Assembly (NCBI GenBank): GCA_963665325.3
Contig: OZ224045.1
Span: forward strand, 64,001 to 128,000
Source of the DNA: Alphaproteobacteria bacterium
GTDB taxonomy: Bacteria > Pseudomonadota > Alphaproteobacteria > Bin95
Reading direction: 5' to 3'
Length of the DNA: 64,000 nt
Part shown: in pieces, positions 1 through 64,000 of the stretch
Numbering within the stretch: the first letter of the stretch is position 1
Layout: each line of letters opens with the position of its first letter
Translations under genes and position numbers: made by a program
The notes under the pieces: generated by a model
Seen by the model: only the letters and a program-made list of their open reading frames with translations
What the model was told of the DNA's origin: nothing
Databases searched by the model: none

Positions 1-1143
1 GTCCGATGGCTGCTGGGACGCGACATATTCCATGGCCACCAGGTTCATGCCGTCGCGCAGCGGGGTAATCAGCCCGACCTGCGCGGCGCGCAGCAGGCCG
101 AACAGCGTGCGCCGGGCGAAGCTCTTGTTGAGATACCGGATCGGCACCCAGTCGAAGTCTGCAAATTCGCCGTTGATGTGTCCCGCAAGCGTCTCCAGCG
201 TCCGCCTGATTTCCTCATATTCGGGAACGCCTGCGCGGGTGGGCGTTGCAATCTGCATCAGGCTCACCCGGTTCCTGTTGGCCGGATAGGCGCCCAGAAG
301 GTGGCCGAACGACACGAACCGCTCGGGAAGGCCCTTGGAATAGTCCAGCCGGTCCACGCCCACGATCAGCCGGCGCCCGCCAAGGCTGGTGCGCATGCGC
401 GCGCTGTAGCGGGCTGCCGCGGCGCCGGCGGCTGCGCGCTCGATATTGTCCGTATCGACCCCGATGGGATGCACTTCCGCCGATGCCGTCCGCCCGAGGG
501 CCCGGAAGACCGTATCGTCCGCCATCTCGCCGCCGGCCTCCTGGAGCGCGTAGTCGAGCAGGCCGCGGCGGTCGGCTTCGGTCTGGAAGCCGACAAGGTC
601 GTAAGCGAAGAAGGAGCGCATCAGCTCCCGGTGCTCCGGCAGCGCCAGCAACAACTGCAGCGGCGGCAGGGGCGTGTGCAGGAAGAAGCCGATGCGGTTG
701 GAGATTCCGGCGCGGCGGAGTTCCTCCGCCATCGGAATCAGGTGATAGTCGTGAACCCAGATGATGTCGTCCGGTTCGATGAGATCGATCAGCTTGCGGG
801 CGAAATAGGCGTTGACACGCCTGTAGCCGGCATAATTGCGGCGGCTGAAATTCGCGAGGTCCAGCCGGTAGTGGAACAGCGGCCAGAGCGTGCTGTTCGC
901 AAAGCCGTTGTAATATTCCTCGTGGTCCTGCGTCGATAAATCGAAGGTCGCGTAGGTCAACCTTCCGGACCGGACCTTGGTGACGACTTCGCCGGGGACG
1001 TCTGAGACTTCGCCGCTCCATCCGAACCAGATGCCGCCGGAGCGCTTGAGCGCCGCAAGGACAGCGACCGCGAGGCCCCCGGAGGTCGGCTTGGTCTCAT
1101 CGACCGGAGCCACCCGGTTGGAAACGACGACGAGCCGGCTCAT
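1..1143 (-). CDS. otsA: Trehalose-6-phosphate synthase (3' end runs off the window)
   Basis: Manual translation from the ATG at 1143 (absent from the ORF track): MSRLVVVSNRV..GGLAVAV..WFGWSG..YYNGFAN..LWPLFHY..WVHDYHL..GFFLHTP..GVDRLDYSKG..PLRDGMNLVA, all GT20/OtsA motifs; GGAG absent but CTCC complement context gives RBS-like sequence upstream. Confidence 0.95.
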   Translation of the reverse strand, partial: MSRLVVVSNRVAPVDETKPTSGGLAVAVLAALKRSGGIWFGWSGEVSDVPGEVVTKVRSGRLTYATFDLSTQDHEEYYNGFANSTLWPLFHYRLDLANFSRRNYAGYRRVNAYFARKLIDLIEPDDIIWVHDYHLIPMAEELRRAGISNRIGFFLHTPLPPLQLLLALPEHRELMRSFFAYDLVGFQTEADRRGLLDYALQEAGGEMADDTVFRALGRTASAEVHPIGVDTDNIERAAAGAAAARYSARMRTSLGGRRLIVGVDRLDYSKGLPERFVSFGHLLGAYPANRNRVSLMQIATPTRAGVPEYEEIRRTLETLAGHINGEFADFDWVPIRYLNKSFARRTLFGLLRAAQVGLITPLRDGMNLVAMEYVASQQPSD

Positions 1144-1156
1144 GGCGGAGGCCTTC

Positions 1157-2935
1157 TCAGAACGCTTCCTCCCAGGGCGTGGAAAGGCGCAGCGCGGACA
1201 CGATCAGGCCGACCATGCTGTATGTCTGCGGAATGTTGCCCCACAACTCGTTCGTTTCGGTATCCAGGTCTTCCGACAACAGCCCGGCCGGGTTCCGGCA
1301 TGCGAGCATGTTTTCGAAGAGGCGGCGCGCCTCGTCCCGGCGGCCGACCGCCGCCAGAGCATCGATATACCAGAATGTGCAGACATTGAATGCGTTGTGC
1401 GGCGTCCCGAAGTCGTCGGCTTCGACATAGCGGAACACATGGTCGCCCCGGAGCAGTTCGCGCTCGACGGCGGCAATTGTGCCGAGAAAGCGCGGATCGT
1501 CGGCCTCGCAGAAGGAGAGCTCGTGCATCAGCAGCAGGGCGGCATCCACCTCCGTACCGCCGAACGCGCTGACATAGGCCCGCTTCTCGTCGTTCCAGCC
1601 ATCCTGCTCGATACGGGCCCGGATCGTACGGGCGTGCCCGTTCCAGACGGAAGCGCGGTCGGGATGCTCAAGCTGCATGGCGATGCGCGCCAGCCGGTCG
1701 CAGGCCGCCCAGCACATCAGCGCCGAGAAGGTGTGGGGACGCTGGCGCCCGCGCAGTTCCCAGAGGCCGGCATCGGGCTGGTCGAACATGCGCGCCGCCG
1801 TCTCGCCGACGCGCTCCAGGGTCTCGAACAGCCGGTCGTCGCCCTCTAGGTCGATGCGCTGGTCGAAGAACGCCTGTGCGCAGGCGAGCACGACGGCGCC
1901 ATAGACGTCGTGCTGGGTCTGCACATAGGCGAGATTCCCGACGCGCACGGGCTGGTGGCCGCGATAACCGCGCAGACTATCGACCGCCGACTCGGAAAGC
2001 GTCGTTTCCATCTGCACGCCGAACACGGGCTGCAGGCGACCGTCCGGACTTGAAGCGACGATATTGAGAATGTAGCGGAGGAACTCTTCCATGGTGCGCG
2101 TGGCGCCGAGGCGGTTGAGCGCGCGTATGGTGAAATAGGCGTCGCGCAGCCAGCAGAAACGGTAATCCCAATTGCGCTCCGTGCCCGCCGCCTCCGGCAC
2201 CGAGGTGGTGACGGCTGCCACGATCGCCCCGCTGTCCTCGACCGAGCAGAGTTTGAGCGTGATGGCGGCGCGGATCACGGCCTCCTGCCACTCGAAGGGC
2301 ACGGCTAAATAGCGCACCCACTCGCGCCAGTATTCGTCCGTCTGTTCCTCGAAATCGCGGGAAATCTCGCGCACGGGCCTCGTGAGCCCCTCGTCCTGCG
2401 CCAGGATGAGGTCGACCGGCTGGTCGAGGAGGAACGGTGTTTCGTCGAGCACGAAGGAGACCGGCACATCCGTCGTCAGCCGCAGGACATGGTCGGGCAG
2501 AATGTAGCGGATGTGGTTACTGCCGCGCGTAATGGTGGGTTTCTCGGCGCCGTAATTGCCGGCCGGCCGCAGGCGTATGCGGATACGCGGGGCGCCGCCC
2601 AGGCGGCGGATGCGGCGCACCAGCGTCAACGGGCGGAAAATCCGTCCGAACTGCTTGAACCGGGGTGCGAAATCCAGAATCTCGATAGCGGCCCCGTTCT
2701 CCGCGAACAGGCAGGTTTCGACGATCGCCGAGTTGGGCCGATAGGTCTGTTCGCTCCGCAGGAAGCCTTCGATCTCGATATCGTAGAACCCGATTTCGGT
2801 CTCGGGTTCCAGCAGGTCGCAGAACACGGGATTGCCGTCGAAGCGCGGCATGCAGGCCCAGACGATGCGCCCGGTCGGGTCGATCAGCGAGGCGTAGCTG
2901 CTGTTGCCGATCATGCTGAGTTCGAGCGAATGCAT
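1157..2935 (-). CDS. Glycoside hydrolase family 15 (putative trehalase)
   Basis: Motifs IVAAVTTSVPE, RNWDYRFCWLRDA, DAGLWELRG, GLLSED, WGNIPQTYS. Start taken at MHSLEL (2935), 1 bp after the otsB stop. Confidence 0.92.
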   Translation of the reverse strand: MHSLELSMIGNSSYASLIDPTGRIVWACMPRFDGNPVFCDLLEPETEIGFYDIEIEGFLRSEQTYRPNSAIVETCLFAENGAAIEILDFAPRFKQFGRIFRPLTLVRRIRRLGGAPRIRIRLRPAGNYGAEKPTITRGSNHIRYILPDHVLRLTTDVPVSFVLDETPFLLDQPVDLILAQDEGLTRPVREISRDFEEQTDEYWREWVRYLAVPFEWQEAVIRAAITLKLCSVEDSGAIVAAVTTSVPEAAGTERNWDYRFCWLRDAYFTIRALNRLGATRTMEEFLRYILNIVASSPDGRLQPVFGVQMETTLSESAVDSLRGYRGHQPVRVGNLAYVQTQHDVYGAVVLACAQAFFDQRIDLEGDDRLFETLERVGETAARMFDQPDAGLWELRGRQRPHTFSALMCWAACDRLARIAMQLEHPDRASVWNGHARTIRARIEQDGWNDEKRAYVSAFGGTEVDAALLLMHELSFCEADDPRFLGTIAAVERELLRGDHVFRYVEADDFGTPHNAFNVCTFWYIDALAAVGRRDEARRLFENMLACRNPAGLLSEDLDTETNELWGNIPQTYSMVGLIVSALRLSTPWEEAF

Positions 2936-2936
2936 C

Positions 2937-3662
2937 TCATCCCTCCATAGCGGCCAGCCAGGCATGGACCGCGGCAACGTCTGCAAGGTTCCACTCGGCG
3001 GCGGTCGTGTCACCCCCGCCTACGCGGACGGTCACCCCGCCTCGTGCCCGCACCGTCCGGAACGCAGCCTCGTCAGTTATATCATCGCCGGCAAATACCG
3101 GACGCCGGCCGGCGAACGGTGGTTCCGACATGAAGGCCGCGACCGCCATGCCCTTGTCTGCGCCGTCGGGGCGGAGTTCGATGACCGCCTTGCCATGCTG
3201 GATGACGATTCCGTCGCGCCCGAGTCCAAGCGCGGTTTCCACGGCTGCTGCGGCGGCCGCGCCCAACTCGGGCCGGGCGCGGTAGTGCAGGGCGAGTGCC
3301 GCGCCCTTGTCTTCGAGCAGGATACCCGGATGGTCGGCCGCAAAGGCTTGGAGCGTTGCCCGAAGCTCGTCGTAGCGGGGCAGGGTGGGGGGAGAGCCAT
3401 GCGTTCCGTTCGCAGATCGCCGTTCGAGTCCGTGCAAGCCCGCAGCAGGCAGGATTAGCGGCGCCAGGATGCGGTCGATTTCGGCGATGGACCGGCCGCT
3501 GATAACGGCCATCGCCGCCCCGACGCGCTGCGACACAGTTTCGAGCAATGCCGGTAGATGGCGCGCGGCCCGAGCGGCATCCGGCACAGGCGCAATTTCG
3601 ACGAGCGTGCCGTCGAGGTCGAGAAAGAGCGCGTCGCCCGCAGTGACGCGGGGCGGCGTCAT
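2937..3662 (-). CDS. otsB: Trehalose-6-phosphate phosphatase (HAD IIB)
   Basis: LFLDLDGTLVEIAP, ISGR, AGLHGLE, LEDKG..LALHYR, DKG, FAGDDITDEAAF. Start at 3662 overlaps the upstream stop (ATGA). Confidence 0.93.
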   Translation of the reverse strand: MTPPRVTAGDALFLDLDGTLVEIAPVPDAARAARHLPALLETVSQRVGAAMAVISGRSIAEIDRILAPLILPAAGLHGLERRSANGTHGSPPTLPRYDELRATLQAFAADHPGILLEDKGAALALHYRARPELGAAAAAAVETALGLGRDGIVIQHGKAVIELRPDGADKGMAVAAFMSEPPFAGRRPVFAGDDITDEAAFRTVRARGGVTVRVGGGDTTAAEWNLADVAAVHAWLAAMEG

Positions 3663-4570
3663 GCGCGAGAGAGCTGCAGGGCGCCCGCTAGGCATTCGAA
3701 CAGGGCCGTGAGGTCGCGGGCGAGATGGACGAAATCGGCCCTGGGCTCGAGCGTGGCCTCGTCCATGTAGAGAGCCCGGTTGATTTCCACTTGAAGCGCG
3801 TGGCGGCCCTTGTCGGGCCGGCCGTAGCGTTTTGTGGTGTATCCCCCGGAATACGGATCGTTGCGCACCACGCTGTAGCCCCGGTCGGAAAGATGGGCGT
3901 CCGCGGCAGCGGCAATGCCGTGTGAGCACGCAGTGCCGTGACAGTCGCCGAGCACGATGTCCGCGCCCCTGGAGCCTTCGGGCCAGCGCCCGCCCCAGCT
4001 TGCCGACGGCATCGAGTGCAGGTCCACCAGCAGCGCCTGCCCGAACCGCCGGCGCGTTTCTTCGACCAGCGCCGCCAATTGCGCATGATAAGGCGCGTGC
4101 AGGCTTTCGACCCGCTGTTGAGCCTCGCGGAAGGTGAGCTTGGCGCGGTAGATTTCCAGGCCGTTGCCCGCCACGCGCGGAATCGTGCCGAGCCCGGCGG
4201 CGATGCGCGGCGTTCTGGTCTTTACATAGCGGGGCAGCGGCTCCGCGAACATTGCCGGGTCGAGTTCCCAGGGCTCGCGATTGACGTCCAGGAATACCCG
4301 GGGAAAAAGCGCGCGAAGCAGCGGTGCCCCGATCTCGACTGCGCCGGATCCGAGCCGGTCCACATGGCAATCTTCCATGCGTCGCAGCAGGGCCAGATCT
4401 AGCGGGGACGCATCCAGGAAGGCCCGCGGATAGACCGCGCCGCTGTGGGGGCTCGCAACGACGACAGGGAGCAATTGCTCTACCGGCCGCTGCACCTCAT
4501 GCGTTGCGCTGTTGGTGGCCGCCGCCGGTGGAGCCCGGATCGCGGCAGGCGAGAGCGTCTCGCCGTCCAT
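3659..4570 (-). CDS. N-formylglutamate amidohydrolase family protein
   Basis: VASPHSG, RRMED, DVNRE, GLGTIPR, HAPYH, DLHSMPS, DIVLGDCHG, RNDPYSGG, HALQVEINRALYMDE. Confidence 0.88.
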   Translation of the reverse strand: MDGETLSPAAIRAPPAAATNSATHEVQRPVEQLLPVVVASPHSGAVYPRAFLDASPLDLALLRRMEDCHVDRLGSGAVEIGAPLLRALFPRVFLDVNREPWELDPAMFAEPLPRYVKTRTPRIAAGLGTIPRVAGNGLEIYRAKLTFREAQQRVESLHAPYHAQLAALVEETRRRFGQALLVDLHSMPSASWGGRWPEGSRGADIVLGDCHGTACSHGIAAAADAHLSDRGYSVVRNDPYSGGYTTKRYGRPDKGRHALQVEINRALYMDEATLEPRADFVHLARDLTALFECLAGALQLSRA

Positions 4571-4585
4571 CGGCCGGCGCGGCGA

Positions 4586-4807
4586 TCAGATACCGAAGTT
4601 CTTGAAGCGCTTGTTGAAGCGCGCGACCTGGCCGCCTGTATCGACAAGGCGTTGATTGCCTCCGATCCAGGCCGGGTGGGACAACGGGTCGATATCGAGC
4701 CGCAGCGTGTCGCCTTCCTTGCCCCAGGTGGAGCGCGTCTTGAATTCGGTCCCGTCGGTCATCACGACATTGATTTCGTGATAGTCGGGATGGGTGTCGG
4801 CTTTCAT
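4586..4807 (-). CDS. rpmE: 50S ribosomal protein L31
   Basis: [41 protein letters not shown] is typical alphaproteobacterial L31. Confidence 0.97.
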
Positions 4808-4939
4808 CGGGGCGGCACTCCCAAGAGGGCAAGGCGGGCTGTATAGCGAAGGCCGGCGCGGTGCTCAAGCTGCGTCATACTATGCGCAAGGCGGCGGGGC
4901 GGCTATTACCCGTTTCGGCGCAAGGACCGAAAAGAGGCG

Positions 4940-6787
4940 ATGCGACGACCCAGCCCGGCCATATCTGCCCGAGAGGCCTCGCGCAACCTGCGCCCCCTTC
5001 GCACGTTGGCGCGCTATCTCGTGCCGCACTGGCGGCAGGCCGCCGGCGCCGGCGTCGCGCTCATAGTCGCGGCGGGCACGGTTCTCGGCATCGGCCTGGG
5101 TCTGCGTCACCTCGTCGATAACGGCATTGCCGGCAACGATCCCGCCGTGCTGGACGCTGCCCTCATTATTCTGCTCGGTGTCGTCGTGGTGCTCGCGGCG
5201 GCGACCTTTTTCCGCTCCTATCTGGTCGCGTGGGTCGGGGAGCGGGTGGTGGCGGACCTGCGCCGCGACGTGTTCGCTCATATCCTGAAGCTCAGCCCGA
5301 GTTTCTTCGAGGTTACCAAGACGGGCGAAATCCTTTCGAGGCTGACGACGGATACCACGCTGATCCAGACCGTCGTCGGTTCGACGGTGTCGATGGCGCT
5401 CAGGAACGTGCTGCTGTTCATCGGCGCTGCGGCCATGCTGCTCGTCACGAGCCCGCGGCTCACCGGGCTGGTGGTACTGGTCATCCCGCTGGTGCTGCTG
5501 CCGATCCTGGTGCTGGGCCGGCGGCTGCGCCGCCTCTCCCGGGCTTCGCAGGATCGGGTGGCGGATGTGGGCGCACATGTCGAGGAATCGATCTCCGCCG
5601 TCCGCACCGTGCAGGCATTCGGCCATGAAGGCATGGATATCGTCGATTTCTCCATGCGGGTGGAAGAGGCGTTCCGCACCGCCATCCGGCGGACCCGCGT
5701 GCGCTCGGCGCTCGCCGTCATCGTGATCGTGCTGGCGCTCGGGGCGGTCTGTACGATCCTCTGGCTCGGCGGCCGGGACGTGATGTCGGGCGCCATGTCG
5801 GCGGGCGACCTCTCGGCCTTTGTCTTTTACGCGGTCGTGGCGTCGGCGGCGCTAGGCGCGCTCAGCGAGGTCGTGGGCGATCTCCAGCGCGCGGCCGGGG
5901 CGACGGAACGGCTGATGGACCTGCTGGCCGCGCAACCCGAGATCGCCGCGCCTGCCAATCCGGCCGTGCTGCCGGAACCCGCGAGGGGTGCGGTAGCCTT
6001 CGAAGGGACGACTTTCGCCTATCCCTCCGCGCCGGACAGGCCGGTTCTCGGAGCGTTCGACCTCGACATTGCGCCGGGCGAAACGGTGGCCGTGGTCGGG
6101 CCGTCGGGAGCCGGAAAGTCCACGCTCTTCAACCTGCTGCTGCGCTTCTACGACCCGGTGGGCGGGCGGATAACGCTCGACGGCGTGGATATCTGCCGCG
6201 CCGCCCCGGCGGCGGTGCGGGCGCAGTTCGGACTTGTGCCCCAGGAACCGGTCGTGTTCTCGACCACGGCGCGGGAGAACATCGCCTACGGCCGGCCCGA
6301 CGCCAGCAATGCGGAGATCGTCGAGGCGGCCAGGGCGGCGGCGGCAGACGATTTCCTCCGCGCGCTCCCGGAGGGCTATGACAGCTATCTTGGCGAACGC
6401 GGCGTGCGCCTCTCCGCCGGCCAGCGCCAGCGCCTCGCCATCGCCCGCGCCATATTGAGAGATCCGGCGGTATTGCTGCTCGACGAAGCGACGAGCGCAC
6501 TCGACTCCGAAAACGAACGGCTGATCCAGGACGCGCTGGGCCGCCTTTCGAGCGGCCGGACCACCATCGTTATCGCCCACCGCCTGGCGACGGTGATGAA
6601 CGCGGAGCGCATCGTCGTGCTGGACCGGGGCAGGGCCGTCGCAACCGGAACGCACGACCAGTTACTCGCGGCGGGCGGCCTCTATGCGCGCCTGGCCGAA
6701 TTGCAATTCACGGCAGGCGGCAATGGCGTGGCCCCGATCGCCGAGGCCGACATCGGGCCCCGGGTCTCCGCCGCCTCCCACGGCTGA
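4940..6787 (+). CDS. ABC exporter, fused permease/ATPase (MsbA-like)
   Basis: N-terminal hydrophobic TMD, Walker A GPSGAGKST, Q-loop VPQE, signature LSAGQRQR, Walker B LLLDEATSALD, IAHRL. Confidence 0.93.
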   Translation: MRRPSPAISAREASRNLRPLRTLARYLVPHWRQAAGAGVALIVAAGTVLGIGLGLRHLVDNGIAGNDPAVLDAALIILLGVVVVLAAATFFRSYLVAWVGERVVADLRRDVFAHILKLSPSFFEVTKTGEILSRLTTDTTLIQTVVGSTVSMALRNVLLFIGAAAMLLVTSPRLTGLVVLVIPLVLLPILVLGRRLRRLSRASQDRVADVGAHVEESISAVRTVQAFGHEGMDIVDFSMRVEEAFRTAIRRTRVRSALAVIVIVLALGAVCTILWLGGRDVMSGAMSAGDLSAFVFYAVVASAALGALSEVVGDLQRAAGATERLMDLLAAQPEIAAPANPAVLPEPARGAVAFEGTTFAYPSAPDRPVLGAFDLDIAPGETVAVVGPSGAGKSTLFNLLLRFYDPVGGRITLDGVDICRAAPAAVRAQFGLVPQEPVVFSTTARENIAYGRPDASNAEIVEAARAAAADDFLRALPEGYDSYLGERGVRLSAGQRQRLAIARAILRDPAVLLLDEATSALDSENERLIQDALGRLSSGRTTIVIAHRLATVMNAERIVVLDRGRAVATGTHDQLLAAGGLYARLAELQFTAGGNGVAPIAEADIGPRVSAASHG

Positions 6788-6905
6788 GGCCGTCCTCTTC
6801 CCACGCGTCGCCCCGGCCACCGGGCCGGGGCCTCTTGCCGTCAAGCCTCGGCCGCACGAGGCCCCGGATCGCCGCTGGCGCACCGTCCGGGGCGACGATT
6901 CGAAT

Positions 6906-8243
6906 CTAGTCCGTCCGCCGGACCGCGTCGGCTACGATCCCGAAGATCTCCTCGATCTGGCCGTCCTCGATAATGAAGGGCGGCGAGAAAGCGAGGGTGT
7001 CGCCGGCCTGGCGGCAATAGACGCCCGACTGCCAACAGTCGAGAAAGACATCGTAGCCGCGCCGGCCGGGCTCGCCGTCGCGCGGGGCGAACTCGACCGC
7101 GCCCATCATGCCGATATTGCGCACGTCGATGACGTTCGGCAGCCCTTTCAGGCTGTGAACGGCGTCTTCGAAAACCGGCGAAAGCGAGGCCGAACGCTCG
7201 AAAAGCTGCTCGTCCCGGTAGAGGTCGAGGGTTGCAAGGCCGGCCGCCACTGCCAGTGGGTGGGCGGAATAGGTGTAGCCGTGGGTGAGCTCGACCATCC
7301 ACTCCGGACCGGTCATGAAGGTGTCGTAGATCTCCTTCTTCATGACGACGGCAGAAGCCGGCACAGTGCCGTTGGTGAGGCCCTTGGCGAGCGTCATCAT
7401 GTCGGGCGTGACGCCAAAGCGCTCCGACGCGAACGCTGCGCCCACACGCCCGAAGCCGGTTATCACCTCGTCGAAGATCAGCAGGATGCCGTGCCGGTCG
7501 CAGATTTCGCGCAGCCGCTTCAGATAGCCTTTCGGCGGCGGATAGACGCCGATGGAGCCGGCGACCGGCTCGACGATGACGGCTGCAATGGTGGAGGCGT
7601 CGTGCAGGTCGACTATACGCTCGAGCTGATCGGCAAGATGGATGCCGTGCTCGGGTTCGCCCCGGCTGAAGGCGTTGCCGGCGAGGTCCAGCGTATGCGG
7701 CAGATGGTCCACGCCCGGCAGCAGCATGCCGAACGCCTTGCGGTTGTTCTTGATGCCGCCGACGGAGGTGCCGCCGAAGCCGACGCCGTGATAGCCGCGC
7801 TCGCGCCCGACGAGGCGGGTGCGCTGGCCTTCGCCGCGCGCGCGGTGCCAGGCGATGGCGATCTTGAGTGCGGTGTCCACCGCTTCGGAGCCGGAATTGG
7901 CGAAGAACACCGAATCCATGTCGGGCGGCGCGATCTGCATGATACGCGAGGCCAGCTCGAATGCCGCGGGATGCCCCATCTGGAAGGTGGGCGCGAAATC
8001 CATCGTCTCGACCTGCCGCTGCACGGCTTCCACGATGGGTTTGCGGCAATGGCCGGCATTCACGCACCAGAGCCCGGCGGAGGCGTCGAAGATACGTCTT
8101 CCGTCACGAGCGATGTAATGCACGCCTTCGGCGCCGACGATCAGGCGCGGGTCCGCCTTGAAGCTCCGGTTCGCCGTGAACGGCATGAAGAACGGTTCGA
8201 GATTGTTGGTGTCTGCGTGGGCGAGCGAAGCGGCGGTCGGCAT
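6906..8243 (-). CDS. Class III PLP aminotransferase (omega-amino acid/beta-alanine:pyruvate type)
   Basis: FMPFTANR, DASAGLWCVNAGH, NSGSEAVDTALK, GYHG, EPVAGS, LIFDEVITGFGR, LAKGLT, HGYTYSAHP. Confidence 0.92.
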   Translation of the reverse strand: MPTAASLAHADTNNLEPFFMPFTANRSFKADPRLIVGAEGVHYIARDGRRIFDASAGLWCVNAGHCRKPIVEAVQRQVETMDFAPTFQMGHPAAFELASRIMQIAPPDMDSVFFANSGSEAVDTALKIAIAWHRARGEGQRTRLVGRERGYHGVGFGGTSVGGIKNNRKAFGMLLPGVDHLPHTLDLAGNAFSRGEPEHGIHLADQLERIVDLHDASTIAAVIVEPVAGSIGVYPPPKGYLKRLREICDRHGILLIFDEVITGFGRVGAAFASERFGVTPDMMTLAKGLTNGTVPASAVVMKKEIYDTFMTGPEWMVELTHGYTYSAHPLAVAAGLATLDLYRDEQLFERSASLSPVFEDAVHSLKGLPNVIDVRNIGMMGAVEFAPRDGEPGRRGYDVFLDCWQSGVYCRQAGDTLAFSPPFIIEDGQIEEIFGIVADAVRRTD

Positions 8244-8312
8244 GGGCTGACGAAGCTCCCTGGATCGTTTCGCCGCGCACCATAGCAGACCGCCTTTGCT
8301 CGAGGCACCGGC

Positions 8313-9797
8313 TCACGCCGGCGCGAAAGTCCCGTGGAGGCCGAGGGGTAGGGGGTAGGGGAGAATGCCCTCCCAGACCGGCCCGTCGGCGAGGCGCTGC
8401 GCCTCGAAGACGGCAAGGCCGGATACGCGCCGCCTCAGGTCCAGGAACGGGCCGAGCAACCAGCCTTCGCCTTCTCCGTTACCACGGGGCACGAAGACAT
8501 GCTCCTCCGGTATCCGATGCCGGGGCCAACTCCAGCCGTCCGCCTCGCCAGGCGCGAGCCGGACGACACGCCGAAGCGGCCAGCCGATGGGCTCGTCCAC
8601 GCCCGCCAGTGCAAAGACCGTGTCGTGGCGCCGGCCGAGGCGGCGCGGGTCGATGCGCGGGAAGTCGGCGGCGGCCGTCTCGCTGTGCTCGTACTCGGCG
8701 CTTCCGTCCGGACGGAGAACGACCTGCCGATAGACCGGGTGTTGCGAGTGGAATCGGGTCTCGCCCCGCATGACATCGTGGAACTCGCGGGTAACGAAGG
8801 ACGGGTTCGGCGCCTGGCAGAGATCGAGCCGGATCGTGCCGTCCGCCTCCTCCCAGCCGTTGCCGTGATGGAAGTGGAAACCCGGCGGGAGTTCGTGGCG
8901 GCGCTCGACCTCCAGGCTGTCCTTGTTCACGACCAACACGCGCACGCCCAGTTCCGGTCGCCAGGCATGGGCGTCGAGAATGGGCGTGTGGCCGGAGGCG
9001 AACTTCTCCAGGTCCAGCACGAAGGGCGTGAGCAGCACGATCAGCCGCCGTTCCGTCACGACAAAGTCGTGCGTCAGGCCGAGCGGCTCCATCGGCAGGA
9101 CATTCACCTTCGCGAGCCGCCCACCGGGGTTGATACGGTAGAAAATCAGCATCGGGCGCGGCACCGGCAGGTAGCCGATGTTCCACATCGTGCCGTCGGC
9201 CTCGACCTTGGGATGGGCGGAAAACGGCGCGCCGGCGATGTCCTTGCGCCATTCGACGAAGCCGCCCGCATCCAGCGTCTCCGGATCGAACGCCAGCGCC
9301 GACCCTCCTTCCCATAGCGCCATGTGGCGTCCGGCATGGACGACCATGGAGGTGTTCGCGGCATTCATGTCGTCGGGGCGCCGGGTCTCCGCCGGATCGG
9401 GCGGCATCGAGCCGAAGGCCGGCATCATGCGCCGCCCGGCTTGGGTCTCGCGGCGGCGCTTGGGCGTATCCAGGATGCGTGCCCGGTGCGTCACGCCGGC
9501 GCCGTCGAAACGGAACGCCTGCATCATGCCATCGCCGTCGAACCAGTGGCCGTAACGGTGGCCGAAGCGGTCGTGTTCCGCCGGACCGTTACGCCAGAGC
9601 GTGCCTGCAAGTTCGGGAGGGAGCCTGCCACTGAGGGTCTTCAGCGGCGCGGAGAACCGCTCCGCCTGCGCCGTGGCGAAGGCAAGCGCCTCGTCTTCGT
9701 CGGAAGCGCTGGATGCCCCTGCCGCCCTTGCGGCGAGCAGGAGAGACAGGGTCCCGGCGGTGCGCAGGGCATCTCTGCGGGAAAATTGCGGTTTCAT
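8313..9797 (-). CDS. Carotenoid oxygenase (RPE65/lignostilbene dioxygenase) family protein with Tat signal
   Basis: LWRNGP, HWFDGDGM, ANTS and four Fe-ligand His motifs (FSAHPK, THDF, FHHGN, LHGTF). N-terminus has SRRDALR followed by a hydrophobic segment. Confidence 0.88.
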   Translation of the reverse strand: MKPQFSRRDALRTAGTLSLLLAARAAGASSASDEDEALAFATAQAERFSAPLKTLSGRLPPELAGTLWRNGPAEHDRFGHRYGHWFDGDGMMQAFRFDGAGVTHRARILDTPKRRRETQAGRRMMPAFGSMPPDPAETRRPDDMNAANTSMVVHAGRHMALWEGGSALAFDPETLDAGGFVEWRKDIAGAPFSAHPKVEADGTMWNIGYLPVPRPMLIFYRINPGGRLAKVNVLPMEPLGLTHDFVVTERRLIVLLTPFVLDLEKFASGHTPILDAHAWRPELGVRVLVVNKDSLEVERRHELPPGFHFHHGNGWEEADGTIRLDLCQAPNPSFVTREFHDVMRGETRFHSQHPVYRQVVLRPDGSAEYEHSETAAADFPRIDPRRLGRRHDTVFALAGVDEPIGWPLRRVVRLAPGEADGWSWPRHRIPEEHVFVPRGNGEGEGWLLGPFLDLRRRVSGLAVFEAQRLADGPVWEGILPYPLPLGLHGTFAPA

Positions 9798-9801
9798 GAC
9801 C

Positions 9802-10263
9802 TCAGGACCCCGGATAGCCGAGCTTGACCGTGACGGCAGCGCGATCCTTGCCGGCCGTTATCGTGAAGGCCGCGGCATCGAAGCCGGGGGGGCCGAACAT
9901 GCCGCGCGCATCGTTGGAGAAGCCGTAGCCTTCGGTCGGCATTCCCAGCAGGTTGGTGTTGAGGTCGCCGTCGCGGTCCTCGTCGTGGAAGGCGGCTATC
10001 GCGTAGTCGCCCGGCGGCAGGCCGGCGAACACCAGATCGCCGGTCTCGCCGGCCGGACGCATCGCCGCCTTCACGGCTCCCGCGGAATCGGGGAAGTCCA
10101 CGCCGGCGGCCCGGCGGTGGACGGCGACGCGGATATCGCCGTCCGCCGACCGCAGGCCTTCGATGCGGACCACGAGGTCGGCAGCGGAAGCGAAGGCCGG
10201 GGCAATCAGCGCGGCGGCAGCGAGGCCGAGCGTTGCAAGCCTCTTCGCGGGGGAAGCGTTCAT
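9802..10263 (-). CDS. DUF2141 family exported protein
   Basis: Sec-type signal (AFASA), LPPGDYAIAAFHDEDRDGDL..GMPTEGYGFSN..FGPPGF. Confidence 0.88.
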   Translation of the reverse strand: MNASPAKRLATLGLAAAALIAPAFASAADLVVRIEGLRSADGDIRVAVHRRAAGVDFPDSAGAVKAAMRPAGETGDLVFAGLPPGDYAIAAFHDEDRDGDLNTNLLGMPTEGYGFSNDARGMFGPPGFDAAAFTITAGKDRAAVTVKLGYPGS

Positions 10264-10387
10264 CGTTCTGTTCTCCGTCAGCGGTTTGCAGGCGGCGGGT
10301 GCGCCGCGCCGCAGATGTTGACGGCACGGCCACCGGAGTCATGCTTCGATGCGGGAACGGCAACGGATATTTCGCGGTTTGCAGGGA

Positions 10388-11146
10388 ATGCAGTTCACGG
10401 TTCGCGGATTGCGCAGGCAGGTCGCCGGCCATGCGGCAGCGCTTGCAGGCGTCGTCGCGCTGTTTTCCTTCATCGGCCCCTTCGGGACCTACGATTCGAT
10501 GAACCCTTTGGGGCGCGCCGGCTACTGGGTGTTGGCGATGAGCGGCAATTGGAGCATCTGGGCCGGCTCGGTGCTGCTCACGCTGCACCTGACGCACGGC
10601 TGGCCGCACCGCCGCCGGGGCCTTGCGCTGGCGCTGGCGGCGGTATTGGCCGCCGTGCCCGGAACCGCAGTTGTTTTCGCCGCTGAAACGCTTTTCCGGC
10701 CAAGTTATGTCGGCCTGAACCGGCTGCCGGAGGTCTATCTTGGGGTCGCGGTGATAGGGCTGCTCATCAGCGCCGCGGTCCTTGCGGTTCGCAACCGGCC
10801 CGCTTCGCAAACGCAGGAAGCACCCGCTGCTGCACGGCCCCGTTTCCTAGACCGCCTGCCGCACGGGATCGGCCGCGACCTCGTCTATCTCAGGATGGCC
10901 GACCACTATGTCGAGGCCTTCACCACGGCGGGTTCCGACCTCGTGCCGATGCGCTTTGCGGACGCTGTCGCTGAACTGGAAGGCGCGGACGGGATGCGCG
11001 TCCACCGCTCCTACTGGGTGGCGCGCGCGCATGTGACAGGCTCGGTGCGCGAAAAGGGCCGCCCGACACTCTGCCTCACCGGCGGCCACAAGATTCCCGT
11101 CAGCCGCACCTACCTTCCGCAGGTGCGTGCGGCCGGGTTAATCTGA
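10388..11146 (+). CDS. Membrane-bound LytTR-domain transcriptional regulator (alternative start 10349)
   Basis: About four hydrophobic segments, then LytTR motifs ADHYVE, MRFADA, GMRVHRSYWVA, IPVSRTY. Confidence 0.87.
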   Translation: MQFTVRGLRRQVAGHAAALAGVVALFSFIGPFGTYDSMNPLGRAGYWVLAMSGNWSIWAGSVLLTLHLTHGWPHRRRGLALALAAVLAAVPGTAVVFAAETLFRPSYVGLNRLPEVYLGVAVIGLLISAAVLAVRNRPASQTQEAPAAARPRFLDRLPHGIGRDLVYLRMADHYVEAFTTAGSDLVPMRFADAVAELEGADGMRVHRSYWVARAHVTGSVREKGRPTLCLTGGHKIPVSRTYLPQVRAAGLI

Positions 11147-11173
11147 TCCGCAGAAGAATACGGGCATTCCAAA

Positions 11174-12304
11174 ATGGTCTTCCGGTTCGTGCACACAGCC
11201 GACTGGCAACTCGGCAAGCAGTTCGCCAACATTCCGGGCGACGCGGGCGCTGCGCTGCGCGACCGCCGCATTGAGACGGTCAAGGCGGTCGGTAGGCTGG
11301 CGGCGGAGCGGGGCGTGGATGCCGTGCTGGTGGCCGGCGACGCCTTCGAAGACAACGCCGTGGCCGACCGCACGCTGATCCGCATGATGGAGGCGTTGAA
11401 GGCGTTTCCCGGCGAGTGGGTGTTCATTCCGGGCAATCACGACTCCGCACTTGCCGATTCGGCATGGACCCGCCTGTTGCACCGGAACCCGCCCGCCAAT
11501 GTGCATCTGGCCCTCGAACCGGAGACGCCGCTGTCGCTCGCCGGCGGGCGGGCCGTCGTGCTGCCGGCGGTGCTGCAGCGCCGGCACGAGATTGACGACC
11601 TCACGGCATGGTTCGACCGTGCGGAGACGCCGGGCGGCGCCATCCGAATCGGGCTTGCGCACGGATCGGTTCCCGAATTTTTGCCCGATTCCTCCGGCAC
11701 GCCGAATCCCATTGCCGCTGGCCGCGCCGATGCCGCGCGGCTCGACTATCTCGCGCTGGGGGACTGGCACGGGACGCTCGGAATAAACGACCGGACTCTG
11801 TATGCCGGCACGCCGGAAACCGACAGCTTCGCATCCAGCGATCCCGGCAATGTGCTGGTGGTGACGATTCCCGAGCCGGGGGCGCCGCCCGAAGTGGAAA
11901 AGGTCGCGACCGGTCATTTCGCCTGGCGGTCCGAGGCGGCGGAGGTCCGCGGCGCCGACGATATAGAGGCGCTCGACCGGAAGATCGCTGAGCTGGCGCC
12001 GGAGCCGGGGCGATGCCTCCTCCGGCTGACGCTCTCCGGCGCTGTCGATCTGGCCGCCGGCGCAAGGCTGCGGGAGCGCCTGGAATACTGGGGCGCGTTG
12101 CTCCACCACCTGGATGTCCGCGAAGACGGCCTGCTGGACGAGCCGAGCGACGACGACCTGGACCGCATCGACCGCGGCGGCTTCGTACGTACGGCCGTGG
12201 AACGCCTGCGGAGCCGTGCGCAGGACGAGGCCGACCCCGACCGAGCCGCCGCCGCGATGGCGCTGGTCCGGCTCTACGAAACCCATGTCGGCACGGGGGA
12301 ATAG
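11174..12304 (+). CDS. SbcD/Mre11-like metallophosphoesterase nuclease
   Basis: FVHTADWQLG, VAGDAFE, IPGNHD, LAHGS, YLALGDWHG, YAGTPETD. Confidence 0.9.
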   Translation: MVFRFVHTADWQLGKQFANIPGDAGAALRDRRIETVKAVGRLAAERGVDAVLVAGDAFEDNAVADRTLIRMMEALKAFPGEWVFIPGNHDSALADSAWTRLLHRNPPANVHLALEPETPLSLAGGRAVVLPAVLQRRHEIDDLTAWFDRAETPGGAIRIGLAHGSVPEFLPDSSGTPNPIAAGRADAARLDYLALGDWHGTLGINDRTLYAGTPETDSFASSDPGNVLVVTIPEPGAPPEVEKVATGHFAWRSEAAEVRGADDIEALDRKIAELAPEPGRCLLRLTLSGAVDLAAGARLRERLEYWGALLHHLDVREDGLLDEPSDDDLDRIDRGGFVRTAVERLRSRAQDEADPDRAAAAMALVRLYETHVGTGE

Positions 12305-12307
12305 GCG

Positions 12308-14989
12308 GTGCGGATAGACCGGTTCGCTGTCCGCGACTTCCGCAAGCTCGCCGGGGGCGTGGCGGTGGAGGGCCTGGAGCCCGGCATCACCGTCATCGTC
12401 GGCGACAATGAGGAAGGCAAGTCCACGCTGCTGAAGGCGCTCCAGAGCGCCTTCTTCGACCGGCACAACCTGACAGGCAAGGCCGTCGATCAGATGAGGC
12501 CGTTCGGGGTGCATGGCGCGCAACCGGGAATCGAGGTCGATTTTGAACTCGCAGGCACCGGTTACCGTCTGGAAAAGACGTTCCGGCCGAGTCCGACGGC
12601 GTTGCTCGAAGGTGGCGGCGAACGGTGGCAAGGAGATGCAGCGGAAGAAGAACTGCGTAACCTGCTGGGCTTTTCGCCTCCCGGAAAGGGTGCGGCAAAG
12701 GACGAACACAGGGGCCTCGCCGGTCTGCTCTGGGTCGAGCAGGGCCGCGCCTTCGAGCCACTCGGCATGAACCGCGACACCCAGGCGGTGCTGAGGGAGG
12801 CGATAGAAGGCGAGGTCGGGCAAGTCCTCGGCGGGGAGCGCGGCCGCCGGCTGCTGGACCTCGTGGAGAAGCGCGCCGGCGGCTATTTCACCCGGACGGG
12901 CCGCGAGCGTGATGCGTTAGCCGGTCCCCGCAAGCGTGTCGAGGCGCTTGAGGAGGAATGCAAGGCAGCGGAAACCGAAATCCACGCCTATGACGACAAG
13001 GTGAGGCGGCTCGGGCAGTTGCAGGAAAGCCTCGCCCGCCACAGTCGCGACGGTTCGCTCGCCAGGGCGGAGGAGGAAGCCGGGAAGGCCGGCGCCGCGC
13101 TTCGCCGGCTCGCAGAGGTCGAGGGCCGGCTCGAAACCGCCAAAGTGCGAATGGAACAGGCGCAAAGCGCCGGCGAGGCGGCCGAGGCCGCGCGAGAACG
13201 CCGCGCGGCGCTGATCGAAGAGACCGAAGCTGCCGGCCGGCAGACCGGGGCGGCAGAGGCGGTGCTCAAGGAATTGGAGCCCGACTATCTCAATGCCGAG
13301 CGAAGGCTGGCGGAGGCGGACGAGCGGCTTGCCACCTGCAACAGGCGGCGGGAGGAGGCGAATGCAGGCTGGGAGGCGGCGCGCCGGGCACTTGAGCGAG
13401 CAGAACTCGCGGCCGGACTGGAGACGCTCGACGAGCGGCTGAAGCAAGCCGAATCGCTGGAGGAACGGATCGAGCAGGACCGGCAGGCGCTCGCCGCCGA
13501 TCCGGTGGATGAGGATGTCGTCGCCAGGCTGCGGGAAATGCGCGCGAAGCAGATCGCGTTGGACGCCGCGCTCGATGCTGCTGCCGCCACGCTCGCATTT
13601 GCGCCGGAGGGCGGCCGGAGCGTGTCGCTGGACGGGCGGCCGATCGATACCGGCCGCCCGGTCCGCGTTACCGAGAGCAGCGCCTTCGAACTCCAGGATT
13701 TCGGCAAGCTGGAGGTCGTCCCCGGCGGCCGAGACCTTGCGCGGTTGCGCGCCGACCTATCCGAACTGGAAAGCCGGATGCGGGAACAGCTTCGCCGTCT
13801 GGACCGGGCGGATCTGGCCGGTGCGGAAGCCGCCTTGCGCGCCAGACAAGCCCTGGAGGCAGAGGTGGAAAACCGGCGTGGCGAACTCAGGGGCGTTGCG
13901 CCGGACGGGATTGAAACTCTTCGGGAGACCGTTCGGAAGGGACGGGCGCGCCTGTCGGCGCTTGCGGGGCCGGATGCGGGCGACGCGCCCGATGCCGAAA
14001 CGGCGCGGGACGCCGAGCGGGAGGCGCACCGGGACCGGGAAGATGCGGAACGCGCTGCGGAGCAGGCAATGCGGGAACGGGACGAGGTCCGCAAGCTCCA
14101 CGACCGGCTGCGCGAAGGCCGCATAAAGGCGGACGCCGAGCACAGGCAGAAAGCGGAAGCGGCGACAGGGCGCCGGGCCGCGCTGGAAGAGGAGCGCCGC
14201 AAAGCGGCGGACGACGAGTTGGCGGCTCGTGCCGCAGCGGCGGCGCAAGGGCTGGCGGACCGCATTTCGGAGCACGATACGGTGCTGGCGGAGCGGGACT
14301 CCATGAATCCGGAGGCGCTGCGTATTGAGCGGCAACGCGCGGAGGAGGCCCACGACCGGCTGCGGGTGAGAATCGGGGACAGTGAGCGCGCCGAACGCGA
14401 CCTTGCCATCGAGCTGCGCACGCAGGGCGAAAGGGGGCTGGCGGAGGAACTGGAGCGCAAGCGGGGCGAGCGCGACATCGCCCGCAGCGACCTGGCGCGG
14501 ATCGAGGCCGATGCGAAGGCGTGGAAACTGTTGCTGGATACGCTCCGCGCAGCGGAACGGGAAGCGAAGGAAACCTTCCTCGGGCCGGTGCGCGACCGCC
14601 TGCAGCCCTATCTGCGCATGCTCTTCCCGGAAACCGAGTTGCACCTGAACGAGGACGACCTGGAGATCGTATCGCTCCGGCGGGACGGTGTGGACGAGCC
14701 GTTCGGAAGCCTCAGCATCGGCGCGCGCGAGCAGGTGGCGGTGCTGACCCGCCTGGCGTTGGCGGACCTGTTGCGCGAAAAGGGCCGGCCGGTCGCGCTG
14801 ATCCTCGATGACCCGCTGGTCAACAGCGACAACGAGCGCTTCCGGCGCATGGAGCTGGCCCTCAGGAAAGCGGCGGCGTCCCTCCAGATCGTCGTCCTGA
14901 CTTGCCATGAAGCCCGCTACGAGTCGCTGGGCGCGAAAGTCGTCCGGCTGGCGGACTGCCACCGGAGGATAGCGGCCCCCGTTATCTGA
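12308..14989 (+). CDS. Rad50/SbcC/YhaN-like coiled-coil ABC-ATPase
   Basis: GTG start 3 bp after the nuclease stop. Walker A GDNEEGKST, Q-loop WVEQG, long E/A/R-rich coiled coils, signature SLSIGAREQ, Walker B LILDD, H-loop LTCH. Confidence 0.88.
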   Translation: MRIDRFAVRDFRKLAGGVAVEGLEPGITVIVGDNEEGKSTLLKALQSAFFDRHNLTGKAVDQMRPFGVHGAQPGIEVDFELAGTGYRLEKTFRPSPTALLEGGGERWQGDAAEEELRNLLGFSPPGKGAAKDEHRGLAGLLWVEQGRAFEPLGMNRDTQAVLREAIEGEVGQVLGGERGRRLLDLVEKRAGGYFTRTGRERDALAGPRKRVEALEEECKAAETEIHAYDDKVRRLGQLQESLARHSRDGSLARAEEEAGKAGAALRRLAEVEGRLETAKVRMEQAQSAGEAAEAARERRAALIEETEAAGRQTGAAEAVLKELEPDYLNAERRLAEADERLATCNRRREEANAGWEAARRALERAELAAGLETLDERLKQAESLEERIEQDRQALAADPVDEDVVARLREMRAKQIALDAALDAAAATLAFAPEGGRSVSLDGRPIDTGRPVRVTESSAFELQDFGKLEVVPGGRDLARLRADLSELESRMREQLRRLDRADLAGAEAALRARQALEAEVENRRGELRGVAPDGIETLRETVRKGRARLSALAGPDAGDAPDAETARDAEREAHRDREDAERAAEQAMRERDEVRKLHDRLREGRIKADAEHRQKAEAATGRRAALEEERRKAADDELAARAAAAAQGLADRISEHDTVLAERDSMNPEALRIERQRAEEAHDRLRVRIGDSERAERDLAIELRTQGERGLAEELERKRGERDIARSDLARIEADAKAWKLLLDTLRAAEREAKETFLGPVRDRLQPYLRMLFPETELHLNEDDLEIVSLRRDGVDEPFGSLSIGAREQVAVLTRLALADLLREKGRPVALILDDPLVNSDNERFRRMELALRKAAASLQIVVLTCHEARYESLGAKVVRLADCHRRIAAPVI

Positions 14990-15842
14990 CGGTCGTGCGC
15001 CACATGGCGCGGCGCTGGGGCCATTCGTAGTCGCGGATCGCGACATGCTGGACGGCGGGGTTGTCCCACATCAGCAGGTCGCCGACGGCCCAGCGGTGCC
15101 GGTAGATGAAGCGGTCCTCGACGATGAGGTCGGAGAGCCGCTCGATCAGCGGGAGCGCATCGGCCTCGTCCATGCCGTCTATGCCGATGCACTCGCCCTT
15201 GCGGACATAGAGCGCCTTGCGGCCGGTCTTCGGATGGGGCCGGGCGACCGGATGGCGCGCATCCGGATTCCTGTCGATCTGCGCCTGGGTCACGGCGACC
15301 GGCTTCTTCACGCCGCGTTCCTTGGCGGCGAAGCGGTGGATAGCCCGCAGGCCCTCGATGCGGTCACGGGTATCCCCGTCGAGCGCGTCATAGGCCGCCG
15401 CGGCGCTTGCGAACAGGGTGGGCCCCAGCGGCTCGCCGGCATCGTCATGCGGCACCTCCAGGGCGTAGAGCAGGGTCCGGCGCGGCGGTTCCGCGGTGTA
15501 GGACATATCCGTGTGCCAGTGGCTGCCGGCATCGGCATAGCCCAGTGCGCGTCCGCTCGCGTCCTGGAGGTTCGAGACCTTGAGTACTTCGGGAATACCT
15601 TCGAGCGCGTGCTGGTCGAAGGCATTGACCTTGATCTCGCCCAGGCGGCGGGAGAAGGCCAGCAGCTCATGCGGCGCCAGCGACTGGTTGCGGAAGCACA
15701 GAACGCTATAGCGGTCGAACGCCGCCTCGCATGCCTCGAATACCGGGTCCGGAAGCGGCGCCGACAGGTCCACGCCGAACACTTCCGCCCCCACCGGCGC
15801 ATCGCTCGGACGGATTTCGAAACCGGGGCTGTTTTCGCTCAT
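14982..15842 (-). CDS. TauD/TfdA family 2-oxoglutarate/Fe(II) dioxygenase
   Basis: GAEVFGVDL, WHTDMSY (HxD), HPKTGRKALY, HRWAVGDLLMWDN..QH, MWRTTV. Confidence 0.92.
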   Translation of the reverse strand: MSENSPGFEIRPSDAPVGAEVFGVDLSAPLPDPVFEACEAAFDRYSVLCFRNQSLAPHELLAFSRRLGEIKVNAFDQHALEGIPEVLKVSNLQDASGRALGYADAGSHWHTDMSYTAEPPRRTLLYALEVPHDDAGEPLGPTLFASAAAAYDALDGDTRDRIEGLRAIHRFAAKERGVKKPVAVTQAQIDRNPDARHPVARPHPKTGRKALYVRKGECIGIDGMDEADALPLIERLSDLIVEDRFIYRHRWAVGDLLMWDNPAVQHVAIRDYEWPQRRAMWRTTVR

Positions 15843-15868
15843 CTGGGGCCTCCCGAACCGTTCCGCCT

Positions 15869-16837
15869 CTATTCTCCCTGCAATTGCCCAGCCTGCAAAT
15901 TGCGCGCTTCCATGCGGCGGAGCAATTCGGCGGCTACCCGGGGCGTTTCATCGACGGGTTCGTAGCGCCATTCGGCCAGTCTTCCGTCGAAGGGGCGGAG
16001 CACGCCTTCCTCTCGCAGCGCCGCCTGGAAGCGCGCCAGCCGACGGCTACCGCCTGCCATGCGCGCCGCGTAAACAGGCTTTCCCGTCGATACCGCTTCG
16101 CTGGTCATGGACACCGAGTCTTCCGTGACCACGATATGCCGGGCGAGGGCCAACATTGCGAGATATGGGTTGCAGCCGGTTCCGTCCCAGAACCAGGCCT
16201 CCGGCAGGCGCGCTCTGAGCGCGTCGAGTACAGCGGGCTCCGTGCGCCGGGATGCGGTGACGGCTATCGGGCCCTCCAGCCCGGCAAGGCCCTCGACCAG
16301 CGCCTCTACGGTATCGGGCGTGAAGCGGTGGGACCGGCTGCGGCCGCCAAGCAGCACGGCGATGTTCAAATCCCCGAGCCGGCTTCTCCACGCTTCACCG
16401 GCGGCGGCGAGCGCCTCCGGCGTCAGGCGGTGCAGCGCAACCCGCGTCGCCAGCACATTGGGGCCGGTAACGCCGTCATGGCGCGGCGGAACCACCAGGT
16501 CGAAATGGCGCAGAGGGATGCGCGGATTCTGGATATGGGCGGTAAAGCACCGCCCTCCGGAGGCGTAGCGGACGGCGACTGAGACCGAGGCGCTGCGCCG
16601 GCCGCAGGTGATCAGCAGTTCCGGCCAGGGCGGGCCCAGGCGCTCCGCCAGCCCGTATTGCAGGAGCCCCGGAACCTGCCGGTGCGCCGGCAGCCAGCAC
16701 CAGGGGCGGCGCAGGCGGACGGTCCTTACCTCAAACCGTTTGCCGACTGCGGCCGCCAGCCCCTCGGCCTGGCCGGCTGCTCCGGCCTCGCCGGTCGTCA
16801 ATGCCCAAACAGGGGCGGGCGACCCGGCTTCCTTCAC
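15869..16837 (-). CDS. ELM1/GtrOC1 family protein (putative glycosyltransferase)
   Basis: PPWPELLITCGRR, HIQNP, FDLVVPPRHD, VTASRRT, NPYLAML, VVTEDSVSMTSEAVSTGKPV. GTG start. Confidence 0.85.
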   Translation of the reverse strand: MKEAGSPAPVWALTTGEAGAAGQAEGLAAAVGKRFEVRTVRLRRPWCWLPAHRQVPGLLQYGLAERLGPPWPELLITCGRRSASVSVAVRYASGGRCFTAHIQNPRIPLRHFDLVVPPRHDGVTGPNVLATRVALHRLTPEALAAAGEAWRSRLGDLNIAVLLGGRSRSHRFTPDTVEALVEGLAGLEGPIAVTASRRTEPAVLDALRARLPEAWFWDGTGCNPYLAMLALARHIVVTEDSVSMTSEAVSTGKPVYAARMAGGSRRLARFQAALREEGVLRPFDGRLAEWRYEPVDETPRVAAELLRRMEARNLQAGQLQGE

Positions 16838-16864
16838 CGGGCGCCTCCCGCTTCGCCGGCGGCG

Positions 16865-17224
16865 TCAGCGCGCTGCCGTCACCATGATCTCGACCAGGAT
16901 CTCGGGGCGTGCCAGGTCCGCCTTCACGCAGGCGCGCGCCGGGGGATTCTCGGGATCGACCCAGCTGTTCCAGACCTTGTTCATGGCCGCGAAATTGGCC
17001 ATGTCGGTGATCCATAGATTGGCCGTCAGCAGGTTGGATTTCGAGGTGCCGGCGCGCTCCAGATAGCCGTCGATCTGCTCGATAATGTCCGCGGTCTGGG
17101 CCTCCACGCCGCCGGACGTATCGCGCGCCACCAGGCCGGCCAGATATACCGTGTCGCCCCGGACCACGGCGCGGCTCATCATGGGGCCCGGCGGGCTGGT
17201 GCGGTCGAATCGTTCGATGCTCAT
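16865..17224 (-). CDS. RidA/YjgF family protein
   Basis: MSRAV..TVYLAGLVA, FAAMNKVW..W..PPARACV..L..PEILVEIMVTAA. Confidence 0.92.
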   Translation of the reverse strand: MSIERFDRTSPPGPMMSRAVVRGDTVYLAGLVARDTSGGVEAQTADIIEQIDGYLERAGTSKSNLLTANLWITDMANFAAMNKVWNSWVDPENPPARACVKADLARPEILVEIMVTAAR

Positions 17225-17279
17225 GGGGTCTCTCTCCAGGTTCGCGGTGTGTGTTGTGTGTGGATGGCGAAGCTTTCGG

Positions 17280-18041
17280 CTATCGGCGCCGCCATGTAAA
17301 GTCCAGCGCCGCGCCGTGCCTCAATATGCGTTCAATTTCAGGTGAATAGCTGCCGTTGCTACCATGCAGGACAAACCCGGGAAGCAGGGAAACCGGCGCC
17401 CGGATGTCCTTGCGTCCGCGCAGGATGACCCGGTGGGCCGGGCAGCCGTCATCCTTCGACCAGAGGGGGACGACAGCCGTCTCGCCGATTCCGGCGGCGG
17501 TATAGGCGGCGAGGTGCTCGTCCAGGCGCTCGGCCATCAGGATCGTCGTCAGCGTCCCGCCGCGCCGCACCATGGTGGCGGCGAACCGGACCCAGTGCAT
17601 GAGATCGACACCCTGCTCGACATGCGCTCTCGCCCTTTGCCGGTTCCGGGGCGGGGGACCGGCCTCGTCCGGCTGCCAGGGCGGATTCGCCATCGCATGG
17701 TCGAAGCTCGCGGGCCCGAGACGGGCAGGCGGCGCCCGCAGGTCGCCGACAATGACATCGACGGTGCGGTCGAGGCCGTTTGCCTCGATATTCTGCCTGC
17801 ACAATGCGGCGAGGGCCGGATCGAGTTCGAGGCCGGTGACGATGCAGCCCTCGATGCGGCTGGCGAGACATAGAGCCGCAGCGCCGGTTCCGGCGCCGAT
17901 ATCGAGCACACGGTCGCCGGGCGCAGCCGGCACGGCGGCGGCCAGCAGCACGGGGTCTGTCGCGACGCGGTAGCCCTCCGCTGGCTGGTGCAGGCGAACC
18001 CTGCCGCCCAGGAGAGCGTCTTCGCTGACAGCCTCGTTCAC
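17280..18041 (-). CDS. SAM-dependent N6-adenine methyltransferase (tRNA1(Val) A37 TrmN6/YfiC-like)
   Basis: LHQPAEGYRVATDPVLLAA, VLDIGAGTGAA, MANPPW. GTG start at 18041 overlaps the DUF2007 stop. Confidence 0.85.
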   Translation of the reverse strand: MNEAVSEDALLGGRVRLHQPAEGYRVATDPVLLAAAVPAAPGDRVLDIGAGTGAAALCLASRIEGCIVTGLELDPALAALCRQNIEANGLDRTVDVIVGDLRAPPARLGPASFDHAMANPPWQPDEAGPPPRNRQRARAHVEQGVDLMHWVRFAATMVRRGGTLTTILMAERLDEHLAAYTAAGIGETAVVPLWSKDDGCPAHRVILRGRKDIRAPVSLLPGFVLHGSNGSYSPEIERILRHGAALDFTWRRR

Positions 18042-18256
18042 AGTCCCCCCAGGTCCTGTTGCGCGGCTTCGAGCAGGCGCCGCGCTTCGCCATAGTCTTC
18101 GTCGGCAACCATCACGCGCCGGGGAAGGATGCCGAGGCTGCCCTCGACGATGCTGGCATGGCTGTCCAGCACCACGGCTTCCATGCCGTGCGCCGCGAGT
18201 TCGGCAACGAGCCACGAAATCGCAACGGGATCGGTGGTTTTCAATACGGCCTTCAT
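18038..18256 (-). CDS. DUF2007 family protein
   Basis: MKAVLKTTDPVAISW..LDSHASIVEGSLGILPRRVMV..EARRLL; the usual position between ispB and the methyltransferase in Alphaproteobacteria. Confidence 0.85.
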   Translation of the reverse strand: MKAVLKTTDPVAISWLVAELAAHGMEAVVLDSHASIVEGSLGILPRRVMVADEDYGEARRLLEAAQQDLGGL

Positions 18257-18335
18257 CCTGCATTCCCGGTGGTTGACCGGCTTACCGCCCGGCCTATGCT
18301 CGCCTTTCCCTCGCCTCAAGGTCAATCGCACCCCC

Positions 18336-19346
18336 GTGACACTAATAGCGGCGACATCCCCGCCGACGGCGCAGCCGCTGGCCGCGTTGCAGGCGCTTGT
18401 CGGCGCGGACATGGCGCGCGTCAACGCGCTGATCCTCGAAAGGATGCAGAACGAGGTCGCGCTGATTCCCCAATTGGCGGGCCACATCATCGCCTCCGGC
18501 GGCAAGAGGCTGCGTCCGATGCTCACACTGGCGTCGGCGCGCCTCTGCAGCTACGAGGGGCAGCAGCATGTCGACCTCGCGGCCTGCGTCGAGTTCATCC
18601 ATACGGCCACGCTGTTGCACGACGATGTCGTCGATGAGAGCCGGTTGCGGCGGGGGACGGAAACCGCCAACGCCCTCTGGGGAAACCAGGCGAGCGTATT
18701 GGTCGGGGATTTCCTGTTCAGCCGCTCGTTCCAGCTCATGGTCGATGTCGGGTCGCTGGAGGTGCTCGGGATTCTCGCCAATGCCTCCGCGACGATTGCC
18801 GAGGGCGAGGTGCGCCAGCTTGCGACCGTCAGCCGGCCCGAAACGGGTATCGCCGACTATCTGAAGGTCATCGAAGGCAAGACCGCGGCCCTGTTCGCCG
18901 CCGCTTGCCGAATCGGCGCCGTTATCGCAGATCGGCCGCACGGGGAGGCGAAGGCCCTGGAGGCCTACGGCATGAACCTTGGGATGGCCTTCCAGCTCGT
19001 CGACGACGTTCTCGACTATTCGGCGCGGCAGGCGGACCTCGGCAAGACGGTGGGAGACGACTTCGCCGAGGGCAAGGTCACGCTTCCGGTCATCCTGGCC
19101 TTCGGCCGGGGCAATGAGGAGGAACGGGCGTTCTGGCGCCGGGTGCTGTGCGAGGGACAAGGCCGGGCCGAGGACTTCCGCAGGGCCGTAGCCCTGTTGA
19201 CGCGCCATGACGCGCTGGCGGAAACGCTCGAATGGGCCCGGTCGCGGGCCGAGGACGCCAAGGGGGAACTCCGGTCCTTTCCGGACGGACCGGCGCGGAC
19301 CGTGCTGGCCGACATCGCCGATTTCTGCGTCGATCGCGTCTATTAG
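18336..19346 (+). CDS. ispB: Polyprenyl (octa/decaprenyl) diphosphate synthase
   Basis: GGKRLRP, LLHDDVVDES.LRRG, VLVGDFL, KTA, FQLVDD, GKTVGDD.EGKVTLP. Start uncertain (GTG 18336 or ATG 18411). Confidence 0.92.
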   Translation: MTLIAATSPPTAQPLAALQALVGADMARVNALILERMQNEVALIPQLAGHIIASGGKRLRPMLTLASARLCSYEGQQHVDLAACVEFIHTATLLHDDVVDESRLRRGTETANALWGNQASVLVGDFLFSRSFQLMVDVGSLEVLGILANASATIAEGEVRQLATVSRPETGIADYLKVIEGKTAALFAAACRIGAVIADRPHGEAKALEAYGMNLGMAFQLVDDVLDYSARQADLGKTVGDDFAEGKVTLPVILAFGRGNEEERAFWRRVLCEGQGRAEDFRRAVALLTRHDALAETLEWARSRAEDAKGELRSFPDGPARTVLADIADFCVDRVY

Positions 19347-19993
19347 CGGCCGGTGGCCACCAGGCGCCTGTCCAGATAGGCTTCGACCGCGTTATTCAAA
19401 TGTTCGAGATGCCGGGTGAACAGGTGGTTGGCGCCGGGAATCACCTTGTGGTCGATGACGATACCGCGCTGGGTGCGTAGCTTTTCAACCAGCTTCTCGA
19501 CGGACTCGGTGGTCACGATTTCGTCCCTCGTCCCGTTCACGATCAGGCCGGATGACGGGCAGGGTGCCAAGAAGGTGAAGTCGTACATGTTGGCTGGCGG
19601 CGCGACGGAGATGAAGCCGGAGATCTCCGGGCGGCGCATCAGCAATTGCATGCCGATCCAGGCGCCGAAGGAAAAGCCCGCGATCCAGACCTTGACGGGA
19701 TCCTTACGCAGGCTTTGCATGTGGTCGAGAATAGCCGCCGCGTCGGCTAGTTCGCCTTCTCCGCGCCCATATTCTCCCTGGGAGCGCCCGACACCGCGGA
19801 AGTTGAAGCGCATGGTGGCGAAGCCGCGCCGGACAAAGCAATGATACAGGTTGTAGACGACCTTGTTGTGCATCGTGCCGCCATGCTGTGGATGCGGGTG
19901 CAGCATCAGCGCGATCGGGGCTGTCGCCTCATCGACATGGTGGTAGCGGGCTTCGAGACGGCCTTCCGGGCCGTTCACGATGACGTCGGGCAT
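19343..19993 (-). CDS. Alpha/beta hydrolase
   Basis: GPEGRLE, HPHPQHGGTM, RFNFRGVGRSQG, nucleophile elbow GFSFG, ANHLF. Confidence 0.92.
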   Translation of the reverse strand: MPDVIVNGPEGRLEARYHHVDEATAPIALMLHPHPQHGGTMHNKVVYNLYHCFVRRGFATMRFNFRGVGRSQGEYGRGEGELADAAAILDHMQSLRKDPVKVWIAGFSFGAWIGMQLLMRRPEISGFISVAPPANMYDFTFLAPCPSSGLIVNGTRDEIVTTESVEKLVEKLRTQRGIVIDHKVIPGANHLFTRHLEHLNNAVEAYLDRRLVATGR

Positions 19994-20109
19994 GGGCAGT
20001 GAATCCCGTTATCTCCGCTCCGGGCACCGAGCCCGCCGGAGGAGTATATTTTCAAGGGTGAACGCATCCTAACTTGTGCGGGCGGTTCGGACCGTCAAGA
20101 GACTGCATC

Positions 20110-21144
20110 ATGGCAAAACGCCGCATTTACCTAGACTGGAATGCTACTGCGCCGTTGGCCCGGGCCGCGCGGGCGGCCATGACCGAAGCCATAGCCGTGC
20201 TCGGCAATCCTTCCTCCGTGCACAGCGAGGGACGCGCTGCGCGGCGCCTTGTAGAGGAGGCGCGGGCGCGGGTGGCCGCCTTTGTCGGCGCTAAGCCGGA
20301 CCAGGTGATCTTTACGTCTGGCGGCACCGAGGCGAACGCGCTTGCGCTTGCCGGTCGCGAATGGCTGGCGGGGGCGAGCGAGCATGCCTCCGTGCTCGAC
20401 CATGCCGGCGGACCGCGCCTGGCGGTGGACGGGGACGGGCGCGTCTCTCCGGATGCGATTCCGCCGGCCGCCGCCGTCGCGCTGATGGCCGCCAACAACG
20501 AAACCGGGACAGTTCACCCGTTGGAGGGCATCGCGCGGCGGGTACGCGCCTCCGGCGGGCTCTGGCATTGCGACGCCGTACAGGCCGCGGGGCGCCTCGA
20601 CCTCGCTGCCATCGAGGCCGACTCGCTGGCGCTCTCGGCGCACAAGCTCGGCGGACCGATGGGCGTCGGCGCGCTGGTACTCAGGAATGAGCGCGCGCTG
20701 AGCGGTCCGATCCGGGGCGCGCAGGAGCGCCGGCGGCGCGGAGGCACGGAAAATGTCGTCGGCATCGCCGGTTTCGGCGCGGTCGCGGGCCCGCTCGGCG
20801 ATGTGTCGGCGCTCCGCGATCGCCTGGAGGCGCGCCTCGAAGGCGCTGTGTTCTACGGCCGCGACAGCCCGCGCCTGACGAACACGAGCTGCATTGGCAT
20901 GCCCGGCGTCTCCAACGAGACCCAGGTGATGGCGTTCGATCTAGAGGGGTTCGCAGTGAGCGCGGGCGCTGCCTGCTCGTCGGGCAAGGTGGGCGCCTCG
21001 CACGTCCTGCTGGCGATGGGCGTGGACGAAGCGACGGCGGGCGAGGCGATCCGGGTCAGTGTCGGACCGGGTGTGACGGAAGAGGAAATCGAAGCGTTCG
21101 CAGACGCTTGGAACCGCCTTGCGGCAAGGTTAGGAAGGCGGTAG
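20110..21144 (+). CDS. Cysteine desulfurase (IscS/NifS class I)
   Basis: [36 protein letters not shown] (PLP Lys), GAACSSG (catalytic Cys). Confidence 0.92.
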
Positions 21145-21170
21145 AAGGCGCCGCTCACAGGGTGGGTGCG

Positions 21171-21497
21171 ATGCCGAAGATTACCTTTGTCAGCCCGGAC
21201 GGAAGCGAGCGGACGGTCGAACCGCCGGCCGGGATGACGATTCTGGAAATATCGCGCAAATACGACATCGACATAGAGGGCGCCTGCGAGGGCTCGCTCG
21301 CCTGCTCGACCTGCCATGTGATCGTCGACGGGGATTGGTACGAGAGGCTGCAAGAGCCGGATGAGGACGAGGAGGACATGCTCGACCTTGCATTCGGCCT
21401 GACGCCGACCTCCCGGCTCGGATGCCAGATCGAGGTGACGGACGAGCTAGACGGGCTCCGCGTCACCCTGCCTGAAGAAACCCGGTCGCTGCTCTGA
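21171..21497 (+). CDS. fdx: Adrenodoxin-type 2Fe-2S ferredoxin
   Basis: [28 protein letters not shown]. Confidence 0.95.
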
Positions 21498-22150
21498 TGG
21501 GTCTGTTCGACCGGCTGAAGGAGGCCGTGTCCGCCGACTGGGAGGCCTATATCGGCCATCCCTTCGTGCGCGCTGTCGGCGACGGCAGCTTGCCGGAGGC
21601 CTGTTTCCGGCACTATCTGGAACAGGATTACCTCTTCCTCGTCCATTTTGCGCGCGCCTATGCGCTGGCGGCCTTCAAGGGCGAGTCGCTTGCCGATATC
21701 CGCCACGGCGCGGAAACCGCGCTTGCCATCGCCGACACCGAAATGCGCCTCCATGTCGCCTTCTGCGAACGATGGGGGCTGGACGAGGCGGGTATGGCCG
21801 CCCTGCCCGAAGCCCCGGCGACGATGGCCTATACGCGCTATGTGCTGGAGCGCGGGCTTGCCGGCGACCTGCTCGACCTGCATGTCGCGCTCGCGCCCTG
21901 CATCGTCGGATATGCCGAGATCGGCCGGGCGCTCGCAGGGGCCGCGCGGGGCAACCCCTATGGCGCGTGGATCGAGATGTATGCGGGACGCGAGTATCAG
22001 GAGACCGCGGCGGCCGCGATCGCCCAGCTCGACGATCTGTTCGCCCGGCGCGGCGGGCCGGCGCGGCTGCCAAGCCTGGAGCGCATTTTCGGGGATGCGA
22101 CGCGGCTCGAGATCGACTTCTGGCAGATGGGCCTATCACCGAACGCCTGA
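21497..22150 (+). CDS. tenA: TenA/thiaminase II family protein
   Basis: HPFV, YLEQDYLFL..FARAY, ALAPCIVGY, NPYGAWIEMY, RLEIDFW. Confidence 0.9.
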   Translation: MGLFDRLKEAVSADWEAYIGHPFVRAVGDGSLPEACFRHYLEQDYLFLVHFARAYALAAFKGESLADIRHGAETALAIADTEMRLHVAFCERWGLDEAGMAALPEAPATMAYTRYVLERGLAGDLLDLHVALAPCIVGYAEIGRALAGAARGNPYGAWIEMYAGREYQETAAAAIAQLDDLFARRGGPARLPSLERIFGDATRLEIDFWQMGLSPNA

Positions 22151-22262
22151 ACCGCCGGGGTTGAGGTCCGATCCATTTGAACCGAAACTCGCCGAACATC
22201 TGCCAAATTGTCGCTCCGGATTGGGCGGAAGCGCCTTGGCGGAGCAGCTGCATGGAGGACGC

Positions 22263-23189
22263 ATGACCGCCCCCGACCTTGCCTATGTGGCGCTCGCCGT
22301 CGATGAGCCGGAGGCCAGCGCGGCGATCTTCGAGAAGGATTTCCAACTGCCGCGGCAGGACTTCGCCTGCGGCGGCTCGCGCGTGCCGGTCGTCTCTGTC
22401 GGGCGCTCGGCCCTCGCGCTCTTCCGCCCGGACGACCCGTTCCTCGGGCCGGATGCGAAGAAGGGCGTCCACCATATGGCGATTGCCGCCGCCGACCCGG
22501 AGGCTGCGGCCGATGCCTCCGGTATCGCCAGGGCGGGCGGCGTCTCGGAGGGCCTTGGCGGCGGACCGCAGGTAGCGCTTTCGCCAGAGGCGACCGGCGG
22601 GGTGCGCACACGCCTTGCGGCGCCGCTCGGCGTCGGCCCCGGTTCGTCCGGGATGATCGAGCGGATCGACCATCTCGGCGTCGCATCCGCCGACAACGGG
22701 GCGGCGCGAGAAGCGTTCATCGACAGGCTGGGCTGCGTCTATGAGAGCCAGCAGACCGACAGCGAAACCGAGACGATCTCGGAGAACTTCACCTCCGACA
22801 CCTACAACTACATTTTCCACACCAGGCCGTCGCACCTCGTCGGCAGCATGCGGGTTACCTTCATCACCGTCGGCGATACGGAGCTGGAGTTTATCCAGGA
22901 CCTGACGACGGGGAACGAGGTCGATGCCGCGCGGCACGATGCTGCCGGCAACACGCGCGGCGACCGCAGCGCCATCGCGCGCTACATCGCCTCGCGCGGC
23001 GCGGGGCTACACCACATCGCCTTCAAGACGCCGGACGTGGCCGGATCGCTGGCGAAGCTCCGGGCGGCGGGCCACCGGACCATCGATACGATGGGCCGGC
23101 CCGGCTCCCGCCGCGCGCTCATCGGCTTCATGCACCCCACCATGATCGGCGGCGTGCTGATGCATTTCGTCCAGCGCGAGGAGGTCTGA
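22263..23189 (+). CDS. Two-domain VOC (glyoxalase/methylmalonyl-CoA epimerase-like) protein, paralogue 1
   Basis: RBS GGAGG upstream. GVHHMAIA in domain 1; IDHLGVA, ELEFIQ, SAIARYIASRGAGLHHIAF, RPGSR..IGFMHP in domain 2. Confidence 0.82.
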   Translation: MTAPDLAYVALAVDEPEASAAIFEKDFQLPRQDFACGGSRVPVVSVGRSALALFRPDDPFLGPDAKKGVHHMAIAAADPEAAADASGIARAGGVSEGLGGGPQVALSPEATGGVRTRLAAPLGVGPGSSGMIERIDHLGVASADNGAAREAFIDRLGCVYESQQTDSETETISENFTSDTYNYIFHTRPSHLVGSMRVTFITVGDTELEFIQDLTTGNEVDAARHDAAGNTRGDRSAIARYIASRGAGLHHIAFKTPDVAGSLAKLRAAGHRTIDTMGRPGSRRALIGFMHPTMIGGVLMHFVQREEV

Positions 23190-23192
23190 CCC

Positions 23193-24140
23193 ATGGCCGG
23201 TTACTCGCTGAACTATCTGGCGCTGGCGGCCCGCGACGTGGAGGCCGCCTGCCGTTTCCTCGGCGGCTCGCTCGGCCTGGAACGGACCGATGTCGCGCTC
23301 GGCGCCCGCGCCGTTCCGTTCTTCGGCGTGGGAAAGTCCGCCGTCGCGCTGTTCGATCCCTACGATCCTTACCTGGAGGAGCCGCAGTTCCCCGGCGTCC
23401 ACCACATGGCGCTGGAGGCGCAGCACCCCGCCGCCACCGCAGCCCGGCACGGCCTCACGGTCACGGCCGAGGGCACTGGGCCAGACGGCAGACGCTTTGT
23501 TGTCATCGACCCGCAAGAGACCGTCGGCATCCGCACCCGCTTCATCGAGCCGCTGGACATCCCCTCGGCGGCTGGACCCGCCTACAAGATCGACCATCTC
23601 GGCATTGCGACCGACGACAATGACGCCACGGTGCGCGTCTTCTCGGACAATCTCGGCTGTCCCGTCGAAAGCACGCAGACCGATGTCGAAATCCGCAACG
23701 TCACGGAGAGTTTCGTCTCCGACAAATACGGCGCGGTCTATCATTCGCGCCCGCCGGAGATCCTGGGCGGCCTGCGGGACGTCTTCATCAACATCGGCGA
23801 TTGCGAGCTCGAAATGCTGATGGACTACGACCCGGCGCTGAAGCCCAGGGACGGGCTCGGCGAGGACAAGGGCAACACCAAGGGCGACCAGAGCGCGATC
23901 GCCAAATTCGTGGCGCGGCGGGGGCCGGGCCTGGCGCATGTCGCCTTCGCCACGCGCGATATCGACGCGCTGCTGCCGAAGCTCGCCGGCGACGGCTGGC
24001 GCATGATCGACCTCGAAGGCCGTCCCGGCGGGCGCGGCGCGCTAATCGGCTTCGTGCATCCGTCCAATTTCGGCGGCGGGCTGCTGATCCATTTCGTAGA
24101 ACCGCAGGCCGACGGTGGCTATGCGGCGAAATTCGGTTGA
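23193..24140 (+). CDS. Two-domain VOC protein, paralogue 2
   Basis: GVHHMAL; IDHLGIA, ELEML, SAIAKFVARRGPGLAHVAF, RPGGRG..IGFVHP. Collinear with the upstream paralogue. Confidence 0.82.
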   Translation: MAGYSLNYLALAARDVEAACRFLGGSLGLERTDVALGARAVPFFGVGKSAVALFDPYDPYLEEPQFPGVHHMALEAQHPAATAARHGLTVTAEGTGPDGRRFVVIDPQETVGIRTRFIEPLDIPSAAGPAYKIDHLGIATDDNDATVRVFSDNLGCPVESTQTDVEIRNVTESFVSDKYGAVYHSRPPEILGGLRDVFINIGDCELEMLMDYDPALKPRDGLGEDKGNTKGDQSAIAKFVARRGPGLAHVAFATRDIDALLPKLAGDGWRMIDLEGRPGGRGALIGFVHPSNFGGGLLIHFVEPQADGGYAAKFG

Positions 24141-24167
24141 GGCCGCATAACCAACCGGAGACACGCC

Positions 24168-25367
24168 ATGCCGCTGCCGCTCGATAACATCCGCGTGCTC
24201 GACCTGACGCGCGCCGCCGCCGGCCCGTTCTGCACCATGATCCTCGCCGATTTCGGCGCCGATGTGGTGAAGGTCGAGCCGCTGCCGAAGGGGGACCTGA
24301 CGCGGCTCTGGGGCCCTTACGACCACGATATCGGCGTCTATTACCTCTCTATCAACCGCAACAAGCGGGGCCTCGGAGTCGATTTCCGCAACGAGGCGGG
24401 CCTGGACGCGGTGCGCCGGATGGCGACGCAGGCCGATGTCGTGGTGGAGAATTTCAAGCCCGGGACGACGGCGGCGATGGGCCTCGACTACGAGGCCGTC
24501 AGCCGGGCGAACCCCGGCGTCATCTACGGCAGCATCACGGGCATGGGCAGTTCCGGGCCCTACGGAAGCTGGCCCGGCCTCGACCAGATCGCGCAGGGCA
24601 TGTCTGGCATGATGAGCCTGACGGGCGAGCCCGGCGGCGCGCCCACCCGCTACGGCGTGCCCATCGGCGACTTTACAGCCGGTATGTGGTGCGCGCTCGC
24701 CATCACCGCCGCCGTCGCGCAGCGGCATGTGACCGGAAAGGGCCAGCGGGTGGAGACCTCGCTGCTGGCAGCGCTCGTCGGCCTGCTGAGCTTGCAGGGC
24801 CAGCGCTACCTGTCGAACGGCGAGGTGCCCGGACAGGCCGGCAACGACCATCCGACCATCTATCCCTACGGCCTGTTCGAGGCCAGGGACGGGCCGCTCA
24901 ACGTCGCCACGCCGAGCGACAAGCACTGGCAGTGGCTCTGCCGGGTGCTCGGTTGCGAGGAATTGCTGGCGGAGGAGAAATACAGCACGAACGACCTTCG
25001 CCGGGCGAACCGTGACGAACTCCGTGAGCTGCTGAACGCCCGTTTCCGCACACGCGACGCCATCGACTGGACGAAGGAGCTGATGGAAGGCGGCATCCCG
25101 ACGGGCCCTGTCTATTCCCTCGACAGGGTGTTCGCCGACCCGCAGGTCCGCCAGCAGGGCATGGTCGAGGAAATCATGCACCCGACCGTCGGCGCGCTGA
25201 AGCTGCTCTCGAATCCCATCCGCATGGACGCGTTCGAGGGCCAGACCGTACGCACGCCGCCGCCGCTGCTGGGCGAACACAATCGCGACGTGCTCAGGGA
25301 ATACGGCTTCCCGGCCGAAGCCATCGCGGAACTGGAAGCCGCCGGGGCCATAGGCGGCGAGGGCTAG
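24168..25367 (+). CDS. CoA-transferase family III (CaiB/BaiF)
   Basis: RVLDLTRAAAGP, ADFGADVVKVE, NRNKR, DVVVENFKPG, PGLDQIAQ, IGD (catalytic Asp), PPLLGEH. Confidence 0.93.
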   Translation: MPLPLDNIRVLDLTRAAAGPFCTMILADFGADVVKVEPLPKGDLTRLWGPYDHDIGVYYLSINRNKRGLGVDFRNEAGLDAVRRMATQADVVVENFKPGTTAAMGLDYEAVSRANPGVIYGSITGMGSSGPYGSWPGLDQIAQGMSGMMSLTGEPGGAPTRYGVPIGDFTAGMWCALAITAAVAQRHVTGKGQRVETSLLAALVGLLSLQGQRYLSNGEVPGQAGNDHPTIYPYGLFEARDGPLNVATPSDKHWQWLCRVLGCEELLAEEKYSTNDLRRANRDELRELLNARFRTRDAIDWTKELMEGGIPTGPVYSLDRVFADPQVRQQGMVEEIMHPTVGALKLLSNPIRMDAFEGQTVRTPPPLLGEHNRDVLREYGFPAEAIAELEAAGAIGGEG

Positions 25368-26212
25368 GGTCGGGACTCAATTGGCCCACCAGGCGAGAGT
25401 TGCGGCGATGAAGACGGCTGACAAGAATGTATCGGCGCGTTTGTCGTAGCGGGTTGCGATACGGCGAAAGTCTTTGAGGCGACAGAACATACGCTCGATG
25501 CGGTTACGGAGCTTGTAGGCTGTGGCGTCGAAAGAGTGCGGGTTCTTCCGCGTGGACTGGGGCGGTATCACCGGTTCGCAGCCGCGGTCGGTGAGCCAGT
25601 TGCGGAACTTGCGGGCATCGTAGGCCCTGTCGGCGATCAATCGCTTTGGTGCGGGGACCTGCTTCAGGAGAGCCCCGACCCCGGAAAGATCGTGGGCCTG
25701 GCCGGGCGTAAGGGTGAATGCCACGGGCCGGCCAGTCTCATCGGTCAGGGCGTGAATCTTGGTCGTCCGTCCGCCGCGAGATCGCCCGATCGCGTGTTCA
25801 TATTCCCCCCTTTTGCGCCGGCGGCCGAACGGTGTGCCTTCACGTGAGTGGAATCGACAGCGGTCGTGCTGATCACGCCACTTGAGCCCGACAGGGCGTA
25901 GAACACGTCCTCCCACACACCCTGTTTGCTCCACCGGTTGAACCGATTGTAGATCGTCGTATAGGGGCCATACTCCGCCGGACAATCCCGCCAGCGCGCT
26001 CCGGTCTTCAACATGTGGACAATCCCAGAGATCACCCGGCGGTCATCAACCCGGTGTGCGCCGCGACGACCATGAGGAAGCCAAGGTTCAATCCGAGTCC
26101 ATTCCTCCTCGCTCAACCAAAACAGCGTCCGTGCCATTCAAACCTCCATATCGTTTGGAAACTTGAATCACATTCCAGACTCTGTCGGAATCCCCTAATC
26201 GAGTACAGACCC
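25367..26212 (-). mobile_element. IS5-family insertion sequence (IS427-like group), about 846 bp
   Basis: Imperfect terminal inverted repeats GGGTCGGGACTCAATT (25367-25382) and the reverse complement of 26197-26212 (GGGTCTGTACTCGATT), 13/16 identical. Flanked by TA (CTAG context) on both sides; encodes a two-ORF transposase. Confidence 0.93.
25377..26137 (-). CDS. IS5-family transposase, orfA (26137-25745) and orfB joined by a probable -1 frameshift
   Basis: orfA: LSEEEW..DDRRVISGI..GARWRDCP..YGPYTTIYNRFNRWS..DST. orfB: GRSRGGRTTKIH, ADRAYD, RNRIERMF.RLKDFRRIATRYDK. Slippery run AAAAGGGGGG on the minus strand near 25805-25814. Confidence 0.92.
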
Positions 26213-26221
26213 TAGCCCGGG

Positions 26222-27097
26222 CTAAGTGTTCCGCAGGAGGTGGATGAGGGCCGAGGTGTCCCATCGGCCGCCGCCTTCCTGCTGGACGTGCTTGTAGAAC
26301 TGGTCGATGGCGGCGGTCACGGGCAGGCGCGCGCCGTTCCGCTCGGCTTCGGCCAGGCAGATGGCGAGGTCCTTGCGCATCCAGTCCACGGCGAAACCGA
26401 AGTCGAACTTGTCATCGACCATGGTCTGGCCGCGATTGTCCATCTGCCAGGAACCGGCCGCGCCCTTGGATATGACCTCCAGCACGAGCGGCATGTCGAG
26501 CCCGGCCTTGAGACCCATGTTCAGCGCCTCGGACAGCCCCTGCAGCAGGCCGGCAATGGCAATCTGGTTGACCATCTTGGTGAGCTGGCCGTTGCCGGGC
26601 GCTCCCAACAGCGTTACCGCGCGCCCGTAGCAGGTCATTGCCGGGCGGGCACGCTCGAAGGGCTCGCTGTCGCCGCCGCACATCACGGTAAGCACCCCGT
26701 TCTCCGCGCCCGCCTGGCCGCCAGACACCGGCGCGTCGATGCACGAGACACCTCGCGACTGGCCCTCCGCATGGAGTTCGCGCGCCAGATCGGCCGACGC
26801 GGTGGTGTGGTCCACGAACACGGAGCCCGGGCGGATGCCGGCAAAGATGCCGTCTTCGCCATAGACGACACTTCGCACATCGTCATCGTTGCCGACGCAG
26901 GAAAACACGATGTCCGCGGCTTGCGCCGCCTCGCGCGGCGTTGCAGCGGCGCTGCCTCCGTGGGCGGCGGTCCAGGCGTCCGCCTTCTCGCGGGTGCGGT
27001 TATAGACGGTGACATTGTGGCCGGCGGCGGCGAGATGCCTTGCCATCGGGAAACCCATGACGCCGAGGCCGACGAATGCGAGCGAAGCAGTGTTCAT
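26222..27097 (-). CDS. Beta-hydroxyacid dehydrogenase (3-hydroxyisobutyrate DH/tartronate semialdehyde reductase family)
   Basis: FVGLGVMGFPMA, YNRT, DAPVSGGQAGA, GQLTKMVNQ, FGFAVDWMRKDL. Confidence 0.92.
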   Translation of the reverse strand: MNTASLAFVGLGVMGFPMARHLAAAGHNVTVYNRTREKADAWTAAHGGSAAATPREAAQAADIVFSCVGNDDDVRSVVYGEDGIFAGIRPGSVFVDHTTASADLARELHAEGQSRGVSCIDAPVSGGQAGAENGVLTVMCGGDSEPFERARPAMTCYGRAVTLLGAPGNGQLTKMVNQIAIAGLLQGLSEALNMGLKAGLDMPLVLEVISKGAAGSWQMDNRGQTMVDDKFDFGFAVDWMRKDLAICLAEAERNGARLPVTAAIDQFYKHVQQEGGGRWDTSALIHLLRNT

Positions 27098-27130
27098 GGC
27101 AGTACAGTCCGGATTAGGGAGACCGCGCCA

Positions 27131-27946
27131 TCATAGCGAGATGTGGCGGATGAGGTCAGTTTCGATCATGCGCCAGATGTCCCAGTCGGGCGCCACCAGC
27201 AGGCCCTGGCGTGGCCCGAGCGGCCTGTAGGGCGTGCCGTCATGCATCGCCACGGCGCCGCCGGCTTCCTCATGCAGCAGGCAGCCGGCGGCATGGTCCC
27301 AGGGATTGAGCCGGGTATAGAGGCCGAAATGCACCCGCCCGAGAAGGCGGGCGAGATATTCCTGCCCGACGCAACGCGCATTGAAGCAATGTCCGAGGCG
27401 CCCGCGACCGCGCCCCCAGATCTCGCGATAGGCATCGCTGACCCGGAATTTGTAGCCGTAGATGGCGCCGTTCATGTCGCGCAGGCTGGCAGGACGGGTG
27501 ACTTTGAGCCTGCGTTCGCCCATGAAGGCGCCGCCGCCCCGCTCCGCTGTTGCGAGGCGTTCGGAGAAGGGGTCGTAGATCCACCCCGCAACCGTCTCGC
27601 CGCCGATGACGAGCGCCACGATGGTGCAGAAGAGCGGATAGCCCGAGGCGAAATTGGCGGTGCCGTCCAGCGGATCGACAACCCACACGGGGCGGTCTTC
27701 CGCCAACAGGTCGAGAACGCCGGCATCGTTCGCAACGGCCTCTTCGCCGACCACGACCGAGCCCGGCAGCAGATCCGGCAGGCGTTCCGCAAAACGTGCT
27801 TCCATCGCCAGATCGACGGCGGTGACGAAATCGTTGGGCGATTTCTCGCCGATATCGACGGGGTCGAGGTCGACGAACTGCTGTACCATTTCCGCTGCGG
27901 CGGTCTCGCGGATGACCGACGCAACCTTGTCGAGGTCCACCTTCAC
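27131..27946 (-). CDS. Inositol monophosphatase family protein
   Basis: DFVTAVD, VGEE, WVVDPLDGTANF, PWDHAAG. GTG start overlaps the DUF502 stop (GTGA). Confidence 0.9.
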   Translation of the reverse strand: MKVDLDKVASVIRETAAAEMVQQFVDLDPVDIGEKSPNDFVTAVDLAMEARFAERLPDLLPGSVVVGEEAVANDAGVLDLLAEDRPVWVVDPLDGTANFASGYPLFCTIVALVIGGETVAGWIYDPFSERLATAERGGGAFMGERRLKVTRPASLRDMNGAIYGYKFRVSDAYREIWGRGRGRLGHCFNARCVGQEYLARLLGRVHFGLYTRLNPWDHAAGCLLHEEAGGAVAMHDGTPYRPLGPRQGLLVAPDWDIWRMIETDLIRHISL

Positions 27947-28668
27947 GTCGATTCGGCCGGAATCTTCGGGATGCGGCGCTCTTCCTCGGGGCGCCGGTCG
28001 GGCGGCGTCACGATGCCGCCGGAGACCACCATCTTGATGCCCTCCTCGATCGTCATGGAAAGCGGGGTCAGGTCCCGCTTCGGCACGAACAGAAGGAAGC
28101 CGGAGGTGGGGTTGGGAGTCGTCGGCAGGAAGATGTTCACCAGGTCGTCTTCCGTCAGGTTCTGCACTTCGCCTTCGGTCATGCCCGAGACGAAAGCCAG
28201 GCACCAGAGGCCGCGCCGGGGATACTCCACCAGCACGACCTGCCGGAAGGCCGTGGACTTGTGCGCCAACACGGTTTCGAAAATCTGCTTGAGCGCGCCA
28301 TAGACCGTTCGCACGACGGGCATGCGGCTCAACATGCGCTCGCCGGCCCGGATCAGCGTCCGGCCCAACAGGCCCGCGGCCAGGTAGCCGACCAGCGAAA
28401 GCGCAATTATGAAGATGATCAGGCCGATGCCCGGTATCGAAAAGGGCAGATACTGTTCCGGGTTGTAGCCTTCGGGAATGAATCCCCGGATCCTCGAATC
28501 GAAGAACTGGACGATCTGCCAGGCCAGCCAGCCGGTGATGCCGATGGGCGCGGTGACGAGGACTCCCGCAATCACATAGTTGCGGAAGCGCAGCGGCAGG
28601 CTGCGCCCGAAACGTGCCGCCTTCACGCGCGTTCTCTTCACCCCGCTCCGCCGGGCTTTACGCGCCAT
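27943..28668 (-). CDS. DUF502 family membrane protein
   Basis: IPGIG, RMPVVRTVYGALKQI, VVLVEYPRRG, FLPTTPNPTSGFL, GIKMVVSGG. Confidence 0.9.
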   Translation of the reverse strand: MARKARRSGVKRTRVKAARFGRSLPLRFRNYVIAGVLVTAPIGITGWLAWQIVQFFDSRIRGFIPEGYNPEQYLPFSIPGIGLIIFIIALSLVGYLAAGLLGRTLIRAGERMLSRMPVVRTVYGALKQIFETVLAHKSTAFRQVVLVEYPRRGLWCLAFVSGMTEGEVQNLTEDDLVNIFLPTTPNPTSGFLLFVPKRDLTPLSMTIEEGIKMVVSGGIVTPPDRRPEEERRIPKIPAEST

Positions 28669-29626
28669 CTGCGCTCCCTTCCCCTACGGGGCGGCAGATG
28701 CGCCCCTTGCGGCCCGGTCCGGGGCCGGAATGGTTCGGCATGATCAGGATCGCTCCGTCGTAGGGCATCGCAATTTCCCGGTCGCCGTCATGGGCAATGA
28801 CCGTGCCCGCCCGCTCGAACACCTCGCAGCCGACATAGGGTGCGACAAAACGGAATCGGTCGGTCCGGGCGACGATGCCATCGGTCACCTCCAGCAGGCG
28901 CGGCCGGGGCGGCGCCTTCTCCGCGATATGGTCCTCGATATCGGCCATGTCGAGACTTCCGGCAGCCGCGATGAAGCGCAGGACGGTATCGAGCGCATGC
29001 GTGGCTGTTGCGGATGCCCAGTGCTCGCCCGCTTCCACGAGCATCGCGACCTGCGGGTTCGCCGGGTCGTTGAAGGGCTCGTGCTCGATCATCCTGAGGC
29101 CCTCCACATGGCCCGGTCCGCAGACGACAGTTCCGGGATAGCCGACCTTGAGGGCGAAGGCCCGTTCCTTCTCCAGGCCGTGGCAAAGCATGAGCGGCAC
29201 AGATGCGGTACTCATCGAATGGACGTCGAGCAGGAAGTCCGCCTGCTCGAAAACCGAGCGCAACTCGCGGGCGCGTTCCAGTTCGACGCTCCGGCGCGAG
29301 CCGTCCAGGGTTTCGAGCGTCCAAACCCGGTTGAAGTCCTCATCGACGAAACGCGAGGCGCCGGGGTTCTTCGGGTCGAAGCGGCCATAGGCGGCGGTAT
29401 TCGCGAAGGAGAGCGTCAGCACGCCGCGCCGCGGCCGGATGCCCTGCCGGAACAGGAAATCGAGCGCGATGGCGCCGCATATCTCGTTGCCGTGGGTGAC
29501 GGCGTTGACGAGCACATGCGGGCCCGGAACGCCGCTGTCGAAGCGGTGGACATAATCTATGCCCGTATTGCCGGCCTTGTAGGGAGCGATATCGGGGGCT
29601 TCGAGTTCGACGGTAAAGCTCGGCAT
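28658..29626 (-). CDS. Succinylglutamate desuccinylase/aspartoacylase family (M14-like Zn hydrolase)
   Basis: THGNEICG, SRFVDEDFNRVW, LLDVHSM, VEAGEHW. Confidence 0.85.
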   Translation of the reverse strand: MPSFTVELEAPDIAPYKAGNTGIDYVHRFDSGVPGPHVLVNAVTHGNEICGAIALDFLFRQGIRPRRGVLTLSFANTAAYGRFDPKNPGASRFVDEDFNRVWTLETLDGSRRSVELERARELRSVFEQADFLLDVHSMSTASVPLMLCHGLEKERAFALKVGYPGTVVCGPGHVEGLRMIEHEPFNDPANPQVAMLVEAGEHWASATATHALDTVLRFIAAAGSLDMADIEDHIAEKAPPRPRLLEVTDGIVARTDRFRFVAPYVGCEVFERAGTVIAHDGDREIAMPYDGAILIMPNHSGPGPGRKGRICRPVGEGSADGA

Positions 29627-29730
29627 CGGGCATTCCTCGGCGGGTGCGGCAAGGAACATCTAAGCACGAACCGGAGCGGCCGGTAGCCAGGATTTTGTTG
29701 GCGGGAAGTCCGGGCTACAGTCGCAGGACG

Positions 29731-31104
29731 ATGACCGATATCTCCTCTGCCACTATCGCCGAACTGGGCCAGGCGCTGCGGGCCGGCCGGGTGACGGCGC
29801 GCGGCCTGCTGGAGCAGGCGCTTGCCAACCGCAACGAGGCGTTCGGCGCATACAAGCTCTGGATGCCGGATTATGCGGCCCGGGCTGCCGACCTCGCCGA
29901 TGCCGCGTTCACGCAGGGCCTCGATTTCGGGCCGTTGCAGGGCTTGCCGGTGTCGGTGAAAGACCTGTTCGGCCTCGCCGGCGCGCCGACACATGCCGGC
30001 GCCCCGAAGCCGCTGCCTGCCTCCTGGGAGACTGAGGGGCCGGTTGTAACTGCAGTCCGGAACGGGCTTGCAGTCGTTACCGGCAAGACACACACGGTCG
30101 AATTCGCCTTCGGCGGCGTCGGCTCGAACCCGCATTGGGGCACGCCGCGCAATCCCTGGGGCGGAACGGCCCACCGCGTGCCGGGCGGCTCCAGCGCCGG
30201 CGCCGGCGTCTCGTTGCTGGAGGGCACGGCAGTCGTCGCGCTTGGCTCCGACACGGCCGGTTCGGTGCGCGTTCCGGCAAGCTTCACCGGCACGGTCGGC
30301 GTTAAGACCAGCTATGGACGCTGGTCGCTGGAAGGCATCGTACCGCTCAGCCCTTCGCTCGATACCGCGGGCGTGCTGACCCGCTCGGTCGCGGACGCCG
30401 CGCTTGCCTTCGCTGCCATAGATCCCATCTGCCGGACGCCGCCGGGGCCGGCAGACCCGGCCGGGCTCAGGCTGGGCGTGGTCGAGAGCTTCTTCGAGGA
30501 TTGCGGTCCGGGTGTGGCGGAGGTCGTGCGGGCCGCCCTTGCCGAGCTCGAGGACCGGGGCGCAGAGGTACGGTCCTTCGATTTCCCGGAAGTCGCCGTC
30601 GCCAACGAAGTCTTCGGGAAGGGCGGGCTGGCGGTGCCCGAATTCGTCGCCTTTATCGAAAACGAGCTGCCCGAATTCAAGGCGACGCTGGACCCCAATG
30701 TTCGCAGCCGCTTCGAGATATTCGGGACGACTACGGCCACGGACTATCTCGGCCGCAAGATGCGTCTCGCCCGCGCCGCGCAGGCGGCGAGCGAACGACT
30801 TGCCGGTATCGACGCCGTGGTCGGGCCGACGACGCCGATCACAGCGCCGCTGTTGCAGCATGCGGCCGAAGGGGAGGGCTATCGGACGCACAACATGGCG
30901 GCGCTCCGCAACACCATGCCGGGCAATATGCTGGAACTTTGCGGGCTTACGATCCCCGCGGGTCTGGACGGGAACGGCATGCCGGTCGGCCTGCAACTTC
31001 TCGCCGGGCGCGGCATGGACGAGCGGCTGATGTCTATCGGGCTCGCCGTCGAATCCGTCATTGGTCCGGCCTCCCGCCGCCTGGGGTCCCCTCCGGGCAT
31101 GTGA
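29731..31104 (+). CDS. Amidase-signature family enzyme
   Basis: GPLQGLPVSVKDL, GKT, RVPGGSSAG, GSDTAGSVRVPA, PVGLQL. Confidence 0.92.
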   Translation: MTDISSATIAELGQALRAGRVTARGLLEQALANRNEAFGAYKLWMPDYAARAADLADAAFTQGLDFGPLQGLPVSVKDLFGLAGAPTHAGAPKPLPASWETEGPVVTAVRNGLAVVTGKTHTVEFAFGGVGSNPHWGTPRNPWGGTAHRVPGGSSAGAGVSLLEGTAVVALGSDTAGSVRVPASFTGTVGVKTSYGRWSLEGIVPLSPSLDTAGVLTRSVADAALAFAAIDPICRTPPGPADPAGLRLGVVESFFEDCGPGVAEVVRAALAELEDRGAEVRSFDFPEVAVANEVFGKGGLAVPEFVAFIENELPEFKATLDPNVRSRFEIFGTTTATDYLGRKMRLARAAQAASERLAGIDAVVGPTTPITAPLLQHAAEGEGYRTHNMAALRNTMPGNMLELCGLTIPAGLDGNGMPVGLQLLAGRGMDERLMSIGLAVESVIGPASRRLGSPPGM

Positions 31105-31134
31105 ACCGAGCGCCCGTGAAAGGAAGCGCAATCC

Positions 31135-31917
31135 ATGGCCTATGAGCCTTTCAACCTCGCCGGCAAGGCCGCGCTGATTACCGGCGGCAACAGCGGTATC
31201 GGCCTCGGCTTCGCCGAAGCCATCGCCCAGGCGGGCGGCGATGTCTGCATCTGGGGCACGAACGAGGAGAAGAACGCCGCCGCGCTCGAAACGCTCCGCC
31301 AATACGATGTGAAGTCGGTGGCGATGCGCTGCAATGTCGCCGACGAGGAGGAGGTCGTCGAACGCTTCGCGGAAACGGTGGCCGAACTCGGCAAGGTCAC
31401 GGCCTGCTTCGCCAATGCGGGTGTCGGCTCGGACCGGCGCGCGCTGAAGGGCGGCTTCTCGACCATGCCTACCGCGGAATGGCGCCGGGTGCTGGACGTC
31501 AATCTCGACGGCGCGTTCTTCACGCTGCGGGCTGCAGCTGGCCACATGATCGAGCAGGGCATCGCCGGTTCGCTGGCTGCGACATCGAGCCTCGCCGCCA
31601 TCATGGGCCAGGCGCGCGGCGAGCATTACGGCGCCGGCAAGGGCGCGCTGGTCGCCATGATGCGCGCGCTCGCGGTCGAATACGGACGCAACGGCATTCG
31701 CGCCAACAGCGTCCTGCCCGGCTGGATAGAAACCCCGATGACGGCGCCGGCCTTCAACTGGGACCGTTTCCGCGACGCCGTGCTTCCGCGTGTGCCGGCC
31801 GGCCGATGGGGCGAGAAGGAGGATTTCGGCGGCATCGCGGTCTATCTCGTCTCCGACGCCAGCCGCTACCACTCGGGCGACACGTTCGTTATCGACGGCG
31901 CCTATTCGCTGTTTTAG
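31135..31917 (+). CDS. Short-chain dehydrogenase/reductase
   Basis: TGGNSGIG, ANAG, YGAGK, NSVLPG. Confidence 0.93.
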   Translation: MAYEPFNLAGKAALITGGNSGIGLGFAEAIAQAGGDVCIWGTNEEKNAAALETLRQYDVKSVAMRCNVADEEEVVERFAETVAELGKVTACFANAGVGSDRRALKGGFSTMPTAEWRRVLDVNLDGAFFTLRAAAGHMIEQGIAGSLAATSSLAAIMGQARGEHYGAGKGALVAMMRALAVEYGRNGIRANSVLPGWIETPMTAPAFNWDRFRDAVLPRVPAGRWGEKEDFGGIAVYLVSDASRYHSGDTFVIDGAYSLF

Positions 31918-31933
31918 AGGGGAGTTACAGCAC

Positions 31934-32710
31934 ATGCCTGAAGGATTGGTCGAAGCGAGTATCGACGAACGCGGCGTGGCGCGCGTCGCCATCGACAACC
32001 AACGCCGCCTCAATTGCCTGAGCGGCGCGACGGCGCAAGCCTTCGCCGATGCCGTGAATGCGTATTCCGGGCGCAGCGACCTTCGGGTCGTGGTGGTGAC
32101 CGGCAACGGCCCCAAGGCCTTCATGGGCGGGGCGGACCTGCGCGAACTGGGCGGCCTTGATCCGGTGTCAGGCCGTGCGTTCATCAGCCGCATCCACGCC
32201 ATGTCGAAGGCGCTTCGGGACTGCCCGGTTCCCGTGATCGGGCGGATCAACGGCTATTGCCTGGGCGCCGGACTCGAGGTCGCGGCGGCCTGCGACATGC
32301 GCGTCGCCTCCGACAATGCAGTGCTGGGAATGCCGGAGGTGAAGGTCGGCCTGCCTTCGGTCGTGGAAGCCGCGCTTTTCCCGCAATTGATCGGATGGGG
32401 CAGGGCGAAGCTGCTCTGCTACACCGGCGAGAACATCGACGCGGCAGAAGCGCTCTCCTGGGGGCTGGTCGAGAAGGTGGTGCCCGCGGATGCACTCGAC
32501 GATGCAGTGGAGCAGTGGGTCGGGCAGATTCTCGAAGGCGGCCCGCGCGCCATCCGGCTCCAGAAGGAGCTGATCCGCGAATGGGAGGCCATGCCGGTAA
32601 ACGACGCCATCCAGGCCGGCATCCGCAGCCTCGTACGCGCCATGGAAACCGACGAGCCGAAACGCATGATTGCCGAAACGCTGGAACGCCTGGCGAAACG
32701 CAAGGGCTGA
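31934..32710 (+). CDS. Enoyl-CoA hydratase/isomerase family protein
   Basis: AFMGGADL, PVIGRINGYCLGAGLE, DMRVA, MPEVKVGL, EALSWGLV. RBS GGAG upstream. Confidence 0.92.
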   Translation: MPEGLVEASIDERGVARVAIDNQRRLNCLSGATAQAFADAVNAYSGRSDLRVVVVTGNGPKAFMGGADLRELGGLDPVSGRAFISRIHAMSKALRDCPVPVIGRINGYCLGAGLEVAAACDMRVASDNAVLGMPEVKVGLPSVVEAALFPQLIGWGRAKLLCYTGENIDAAEALSWGLVEKVVPADALDDAVEQWVGQILEGGPRAIRLQKELIREWEAMPVNDAIQAGIRSLVRAMETDEPKRMIAETLERLAKRKG

Positions 32711-32822
32711 GCGCGCGTTTCGGGTCCAAGCCTGAAATCGCCGGCCCGGTCCCGGAAGAAGGTTGCGTCTGTGGTCTTCTGTGGTTTGTTCCACTATACC
32801 AGAAAAAAATCCGCCAATGGGC

Positions 32823-32849
32823 TTGATCCTGAAATTTCTGTGTTAGAAT
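32823..32849 (+). promoter_or_regulatory. Putative sigma70 promoter with extended -10
   Basis: TTGATC (32823-32828), 15 nt spacer, TG-n-TAGAAT (32841-32849), with an A-tract just upstream (AGAAAAAAAT) in otherwise GC-rich DNA. No credible ORF downstream. Confidence 0.55.
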
Positions 32850-32891
32850 GATGCAGAAGGAGGCGGCTTCCGGAGGCCGCCCCGCCTTCCA

Positions 32892-32918
32892 CGCCGGCGC
32901 CGGCGCCGGCGCCGGCGC
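32892..32918. repeat. (CGCCGG)4-CGC self-complementary microsatellite
   Basis: cgccggcgccggcgccggcgccggcgc read directly. Confidence 0.85.
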
Positions 32919-33316
32919 AAAGAAATCCAATTGGAACCCACGGGAGACGTGCGCCTTGCATTTGCTTTGCGCGCGCAGGCGCAATCAGGCGCGCGAACCG
33001 CGCCGCCGCGAAACGCGCCCGCCCGCGCCCGTCCGCGATTGCGCGCGGAAATAGGGTTCCGCCGCAACGGGGCTGGCGGAAGGAAGACCGGAACGAAAGG
33101 GAACGAAACGGGATGAGGGCACGATGGTCGGACGCAGACAGACGCAGGCCTCGCGGGGGTGGGTGCTCATGACATTTTGCAGGAGGTTCCGCTGCTCGGG
33201 GAGCAGGCCGCCGGCGCGGAGGACAAAACGAAGACGGATCGAGAGGACAGACCCTTGCCGAAAGAACGGCTTCATGCCGGAAGAGACAACAGCTCATGCT
33301 CTATCCGTATGGGGAT

Positions 33317-33346
33317 CATGACAAAACATGACACTTCATGACACTC
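33317..33346. repeat. Three 10-bp tandem repeats CATGACAnnn
   Basis: CATGACAAAA CATGACACTT CATGACACTC; a fourth isolated CATGACA at 33168. Confidence 0.9.
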
Positions 33347-33459
33347 CACTGGAGTGGGCCCCTGGGCGGAGTGGGCCCCGCTGCAAGGCCCCTGCCGGAA
33401 GCCGGCGATAGGCGGTGCTGCCGCGTACGACCGCCGATTCATCCGGATCGGACCGCGTT

Positions 33460-34557
33460 CTAATCCGCCGCTCGCTCCCGGACGATCCAGCCGCCGCCGA
33501 GCACGCGGCCGCTCTCGTAGAACACGGCGGCCTGTCCGGCGGCGATGCCGTACTCCGGCTCGTCGAGAAGGACTTCAACGGTGTCGCCGCGTGGGTAGAG
33601 GGATGCGGACCGGGGCTCTGCGGTCGAGCGGATGCGGACTGCCGCCCTCTGGCCTTCCGTCGGCGCCTCGCCGTCTCCGAGCCAGTTGACCTCGCGTACC
33701 CGGAAGCGGTGGCGCCCGAGCGCCTCGCGTGGGCCCACGACGACCCGGTGGCGGTCCGGATCGAGAGCCAGCACGAAGAGCCGCTCGCCATCGGCGGCAT
33801 TGCCGAGGTCGAGCCCGCGCCGCTGGCCGACGGTGAAATTGACGATGCCCTCGTGACGGCCGAGGACGCGGCCGTCCCGGTCCACGATCTCGCCCGGCTC
33901 CAGCGCCCCGGGCCGCAGGCGTGCGACGATATCGGCATAGCGGCCATCCGGCACGAAGCAGATGTCCTGGCTGTCCGGCTTCTCCGCCACCGGCAGGGCC
34001 AGCCGCGCGGCTTCCTGCCGCACCCGGTCCTTGGGCATGCCGCCGAGCGGGAAGCGCAGGAAATCGAGCTGCTCGCGGGTGGTGGCGAACAGGAAATAGC
34101 TCTGGTCCTTGCCGGCGTCCTCGGCCCGGTGCAATTCCGGGCCCGGCAGGCGCTGCACATAATGGCCGGTAGCGAGCGCGTCCGCTCCGAGGTCCTTCGC
34201 TGTCGCCAGCAGGTCGCGGAACTTCACCGTCCGATTGCACTGCACGCAGGGCAGGGGCGTTTCCCCGGCGAGGTAGCTGTCGGCGAAATCGTCCATGACG
34301 GCGGCCCGGAACCGGCTCTCATAGTCCAGCACATAGTGCGGGATGCCGAGCCGGTCCGCGACCGCGCGCGCGTCGTGAATGTCCTGCCCGGCGCAGCAGG
34401 CGCCCTTGCGCTGTATCGCCGCGCCGTGGTCGTAAAGCTGGAGCGTGATGCCGACGACCTCGTAGCCCGACTCTGCAAGCAGCGCGGCGGTGACGGAACT
34501 GTCCACACCGCCGGACATGGCGACGACCACGCGGGAAGATGTCGGAAGATCGAGCAT
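33460..34557 (-). CDS. mnmA: tRNA 2-thiouridylase
   Basis: [67 protein letters not shown]. Confidence 0.96.
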
Positions 34558-34643
34558 CGGCAGACCTGTGGGGAACCGGCGGGAAACTGGTTCAGCGCCC
34601 GCTATCGGTCAACCGCTCATGCACGTTCGAACGGAAAGTAACC

Positions 34644-36959
34644 TCACGCCTCGATGATGGACGGGGGCGTAAACGCGGTGATTGCGGGCGCGTCGCCCTC
34701 GAACCGTTCGACCTCCACCAGCGCGGTCTGGGCCGCGCAGCACTGGGTAAGCGTCGATGTCGGCTTGTCGTTGGTGAGCACGTTCGGATTGCCGTGCTTC
34801 TCCAGGCTTCCCGGCACTGCCGGATCGACGGGATCGAACCAGGCGCCGGTCGCAAGCTCCACTACGCCACGTCGGATCGCGTCGCTGACGACGACGCCGG
34901 CGAGGCAGGCGCCGCGATCATTGAAGACGCGCACGATATCGCCGTCCGCGATGCCCCTTCGGGCCGCATCGTCCGGGTTCATCCGCATCGCCTCGCGCCC
35001 GGCGACCTTGGCGGCTCGGCTGACCGAACCGCAGTCGAGCTGGCTGTGGAGCCGTGCGCGTGGCTGGTTCGAGAGCATGTGGAGCGGAAAGCGCTCCACC
35101 TTGTCGCTGCCGAGCCACTCCACCGGCTCCACCCAGGTCGGATGACCCGGAGCGTCGTCATAGCCGAAACCCGCGATGGTTTCCGAGTAGATCTCGATTT
35201 TTCCCGAGGGGGTCTTAAGCGGCGAGCCGTCCGGGTCCTGCCGGAAGTCGGCGAAGGGAATTGGAGGGCTGTCGGGCTGCGGGAGTTCGAAATGCCCGGC
35301 CTCCCAGAAGCTCTCGAAGCCCGGCATCTCGATGCCGTCCTTCGCGACGCGTTGGCGATAGAGATCGTAGAGGTGGCGAAGCCATTCCATCTCGCTGCGG
35401 CCCTCGGTGAAGGCCTCGGCAAAACCGAGCCGGTCGGCCAGACCGCTGTAGATGTCGTATTCGCTGCGCGCTTGGCCGACAGGATCGATCGCCTGCTGGC
35501 TCGCCAGAACGAAGCGGTCGAACTGGGACGCTGCAATGTCGTTCCGTTCGAGCGTCGTCGTGCAGGGCAGCACGATGTCCGCCCGCTTCGCCGCCGGCGT
35601 CCACCAGGGCTCGTGGATGATGATGGTGTCCGGTTTGGCCCAGCCCTTGAGCAGGTTGTTCAGGTCCTGATGCTTGTGGAACGGGTTGCCGCCGCACCAG
35701 TAGATCAGCCGGATATCGGGGTAGTGGCGGTCCTCCCCGTTGAAGCTGTATGGCGCGCCGGGGTTGAGCAGCATGTCCGCCAGCCGCGCGACAGGAATCG
35801 TGGTGGCGACATCGTTCTTTCCCGTGAGAAGCCTGGGCGGCGCCACCTGCCGGGTTGCCGCGCCGATGCCGTGCATGGCGCCGTATCCGAAGCCGAACCC
35901 GCCGCCCGGCAGGCCGATCTGGCCCAGCATCGCCGCAAGCGCGATGGTCATCCAGTAGGGCTGCTCGCCCCGGTCGGCGCGCTGGACCGACCAGCTCACC
36001 CCGATCATGGTGCGCGAAGAGGCCATCCGGCGGGCGAGGCTGCGGATCGCTCCGGCCGGCATCCCGGCGATTCCGGAGGCCCAGTCGGCGTCTCTGGCGA
36101 TCCCGTCCGCCGCGCCGAGGAGATAGGCGGCAAGCCTGTCGAACCCGGTGCAGTAGCGGGCGAGGAAATCGGCATCGTGCAGGTCTTCGCTGAGGAGCGT
36201 GTGCGCGAGCCCCAGCATGACGGCGAGGTCGGTGTTGGGCCGGACCGGGTGCCATTCGGCTTCGGCCTCGTCTCCCGTGTCGTCGCGGATCGGGCCGATG
36301 CAAACGAACCGGGTCCCGGCTTCCACCGCGCGCCTGTGCCAGTCGGCGGACTCATGTGCGCCGACACCGCCCTGATTGACCATGGAGTTCTTGGGCGGCA
36401 TGCCGCCGAATGCCACCATCAGCTCCGTGTGCTCGACGATCACGGGCCATGTGTTGACCGGCCCGAACACCGGCTGCATCGAGCCGACGATGCGCGGGAC
36501 GATGACGCTGGCTGCGCCGACGCTGAAACTCGTCACCTGGTCGATGAAGCCGCCATGGAGGTTGAGGAAGCGGCCAAGCTGGCTGCGCGCATTGTGGAAG
36601 TTGCCGGCGCTGCCCCAGCCGGAACTGCCGTAGATGGCTTCGTTGCCGTATTCCTTTGCGACCCGTTGGAGCTCGCCCGCCACCAGGTCGAGCGCGCGGT
36701 CCCAGCTCACCGCGACGAAAGGCTCCGTCCCCCGCGCGGCGGCGTTGGCGCCCGGTCCGCCTTCCAGCCACGACTTCCGCACCGCAGGCGTCGCAATGCG
36801 GCACTCGGCATGAACTGCGTCCGGCAGCGCCTGGATGAAAGGCGCCGGGCTCGGGTCCATGCCGAACGGCTCAACGCCGACCAACCGCCCGTCGGTCGCC
36901 GTCGCCGTGAAGGCGCCCCAATGGCTCGCCCCGAATGCGCTCCGCGTTCCGTCAGGCAT
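34644..36959 (-). CDS. Molybdopterin oxidoreductase, DMSO reductase family (BisC/TorZ-like, no signal peptide)
   Basis: SHWGAF, VRKSWL, FVAVSWD, RPNTDLA, QRADRGEQ, GGNPFH, ADIVLP.TT.LERND, TPSGKIEI, RLHSQ, HGNPNVLT. Confidence 0.92.
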   Translation of the reverse strand: MPDGTRSAFGASHWGAFTATATDGRLVGVEPFGMDPSPAPFIQALPDAVHAECRIATPAVRKSWLEGGPGANAAARGTEPFVAVSWDRALDLVAGELQRVAKEYGNEAIYGSSGWGSAGNFHNARSQLGRFLNLHGGFIDQVTSFSVGAASVIVPRIVGSMQPVFGPVNTWPVIVEHTELMVAFGGMPPKNSMVNQGGVGAHESADWHRRAVEAGTRFVCIGPIRDDTGDEAEAEWHPVRPNTDLAVMLGLAHTLLSEDLHDADFLARYCTGFDRLAAYLLGAADGIARDADWASGIAGMPAGAIRSLARRMASSRTMIGVSWSVQRADRGEQPYWMTIALAAMLGQIGLPGGGFGFGYGAMHGIGAATRQVAPPRLLTGKNDVATTIPVARLADMLLNPGAPYSFNGEDRHYPDIRLIYWCGGNPFHKHQDLNNLLKGWAKPDTIIIHEPWWTPAAKRADIVLPCTTTLERNDIAASQFDRFVLASQQAIDPVGQARSEYDIYSGLADRLGFAEAFTEGRSEMEWLRHLYDLYRQRVAKDGIEMPGFESFWEAGHFELPQPDSPPIPFADFRQDPDGSPLKTPSGKIEIYSETIAGFGYDDAPGHPTWVEPVEWLGSDKVERFPLHMLSNQPRARLHSQLDCGSVSRAAKVAGREAMRMNPDDAARRGIADGDIVRVFNDRGACLAGVVVSDAIRRGVVELATGAWFDPVDPAVPGSLEKHGNPNVLTNDKPTSTLTQCCAAQTALVEVERFEGDAPAITAFTPPSIIEA

Positions 36960-37059
36960 GTCGGCCTCCCCGTGAATGGCGGTTATCGTAGCGTAAGCGG
37001 CAGGGCATTGAACTCAGGGACGGGCGCGCGGAACCGGGCCGGCCGCTTCGGCTCCGGCT

Positions 37060-38271
37060 TCACGCGACCGCGCCGGAAGCCCTCAGAGCGGCGACGTCTT
37101 CCGGCGTACGGCCCAACTCGGCAAGAATCTCGTCGGTGTGCTGCCCCGTTTCGGGAGCCGGGCCGGGTGCGGTCTTTTCCTCTCCCTCGACCCAGACGGG
37201 CGCGGCGACCGTGTGGCTCGAAAGGCCGGACGGGTCCTCGTGGGGAACGACGATTTCCGCAGCGTGCATCTGCGGGTCGTCCGGAATGTCCTCGGTCTTC
37301 CCGACGACGCCGAATGCCAGCCCCTCCGCCTCCAGCCGTTCCCGCCAGACGGGCCAGGGCTCGCGGATGAAGACCTCGTCCAGAACCGCGATCAGCTCGC
37401 GGGCATGGCGGTGCCGGGCCGGCTTCTCGGCGAAGCGCGGGTCCGTGCCGAGGTCGGGCCGATCGAGCGCCCGCAGCAGGTTGGGCCACTGCTTGTCCTC
37501 GTTGACGAGGCTCAGAATGAACCAGCGCCCGTCCGCGCAGCGGTAATGATTGGCCACGCCCGTCGCCCAGTTCTCGCGCTTCGGCCGGGTCGGGATATCG
37601 AGCCCGCAAAGCGCCGCCTGGGCGTAGAACGCATTGAACCAGACGCCGTTCGCCATGAGATTGGTGTGCGCCTTGCCGCCTTTGCCCGTCATCTGGCGGC
37701 GGTAGAGCGCCATCATCACGGACGCGAACAGCGCCACGCCAGTGGGATGGTCCCCCATGCCAGGAAGCGAACGGGCCGGAGAACCCTCCGGGTCGGGGCG
37801 CACGAGGTCCATCAGTCCCGTGCGCGCCCAGAGCGCCGTCGAATCGAAGCCGGTCTTGCCGGCTTCCGGCCCGGCCTCGCCATAGGCCGACAACGAGGCG
37901 TAGATCAGCCGGTCGTTGAGCGGCGCGATGTCCTCGTAGCGCAGCTTGAGCTGTTCGCGCACACGCGGCGGATAGTTGGTGATGAACACATCGGCCGTCG
38001 AAGCCAGCTCCCGCAGGACAGCGCGCCCGGCCTCCTGTCGCAGATCGAGCGCAAGCCCCCGCTTCGAGCGGTTGTCCACCATCCAGGAATAGTCCACATG
38101 GGACGAGGGGAAGCCCGGAAACGCCGACAGTCCGCGATAGGAATCGCCCGTCGGCGGCTCGACCTTGATAACGTCCGCTCCGAAGTCGGCGAGCATGGTC
38201 GCCGCCACCGGAGCTGCGATGAAGCTGGCCACATCGAGGACCTTGAGGCCCGCGAAAAGAGACTCCGCCAT
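37060..38271 (-). CDS. CoA-transferase family III (CaiB/BaiF)
   Basis: LKVLDVASFIAAP, ADFGADVIKVEPP.GD, NRSKR, GFD, MGD, APETGQH. Confidence 0.92.
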   Translation of the reverse strand: MAESLFAGLKVLDVASFIAAPVAATMLADFGADVIKVEPPTGDSYRGLSAFPGFPSSHVDYSWMVDNRSKRGLALDLRQEAGRAVLRELASTADVFITNYPPRVREQLKLRYEDIAPLNDRLIYASLSAYGEAGPEAGKTGFDSTALWARTGLMDLVRPDPEGSPARSLPGMGDHPTGVALFASVMMALYRRQMTGKGGKAHTNLMANGVWFNAFYAQAALCGLDIPTRPKRENWATGVANHYRCADGRWFILSLVNEDKQWPNLLRALDRPDLGTDPRFAEKPARHRHARELIAVLDEVFIREPWPVWRERLEAEGLAFGVVGKTEDIPDDPQMHAAEIVVPHEDPSGLSSHTVAAPVWVEGEEKTAPGPAPETGQHTDEILAELGRTPEDVAALRASGAVA

Positions 38272-38292
38272 GGCGGTTCCCTCCGGGTGCAT

Positions 38293-38622
38293 TCAGTTTT
38301 GGTAGTAGGGAAGAGGCGCGTAGTGGCCGTTCTCGTATTCGCCGAACATTTCGTCCACCTGCGGATGCCGGCAAGGACGGCCGGAATGGTCTTCGAGAAG
38401 GTTCTGCTCGGAAACATAGGCGATATAGGTGGTTTCCGCGTTCTCCGCGAGTAGGTGGTAGTAGGGCTGATCGCGGCGCGGCCGCGTCTCCGCCGGGATC
38501 GATTCCCACCATTCTTCCGTGTTGGAAAAGGTCGGATCGACATCGAATATAACGCCCCGGAACGGGTAGCGGCGATGCCTCACCACCTGGCCGATACCGA
38601 ACTTGGCTTCCCGCATTTCCAT
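38293..38622 (-). CDS. hspQ: Heat shock protein HspQ (YccV-like)
   Basis: AKFGIGQVVRHR.YPFRGVIFDVDP, QPYYHLLAEN, AYVSEQNL, HP. Confidence 0.93.
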   Translation of the reverse strand: MEMREAKFGIGQVVRHRRYPFRGVIFDVDPTFSNTEEWWESIPAETRPRRDQPYYHLLAENAETTYIAYVSEQNLLEDHSGRPCRHPQVDEMFGEYENGHYAPLPYYQN

Positions 38623-38729
38623 GGGCTTCCGTCTTCATCGTGCGAACGGTTGGTCCGCGCAGGCGATGCCCGCGCTTCGTGTCCTAGAGCATATCGCGGC
38701 GGACGCATCCGGCAAGCGGCCGGCCCGCC

Positions 38730-39902
38730 TCAAGACCTGCGGGGCCGTTCCGCGGATGGAATGAAGGCGATGGCGCAAGCCGCCGCGGCGGCGCAAAGGG
38801 CAACGGCAAAGAACGGCCACTCGTAGCTGCCGAGTTCATCATAGGCCAGACCCGCCAGCGGCGGACCGAAGAGGGTGCCGATGCCGACGCTCGAATAGAG
38901 CAGCCCGATAAGCGCGCCTACGGAGCGCAGCCCGAACAGGTCCGCCGTTACCGACGGCGCAAGCGCGACAAAGCCGCCATAGCAGAGGCCGAATATGGCG
39001 GCCACGGCCGCCAGATGCCAGAACGGTCCGGCCAGCATCCAAGCCGCCAGTGCGGCGCCCATGCCGGCGTAAAGCAGCGACAGGCAGAGCTTTCGTCCGA
39101 TGCGGTCGGCTATCGGTGCCAGGACAAACCGTCCCACCGTACTGCCGACGCCCACAAGGGGAATCAGCGCGTTCGCTTCGACCACGGAAAAGCCCCGGTC
39201 GAGCGCGTGGGGGACCGCATGCACGAAAGGGATGAAAATGCCAAAGGCGAGCACCAGGGTTGCCGCGTAGAGAATCCAGAATGTGCGGCTGGACAGCGCC
39301 TCGCTGACGGTGAAGCCCGACAGTGCGGGACCGGAAGCCGCTCCGGTCGGCGGCGCGGTTACGAAATGCGCGGCGCCACCCCCGAGCACCAGGACGCCGA
39401 GCGCTAGTGCAAGATAGGCGAAGCGCCAGTCGGCGGCCTCGATCAGAACCACGGCAATGAGCGGCGCCACAAGCGTTCCCACACCGATGCCGGCAACGGC
39501 GAAACCGGAGGCCATGCCCCGCTGCGTCGTGAACCATCGCTGTACGGCGCCCACTGCGGGCACATAGGCAAGCCCGACTCCGAACCCGACACCGAGCCCG
39601 TATCCCAGGCAGATCTGCCAGAGTGTAGTCGCATGGGCAGCGAAGAGGAGGCCGGCGCCGGCCACGACCATGCCTGCGATACACAGTTCGCGCGGCCCCA
39701 AGACATCGGCGATCCGGCCGGAGATGGCGCCGAAGCCGAAATAGAGAAACGCCGCCAGCGAAAAGACCAGGCTCGTCTCAGCTCGGGTCGCTCCGAACTC
39801 GCGCTCAAGCGAGGGAAAGAAAGTCGAGAAGGTATAGGCAGCACCGAATCCGACGAACAGGACGAGGAAGGTCGCCCCGACGACGCCCCAGCCGCCTCTC
39901 AC
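38730..39902 (-). CDS. MFS transporter (monocarboxylate/OFA-like)
   Basis: GGWGVV start, about 12 hydrophobic segments, GRIADVLGPR, WF..QRGMASG, IADRIGRK. GTG start overlaps the TauD stop. Confidence 0.88.
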   Translation of the reverse strand: MRGGWGVVGATFLVLFVGFGAAYTFSTFFPSLEREFGATRAETSLVFSLAAFLYFGFGAISGRIADVLGPRELCIAGMVVAGAGLLFAAHATTLWQICLGYGLGVGFGVGLAYVPAVGAVQRWFTTQRGMASGFAVAGIGVGTLVAPLIAVVLIEAADWRFAYLALALGVLVLGGGAAHFVTAPPTGAASGPALSGFTVSEALSSRTFWILYAATLVLAFGIFIPFVHAVPHALDRGFSVVEANALIPLVGVGSTVGRFVLAPIADRIGRKLCLSLLYAGMGAALAAWMLAGPFWHLAAVAAIFGLCYGGFVALAPSVTADLFGLRSVGALIGLLYSSVGIGTLFGPPLAGLAYDELGSYEWPFFAVALCAAAAACAIAFIPSAERPRRS

Positions 39903-40759
39903 GCGGCGGTTGGCCCGAGCCCGGCGACGGTCGTGCGGTGCATCACCCGGCGGTATTTCGCCTTGTTCCAGGGGCGGCCGCGATGCAGGCAACAGCGGTT
40001 GTCCCACATGACCAGATCGCCTTGCTGCCAGCGGTGGGTATAGATGTAGCGCTCCTGCACAATGCGGTCGGTAAGACTGCGCAGAAAGGCGCGGCTCTCT
40101 TCGATATCCCGCCCGCGAATGTGGCTGGCATGGGCGCCGGCGTAGATATTGCGGCGACCGTTCGCCGGGTTGCGGCGGACCACGGCCTGCGGCACTGGCG
40201 GCGTTTCCCGGCGCTGCGCCTCGTCCACCAGGTCCTTGCGTATCAGCCCGCGCGAATAGGCGAAGTCGTGAATGGCCACCAGGTCTTCGAGCTCCTCCTT
40301 CAAGGGGTCCTCCAAGTCTTCCCATGCGGCGCGCCCGGTCGCGAACTCGGTTTCGCCGTCTTCCGGAGGCACTTCACGCCCCGACAGCAGCGAAGCCGTA
40401 GCCGGCACCCGCTTGAAGGAACTGTCCGTGTGCCACATCTCGTTGCCCGAGTTGTACACATTGCGCCAGTCGTCCGACGGCAGGATCGTATCGGTCTCCG
40501 GATCGACATTGGAAATCATCGCAATCTCCGACCCGGCGCCGACATTCGAGCGCACGGTGCCTTCCAAAGGTCCGAAACGCTTCGAGAAAGCGATCTGCTG
40601 TTGGTCGTCTATGTACTGACCCCGGAACACGAGAACCGAATAATCGTTGAAAAGGCGCGCGATTTCGGCAAAGTCGGAATTATCCACGCCCTCAGCGATG
40701 TCGACGCCTGATACTTCGGCGCCGAACGCCGGGGTCAGTTGCTTGAAGGTGACAGCCAT
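39899..40759 (-). CDS. TauD/TfdA family dioxygenase (TfdA/SdpA-like)
   Basis: Start MAVTFKQL with RBS GGAGG. FGAEVSGVD, GNEMWHTDSSFK, GAHASH, HRWQQGDLVMWDNRCCLHRG, RRVMHRTT. Confidence 0.92.
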   Translation of the reverse strand: MAVTFKQLTPAFGAEVSGVDIAEGVDNSDFAEIARLFNDYSVLVFRGQYIDDQQQIAFSKRFGPLEGTVRSNVGAGSEIAMISNVDPETDTILPSDDWRNVYNSGNEMWHTDSSFKRVPATASLLSGREVPPEDGETEFATGRAAWEDLEDPLKEELEDLVAIHDFAYSRGLIRKDLVDEAQRRETPPVPQAVVRRNPANGRRNIYAGAHASHIRGRDIEESRAFLRSLTDRIVQERYIYTHRWQQGDLVMWDNRCCLHRGRPWNKAKYRRVMHRTTVAGLGPTAA

Positions 40760-40813
40760 GGCGTTTCCTCCCGGTAACGATTGAACCAGTCTCGAGAGCG
40801 CTTGAAAAGAAGC

Positions 40814-43102
40814 ATGGACCCGGAACGCCTTGCAGCCTTGGAAGCGCTTGAGCGCAAAGTGCTCTGGTTGTCTTCCTGGATGATCCATAACGCCAACCAC
40901 CTTCGCGAGAACCGCGACGGGCTGAAGGTCGGAGGACACCAGGCGTCCAGCGCTTCGGTCGCGACGATCCTGACGGCGCTCTATTTCGATACGCTGAACC
41001 TCGGCGACCGGGTGGCGGTGAAGCCCCACGCAAGCCCGGTCTATCACGCTATCCAATACCTGCTCGGGCGGCAGTCCCGCGAGAAACTGGAGCGTTTCCG
41101 CGCCTTCGGAGGCGCGCAGAGCTACCCCTCGCGCACCAAGGACAGCGACGATGTCGACTTCTCGACCGGCTCCGTCGGTCTTGGCGTGGGCATGACCACC
41201 TTCGCTTCCATCATGCAGGATTACGTGCGCCTGAAAGGCTTGGGCAACGACAGCCCGCCTGGGCGCATGGTAGCGGTGATGGGCGATGCGGAGATCGACG
41301 AAGGCAATGTCTTCGAGGCGATGCTCGAAGGCTGGAAGCACGATGTCCGTAACCTCTGGTGGATCATCGATTACAACCGCCAGAGCCTCGACTCCGTCGT
41401 TACGGACCGCCTGTTCCGGCGGCTCGACGGCCTGTTCCAAGCTATGGGCTGGCAGGTTCATATACTGAAGTACGGCAAACGCCTGCAGGCCGCATTCAGA
41501 AAGCGCGACGGTAAGGCCCTGGAACGCTGGATCGACGACTGCCCGAACTCCCGCTACTCGGCCCTCGTTTACAAGGGAGGGGCAGCGTGGAGAGAGGCGC
41601 TGCAGGAGGATCTCGGCCATCTCGGTGGCATCCGCGCACTGCTGAAACAGCACGACGACGAGCGGTTGCACAGCCTCATGACCAATCTCGCCGGCCAGGA
41701 CATGGCTGCCCTGCTTGATGGGTTCGAGGCGGTTGAGGATGATCGGCCGACCTGTTTCATCGCATACACCATCAAGGGCTATGGCCTGCCCTTCGCAGGC
41801 CACAAGGACAATCACGCCGGCCTCATGAACCCCGGCCAGATGGAAGCCTTCCGAGCATCAGTGGGTATCCGCCCAGGCGAGGAATGGGAAGCCGACGCCG
41901 GGTTGGATATCCCGCCGGAACAACTGCAGCTCATCATCGAAGGATCGCCCTTCTACCGCAGCCCGCCGCGCCGCCAGAATGCAGCTCCTGTCGAACTGCC
42001 CGCCGTTTTGCCGGTGCCTGCCGGCGCGCGCATGTCCACACAGGAGGCCTTCGGCCGGATTCTGGTCGAAATCGCCCGTGAGGGAGGGCCGCTGGCGGAC
42101 CGCATCGTGACTGCGTCGCCCGATGTCACGGTTTCCACCGGTCTGGGCGGCTGGGTGAACCGTCGCGGCATATTCGCGCGCGAAGTAGTGGAGGACGTTT
42201 TCCGGGAAGAGAATGTCGTATCGGCGCAGCACTGGCTCCAAGGTCCGACCGGCCAACATGTCGAGCTCGGTATTGCCGAGAACAACCTATTCCTTTGCCT
42301 GGCCGCTCTCGGACTTTCGGCGGAGCTGACCGGCGAGCGCCTGTTCCCGGTCGGAACGCTCTACGACCCGTTTATCGCCCGGGGCCTGGATGCGCTGAAC
42401 TATGCCGCCTACCAGGACGCGCGCTTCATGGTCGTGGCGACGCCATCAGGAGTCACGCTTGCGCCGGAGGGCGGTGCGCACCAGTCCGGCGCTACCCCCA
42501 GCATTGGCCTCGCCCAGCCGGGACTTACCGCATTCGAGCCAGCCTACGCGGACGAACTTGCGGTGATCATGCATTGGGGCTTTGTTCATATGCAGGCCGA
42601 AGATGGGGGCTCGGTTTACCTGCGCCTGTCGACCCGGCCGCTGGAACAGCCGCGGCGGGAGTTGGATGTCTCGGCCGCGATAGCCGGAGGCTACTGGATC
42701 GAACCGCCGGCTGACGGGTCGGAGTTGGCTATCGTCGCGATGGGCGCGGTGCTGCCGGAAGCGCTGGCAGCGCTGACGCTTGTTCGCGAGGACATGCCGG
42801 AAGCAGGCTTGTTGGCGGTTACTTCGGTCGACCGTCTGCACGGCGATTGGCTGGCGCACGGCGAGGGCAGCCAGGCGGCCCGGCTACTGGCGCCGATTTC
42901 GCGGCGCGGCGGCTTGGTGACGGTTCTGGACGGCCATCCGAGCGCGCTTGGATGGCTTGGTTCGGTTGCCGGGCATCGCGTCGAAGCGCTTGGCACGACG
43001 AGCTTCGGACAGTCGGGCGACATTCCCGATCTTTACCGGGCGCACAGGCTGGATACGGACGCTATCCTGGAAGCATCGGCACGTTTGTCGCTGCGCTCTT
43101 GA
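40814..43102 (+). CDS. ThDP-dependent homodimeric 2-oxoacid dehydrogenase E1 (AceE)/transketolase-like enzyme
   Basis: GGHQASSAS, KPHASP, SYPS, STGSVGLG, ThDP motif GDAEIDEG..N, ELGIAENN, TLAPEGGAHQ, FGQSG. Confidence 0.87.
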   Translation: MDPERLAALEALERKVLWLSSWMIHNANHLRENRDGLKVGGHQASSASVATILTALYFDTLNLGDRVAVKPHASPVYHAIQYLLGRQSREKLERFRAFGGAQSYPSRTKDSDDVDFSTGSVGLGVGMTTFASIMQDYVRLKGLGNDSPPGRMVAVMGDAEIDEGNVFEAMLEGWKHDVRNLWWIIDYNRQSLDSVVTDRLFRRLDGLFQAMGWQVHILKYGKRLQAAFRKRDGKALERWIDDCPNSRYSALVYKGGAAWREALQEDLGHLGGIRALLKQHDDERLHSLMTNLAGQDMAALLDGFEAVEDDRPTCFIAYTIKGYGLPFAGHKDNHAGLMNPGQMEAFRASVGIRPGEEWEADAGLDIPPEQLQLIIEGSPFYRSPPRRQNAAPVELPAVLPVPAGARMSTQEAFGRILVEIAREGGPLADRIVTASPDVTVSTGLGGWVNRRGIFAREVVEDVFREENVVSAQHWLQGPTGQHVELGIAENNLFLCLAALGLSAELTGERLFPVGTLYDPFIARGLDALNYAAYQDARFMVVATPSGVTLAPEGGAHQSGATPSIGLAQPGLTAFEPAYADELAVIMHWGFVHMQAEDGGSVYLRLSTRPLEQPRRELDVSAAIAGGYWIEPPADGSELAIVAMGAVLPEALAALTLVREDMPEAGLLAVTSVDRLHGDWLAHGEGSQAARLLAPISRRGGLVTVLDGHPSALGWLGSVAGHRVEALGTTSFGQSGDIPDLYRAHRLDTDAILEASARLSLRS

Positions 43103-43140
43103 GCCGGACGAAGTTTCGATATAAGTCTCCGCCCCTCCCG

Positions 43141-43226
43141 GCGGGCGTGGCGGAATTGGTAGACGCGCCGGATTTAGGATCCGGTGGCTTGCGGCCGTGG
43201 GGGTTCAAGTCCCTCCGCCCGCACCA
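43141..43226 (+). tRNA. tRNA-Leu(TAG)
   Basis: Acceptor GCGGGCG/CGCCCGC, anticodon arm CCGGA-TTTAGGA-TCCGG, long variable arm, TTCAA T-loop, CCA end. Confidence 0.97.
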
Positions 43227-43278
43227 GGGGTCGTCCTGGCCGGAGACCAACGACCGTAACCAGTTGAAGCCTTAACAT

Positions 43279-44631
43279 ATGCAGATTACCGAAACACTCG
43301 CCGACGGGCTCAAGCACGATTTTCGCGTTGTCGTGCCTGCCGACGACCTGCACGCCGACATCGACCGGAAGCTGGCGGAATATGGCGCCGGCATGCGGCT
43401 TCCGGGATTCCGACCCGGCAAGGCGCCGATGAAGATCCTGCGCCAGCGCTTCGGCAGGGCGGTCGAAGGAGAAATCCTTGAGGCAACGATCAATCGCGGC
43501 ACGCAGCAAGCGATAGAGGAACGGGGCCTGAAGCCGGCTGTCATGCCGCAGATCGATATGGTCTCCGACCTTGAGAACGGTCTGCCGGCCGGGGTGGATC
43601 TCGAATACACGATCAGTGTCGAGGCGTTGCCGGAGATCGAGCCGATCGACTTCGGTTCTCTGGAACTCGAACGCCTTGAAGCCGAGCCGGCCGAAGAGAC
43701 CGTCGAAGAGGAGATCGGCCGCATCGCCAATGCCACCGCCGAACTGGTGCCCGTGGAGGAAGACCGCGGTGCCGTGGATGCCGATACTCTTACGATCGAT
43801 TTCGAAGGCAAGATCGATGGCGAAGCGTTTGCCGGCGGCGCTGCGGAAGACTATGAGATCGAACTCGGCTCGGGCGAGTTTATTCCTGGTTTCGAAGACC
43901 AGCTTACCGGGGTGCGCGCAGGAGAATCGCGCGATATCGAGGTGGTATTTCCCGAGGACTACAACGCTGCGCATCTGGCGGGCAAGACCGCCGTATTTTC
44001 GGTCAATGTCAAGCAGGTCCGGGAACGTCGCTCGAGCGATCCGGACGACGAGTTGGCGAAGCGGGTCGGTTATGATGATCTGGCATCGCTGCGCCAGGGT
44101 GTCGTAGACCGGGTGAAGGGACAGTACGCCAATGTCTCCCGGATGATCGTCAAAAGACATCTGTTCGACCGTTTGGAGGAAGTGCACGACTTTCCTCTGC
44201 CGGAGAGCATGGTCGAGCAGGAGTTCGGGTCAATCTGGGGCGAGATCGAGAAGCGCCTGGAAGGCCCCGACGCCGAAGAGGTCCGCGAAGGCAAGACCGA
44301 CGAAGAACTCCGGGACGAATACAGGAAGGTTGCCGAGCGGCGTATCCGGCTGGGCCTTTTGCTGGCGGAGGTCGGTCGGCAGAACAATATCGAGGTTGGC
44401 CAGGAAGACCTGCAGCGGGCCATGGCCGCCCAGGTGCAGCGGTTTCCGGGTCAGGAACAGGTCGTGCTGGACTTCTACCGGAACAACCCGTCGGCGCTGT
44501 CGCAGTTCGAGGGGCCGATTCTGGAAAACAAGGTAGTCGACTATATCCTTGAACTTGCCCAAATCACGGCCCGCCAGGTAAGCGCCGAGGAGTTGATCGC
44601 GGCGTCGGAAGGCGTTTCCGAAGAGGAGTAA
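43279..44631 (+). CDS. tig: Trigger factor
   Basis: GFRPGKAP ribosome-binding motif, FKBP domain IDFEG..FIPGFEDQL. Confidence 0.97.
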   Translation: MQITETLADGLKHDFRVVVPADDLHADIDRKLAEYGAGMRLPGFRPGKAPMKILRQRFGRAVEGEILEATINRGTQQAIEERGLKPAVMPQIDMVSDLENGLPAGVDLEYTISVEALPEIEPIDFGSLELERLEAEPAEETVEEEIGRIANATAELVPVEEDRGAVDADTLTIDFEGKIDGEAFAGGAAEDYEIELGSGEFIPGFEDQLTGVRAGESRDIEVVFPEDYNAAHLAGKTAVFSVNVKQVRERRSSDPDDELAKRVGYDDLASLRQGVVDRVKGQYANVSRMIVKRHLFDRLEEVHDFPLPESMVEQEFGSIWGEIEKRLEGPDAEEVREGKTDEELRDEYRKVAERRIRLGLLLAEVGRQNNIEVGQEDLQRAMAAQVQRFPGQEQVVLDFYRNNPSALSQFEGPILENKVVDYILELAQITARQVSAEELIAASEGVSEEE

Positions 44632-44640
44632 ACGACCGCC

Positions 44641-45273
44641 ATGCGCGATCGGAACGAAGTTTATATGAACACACTCGTGCCCATGGTCGTGGAGAGCACG
44701 AACCGAGGCGAGCGGGCCTATGACATCTATTCCCGCCTGCTCAAGGAGAGGATCGTCTTCCTCACGGGACCGGTCTTCGACCAGGTGGGCGCGCTGATCG
44801 CAGCACAGCTGCTGTTCCTGGAGGCGGAAAACCCGAGCAAGGATATTTCCTTCTACATCAACTCGCCTGGCGGCGCGGTGACTGCAGGCCTCGCGATCTA
44901 CGACACCATGCAATACATCCGCTGCGATGTATCGACAGTGTGCATAGGGCAGGCGGCCTCGATGGGATCGCTGTTGCTGTCCGCCGGCGCCCCGGGCAAA
45001 CGCTATGCGCTACCCAATGCCCGGGTGATGGTTCATCAGCCCTCCGGCGGGTTCCACGGGCAGGCCAGCGATATCGAAATCCACGCGCGCGAGATCCTGA
45101 CCTTGCGCGGCCGGCTGAACGAAATTTACGTGAAGCATTGCGGCCAAAAGCTGGAGAAGGTGGAAGAAGCGCTGGACCGCGACCGCTTCATGGATCCGCA
45201 GGAAGCCAAGGAATTCGGCATCGTGGATGAAGTGGTCGAACACCGGGCTCCCGGCGAATCGGAAGACGGTTGA
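44641..45273 (+). CDS. clpP: ATP-dependent Clp protease proteolytic subunit
   Basis: [32 protein letters not shown]. Confidence 0.98.
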
Positions 45274-45391
45274 AGCGGCGGCGGCCTCAATGAAGCTTTT
45301 CACTGCCGAAAGCGTTGGCCCGGCGGGCGAACCCGGCTAACATGCCGGTGTGGCTCCCGGGCTGCGGCTTCGCGGAATGTTGGGATCGAAG

Positions 45392-46654
45392 ATGAGCAAA
45401 TCGAGCGGTGATTCCAAGAACACGCTCTACTGTTCGTTCTGTGGGAAAAGTCAACACGAGGTCCGGAAGCTGATTGCGGGGCCAACCGTGTTCATTTGCG
45501 ACGAGTGCGTCGAACTGTGCATGGATATCATTCGCGAGGAGAATCGAAGCTCCCTCGTGAAATCCAGGGATGGCGTTCCGACGCCGGCTCGGATCTGCAA
45601 GGTCCTCGACGACTATGTTATCGGTCAGGACCGCGCCAAGCGCGTCCTTTCCGTGGCCGTGCACAACCACTACAAGCGCCTCGGCAGCAACGCCAAGGCC
45701 GGCGATGTCGAAATCGCCAAGTCGAACATCCTGCTGATCGGCCCGACCGGATGCGGCAAGACGCTGTTGGCTCAGACGCTGGCCCGCATTCTCGACGTGC
45801 CGTTCACCATGGCCGATGCGACGACGCTCACCGAAGCCGGTTATGTCGGCGAGGATGTGGAGAACATCATTCTGCGCCTGTTGCAGGCCGCCGACTACAA
45901 TGTCGAACGGGCCCAGCGCGGAATCGTCTATATCGACGAGGTGGACAAGATTTCCCGCAAGTCGGACAACCCGTCCATCACGCGCGACGTATCGGGCGAA
46001 GGCGTGCAGCAGGCACTTCTGAAGATCATGGAGGGGACGGTTGCTTCGGTGCCCCCGCAGGGCGGGCGCAAGCATCCGCAGCAGGAATTCCTCCAGGTGG
46101 ATACGACAAACATCCTCTTCATCTGCGGCGGCGCGTTTTCGGGGTTGGAAAAGATCATCTCGCAGCGGGGCAGGGGATCGTCGATAGGCTTCGGCGCCGA
46201 TGTGAGCGCACCCGAGGACCGTCAGACGGGCGAGGTTCTGAAGGGAATCGAACCGGAAGACCTTTTGCGGTTCGGGCTCATCCCGGAGTTCGTCGGCAGG
46301 CTGCCGGTCATCGCCACGCTAGAGGACCTCGAGGAAGGCGCGCTGATCGAAATTCTCACGCGGCCCAAGAACGCCCTGGTCAAACAGTACCAGCGCCTGT
46401 TCGACATGGAAGACGTACGGCTGACATTCGCCGAGGATGCGCTGAAGGGCATCGCCGGCAAGGCGATTTCGCGCAAGACGGGCGCGCGCGGCCTCAGGGC
46501 GATCATGGAGAGCATCCTTCTCGACAGCATGTTCGAGCTGCCGAGTATGGAGGGCGTCGAGGAGATCGTTATCAGCCGCGAAGTGGTGGAAGGGCGCGCG
46601 CAGCCTTTGCACATCTATGTCGAGCGCGGTAATGAGACCAAGGCCGGCGCTTGA
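45392..46654 (+). CDS. clpX: ATP-dependent Clp protease ATPase subunit
   Basis: CSFCGK..ICDEC zinc finger, [20 protein letters not shown] loop. Confidence 0.98.
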
Positions 46655-46678
46655 ACGGGTCGGGGCCTCTTCCCAGAT
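46650..46678 (+). promoter_or_regulatory. Putative RpoH (sigma32) promoter for lon
   Basis: CTTGAA-N16-CCCAGAT overlapping the clpX stop; resembles the alphaproteobacterial RpoH consensus. Confidence 0.5.
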
Positions 46679-46755
46679 AAAGGACCGAGCGAGGCGGTTG
46701 TGAACGATGTCATCGAGGCAGCCTTGCCACTCACGAAGCCTCCCGAGGATGCATC

Positions 46756-49164
46756 ATGAATAGTTCCAGCGGCGACCTCTATCCCGTTCTCCCACTGCGG
46801 GACATTGTGGTTTTTCCCCACATGATCGTGCCGCTTTTCGTCGGGCGCGAGAAATCCGTGCTGGCACTCGAAGAGACGATGAAGAACGACAAGCAGATTC
46901 TATTGGTCACGCAGAAGGATGCTGCAACCGACGAGCCGGGACCGGACGATATCTTCCGAATCGGCACGATAGGCTCCGTGCTTCAACTCCTGAAGCTGCC
47001 GGACGGCGCCGTGAAAGTGTTGGTCGAAGGGCAGGGCCGCGCCGAAATCCTAGATTATACCGACCGGGATGAGTTCTTCGAAACGTCGGCCCGGGATGTC
47101 CCGGAAGGCGGTGAGGGGGACCCGCAGGAAATGTCGGCGCTGGTCCGTTCGGTGGTTTCGCATTTCGAGAACTACGTAAAGCTCAACAAGAAGATTCCGC
47201 CCGAGGTCATAGCCACGGTAGGCCAGATCGAGGATCCTTCCAAGCTCGCCGACACCGTTGCGGCCCATCTGAGTCTCAAGATTGCCGAGAAGCAGGAACT
47301 GCTTGAAACGATACCCGTCTTCCAGCGTCTGGAGCGCGTTTACGCGTATATGGAAGGCGAGATGGATGTGCTCGAAGTTGAGAAACGGGTCCGCTCGCGC
47401 GTCAAGCGGCAGATGGAACGCACGCAGCGAGAGTACTATCTGAATGAGCAGATGAAGGCGATCCAGAAGGAGCTGGGCGACGGCGGGGAGGGCCGCGACG
47501 AGCTCTCGGAGATCGAGGAGGCGATCAAGAAGACACGTCTCTCCAAAGAAGCAGCGGAGAAGGCAACCGCGGAGCTCAAGAAGCTGCGTAGCATGAGCCC
47601 GATGTCGGCCGAGGCCACGGTCGTGCGCAACTATCTCGACTGGATGCTCGGCATCCCCTGGAAAAAGCGAACCAGAGTGAAGAGGGACGTGCGCGCCGCA
47701 GAGATTGTTCTCGACGAAGACCACTACGGTCTGGAAAAGGTCAAGGAGCGGATCGTCGAATATCTGGCGGTCCAGAATCGCGTGCGGAAGCTGAAGGGTC
47801 CGATCCTCTGTCTGGTCGGGCCGCCCGGTGTTGGCAAGACTTCGCTCGGCAAGTCGATCGCACGGGCCACGGGGCGTAATTTCGTGCGCATGTCGCTGGG
47901 CGGGGTACGCGACGAGGCCGAGATCCGCGGACACCGTCGCACCTATATCGGATCCATGCCCGGCAAGGTGGTCCAAGGCATGAAGAAGGCAAAGTCGTCC
48001 AACCCGCTTTTCCTGCTGGACGAGGTAGACAAGCTTGGTGCGGACTGGCGCGGCGACCCGTCATCGGCACTTCTGGAAGTGCTCGACCCCGAACAGAACA
48101 GCACTTTCAACGATCATTACCTGGAAGTGGACTACGACCTGTCGGATGTGATGTTCGTCACGACGGCGAATACGCTCAGGCTGCCTCAACCCTTGCTTGA
48201 CCGTATGGAAGTGATCCGTATTCCCGGATACACCGAGGACGAGAAGGTCGAAATCGCCCGCCGCCACTTGATTAGCAAGCAATTGACGGCGCACGGGCTG
48301 AAGAGCGAAGAATGGTCGATTTCGGATGGCGCTCTGCGCGACCTTATCCGGTACTACACGCGCGAGGCCGGCGTCCGAAACCTGGAGCGGGAGATCGCGA
48401 ACCTGCAGCGCAAGGCGGTGAAGGAGCTGGCGACCAGTGAAACCGGGGCAGTTAGCGTCGAGAGCGACAATCTCGAAACCTATGCCGGTGTGCGCAAGTT
48501 CCGCTACGGACAGACGGAACTGGAAGATCTTGTCGGGGTCACGACGGGCCTTGCATGGACAGAGGTAGGCGGCGAGATCCTTTCTGTCGAGGCCGTCGTC
48601 ATGCCGGGCAAGGGCAACGTCAAGCATACCGGCAAGCTCGGCGATGTCATGCAGGAGTCGGTGGAGGCGGCGCGCAGCTTCGTTCGTTCCAGGATGCTGC
48701 GGTTCGGAATCGTTCCACCGGAATTCGACCGCCGGGACATCCATGTTCATGTGCCGGAAGGGGCAACGCCGAAGGACGGACCCTCCGCCGGCGTCGCCAT
48801 GTGCACGTCGATCATTTCCGCGCTTACGGCTATCCCGGTTCGGCGCGATGTTGCGATGACCGGGGAAATCACGCTGCGCGGCCGTGTTCTGCCGATCGGC
48901 GGGCTGAAGGAGAAATTGCTTGCGGCTTTACGGGCCGGCATCACCACCGTGTTGATCCCCGAGGAAAATATGAAGGACCTTGCGGAGATACCTGACACTG
49001 TGACGAACAGCCTTGAGATCGTTCCGATCGAAACCGTCGATGAAGTGCTGAGCCGGGCGTTGACCAATATTCCAACGCCGATAGACTGGCAACCTCCGGA
49101 GGCGGTGGAGACCCCTCCGTCGGCCGTAGAAGGGGCAACTTTCGGAGGGATGGTTACGCACTGA
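46756..49164 (+). CDS. lon: Lon protease
   Basis: [38 protein letters not shown]. Confidence 0.98.
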
Positions 49165-49274
49165 TATGCAATCGGGTTCTATATAGTTCCCGATTGTGTA
49201 TGGTTTCTCTGGACGTTTGCAGTGAATCCGGTTAGCAACTGCATCATCCTCAGCGAAGACGGGAGGGAGAAAGA

Positions 49275-49547
49275 ATGAACAAGAACGATCTGGTTGGAGC
49301 TGTTGCGGTATCCGCAAACTTGCAACGGGCCGAGGCCACCCGGGCCGTGGAGGCTGTTTTCGATACCATCAGCAAGGCGCTTGCCGACGGTCAGGATGTG
49401 CGCCTGATCGGTTTCGGGACCTTTTCGGTAGCCCACCGGCCGGCATCCAAGGCGCGGAACCCCAGGACGGGTGAAACGATCGATGTTGCTCCGTCGAACC
49501 AGCCGAAGTTCAGGGCCGGGAAAGGCTTGAAAGACGCCGTGAATTGA
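49275..49547 (+). CDS. hupB: DNA-binding protein HU
   Basis: MNKNDL, LIGFGTF, RNPRTGE, PKFRAGK.LKDAV. Confidence 0.96.
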   Translation: MNKNDLVGAVAVSANLQRAEATRAVEAVFDTISKALADGQDVRLIGFGTFSVAHRPASKARNPRTGETIDVAPSNQPKFRAGKGLKDAVN

Positions 49548-49574
49548 CGGCAGGTCGGGCGAGCCTGAGCCTGG

Positions 49575-49650
49575 GGGCGATTAGCTCAGCCGGGAGAGCA
49601 CCTCGTTTACACCGAGGGGGTCGGCGGTTCGATCCCGTCATCGCCCACCA
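49575..49650 (+). tRNA. tRNA-Val(TAC)
   Basis: Acceptor GGGCGAT/ATCGCCC, anticodon arm CCTCG-TTTACAC-CGAGG, CCA end. Confidence 0.97.
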
Positions 49651-49808
49651 CTAATGTTTCTGGATAACCAATTGACAGTTTTGTTATCTGGCCGTCCTGC
49701 GTGCTCAGAGTGAATTGGCGTTTTGTCCGGTTTGTTCCAAGAATAGCTGCGGCATAGAAGAAATTATCTCGCCTTTTGGTGCTAAGCCAGCAAGGCAACG
49801 ATGTCAGT

Positions 49809-50018
49809 TCAAGTCTTGGCTTTTGCAGCAAGCACCCAGGCCACTTGATCGACCGGGACCCGGCGCGAGGAGGCTTTGCCCAGACGGCGGTCGAACAGAC
49901 CCTCCAGCCCGTCCTCCTCCCAGCGCCGCCGGTAGCGCCGGAACGTCCACTCCGACATCCCCAGAAGCTCCGCCGCGTCCAGCGCCGAAAGACGCCGTGA
50001 CCCGAAGCGGCCCAGCAC
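49809..50018 (-). pseudogene. Truncated transposase N-terminal HTH (ISNCY/IS1202-like)
   Basis: RLSALDAAELLGMSEWTFRRYRRRWEEDGLEGLFDRRLGKASSRRVPVD; stops abruptly with no DDE domain. Confidence 0.75.
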
Positions 50019-50041
50019 ACCCTCAGAATTGGGCCGCGTCC

Positions 50042-50070
50042 TTGACTGATCGGCAGGTCTCGGCTAGACG
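50042..50070 (+). promoter_or_regulatory. Putative sigma70 promoter for tRNA-Asp
   Basis: TTGACT-N17-TAGACG just upstream of tRNA-Asp. Confidence 0.55.
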
Positions 50071-50087
50071 GTCGCAGTTGCGTCTGC

Positions 50088-50164
50088 GGGGGTGTAGCTC
50101 AGTCGGTTAGAGCGCTGGCCTGTCACGCCAGAGGCCGCGGGTTCGAGTCCCGTCACTCCCGCCA
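50088..50164 (+). tRNA. tRNA-Asp(GTC)
   Basis: Acceptor GGGGGTG/CACTCCC, anticodon arm CTGGC-CTGTCAC-GCCAG, CCA end. Confidence 0.97.
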
Positions 50165-50281
50165 CTAACCCCTGTCGCTGGCCGCATGTCCGGAGGGCCT
50201 TGTCAGGGCTTTGCAGCCGTATCTTCGGCCACTATGGTGCGCCGGGATCAGGTTCGAGAAAAGGGAGGCGGGCCCAGGACG

Positions 50282-50647
50282 ATGGATGCGCTTCTGGCGG
50301 AGTATGTACCGATATTGATCTTCACGGCTGTTGCCGGAGCGCTGGCGGCAGGCGCCGTGATCGCTTCAATGGTCATTGCGCGGCAAAAGCCGGACTCCGA
50401 AAAGCTCTCGACCTACGAATGCGGCTTCGAGGCTTTCACCGACACCCGGGGGCGCTTCGATGTGCGCTTTTATCTGGTCGCCATCCTGTTCATCATCTTC
50501 GATCTTGAAGTGGCGTTCCTGTTTCCCTGGGCGATTTCGCTTGGCGGTATCGGCATGCTTGGTTTTTGGTCGATGGTGATTTTCCTTGGAGTGCTGACGG
50601 TCGGATTCATCTACGAATGGCGCAAAGGGGCGCTTGAATGGGAATGA
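50282..50647 (+). CDS. nuoA: NADH-quinone oxidoreductase subunit A
   Basis: [33 protein letters not shown]. Confidence 0.97.
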
Positions 50648-51174
50648 TCGGCCAGCCGGTGCTCGGGCCGGGAGTGGAGCAAGACGCATTGCTGCGCGGG
50701 GTCAACGACGAACTCCAGGACCGCGGCTATGTGGTTGCACAACTGGACAAACTGGTGAATTGGGCACGTTCGGGGTCGTTGTGGCCGATGACTTTCGGGC
50801 TTGCCTGCTGTGCCGTGGAAATGATGCACACGGCCTGCTCGCGTTACGACCTCGACCGCTTCGGCGTCGTGTTTCGTCCGAGCCCGCGACAGTCCGATGT
50901 CATGATCGTGGCTGGTACGCTTACCAACAAGATGGCGCCGGCGCTTCGCAAGGTTTACGACCAGATGGCCGAGCCGCGCTGGGTGATCTCCATGGGCTCG
51001 TGTGCCAATGGCGGCGGCTACTACCACTATTCCTATTCCGTGGTCCGGGGCTGCGACCGAATCGTGCCGGTCGATGTGTATGTGCCAGGTTGTCCGCCGA
51101 CCGCCGAAGCGTTGCTCTACGGCGTGCTGCTGCTTCAGAAGAAGATCCAGCGTACCGGCACGATAACACGCTGA
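50638..51174 (+). CDS. nuoB: NADH-quinone oxidoreductase subunit B
   Basis: [27 protein letters not shown]. Confidence 0.98.
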
Positions 51175-51187
51175 ACCGGACCCATAG

Positions 51188-51787
51188 ATGGACGAAGCCC
51201 TGCAAGACCTCGCCGAGCATGTCGAGGCGGCGATAGGCGAGAAGGTTGTGCTCGAACCCGGAGCCTCGGAATTGGTGTTGCGGGCCGGACGGGATGCTCT
51301 GCTTGAGGTGCTAACCTTTCTGCGCGATGACGCAAATTGCCACTTCAGATGCCTCGTCGATCTTTGCGGTGTCGACTATCCGGAGCGTTCGGAGCGGTTC
51401 GAGGTTGTCTACAATTTGCTGAGTCACCGCCACAACCTTCGGATTCGCGTCAAGACAGCGACGGACGAAGATATGCCGGTGCCTTCCGCATCGGGGCTCT
51501 TCAGTTCGGCAGTCTGGCTCGAGCGGGAAGCCTGGGACCTCTACGGCATTTTCTTTTCAAACCATCCGGACCTGCGCCGACTGCTGACCGACTACGGATT
51601 CGAAGGCTACCCGATGCGCAAGGATTTCCCGCTCACCGGGTATGTCGAAGTCCGGTACGACGACGAACAGAAACGCGTGGTCTATGAGTCGGTGGAACTG
51701 ACACAGGAGTTCCGTTCCTTCGACTATCTCAGCCCGTGGGAGGGACCGCTGCCTGGTGACGAGAAGGCGGAGGCGCCTGATGGCTGA
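51188..51787 (+). CDS. nuoC: NADH-quinone oxidoreductase subunit C
   Basis: [35 protein letters not shown]. Confidence 0.97.
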
Positions 51788-52958
51788 GGCCCAGATCCGG
51801 AACTACACATTGAATTTCGGCCCCCAGCACCCGGCCGCTCATGGTGTATTGCGGATGGTCATGGAATTGGACGGTGAGGTTGTGGACCGCATCGACCCCC
51901 ATATCGGCCTCCTGCACCGCGGAACCGAGAAACTCATCGAGCATAAGACCTATCTCCAAGCGGTACCTTATTTCGATCGACTCGACTATGTCGCCCCGAT
52001 GAATCAGGAACACGCCTTTGCGCTTGCAACCGAGAGGCTGCTTGGCATCGACGTGCCGGAGCGCGGTCAGTATATCCGCGTCTTGTTCTCCGAGATTTCG
52101 CGTATCCTGAACCATCTGTTGAACCTGACGGCTTTTGCTTTGGATGTCGGCGCCATGACGCCCATGCTTTGGGGTTTCGAGCAGCGCGAATTGTTGTTGG
52201 AGTTCTATGAACGCGCGAGCGGCGCCCGCTTTCACGCCGCCTATTTCCGACCCGGTGGTGTCCATCAGGACCTCCCGGAAGGGATGCTCGACGACATTGC
52301 CGAATGGTCCGCGGCATTTCCCAAGTTCGTTACCGATATGGAAGCGCTGCTAAACGAGAACCGTATCTTCAAGCAGCGCACCGTCGATATCGGACGCGTA
52401 TCGGCGGAGGATGCGTTGGACTGGGGATTTTCGGGGCCGATGCTGCGGGCGTCGGGCGTTCCTTGGGACTTGCGCAAGGCTCAGCCCTACGATGTGTATG
52501 ACCGGATCGATTTTGATATTCCGGTGGGCAAGAACGGTGACTGCTACGACCGCTATCTGGTCCGCGTCGAAGAGATGCGCCAGTCGCTCCGCATCATTGA
52601 CCAATGCGTGCGGGAGATGCCGGATGGCCCGGTCGTCACCGAGAGCAACAAGGTGGCCCCACCCAAGCGTGGCGAGATGAAGCAGTCGATGGAGGCGCTG
52701 ATCCATCATTTCAAACTCTACACCGAGGGTTATCGGGTGCCGCCCGGGGAAACCTACACGGCAGTGGAGGCACCGAAGGGCGAGTTCGGCGTCTATCTGG
52801 TCTCGGACGGCACCAACAAACCATACCGTTGCAAGATTCGGGCTCCCGGTTTCGCGCATCTGGCTGCCATGGACTTCCTGTCGCGCGGCCATATGCTTGC
52901 CGACAGCGTTGCGATTCTGGGCGCCATGGACATCGTGTTCGGAGAGGTCGATCGATGA
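51780..52958 (+). CDS. nuoD: NADH-quinone oxidoreductase subunit D
   Basis: [32 protein letters not shown]. Confidence 0.98.
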
Positions 52959-53554
52959 GCGGGGGTGCAGAAACAGCCGAGAACTTCGCCTTTACGGCCG
53001 ACCATCTAGAGACTGCGAAGGCCGTGGTCGCAAAATATCCCGAAGGTCGGCAACAAAGCGCTGTAATGCCGTTGCTGGACCTGGCTCAGCGACAACTCGG
53101 GTGGACATCCCCCGCCGTGATCGAATACGTAGCCGACTTCCTAGGTCTGCCTGCGATCCGCGTGTGGGAGGTCGCCAGCTTCTACACGATGTACTACCGC
53201 GAGCGGGTGGGGCAATACCGCCTGCATGTCTGCACGACGACACCGTGCTGGCTGCGCGGGTCCGATGAAGTCGTTCGGGTCTGCAAGGAAAAGACAGGGC
53301 TCGAATTTGGAGAGACCGACAAGAGGAGGCTTTTCACGCTGCTGGAAGTCGAATGCCTCGGAGCGTGCGTCAATGCGCCAATCCTCCAAGTCAATGATGA
53401 CTACTACGAAGACCTTGACGCTGCCCGGACGGCATCGCTGCTCGAAGCCTTGGCCGAAGGCCGACCGCCGGCCGCCGGAACTCTGAGGGAGCGGCTGAAT
53501 TCCGCGCCGGAAGGCGGCAAGACGACGCTGCTGGAGGCTGACGCCCGATGCTGA
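52955..53554 (+). CDS. nuoE: NADH-quinone oxidoreductase subunit E
   Basis: [20 protein letters not shown]. Confidence 0.97.
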
Positions 53555-54831
53555 GCGACCGGGATCGTATTTTCACAAATCTTTACGGCGAACTTGACTG
53601 GACGTTGAAGGGCGCCCGCGCCCGCGGCGACTGGGACGGCACGGCCGATCTGATTGCCAAAGGACGCGACTGGCTGGTCGAAGAGGTCAAGGCATCGGGA
53701 TTGCGCGGGCGTGGCGGCGCGGGATTTCCCACTGGCCTCAAATGGTCCTTCATGCCGAAGCAAAGCGATGGACGCCCCGCCTATCTGGTGGTCAACGCCG
53801 ACGAGGGAGAGCCCGGCACGTGCAAGGACCGCGACATGATGCGCTGGGACCCGCACAAGCTGGTCGAGGGCTGCCTTATCGCTTGCGCGGCGATGGGAGC
53901 TGGCGCCGCATACATCTATGTGCGCGGCGAGTTCTACAACGAGGCGCGACACCTGCAGTACGCCATCGACGAGGCTTACGAGGCAGGCCTTATCGGCCGT
54001 AATGCCTGCGGTTCAGGCATCGATTGTGACATTTTCGTGCATCGAGGCGCCGGCGCCTATATCTGCGGCGAGGAGACTGCCCTCATCGAGAGTCTGGAGG
54101 GCAAGAAGGGACAGCCGCGACTGAAACCCCCATTCCCGGCCATGGCAGGGCTCTACGGCTGTCCGACGACCGTGAACAATGTTGAGACCATCGCCGTGGT
54201 GCCAACGGTCCTGCGCAGAGGCGCGTCGTGGTTCTCCGGCTTCGGGCGCAGCAACAACACCGGCACCAAGGTGTTCTGCATTTCGGGTCATGTAGACCGC
54301 CCTTGCAATGTCGAGGAGGCGATGAGTATCCCGATGAGGGAGCTTATCGAGAAGCATGCCGGCGGTGTGCGGGGCGGCTGGGACAATCTGAAAGCCGTCA
54401 TTCCCGGAGGTTCTTCAACGCCGATCCTGCCGAAAAGCATCTGCGACGAGGTGCTGATGGATTTCGATGCGCTTCGCGACGTACAGAGCGGGCTCGGTAC
54501 AGCTGCCGTGATCGTGATGGACCGTTCCACGGACGTCGTGCGCGCGATTGCGAGGCTTGCACGCTTCTACGCTCACGAAAGTTGCGGGCAGTGCACGCCT
54601 TGCCGCGAGGGAACCGGCTGGATGATGCGCGTAATGGAGCGGATGGCGTCAGGCCGTGCCCGTGTCGAGGAGATCGACATGCTGCTTGATGTATCCAAGG
54701 AAATCGAAGGGCATACGATCTGCGCGCATGGCGACGGTTCCGCGTGGCCGATCCAGGGGCTGATCCGCCATTTCAGGCACGAAATGGAGGACCGTATCCT
54801 TACTCACCGTATCCGGGCCGCGGCGGCCTGA
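53548..54831 (+). CDS. nuoF: NADH-quinone oxidoreductase subunit F
   Basis: [37 protein letters not shown]. Confidence 0.98.
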
Positions 54832-54851
54832 TTCGGGAGAGGGGGGAGCCG

Positions 54852-56891
54852 ATGCCGAAGCTTACCGTCGACGGAATAGAGGTCGAGGTCGCGCCCGGTA
54901 GCACCGTCCTTCAGGCGATAGAGGCCGCTGGTAAGGAGGTGCCGCGGTTCTGCTATCACGAACGTCTTTCGATTGCGGGCAATTGCCGTATGTGCCTCGT
55001 CGAAATCCGTCCAGGACCGCCGAAACCGGCCGCCTCATGCGCTATGCCCGCCGGCGACAATATGGAAGTGCTGACCGCCAGCCCGATGACGCAGAAGGCA
55101 CGCAAGGGTGTGATGGAGTTCCTGCTCATCAACCACCCGCTCGATTGCCCGATCTGTGACCAGGGTGGCGAGTGCGACCTACAGGACCAGGCCTTGTTCT
55201 ACGGCGCGGACACGAGCCGCTTCGAGGAAAACAAGCGCGCGGTGCCGGACAAGGACATGGGACCGCTCATCAAGACGACAATGACGCGGTGTATCCATTG
55301 TACCCGGTGCATTCGGTTCGCTGAGGAAGTCGCGGGCGTGTCGACGATCGGTGCGATCGGGCGCAGCGAGCAGTTGGAAATCACCACGCTCGAACACGCC
55401 GTGGCAAGTGAGCTTTCCGGAAATGTCATCGATCTCTGCCCGGTTGGTGCGCTTACCTCGAAGCCTTATGCCTTCAATGCGCGCCCATGGGAGTTGCGCA
55501 AGACGGAAGGCATCGACGTGTTCGATGCGCTTGGCGCGAATATCCGAATCGATTCGCGCGGCCCGGAAGTGCTGCGCGTTTTGCCGCGCCTGAACGAAGA
55601 GGTGAACGAGGAGTGGCTCGGCGACAAGTCTCGCTTCGCGCATGACGGCCTCCGCCGCCAACGTCTGGACCGGCCTTATGTGCGTCGGGAGGGCCGGCTG
55701 CACCCGGTCAGTTGGGGCGAGGCCTTTGCAGCTATCCAGGCAAGGCTCAGGGGTCGTTCCGGCATGAATATCGGCGCAATCGCCGGCGATCAGGCCGATG
55801 CTGAGGCAATGCTGGCGCTCAAGGATCTGATGAAGGCCCTTGGTTCGCCGAATCTGGATTGCAGGCAGGACGGGGCGGCTGCGATTCCCGGCCAACGAGC
55901 CAGTTATCTGTTCAACTCCACCGTCCAGGGCATCGAAGAGGCAGACGCGCTGCTGTTGATCGGTTGCAATCCGCGTTGGGAGGCCCCGGTGCTCAACGCG
56001 CGGATCCGCAAACAATGGCTTGCCGGCGGCATGCAGATCGGCATGATCGGCGAGCGGCAGGATCTCGGCTATCGCTACGACCATCTGGGCGAAGGCGGGA
56101 AGGCTTTGCGGGGCGTGGCTGCCGGAAGAAACCGTTTCTGCGCCGTGCTGAAGAATGCATCGCGTCCGATGCTGATCCTCGGCACCGGCGCTCTCTCGCG
56201 ACCGGACGGCGCGGCGGTGCTGGCTGCAACCCAGCGCATAGCTGAACTGAACGGCCTAATCCGCGAGGATTGGAACGGCTTCAACGTGTTGAATCGGGCG
56301 GCGTCGCGGGTTGGGGGCCTGGACCTCGGATTCGTGCCCGGCGAGGGCGGAACGGATACCGCAGGCATGTTGTCCGGCGCCGTCGATACGCTTTTTTTGC
56401 TCGGCGCCGATGAGATAGAACTGTCCGGCCTCGGCGATGCATTCGTCATCTATCAGGGGCACCATGGCGACGCAGGTGCTGCGCGGGCCGACGTCATCCT
56501 GCCGGGCGCGGCCTATACCGAGAAATCGGGCACCTGGGTCAACCTGGAAGGACGCGTGCAGCGCAGCGAACGGGCGACCTTTCCGCCGGGGGAGGCGAGG
56601 GAGGACTGGGCGATCCTGCGCGCCCTATCGGATGTGCTGGAGAAGCCGTTGGCATACGATTCGCTGCCGGCATTGCGCGCCCGCCTGGGCTGGACGAATC
56701 CCGTATTCGATACGCAGGACGATGTCGCGCCGGCGCAATGGCACCGCACCGCTCCGACCGGCCGGATAGACGATGCGCCATTCACCAGCCCGATTTCCAA
56801 CTACTACATGACCGACCCGATTTCGCGCGCCTCCGAAACGATGGCGGTTTGCACGGAAACTTTTCTCGCAGCGGAAGCCCGCAATGGTTAG
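54852..56891 (+). CDS. nuoG: NADH-quinone oxidoreductase subunit G
   Basis: [40 protein letters not shown]. Confidence 0.98.
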
Positions 56892-57927
56892 CTTCTGGAG
56901 CGCCTACGTCTGGCCGGCGGCTGCGATCGTCGGCTACATCCTGCTCATCGTTCTGCCGCTGCTTGGCTGCATTGCCTATCTCATTCTAGCCGAGCGTAAG
57001 GTCATTGCATCCATGCAGATGCGCAAGGGACCGAATGTGGTCGGGCCCTTCGGTTTGCTCCAGCCGGTGGCCGACGGCCTGAAGCTGTTGACCAAGGAAA
57101 CGATTATTCCCGCCGGCGCCAATCGCGTCGTCTTCATGCTGGCGCCGATGCTGACCTTCGTGCTGGCGCTCGTCGCCTGGGCCGTGATTCCCTTCGACCT
57201 TGGCTGGGTATTGGCGGACATCAATGTTGGGGTGCTCTACCTCTTCGCCATCTCGTCCCTCGGCGTCTATGGCATCCTGATGGCGGGGTGGGCCAGCAAC
57301 TCGCGGTATGCGTTTCTCGGCGCATTGCGGTCCGCAGCGCAGATGGTCTCCTATGAAGTCTCGATCGGCTTCGTCATCGTGACGGTGCTGCTGTGCACCG
57401 GCTCCCTGAACCTTTCGGTCATCGTCCAGGCGCAGCAGGGGCCTGCCGGGCTGTTTTCCTGGTTCTGGTTGCCGCTGCTGCCCATGTTTGTCGTGTTCTT
57501 CGTGTCTGCGCTGGCCGAAACCAATCGCGCGCCCTTCGACCTGCCGGAGGCCGAGGCCGAACTTGTTGCCGGCTACAATGTCGAATATTCGGCAATGACG
57601 TTCGCTCTCTTCTTTCTGGGCGAGTATGCGAATATGATCCTGATGAGCGCCATGACTGTTGTGCTCTTTTTGGGGGGCTGGCTTTCGCCGGTCCCGTACG
57701 AGCCGTTTACATGGATTCCTGGCATTATCTGGTTCGCGTTGAAGACGGCCTTGGTCCTGTTCGCCTTTCTCTGGGTAAGGGCGACTTTCCCGCGTTACCG
57801 CTACGACCAGTTGATGCGACTCGGTTGGAAGGTGTTTCTACCGCTGTCCCTTCTCTGGGTGGTCGTAACGGCCGGTGTGCTGGTGGCATTCGATTGGGTG
57901 CCTGAGCCGGTCGCGGCGCAGTCGTGA
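56884..57927 (+). CDS. nuoH: NADH-quinone oxidoreductase subunit H
   Basis: [41 protein letters not shown]. Confidence 0.98.
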
Positions 57928-57947
57928 ACGACAGGGAGTATTGAGCG

Positions 57948-58436
57948 ATGGCAGCTTTCGACCGCAGCATGCGCAGCTTCCTGCTGGCAGAACTGGTCTC
58001 CGGCATGTGGCTCACCTTGAAATACATGTTCAAGCCCAAAGTGACGCTGAACTATCCTTATGAAAAGGGTCCTCTAAGCCCGCGCTTTCGAGGCGAACAC
58101 GCGCTGCGCCGGTATCCGAACGGCGAGGAGCGCTGCATTGCCTGCAAGCTGTGCGAGGCCATCTGTCCGGCCCAGGCAATCACCATTGAAGCGGAGCCGC
58201 GCGAAGACGGCAGTCGGCGAACCACGCGCTACGATATTGACATGACGAAGTGCATCTATTGCGGCTTTTGTCAGGAGGCCTGTCCCGTCGATGCCATTGT
58301 CGAGGGCCCGAATTTCGAATTCGCGACCGAGACGCGCGAAGAGCTGATGTACAACAAGGAAAAGCTTCTGGCGAACGGCGACCGCTGGGAGGCCTCGCTC
58401 GCAGACAATCTCGCCCTAGACGCGCCTTATCGCTGA
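57948..58436 (+). CDS. nuoI: NADH-quinone oxidoreductase subunit I
   Basis: [12 protein letters not shown] and [12 protein letters not shown]. Confidence 0.98.
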
Positions 58437-58451
58437 GACAGGGAGGAGGCA

Positions 58452-59060
58452 GTGATCGTTCAAGCCTTGGCGTTCTACGTCTTCGCGGCGGTTGCGACCG
58501 CGGCCGGAGTCATGGTGATCTCCGCCCGCAACCCAGTGCATTCGGTCCTGTTCCTTATTCTGGCCTTCTTCAATGCGGCAGGCTTGTTCGTCCTGTTGGG
58601 TGCAGAGTTCCTAGCGATGCTTCTGGTGGTGGTCTATGTCGGCGCTGTGGCGGTCCTGTTCCTGTTTGTGGTCATGATGCTCGACATCAACTTTGCGGAG
58701 TTGCGCGAGGGGTTCCTGCAATACCTTCCCATCGGTGCGCTGGTCGGGGTCGTCCTGCTCGCCGAACTGGCGCTGGTCGGCGGCAGCTGGGTTCTTTCCG
58801 AGGGTGCCGGGGCGACATCCCTGCCGGTTCCCGATGAAAAAATGACCAACACGCACGCTCTGGGCCACGTCCTGTACACGGACTACATCTATCTCTTCCA
58901 AGCGGCCGGTCTGGTGCTGCTGGTCGCCATGATCGGCGCGATCGTGCTGACGCACCGCAGGCGCACAGGGGTGCAAAGGCAAAGGATCGTCACCCAGATC
59001 AACCGGCGCAGAGAAGACACGATCGAGGTCGTCAAGGTTCCGGCCGGGGAAGGCCGGTGA
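58452..59060 (+). CDS. nuoJ: NADH-quinone oxidoreductase subunit J
   Basis: [35 protein letters not shown]. Confidence 0.97.
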
Positions 59061-59371
59061 TGCTGGAAGTCGGCCTTGCGCACTACCTCACGCTCGCAGC
59101 GGTTCTTTTCACACTCGGCATCTTTGGCATTTTTCTCAATCGCAAGAATGTCATCATTATCCTGATGTCGATCGAGCTTATGTTGCTTGCGGTCAATATC
59201 AATCTGGTCGCGTTTTCGCGGTTCCTCGAAGACATGACTGGCCAGGTCTTTGCCATGTTCGTGCTCACGGTCGCGGCGGCCGAGGCCGCAATCGGCCTTG
59301 CGATCCTGGTGGTCTATTTCCGCAATCGCGGATCGATCGCCGTCGAAGACATCAATTTGATGAAGGGCTGA
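59057..59371 (+). CDS. nuoK: NADH-quinone oxidoreductase subunit K
   Basis: [19 protein letters not shown]. Confidence 0.97.
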
Positions 59372-59391
59372 GGCAAGGCAGGCAAGCGCAC

Positions 59392-61329
59392 ATGTTGCAT
59401 CTGGCCGCAATATTTCTTCCGCTTTTGGCAGCGGTTGTCGTCGGTTTGTTCGGGCGCCTTATGGGGGACCGTCCATCGCAACTGGTGACGTGCCTTGCGG
59501 TGACCGTTGCGGCCGCCTGTTCGGTCGTCATCTTCATCGACATCGCCTATGGCGGTGGCGGTACCGAGACACTGCATGTTCTAGACTGGATCCGGTCGGG
59601 CGGATTCGAGGCGCACTGGACACTTCGCTTCGACACGCTTTCGGCGGTCATGCTGGTGGTTGTCAACGGCGTGGCGGCCTGCGTCCACTGGTATTCGATC
59701 GGCTACATGAGCCACGACCCGCACAAGCCGCGCTTCATGGCCTATTTGAGCCTCTTCACCTTCTCCATGCTGATGCTGGTGACCTCCGACAATCTGATTC
59801 AGCTTTTCTTCGGCTGGGAGGGGGTCGGGCTTTGCTCCTATCTCCTGATCGGTTTCTGGTACGACCGGCCGGCGGCCAATGCGGCGGCCATCAAGGCGTT
59901 CATTGTGAACCGCGTCGGCGACTTCGGGTTTGCGCTCGGTATTTTCGGCATCTGGCTGGTATTCGAAACGGTCCAGTTTTCGTCGATTTTCGTGGCTGCT
60001 CCGGACCATGTCGGCAAGAGCGTCAGTTTCCTCGGCATGGAACTGCCGGCCATCGAACTGCTGTGTTTCCTGCTGTTCATCGGCGCGATGGGCAAATCGG
60101 CGCAAATCGGCCTGCATACCTGGTTGCCCGATGCCATGGAGGGCCCGACGCCTGTTTCCGCGTTGATCCATGCCGCGACCATGGTGACAGCTGGCGTTTT
60201 CATGTGCGCCCGCCTGTCGCCGCTGTTCGAGTTCGCTCCCGACACCCTGACCTTCATTACCTTCATCGGTGCTACGACGGCCTTTTTCGCCGCGACCTGT
60301 GCGTTGACGCAAACGGACATCAAGCGAGTCATCGCGTATTCCACATGCAGTCAACTCGGCTACATGTTTTTCGCGATCGGGGTTTCCGCCTATCCGGCCG
60401 CAATCTTCCACCTTATGACCCATGCCTGCTTCAAGGCGCTGCTGTTCCTCGGTGCCGGCAGCGTTATCCACGCAATGTCGGGAGAACAGGATATGCGCCG
60501 CATGGGAGGCATATGGCGGCAGGTCAAGCAGACCCATGTCCTGATGTGGATCGGCTCGTTCGCCCTTGCCGGGCTGCCTGCCTTCTCAGGTTATTTCTCG
60601 AAAGACTCCATCCTAGAAAGTGCTTGGGGGGCGCATAGCAGCATTGGTGACTACGCCTTTACTTTCGGGGTCCTCGCTGCGGTGATGACCGCTTTCTATT
60701 CCTGGAGACTGCTGTTCATGACCTTCATGGGCGCGCCGCGCGCGGACGAGAAGGTCATGGCGCATGTCCATGAATCGCCGGCCGTCATGCTGATTCCACT
60801 CTATATCCTGGCGGCAGGAGCCGTAGTAACAGGGTTCGTATTCGTGGACGCTTTTGTCGGCGAAGATTGGGACCGTTTCTGGGGCTCATCCATCCTGATT
60901 CTCGAGCAGAACTCAGCAATGACGGAGGGACACCATGCACCTTGGTACATAAAGAAGCTGCCGCTAGCGGCGGCGTTGGTCGGCATTCTGGTTGCCTGGT
61001 ACATGTATATCCAGAAGCCGGACGCGCCCGCCGCTCTCAGAAGACATTTCGAACCGGTGTACCAGCTTTCCTTGAACAAATGGTGGTTTGACGAAATCTA
61101 CGACGTCGTCTTCGTACGACCCGTGAGGTACCTGGCCCGGTTATGCTGGAAGGGTGGAGACGGATTTGTCATAGATGGCTTCGGTCCCGACGGGCTGGCG
61201 GCGGTTACACGTGCGCTGGCTCGTCGCGCCAGTATTTTCCAGTCCGGTTACATTTACCATTACGCGTTTGCGATGATGGTGGGCGTGGTTGCCCTGGTTT
61301 CCTGGTATCTGTTTTCGGTGGGGTTCTAG
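59392..61329 (+). CDS. nuoL: NADH-quinone oxidoreductase subunit L
   Basis: [48 protein letters not shown]. Confidence 0.98.
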
Positions 61330-61333
61330 AAGC

Positions 61334-62863
61334 ATGAGTTCGGGGGTCGGCCTGCTTTCGATCGTCACTTTTTTGCCTCTTGTTGGCGTGTTGGCGATCC
61401 TGCTTCTTTGCCGCGGAACTGGTGAAGATGCAATTCGAAATGCCCGCATGGCAGCACTATGGACCACGTTAGCGACTTTCGTCGTGTCGCTCTTTCTCTG
61501 GTTCCGGTTCGATACTGGGACTGCTGACTTCCAATTTGTCGAGCATGTCGAGTGGTTGCCTGAATTCAATATCGCGTACCGCATGGGTATTGACGGGATC
61601 TCCCTGTTCTTCGTTTTACTTTCAACATTTTTGACACCGATATGCATTCTCTCGAGTTGGACCGCAGTCCAGGTTCGGGTGAAAGAATACATGATCGCAT
61701 TTCTTGCTCTTGAAACGCTCATGGTTGGAATGTTTTGTGCCCTAGATCTTGTCGTTTTTTATGTCTTCTTCGAGGGTGTGCTGATCCCGATGTTTCTGAT
61801 CATTGGGGTTTGGGGAGGCGCGCGTCGTATCTATGCGGCGTTTAAGTTCTTCCTCTTCACACTGCTGGGCTCAGTGTTGATGCTTCTTGCCCTCTTGGCT
61901 GTCTATTTGGAAGTCGGTTCTACAAGTATTGTTCAAACATTAGCTTATTCTTTTGCACCGGACCTGCAGATTTGGCTTTGGCTTGCATTTTTCGCCAGTT
62001 TCGCGGTCAAGATACCGATGTGGCCTGTACATACCTGGTTGCCGGACGCACATGTCGAAGCGCCAACAGCCGGTTCCGTGATCTTGGCAGGTGTACTGTT
62101 AAAGATGGGCGGCTACGGGTTCATCCGGTTTTCGCTACCTATGTTTCCGGAAGCTAGTGAGTTCTTCACGCCGCTTGTCTTCGTGCTCAGCTGTGTGGCG
62201 GTGATCTACACCTCGCTCGTGGCGTTGGCCCAGGAGGATATGAAGAAGCTCATCGCCTATTCCTCCGTTGCGCATATGGGCTTCGTGACCATTGGTATCT
62301 TCACAGCTACCAACCAAGGCATAGCTGGCGCTATCTTCCAGATGCTGAGCCACGGCATTGTGTCCGCTGCGCTTTTCCTGTGCGTCGGTGTCGTTTACGA
62401 CAGGCTGCATACCCGCGAAATCGCTCGCTACGGAGGGCTCGTGCATCGTATGCCGGCCTATGCGGCGGTGTTTATGGTGTTCACCCTGGCATCTGTCGGA
62501 CTACCCGGCACCAGCGGGTTCGTGGGCGAGTTCCTGGTGTTATTGGGTGCGTTCGAAGTCAACACCTGGGTCTGCTTCCTTGCCGCGACAGGCGTCATCC
62601 TCGGTGCTGCCTACATGCTGTTTCTCTACCGTCGCGTAATTTTCGGCAAGCTGGAGCGGGCGGAACTTCAGGCGATGCTGGACCTCAATCCGCGTGAGAT
62701 CGCTGTATTCGCTCCGCTCGTGGTACTGGTCCTGTGGATGGGCATCTATCCGTCCTCGTTCCTCGATCCGATACAAATGTCGGTCCAGAACCTGGTGGAC
62801 CAGCACCAGGCAGCGATGCTTGCAATGGACGAAACGACGGCCATTGCGGCCAAAGGGCACTAA
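61334..62863 (+). CDS. nuoM: NADH-quinone oxidoreductase subunit M
   Basis: [52 protein letters not shown]. Confidence 0.98.
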
Positions 62864-62866
62864 GCG

Positions 62867-64000
62867 ATGGAGATGACCTATGCCCCCGCTGTGCCGGAAA
62901 TCGTTCTCGCATGCCTCGCCATGGCATTGCTCATGGCCGGTGTCTTCGGGATGGAGCGGAGCCGAACGGTTTCCTGGCTGAGTGTGGTTTCTCTGGCTGT
63001 CACACTCTTGCTTGTGCTGGCCGGCGGAGCGGACCGCGTCGTCGGTTTGGGCGGGCTCTTCGTAACGGGCGCGTTCGCGGTCTACGTGAAGGCCCTGGTA
63101 CTGCTGGGCAGTGCGCTCGCCATTGTCATGTCTCTGACGTTCAACGAACGTGAAGCGCTCGACCGGTTCGAGTTTCCGATTGTGGTCCTGTTCGCCACGC
63201 TCGGAATGCTGATGATGGTATCCGCCAACGACCTGATTGCATTATATTTGGGTTTGGAGCTACAGAGCCTGTCACTCTATGTACTGGCTGCTTTTCGCCG
63301 AGACACCCTGCGTTCGAGCGAAGCCGGCCTGAAATATTTTGTACTTGGCGCACTGTCTTCGGGCATGTTGCTTTACGGTTGCTCGATGATCTACGGCTTC
63401 GTCGGGGCAACAGGCTTCGATGCAATTGCCGCGGCGGTCGGCAATGGGGGCGAGCCCTCTCTCGGTCTTGTGGTCGGATTGGTATTTCTCTTGGCCGGGC
63501 TCTGCTTCAAGGTATCCGCGGCGCCGTTCCACATGTGGACGCCGGATGTTTATGAAGGCGCCCCGACGCCGGTGACGGCGCTCTTTTCGGTAGCCCCGAA
63601 AATCGCAGCTCTGGCCCTGTTCGTCCGTGTGCTGATGGAACCGTTCGGTGATCTGGCCGACAAGTGGCAGCAGATCATCGTCATGGTTGCGATTCTTTCC
63701 ATGGTGATCGGTGCCTTTACGGCGATTGCACAAGAAAACATCAAGCGACTGATGGCGTATTCGTCCATTGGACATATCGGCTATGCTCTTGTGGGTGTTG
63801 CAACGGGCACTGAAGAGGGTGTCCGTGCGGTGCTGATTTATCTTGCCATATATCTTTTCATGAATGTCGGTGTTTTTGCGTGCATACTAGCGATGCGTCA
63901 GAAGGGTAATGCGGTCGAGAACATTTCCGATCTTGCCGGGTTTTCAAAGTCCCGGCCATTGATGGCGGGCATCTTCGCTGCCCTGATGTTCTCAATGGCG
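62867..64000 (+). CDS. nuoN: NADH-quinone oxidoreductase subunit N (partial, runs off the window)
   Basis: Manual translation: [61 protein letters not shown]. Confidence 0.96.

Follow-up and report, generated by a model that had tools for sequence, protein, structure and literature searches.

Why should an intergenic gap lying between the 3' ends of two convergent genes, where neither neighbour needs a promoter, carry a predicted promoter at all? The gap in question separates an enoyl-CoA hydratase gene from mnmA in a 64,000-nt stretch of alphaproteobacterial DNA (hereafter the window), and an earlier sequence-only reading had proposed that it holds a structured RNA or a self-transcribing mobile repeat. 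Both flanking genes do end at the gap (Table 1), as that reading had it, and its description of the gap as the largest gene-free one held with a qualification: in a crude codon-usage gene map of the window, a single ORF-free stretch, 49165-50281, is longer, and it holds tRNA-Val and tRNA-Asp. An apparent 811-bp gap at 61330-62140 proved to be a gene-caller artefact inside the nuoL/nuoM region, and another stretch, of 581 bp (25641-26221), lies next to a transposase fragment. We found that the gap contains one copy of a conserved non-coding element whose family is absent from Rfam 15. Judged from its sequence, the element is probably a new, predicted promoter-led modular ncRNA gene.

Table 1. 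Features of the hydratase-mnmA gap and its element (window coordinates)
Feature	Position	Strand	Remark
Enoyl-CoA hydratase gene	ends 32710	+	
Intergenic gap	32711-33459 (~750 bp)		between the enoyl-CoA hydratase gene and mnmA
Left direct repeat CGCGTTTC	32714-32721		just past the hydratase stop; last stretch aligning with L001
Segment absent in L001	32722-33453 (~730-740 bp)		
Putative terminator-like hairpin followed by GTGGTTTGTT	32757-32780	+	possible terminator of the hydratase operon
-35-like TTGATCC	32823-32829	+	
Extended -10 TGTTAGAAT	32841-32849	+	
First hairpin, GAAGG/CCTTC around GGCGGCTT/AGGCCGCC	32856-32889	+	at the expected transcript start; contains AAGGAGG
(CGCCGG)4.5 self-complementary microsatellite	32892-32918		
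GC-rich conserved core	32915-33130	+	the part that most homologues reach (as many as 46 HSPs)
Core stem GCGCAAAG-AAAT/ATTT-G-CTTTGCGC	within 32915-33130	+	
Core imperfect inverted arms, 28 nt	32966-32993 and 33024-33051		
Core hairpin TTCCGCC/GGCGGAA	within 32915-33130	+	
Purine-rich GGAACGAAA repeat	33078-33113	+	
Partial extra CATGACA module copy GGTGCTCATGACATTTTGCAGGAG	33162-33185	+	
Conserved 3' module	33268-33345	+	
Palindrome CACTCC-ACT-GGAGTG and two GGAGTGGGCCCC copies 17 nt apart	33342-33379		
Right direct repeat CGCGTTCT	33454-33461		overlaps the first two bases of the mnmA stop codon
mnmA stop codon	33460-33462	-	

The non-coding status of the gap, claimed earlier, was borne out by codon usage, which rejected all of its ORFs: the best reached 0.148 bits per codon and a 167-aa minus-strand ORF scored -0.40, against a mean of 0.45 and a 5th percentile of 0.24 for real genes of the host. 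Pfam domains were found in 0/7 gap ORFs and 0/32 long family members, and the ESM Atlas offered nothing of use (best score 0.78; recognition value 969). A type I toxin-antitoxin locus was dismissed because a small hydrophobic ORF is absent. The sequence-only reading had also failed to recognise tmRNA, RNase P, SRP, 6S or a riboswitch here, and rightly: a gathering-threshold scan of the window with Rfam 15 returned three tRNAs only and no family in the gap, E-value scans of 32500-33700, 32840-33140 and 33100-33470 gave at best 19.3 bits (cut-off 92) and at best E = 0.17, and ARAGORN detected no tRNA or tmRNA in 32500-33700. At the level of titles and abstract openings, the literature held nothing relevant to the element.

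Homologues were found in number once the translated 167-aa junk ORF was used as a query. It detected four proteins (P0001-P0004), a profile built from these and run against 1.84 billion representatives detected 66 proteins with E <= 1e-3, 12 of them with E <= 1e-10, and a 24-sequence profile detected 56 proteins in a word-indexed collection. After pooling, 52 of 108 proteins mapped back to the window only in the gap, and they did so in all three minus frames (79 HSPs, split 30/23/26). The matches were specific, with 23/23 tblastn HSPs of a 26-protein subset, searched against the whole 64-kb window, falling inside the gap. Since 26 of the 52 proteins, P0002 and P0024 among them, switch frame along the alignment, conservation acts at the nucleotide and not at the protein level. 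On this sequence evidence, it is conservation in other genomes, rather than any individual feature, that lifts the observation above chance.

These results bear directly on the reading that the element encodes a protein, either from the 167-aa minus ORF or from a small plus-strand ORF, for example 32848-33054 or 33159-33341. In its favour, gene callers place ORFs of 129-423 aa across the element in many genomes, and a weak GC-periodicity signal lies at 33110-33290. Against it, codon usage across the ORFs stays at the non-coding level (-0.40 to 0.15 bits per codon), the frames switch as described, homologue frameshifts disrupt all plus ORFs across the core and right half, Pfam gives no domain, and the ESM Atlas recognition value is low. 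We regard a coding function as very improbable. Gene callers systematically mis-annotate the element by placing a 'hypothetical protein' on what is probably its wrong strand, so that 50 or more database entries of this kind are probably spurious.

The promoter that the sequence-only reading had singled out lies exactly where it had been placed, and in the family it is this part of the element that retains its key positions. Its architecture, TTGATCC-N12-GTTAGAAT (32823-32849, rightward), resembles the sigma-70 type and fits the Caulobacter housekeeping consensus, TTGACGS-N10-14-GCTANAWC. Among 16 distant members, with promoter bases inferred from protein translations, the window base was compatible at T23, T24, G25 and A26 of the -35 in 16, 14, 15 and 15 members, and at T44, A45, A48 and T49 of the -10 in 15, 16, 16 and 16 members, of which A45 and A48 carry no information in the main frame, where they fall on third-codon positions. 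T32849 was forced to be identical in 15/16. Positions beside the -10 were poorly kept (32843 in 1/16 and 32852 in 3/16), and in the spacer, 32827-32843, 192/272 cells were compatible. Taken by itself the motif is at chance level, TGNTANAAT occurring once in the window versus 1.18 expected from shuffles. Sigma-70-type promoters have either -35 and -10 hexamers separated by 16-18 nt or an extended -10 of the form TGnTAnnnT; the extended -10 is present here as TGTTAGAAT, and TTGATC lies 15 nt upstream, a spacing at which the standard consensus scan misses the site and returns 0 sites. An EcfG-type promoter (GGAAC-N17-CGAT) was rejected, the family keeping CGAT or CGGT and not CGTT. The terminator-like hairpin upstream lies outside the family-conserved part.

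Downstream of the promoter, all of the complementary pairs listed by the sequence-only reading were present. The microsatellite behind the first hairpin is shorter by 12 nt in each of the first four homologues (P0001-P0004), and at the partial module copy relatives hold ~75 nt extra. The best-kept stretch of the family is ATGGGGATCATGACAAAACATGACA (33309-33333) in the 3' module, which is nearly invariant; the module carries CATGACA three times at an exact 10-nt period (33317, 33327 and 33337), and 4/9 CATGACA sites of the window fall within 176 nt in the element. A Pho box was rejected on the period, 10 and not 11, and an alphaproteobacterial SOS box on the spacing, N6 and not N7; a group II intron domain V, a dif site and a tRNA-like 5' end were likewise dismissed on reading the sequence. 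The tail after the module has, among the first four homologues, a clear match in the close relative P0001 only (33442-33392). No intrinsic terminator was seen on the plus strand of the element.

The organization of the homologues was modular. The family profile gave four matches in P0085, three in P0100 and two in each of about ten other proteins, and in these multi-unit homologues the promoter-proximal part was single while the core-plus-module (~300 nt) was repeated two to four times. Within the window copy itself, an internal tandem duplication (33032-33174 versus 33188-33323) may be present, a weak and suggestive reading given that the score was matched by 2/500 shuffles but by 59/500 genomic controls.

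Support from folding and covariation would be expected if the stems belonged to a rightward RNA, as had been suggested. Folding of the plus strand over 32856-33100 was ordinary (z = -1.71; 10/200 shuffles fold as well), with z <= -1.7 reached by 19% of 64 control folds (32 windows elsewhere, both strands). The minus strand of the same interval folded better (z = -2.87), with 1/200 shuffles as good and the value reached by 1/64 controls, a difference that counts against our preferred explanation. For the whole gap, z was -3.45 (plus) and -2.89 (minus), with 20 shuffles each. Because folding is seen on both strands, the palindromes belong to the DNA itself and do not speak for a plus-strand RNA in particular. 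Covariation was assessed on 52 protein-inferred sequences, with nucleotide sets back-inferred from junk ORFs, in a degenerate test of low power that gave no support for the plus-strand minimum-energy structure: incompatible cells numbered 290 (permutations, 296.8 +/- 10.2) and double changes 53 (permutations, 46.9 +/- 5.4). Two helices had isolated nominal signals (2/300 permutations each), which were lost after testing 10 helices by two measures. The first hairpin gives no covariation because it is nearly invariant. Thus, of the proposal that the gap holds an independently transcribed structured RNA, the non-coding status, the conservation and the kept promoter positions stood, whereas the folding was ordinary and the stems went without covariation support.

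The other half of the earlier proposal, a multi-copy mobile repeat, was divided in a similar way by the comparison with the closest relative, the only close one retrieved (L001). L001 lacks about 740 bp at the orthologous site: the flanks corresponding to 30066-32721 and 33474-34618 of the window are contiguous there, the two stop codons lie 13 nt apart, and a CGCGTT(T)C direct repeat that brackets the extra segment in the window is present in a single copy. The empty site and the flanking direct repeat therefore suit a non-autonomous mobile or recombined insertion, MITE-like or the remnant of an integrated element, which would have duplicated a short target and carried the promoter and palindromes as cargo. 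The ends, GGTCC... and ...GGACC, match at 18/22 aligned bases with one 2-nt gap, a second segment on the other side of mnmA (34619-37052) also differs from L001, and three pairs of family proteins share identical longest-contig figures (983401, 90495 and 500654), a hint that genomes elsewhere may hold two or more loci. In the sequences searched, multiple copies and strong terminal repeats were not found. The terminal inverted repeat, GGTCCAAGCCTGA--AATCGCCGG versus GGTCCGATCCGGATGAATCGGCGG, scored 17, a value equalled by 325/3000 random segment pairs; blastn of the gap against the 64-kb window found elsewhere only GCCGGC microsatellite matches; blastn and tblastx against 80 mnmA loci gave low-complexity noise only, and tblastn of 26 family proteins against the same loci gave no match; the plasmid collection yielded none by DNA or by four protein queries, and the phage collection none by DNA. 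Conservation is concentrated inside the element, at the promoter, core and module that define the family, and does not reach the termini, 33392-33442 being covered only by P0001. No transposase or integrase lies near the element. The short flanking repeat would be explained just as well by a microhomology-mediated deletion in L001, and since L001 alone among the 80 mnmA loci shares the hydratase/SDR/amidase neighbours of mnmA, leaving no outgroup in synteny, insertion and deletion cannot be polarised. An att-like duplicate of the mnmA 3' end (32736-32759 / 33462-33485) was rejected, its score of 21 being as good in 74/3000 controls and its left copy being unlike the mnmA end of L001. We consider a mobile origin as the whole explanation unlikely; were it right, the locus would be a new promoter-carrying element able to fire antisense into mnmA.

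Two further readings keep the conserved sequence and dispense with a rightward RNA. The minus strand might be the functional one, as a long mnmA 3' UTR or a processed sRNA ending at the first hairpin, with CCUCC x4 and CUUUCGUUCC serving as anti-Shine-Dalgarno seeds; mnmA reads into the gap with no terminator-like site seen directly after its stop, CCTCC occurs four times on the minus strand and 0 times on the plus strand, and the better minus-strand fold points the same way. Against this, the hairpin tail is not U-rich and in the family would instead suit a -10 of the form TAnnnT on the opposite strand, and the A/T tract upstream of the promoter, including the T-run 32802-32808, becomes NYYR in P0003 and P0004, retaining A/T richness but breaking the U-run that a minus-strand terminator requires. 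A minus-strand promoter in the module, TTGTCAT-N12-GATAGAGC, was rejected on its poorly conserved -10 TA (candidate TAGAGC, 33303-33298; critical bases compatible in about four and two tenths of members), and L001 lacks the element yet has an intact mnmA. These points make a minus-strand function improbable. A DNA-level array of protein-binding sites with no RNA of its own, resembling response-regulator clusters or iteron/partition-like sites, would account for the period of the CATGACA repeats and the fourth copy, for the module being the most conserved stretch, for the GGAACGAAA repeats, for GC palindromes that lie by an A/T-rich patch and fold equally on both strands, and for the lack of covariation in the low-power test. 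A scan of the ORFs found no replication, partition or regulator gene adjoining the element; the only conserved promoter is ~470 bp upstream of the sites, which sit between two gene ends with nothing obvious to regulate, and the conserved TTGAnnn-N12-nnTAnnAT would most simply be a working promoter. We give this array a slightly lower chance than the minus-strand reading.

The explanation that we prefer, and hold to be somewhat better than an even bet on the sequence evidence, is an independently transcribed modular ncRNA gene read rightward, for which a sponge or scaffold role is putative. The housekeeping-type promoter would start a transcript at ~32856, comprising the conserved 5' hairpin, a GC-rich core of about 280 nt and then one and a half module-ended units, and the RNA would be read toward the 3' end of mnmA. 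Elsewhere, two to four ~300-nt units follow the single promoter-proximal part, and the reiterated modules could present a protein or a second RNA with the same binding site several times over, suggesting that the RNA titrates or scaffolds its partner. It counts against this explanation that the corresponding site of L001, the closest relative, lacks the element.

We compared the element with known systems. The Csr/Rsm sponges (CsrB, RsmX/Y/Z/W) are similarly stand-alone, promoter-led intergenic loci without an ORF, whose module number varies between genomes and whose presence varies between relatives, and the putative transcript is likewise GGA-rich, with 24 GGA on the plus versus 9 on the minus strand in 604 nt (99th percentile for equal-size windows, 23; counted irrespective of hairpin loops). 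However, the best Rfam match to that clan was RsmW at 12.5 bits versus a cut-off of 52, the units are about 130-300 nt and not ~20-nt hairpins, and the invariant motif is centred on CATGACA and not on a loop GGA. As far as is known, CsrA is uncommon in Alphaproteobacteria. The alphaproteobacterial tandem sRNA arrays (CcsR1-4/alpha-r14 'cuckoo' RNAs, AbcR1/2) share the head-to-tail intergenic non-coding units and, in some cases, more than one locus per genome; their units measure about 70-110 nt, have individual terminators and CCUCCUCCC loops, and are present in Rfam, whereas the element has no Rfam match and places one promoter-proximal part before all units. MITEs resemble it in having no ORF, presence or absence between close relatives, a 7-8-nt direct repeat with one copy at the empty site and faintly inverted ends, but here the inverted repeat is not significant, the length is ~740 bp, a single copy occurs in 64 kb, and what distant genomes keep is the internal order of promoter, core and module and not the ends.

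A further comparison is with the large bacterial ncRNAs found by comparative genomics, OLE, GOLLD, ROOL, HEARO and raiA. The element has no Rfam match to any of these, and they rest on strong covariation, whereas the low-power test gave none here; it resembles them in its large conserved span (no less than 530 nt in this copy and, where four units are spanned by a 416-aa junk ORF, as much as ~1.25 kb), in its occurrence mostly in uncultured genomes and in its annotation as hypothetical proteins. We propose only tentatively, as a possibility with the odds against it, that the family forms a new class of large modular ncRNA, ~0.5 kb here and ~1.25 kb with four units, restricted to high-GC, mostly uncultured Alphaproteobacteria-like genomes, in which one promoter and 5' hairpin precede ~300-nt units that each end in the invariant GGGGAUCAUGACAAAACAUGACA, and which would titrate or scaffold a partner and be gained or lost between close relatives. 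We know of no such RNAs described in this lineage. Bacteria have few large ncRNAs that are conserved, and all those characterised to date have brought new biology to light; the architecture seen here, with one promoter, reiterated 300-nt units and an invariant motif at their end, is unusual and points to titration or scaffolding.

The gap at 32711–33459 (G+C 63.7%, against 64.6% for the window) is bounded, as the sequence-only reading had it, by the ends of two genes. Its description as the largest gene-free gap holds if tRNA genes count as genes, and fails for ORFs, since a crude codon-usage gene map of the window contains a longer ORF-free stretch (see table). An 811-bp 'gap' at 61330–62140 was discarded as a gene-caller artefact within the nuo operon, where nuoM had been split by the crude caller; across 46822–64000 the order is lon, tRNA-Val (49575–49650), tRNA-Asp (50088–50164) and the nuoA-N operon (complex I). 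Coding-level codon usage was reached by no ORF in the gap, the best scoring 0.148 bits per codon and the longest (167 aa, 32794–33297, minus strand) −0.40, against a mean of 0.45 and a 5th percentile of 0.24 for real genes, and a Pfam scan of seven gap ORFs returned no domain. The element matches no Rfam 15 family: at gathering thresholds only three tRNAs were returned for the whole window, in keeping with the earlier reading, which did not recognise in it a tmRNA, RNase P, SRP, 6S RNA or riboswitch, while permissive scans of the gap and two sub-pieces gave at best E = 0.17, with scores far under the cut-offs, and ARAGORN found no tRNA or tmRNA in the gap. Nothing relevant appeared among the titles and abstract openings listed by literature searches, although a description may exist elsewhere.

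Coordinates of features in the window; L001 is the mnmA locus of the closest relative
Feature	Position	Strand	Remark
Enoyl-CoA hydratase gene	left border of gap, 3′ end	+	Pfam ECH_1, E = 2e-42
mnmA	right border of gap; stop codon 33460–33462	−	tRNA_Me_trans, E = 2e-72
ORF-free stretch	49165–50281		longer than the gap; contains tRNA-Val and tRNA-Asp
ATGGGGATCATGACAAAACATGACA	33309–33333		best-kept stretch of the family
blastn match	30066–32721		L001 9757–7104, 87% identity
blastn match	33474–34618		L001 7084–5940, 88.6% identity

Gene callers predict junk ORFs in GC-rich non-coding DNA, and homologues were sought through these. With the 167-aa ORF as query, four proteins were retrieved (E = 2e-79 to 6e-14); a profile of these matched 66 at E ≤ 1e-3, 12 of them at E ≤ 1e-10, among 1.84 billion representatives, and a 24-sequence profile matched 56 proteins in a word-indexed collection. 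The matches were specific, with 23 of 23 tblastn HSPs from a 26-protein subset against the whole window falling inside the gap. From the pooled set, 52 of 108 proteins gave 79 HSPs to the gap at E ≤ 1e-3, all on the minus strand and divided 30/23/26 among the three frames. The frame switched along the element in 26 of the 52 mapped proteins; P0002 leaves the 167-aa ORF's frame for that of a 96-aa ORF, and P0024, P0026, P0039 and P0040 read the core, the GC-rich part downstream of the promoter and first hairpin, in the frame of a 74-aa ORF. Frameshifting indels break all frames on both strands, and what is conserved is therefore the nucleotide sequence. Pfam domains were absent from all 32 long family members scanned. 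The family is best read as a conserved non-coding element whose protein annotations are spurious. Public collections contain at least 52 such predictions (105–423 aa, from P0001–P0004 and P0020–P0123), apparently false ORFs called on its antisense strand.

The extended −10 TGTTAGAAT was confirmed at 32841–32849, and every complementary pair listed in the sequence-only reading was recovered in place. Taken singly, these features are not beyond chance; TGNTANAAT occurs once in the window against 1.18 expected. A consensus promoter scan returned no sites, the spacing between the upstream TTGATC and the −10 being only 15 nt. The bases allowed at each position were inferred from the residues of 50 mapped proteins, the near-identical P0001 and P0002 being left out. 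At the −35, the window base was allowed at T32823, T24, G25 and A26 in 16, 14, 15 and 15 of 16 members, and at the −10, at T32844, A45, A48 and T49 in 15, 16, 16 and 16 of 16, T49 being forced identical in 15/16 and A45 and A48, as third-codon positions in the main frame, being uninformative there. Over the spacer (32827–32843) 192 of 272 cells were compatible, position 32843 was kept in 1/16, and the neighbouring position 32852 in 3/16 members. The critical promoter positions are thus kept and the spacer positions are not. The arrangement TTGATCC-N12-GTTAGAAT fits the Caulobacter housekeeping consensus TTGACGS-N10-14-GCTANAWC.

HSP coverage was maximal over 32920–33130 (up to 46 HSPs). Further 3′ lies a module of ~80 nt, which contains ATGGGGATCATGACAAAACATGACA and three CATGACA motifs with a 10-nt period; four of the nine CATGACA sites in the window fall within 33168–33343. 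In other genomes a unit of ~100 aa (~300 nt), consisting of part of the core and the module, is repeated, with four matches of the family profile in P0085, three in P0100 and two in each of about ten others, while the promoter-proximal part stays single. A second, partial unit is only weakly detectable in the window copy, and relatives are ~75 nt longer near 33160. The longest-contig size (983401, 90495 and 500654) coincides within three pairs of family proteins, and a promoter-proximal part is present separately in P0003 and in P0040; together these observations suggest that some organisms have two loci in the genome. The (CGCCGG)4.5 microsatellite at 32892–32918, self-complementary and directly 3′ of the first hairpin, is length-variable, with 12 nt fewer in each of the first four homologues (P0001–P0004); GCCGGC runs resembling it occur at 30186–30209 and 5041–5057.

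On balance, the element may well be an independently transcribed ncRNA gene, read rightward from ~32856, in which a conserved 5′ hairpin and core are followed by repeated modules. Such repetition, together with the differing numbers of units and the abundance of GGA on the plus strand (24 against 9 on the minus strand, the plus count lying at the window's 99th percentile), points to titration or scaffolding as a possible role. In its working the element would most resemble reiterated-module sponge RNAs or tandem sRNA arrays, though it did not pass the membership tests run for them; bacterial intergenic ncRNA genes with reiterated modules are already known as a kind, of which it would be a variant. 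No plus-strand terminator was seen in the element, and an unterminated transcript would, as noted earlier, run antisense into the mnmA 3′ end. We infer the plus strand solely from promoter conservation and from the interruption, in P0003 and P0004, of the minus-strand U-run at 32802–32808. A 3′ UTR or sRNA of mnmA on the minus strand, favoured by that strand's better folding, is doubtful. A minus-strand promoter-like pattern within the module was set aside, its −10 being poorly conserved. That the element is an array of DNA sites, as the regularly spaced CATGACA motifs might suggest, is somewhat less probable again beside the kept promoter positions, and a protein-coding gene is scarcely credible given the frame switching.

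A promoter-carrying non-autonomous insertion is unlikely, if less so than these. Among 80 loci from an mnmA search of genome contigs, the only close one was L001, from a MAG labelled Alphaproteobacteria bacterium (90% amino-acid identity; next best 68%). Here the site is empty: the hydratase and mnmA stops lie 13 nt apart, so that the window has ~740 bp extra. The extra segment is flanked by CGCGTTTC (32714–32721) and CGCGTTCT (33454–33461), of which L001 has a single copy; an insertion that duplicated its target site and a microhomology-mediated deletion in L001 would both produce this pattern. The hydratase/mnmA synteny was shared by no other fetched locus, which leaves the event unpolarised. 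The segment ends GGTCC.../...GGACC align as an inverted repeat no better than 325 of 3000 random pairs, and no second copy was found in the window, among the other mnmA loci or in the plasmid and phage collections. MnmA ends in ...RERAAD* in the window (33460–33480) and in ...REQMEAD* in L001 (7084–7104); the two differ exactly at the junction, and the event that altered the gap therefore also touched the gene end. Beside mnmA, a second segment (34619–37052) is absent from L001, which joins 34618 to 37053; within it lies a gene for a molybdopterin oxidoreductase of 771 aa (34644–36959, minus strand). Elsewhere, an 87-aa DDE transposase fragment (Pfam DDE_Tnp_1_2; 25377–25640, minus strand) followed by 581 bp without a good ORF makes 25377–26221 probably a decayed insertion sequence.

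In folding, the plus strand of 32856–33100 gave z = −1.71, with 10 of 200 shuffles as good and 19% of 64 control folds from the rest of the window equalling it, and the minus strand folded better (z = −2.87); for the whole gap z was −3.45 (plus) and −2.89 (minus), with 20 shuffles per strand. The palindromes are real, yet a property of the DNA without strand specificity. Covariation was assessed on the plus-strand minimum-energy structure of 32856–33135 (89 pairs, 2127 cells), a weak test with bases inferred from residues in junk-ORF alignments, which yielded no support for RNA structure and does not count against it: 290 cells were incompatible against 296.8 ± 10.2 permuted, and 53 double changes compatible against 46.9 ± 5.4. 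Two helices gave a nominal signal (2/300 permutations each), as is unsurprising when 10 helices are each scored by two measures. In the first hairpin, the loop region CGGCTTCCGG (32864–32873) is a perfect complement of a 10-mer 521 nt downstream (33395–33404), and a related 14-mer adjoining the module (33267–33280) is 79% complementary to 33391–33404.
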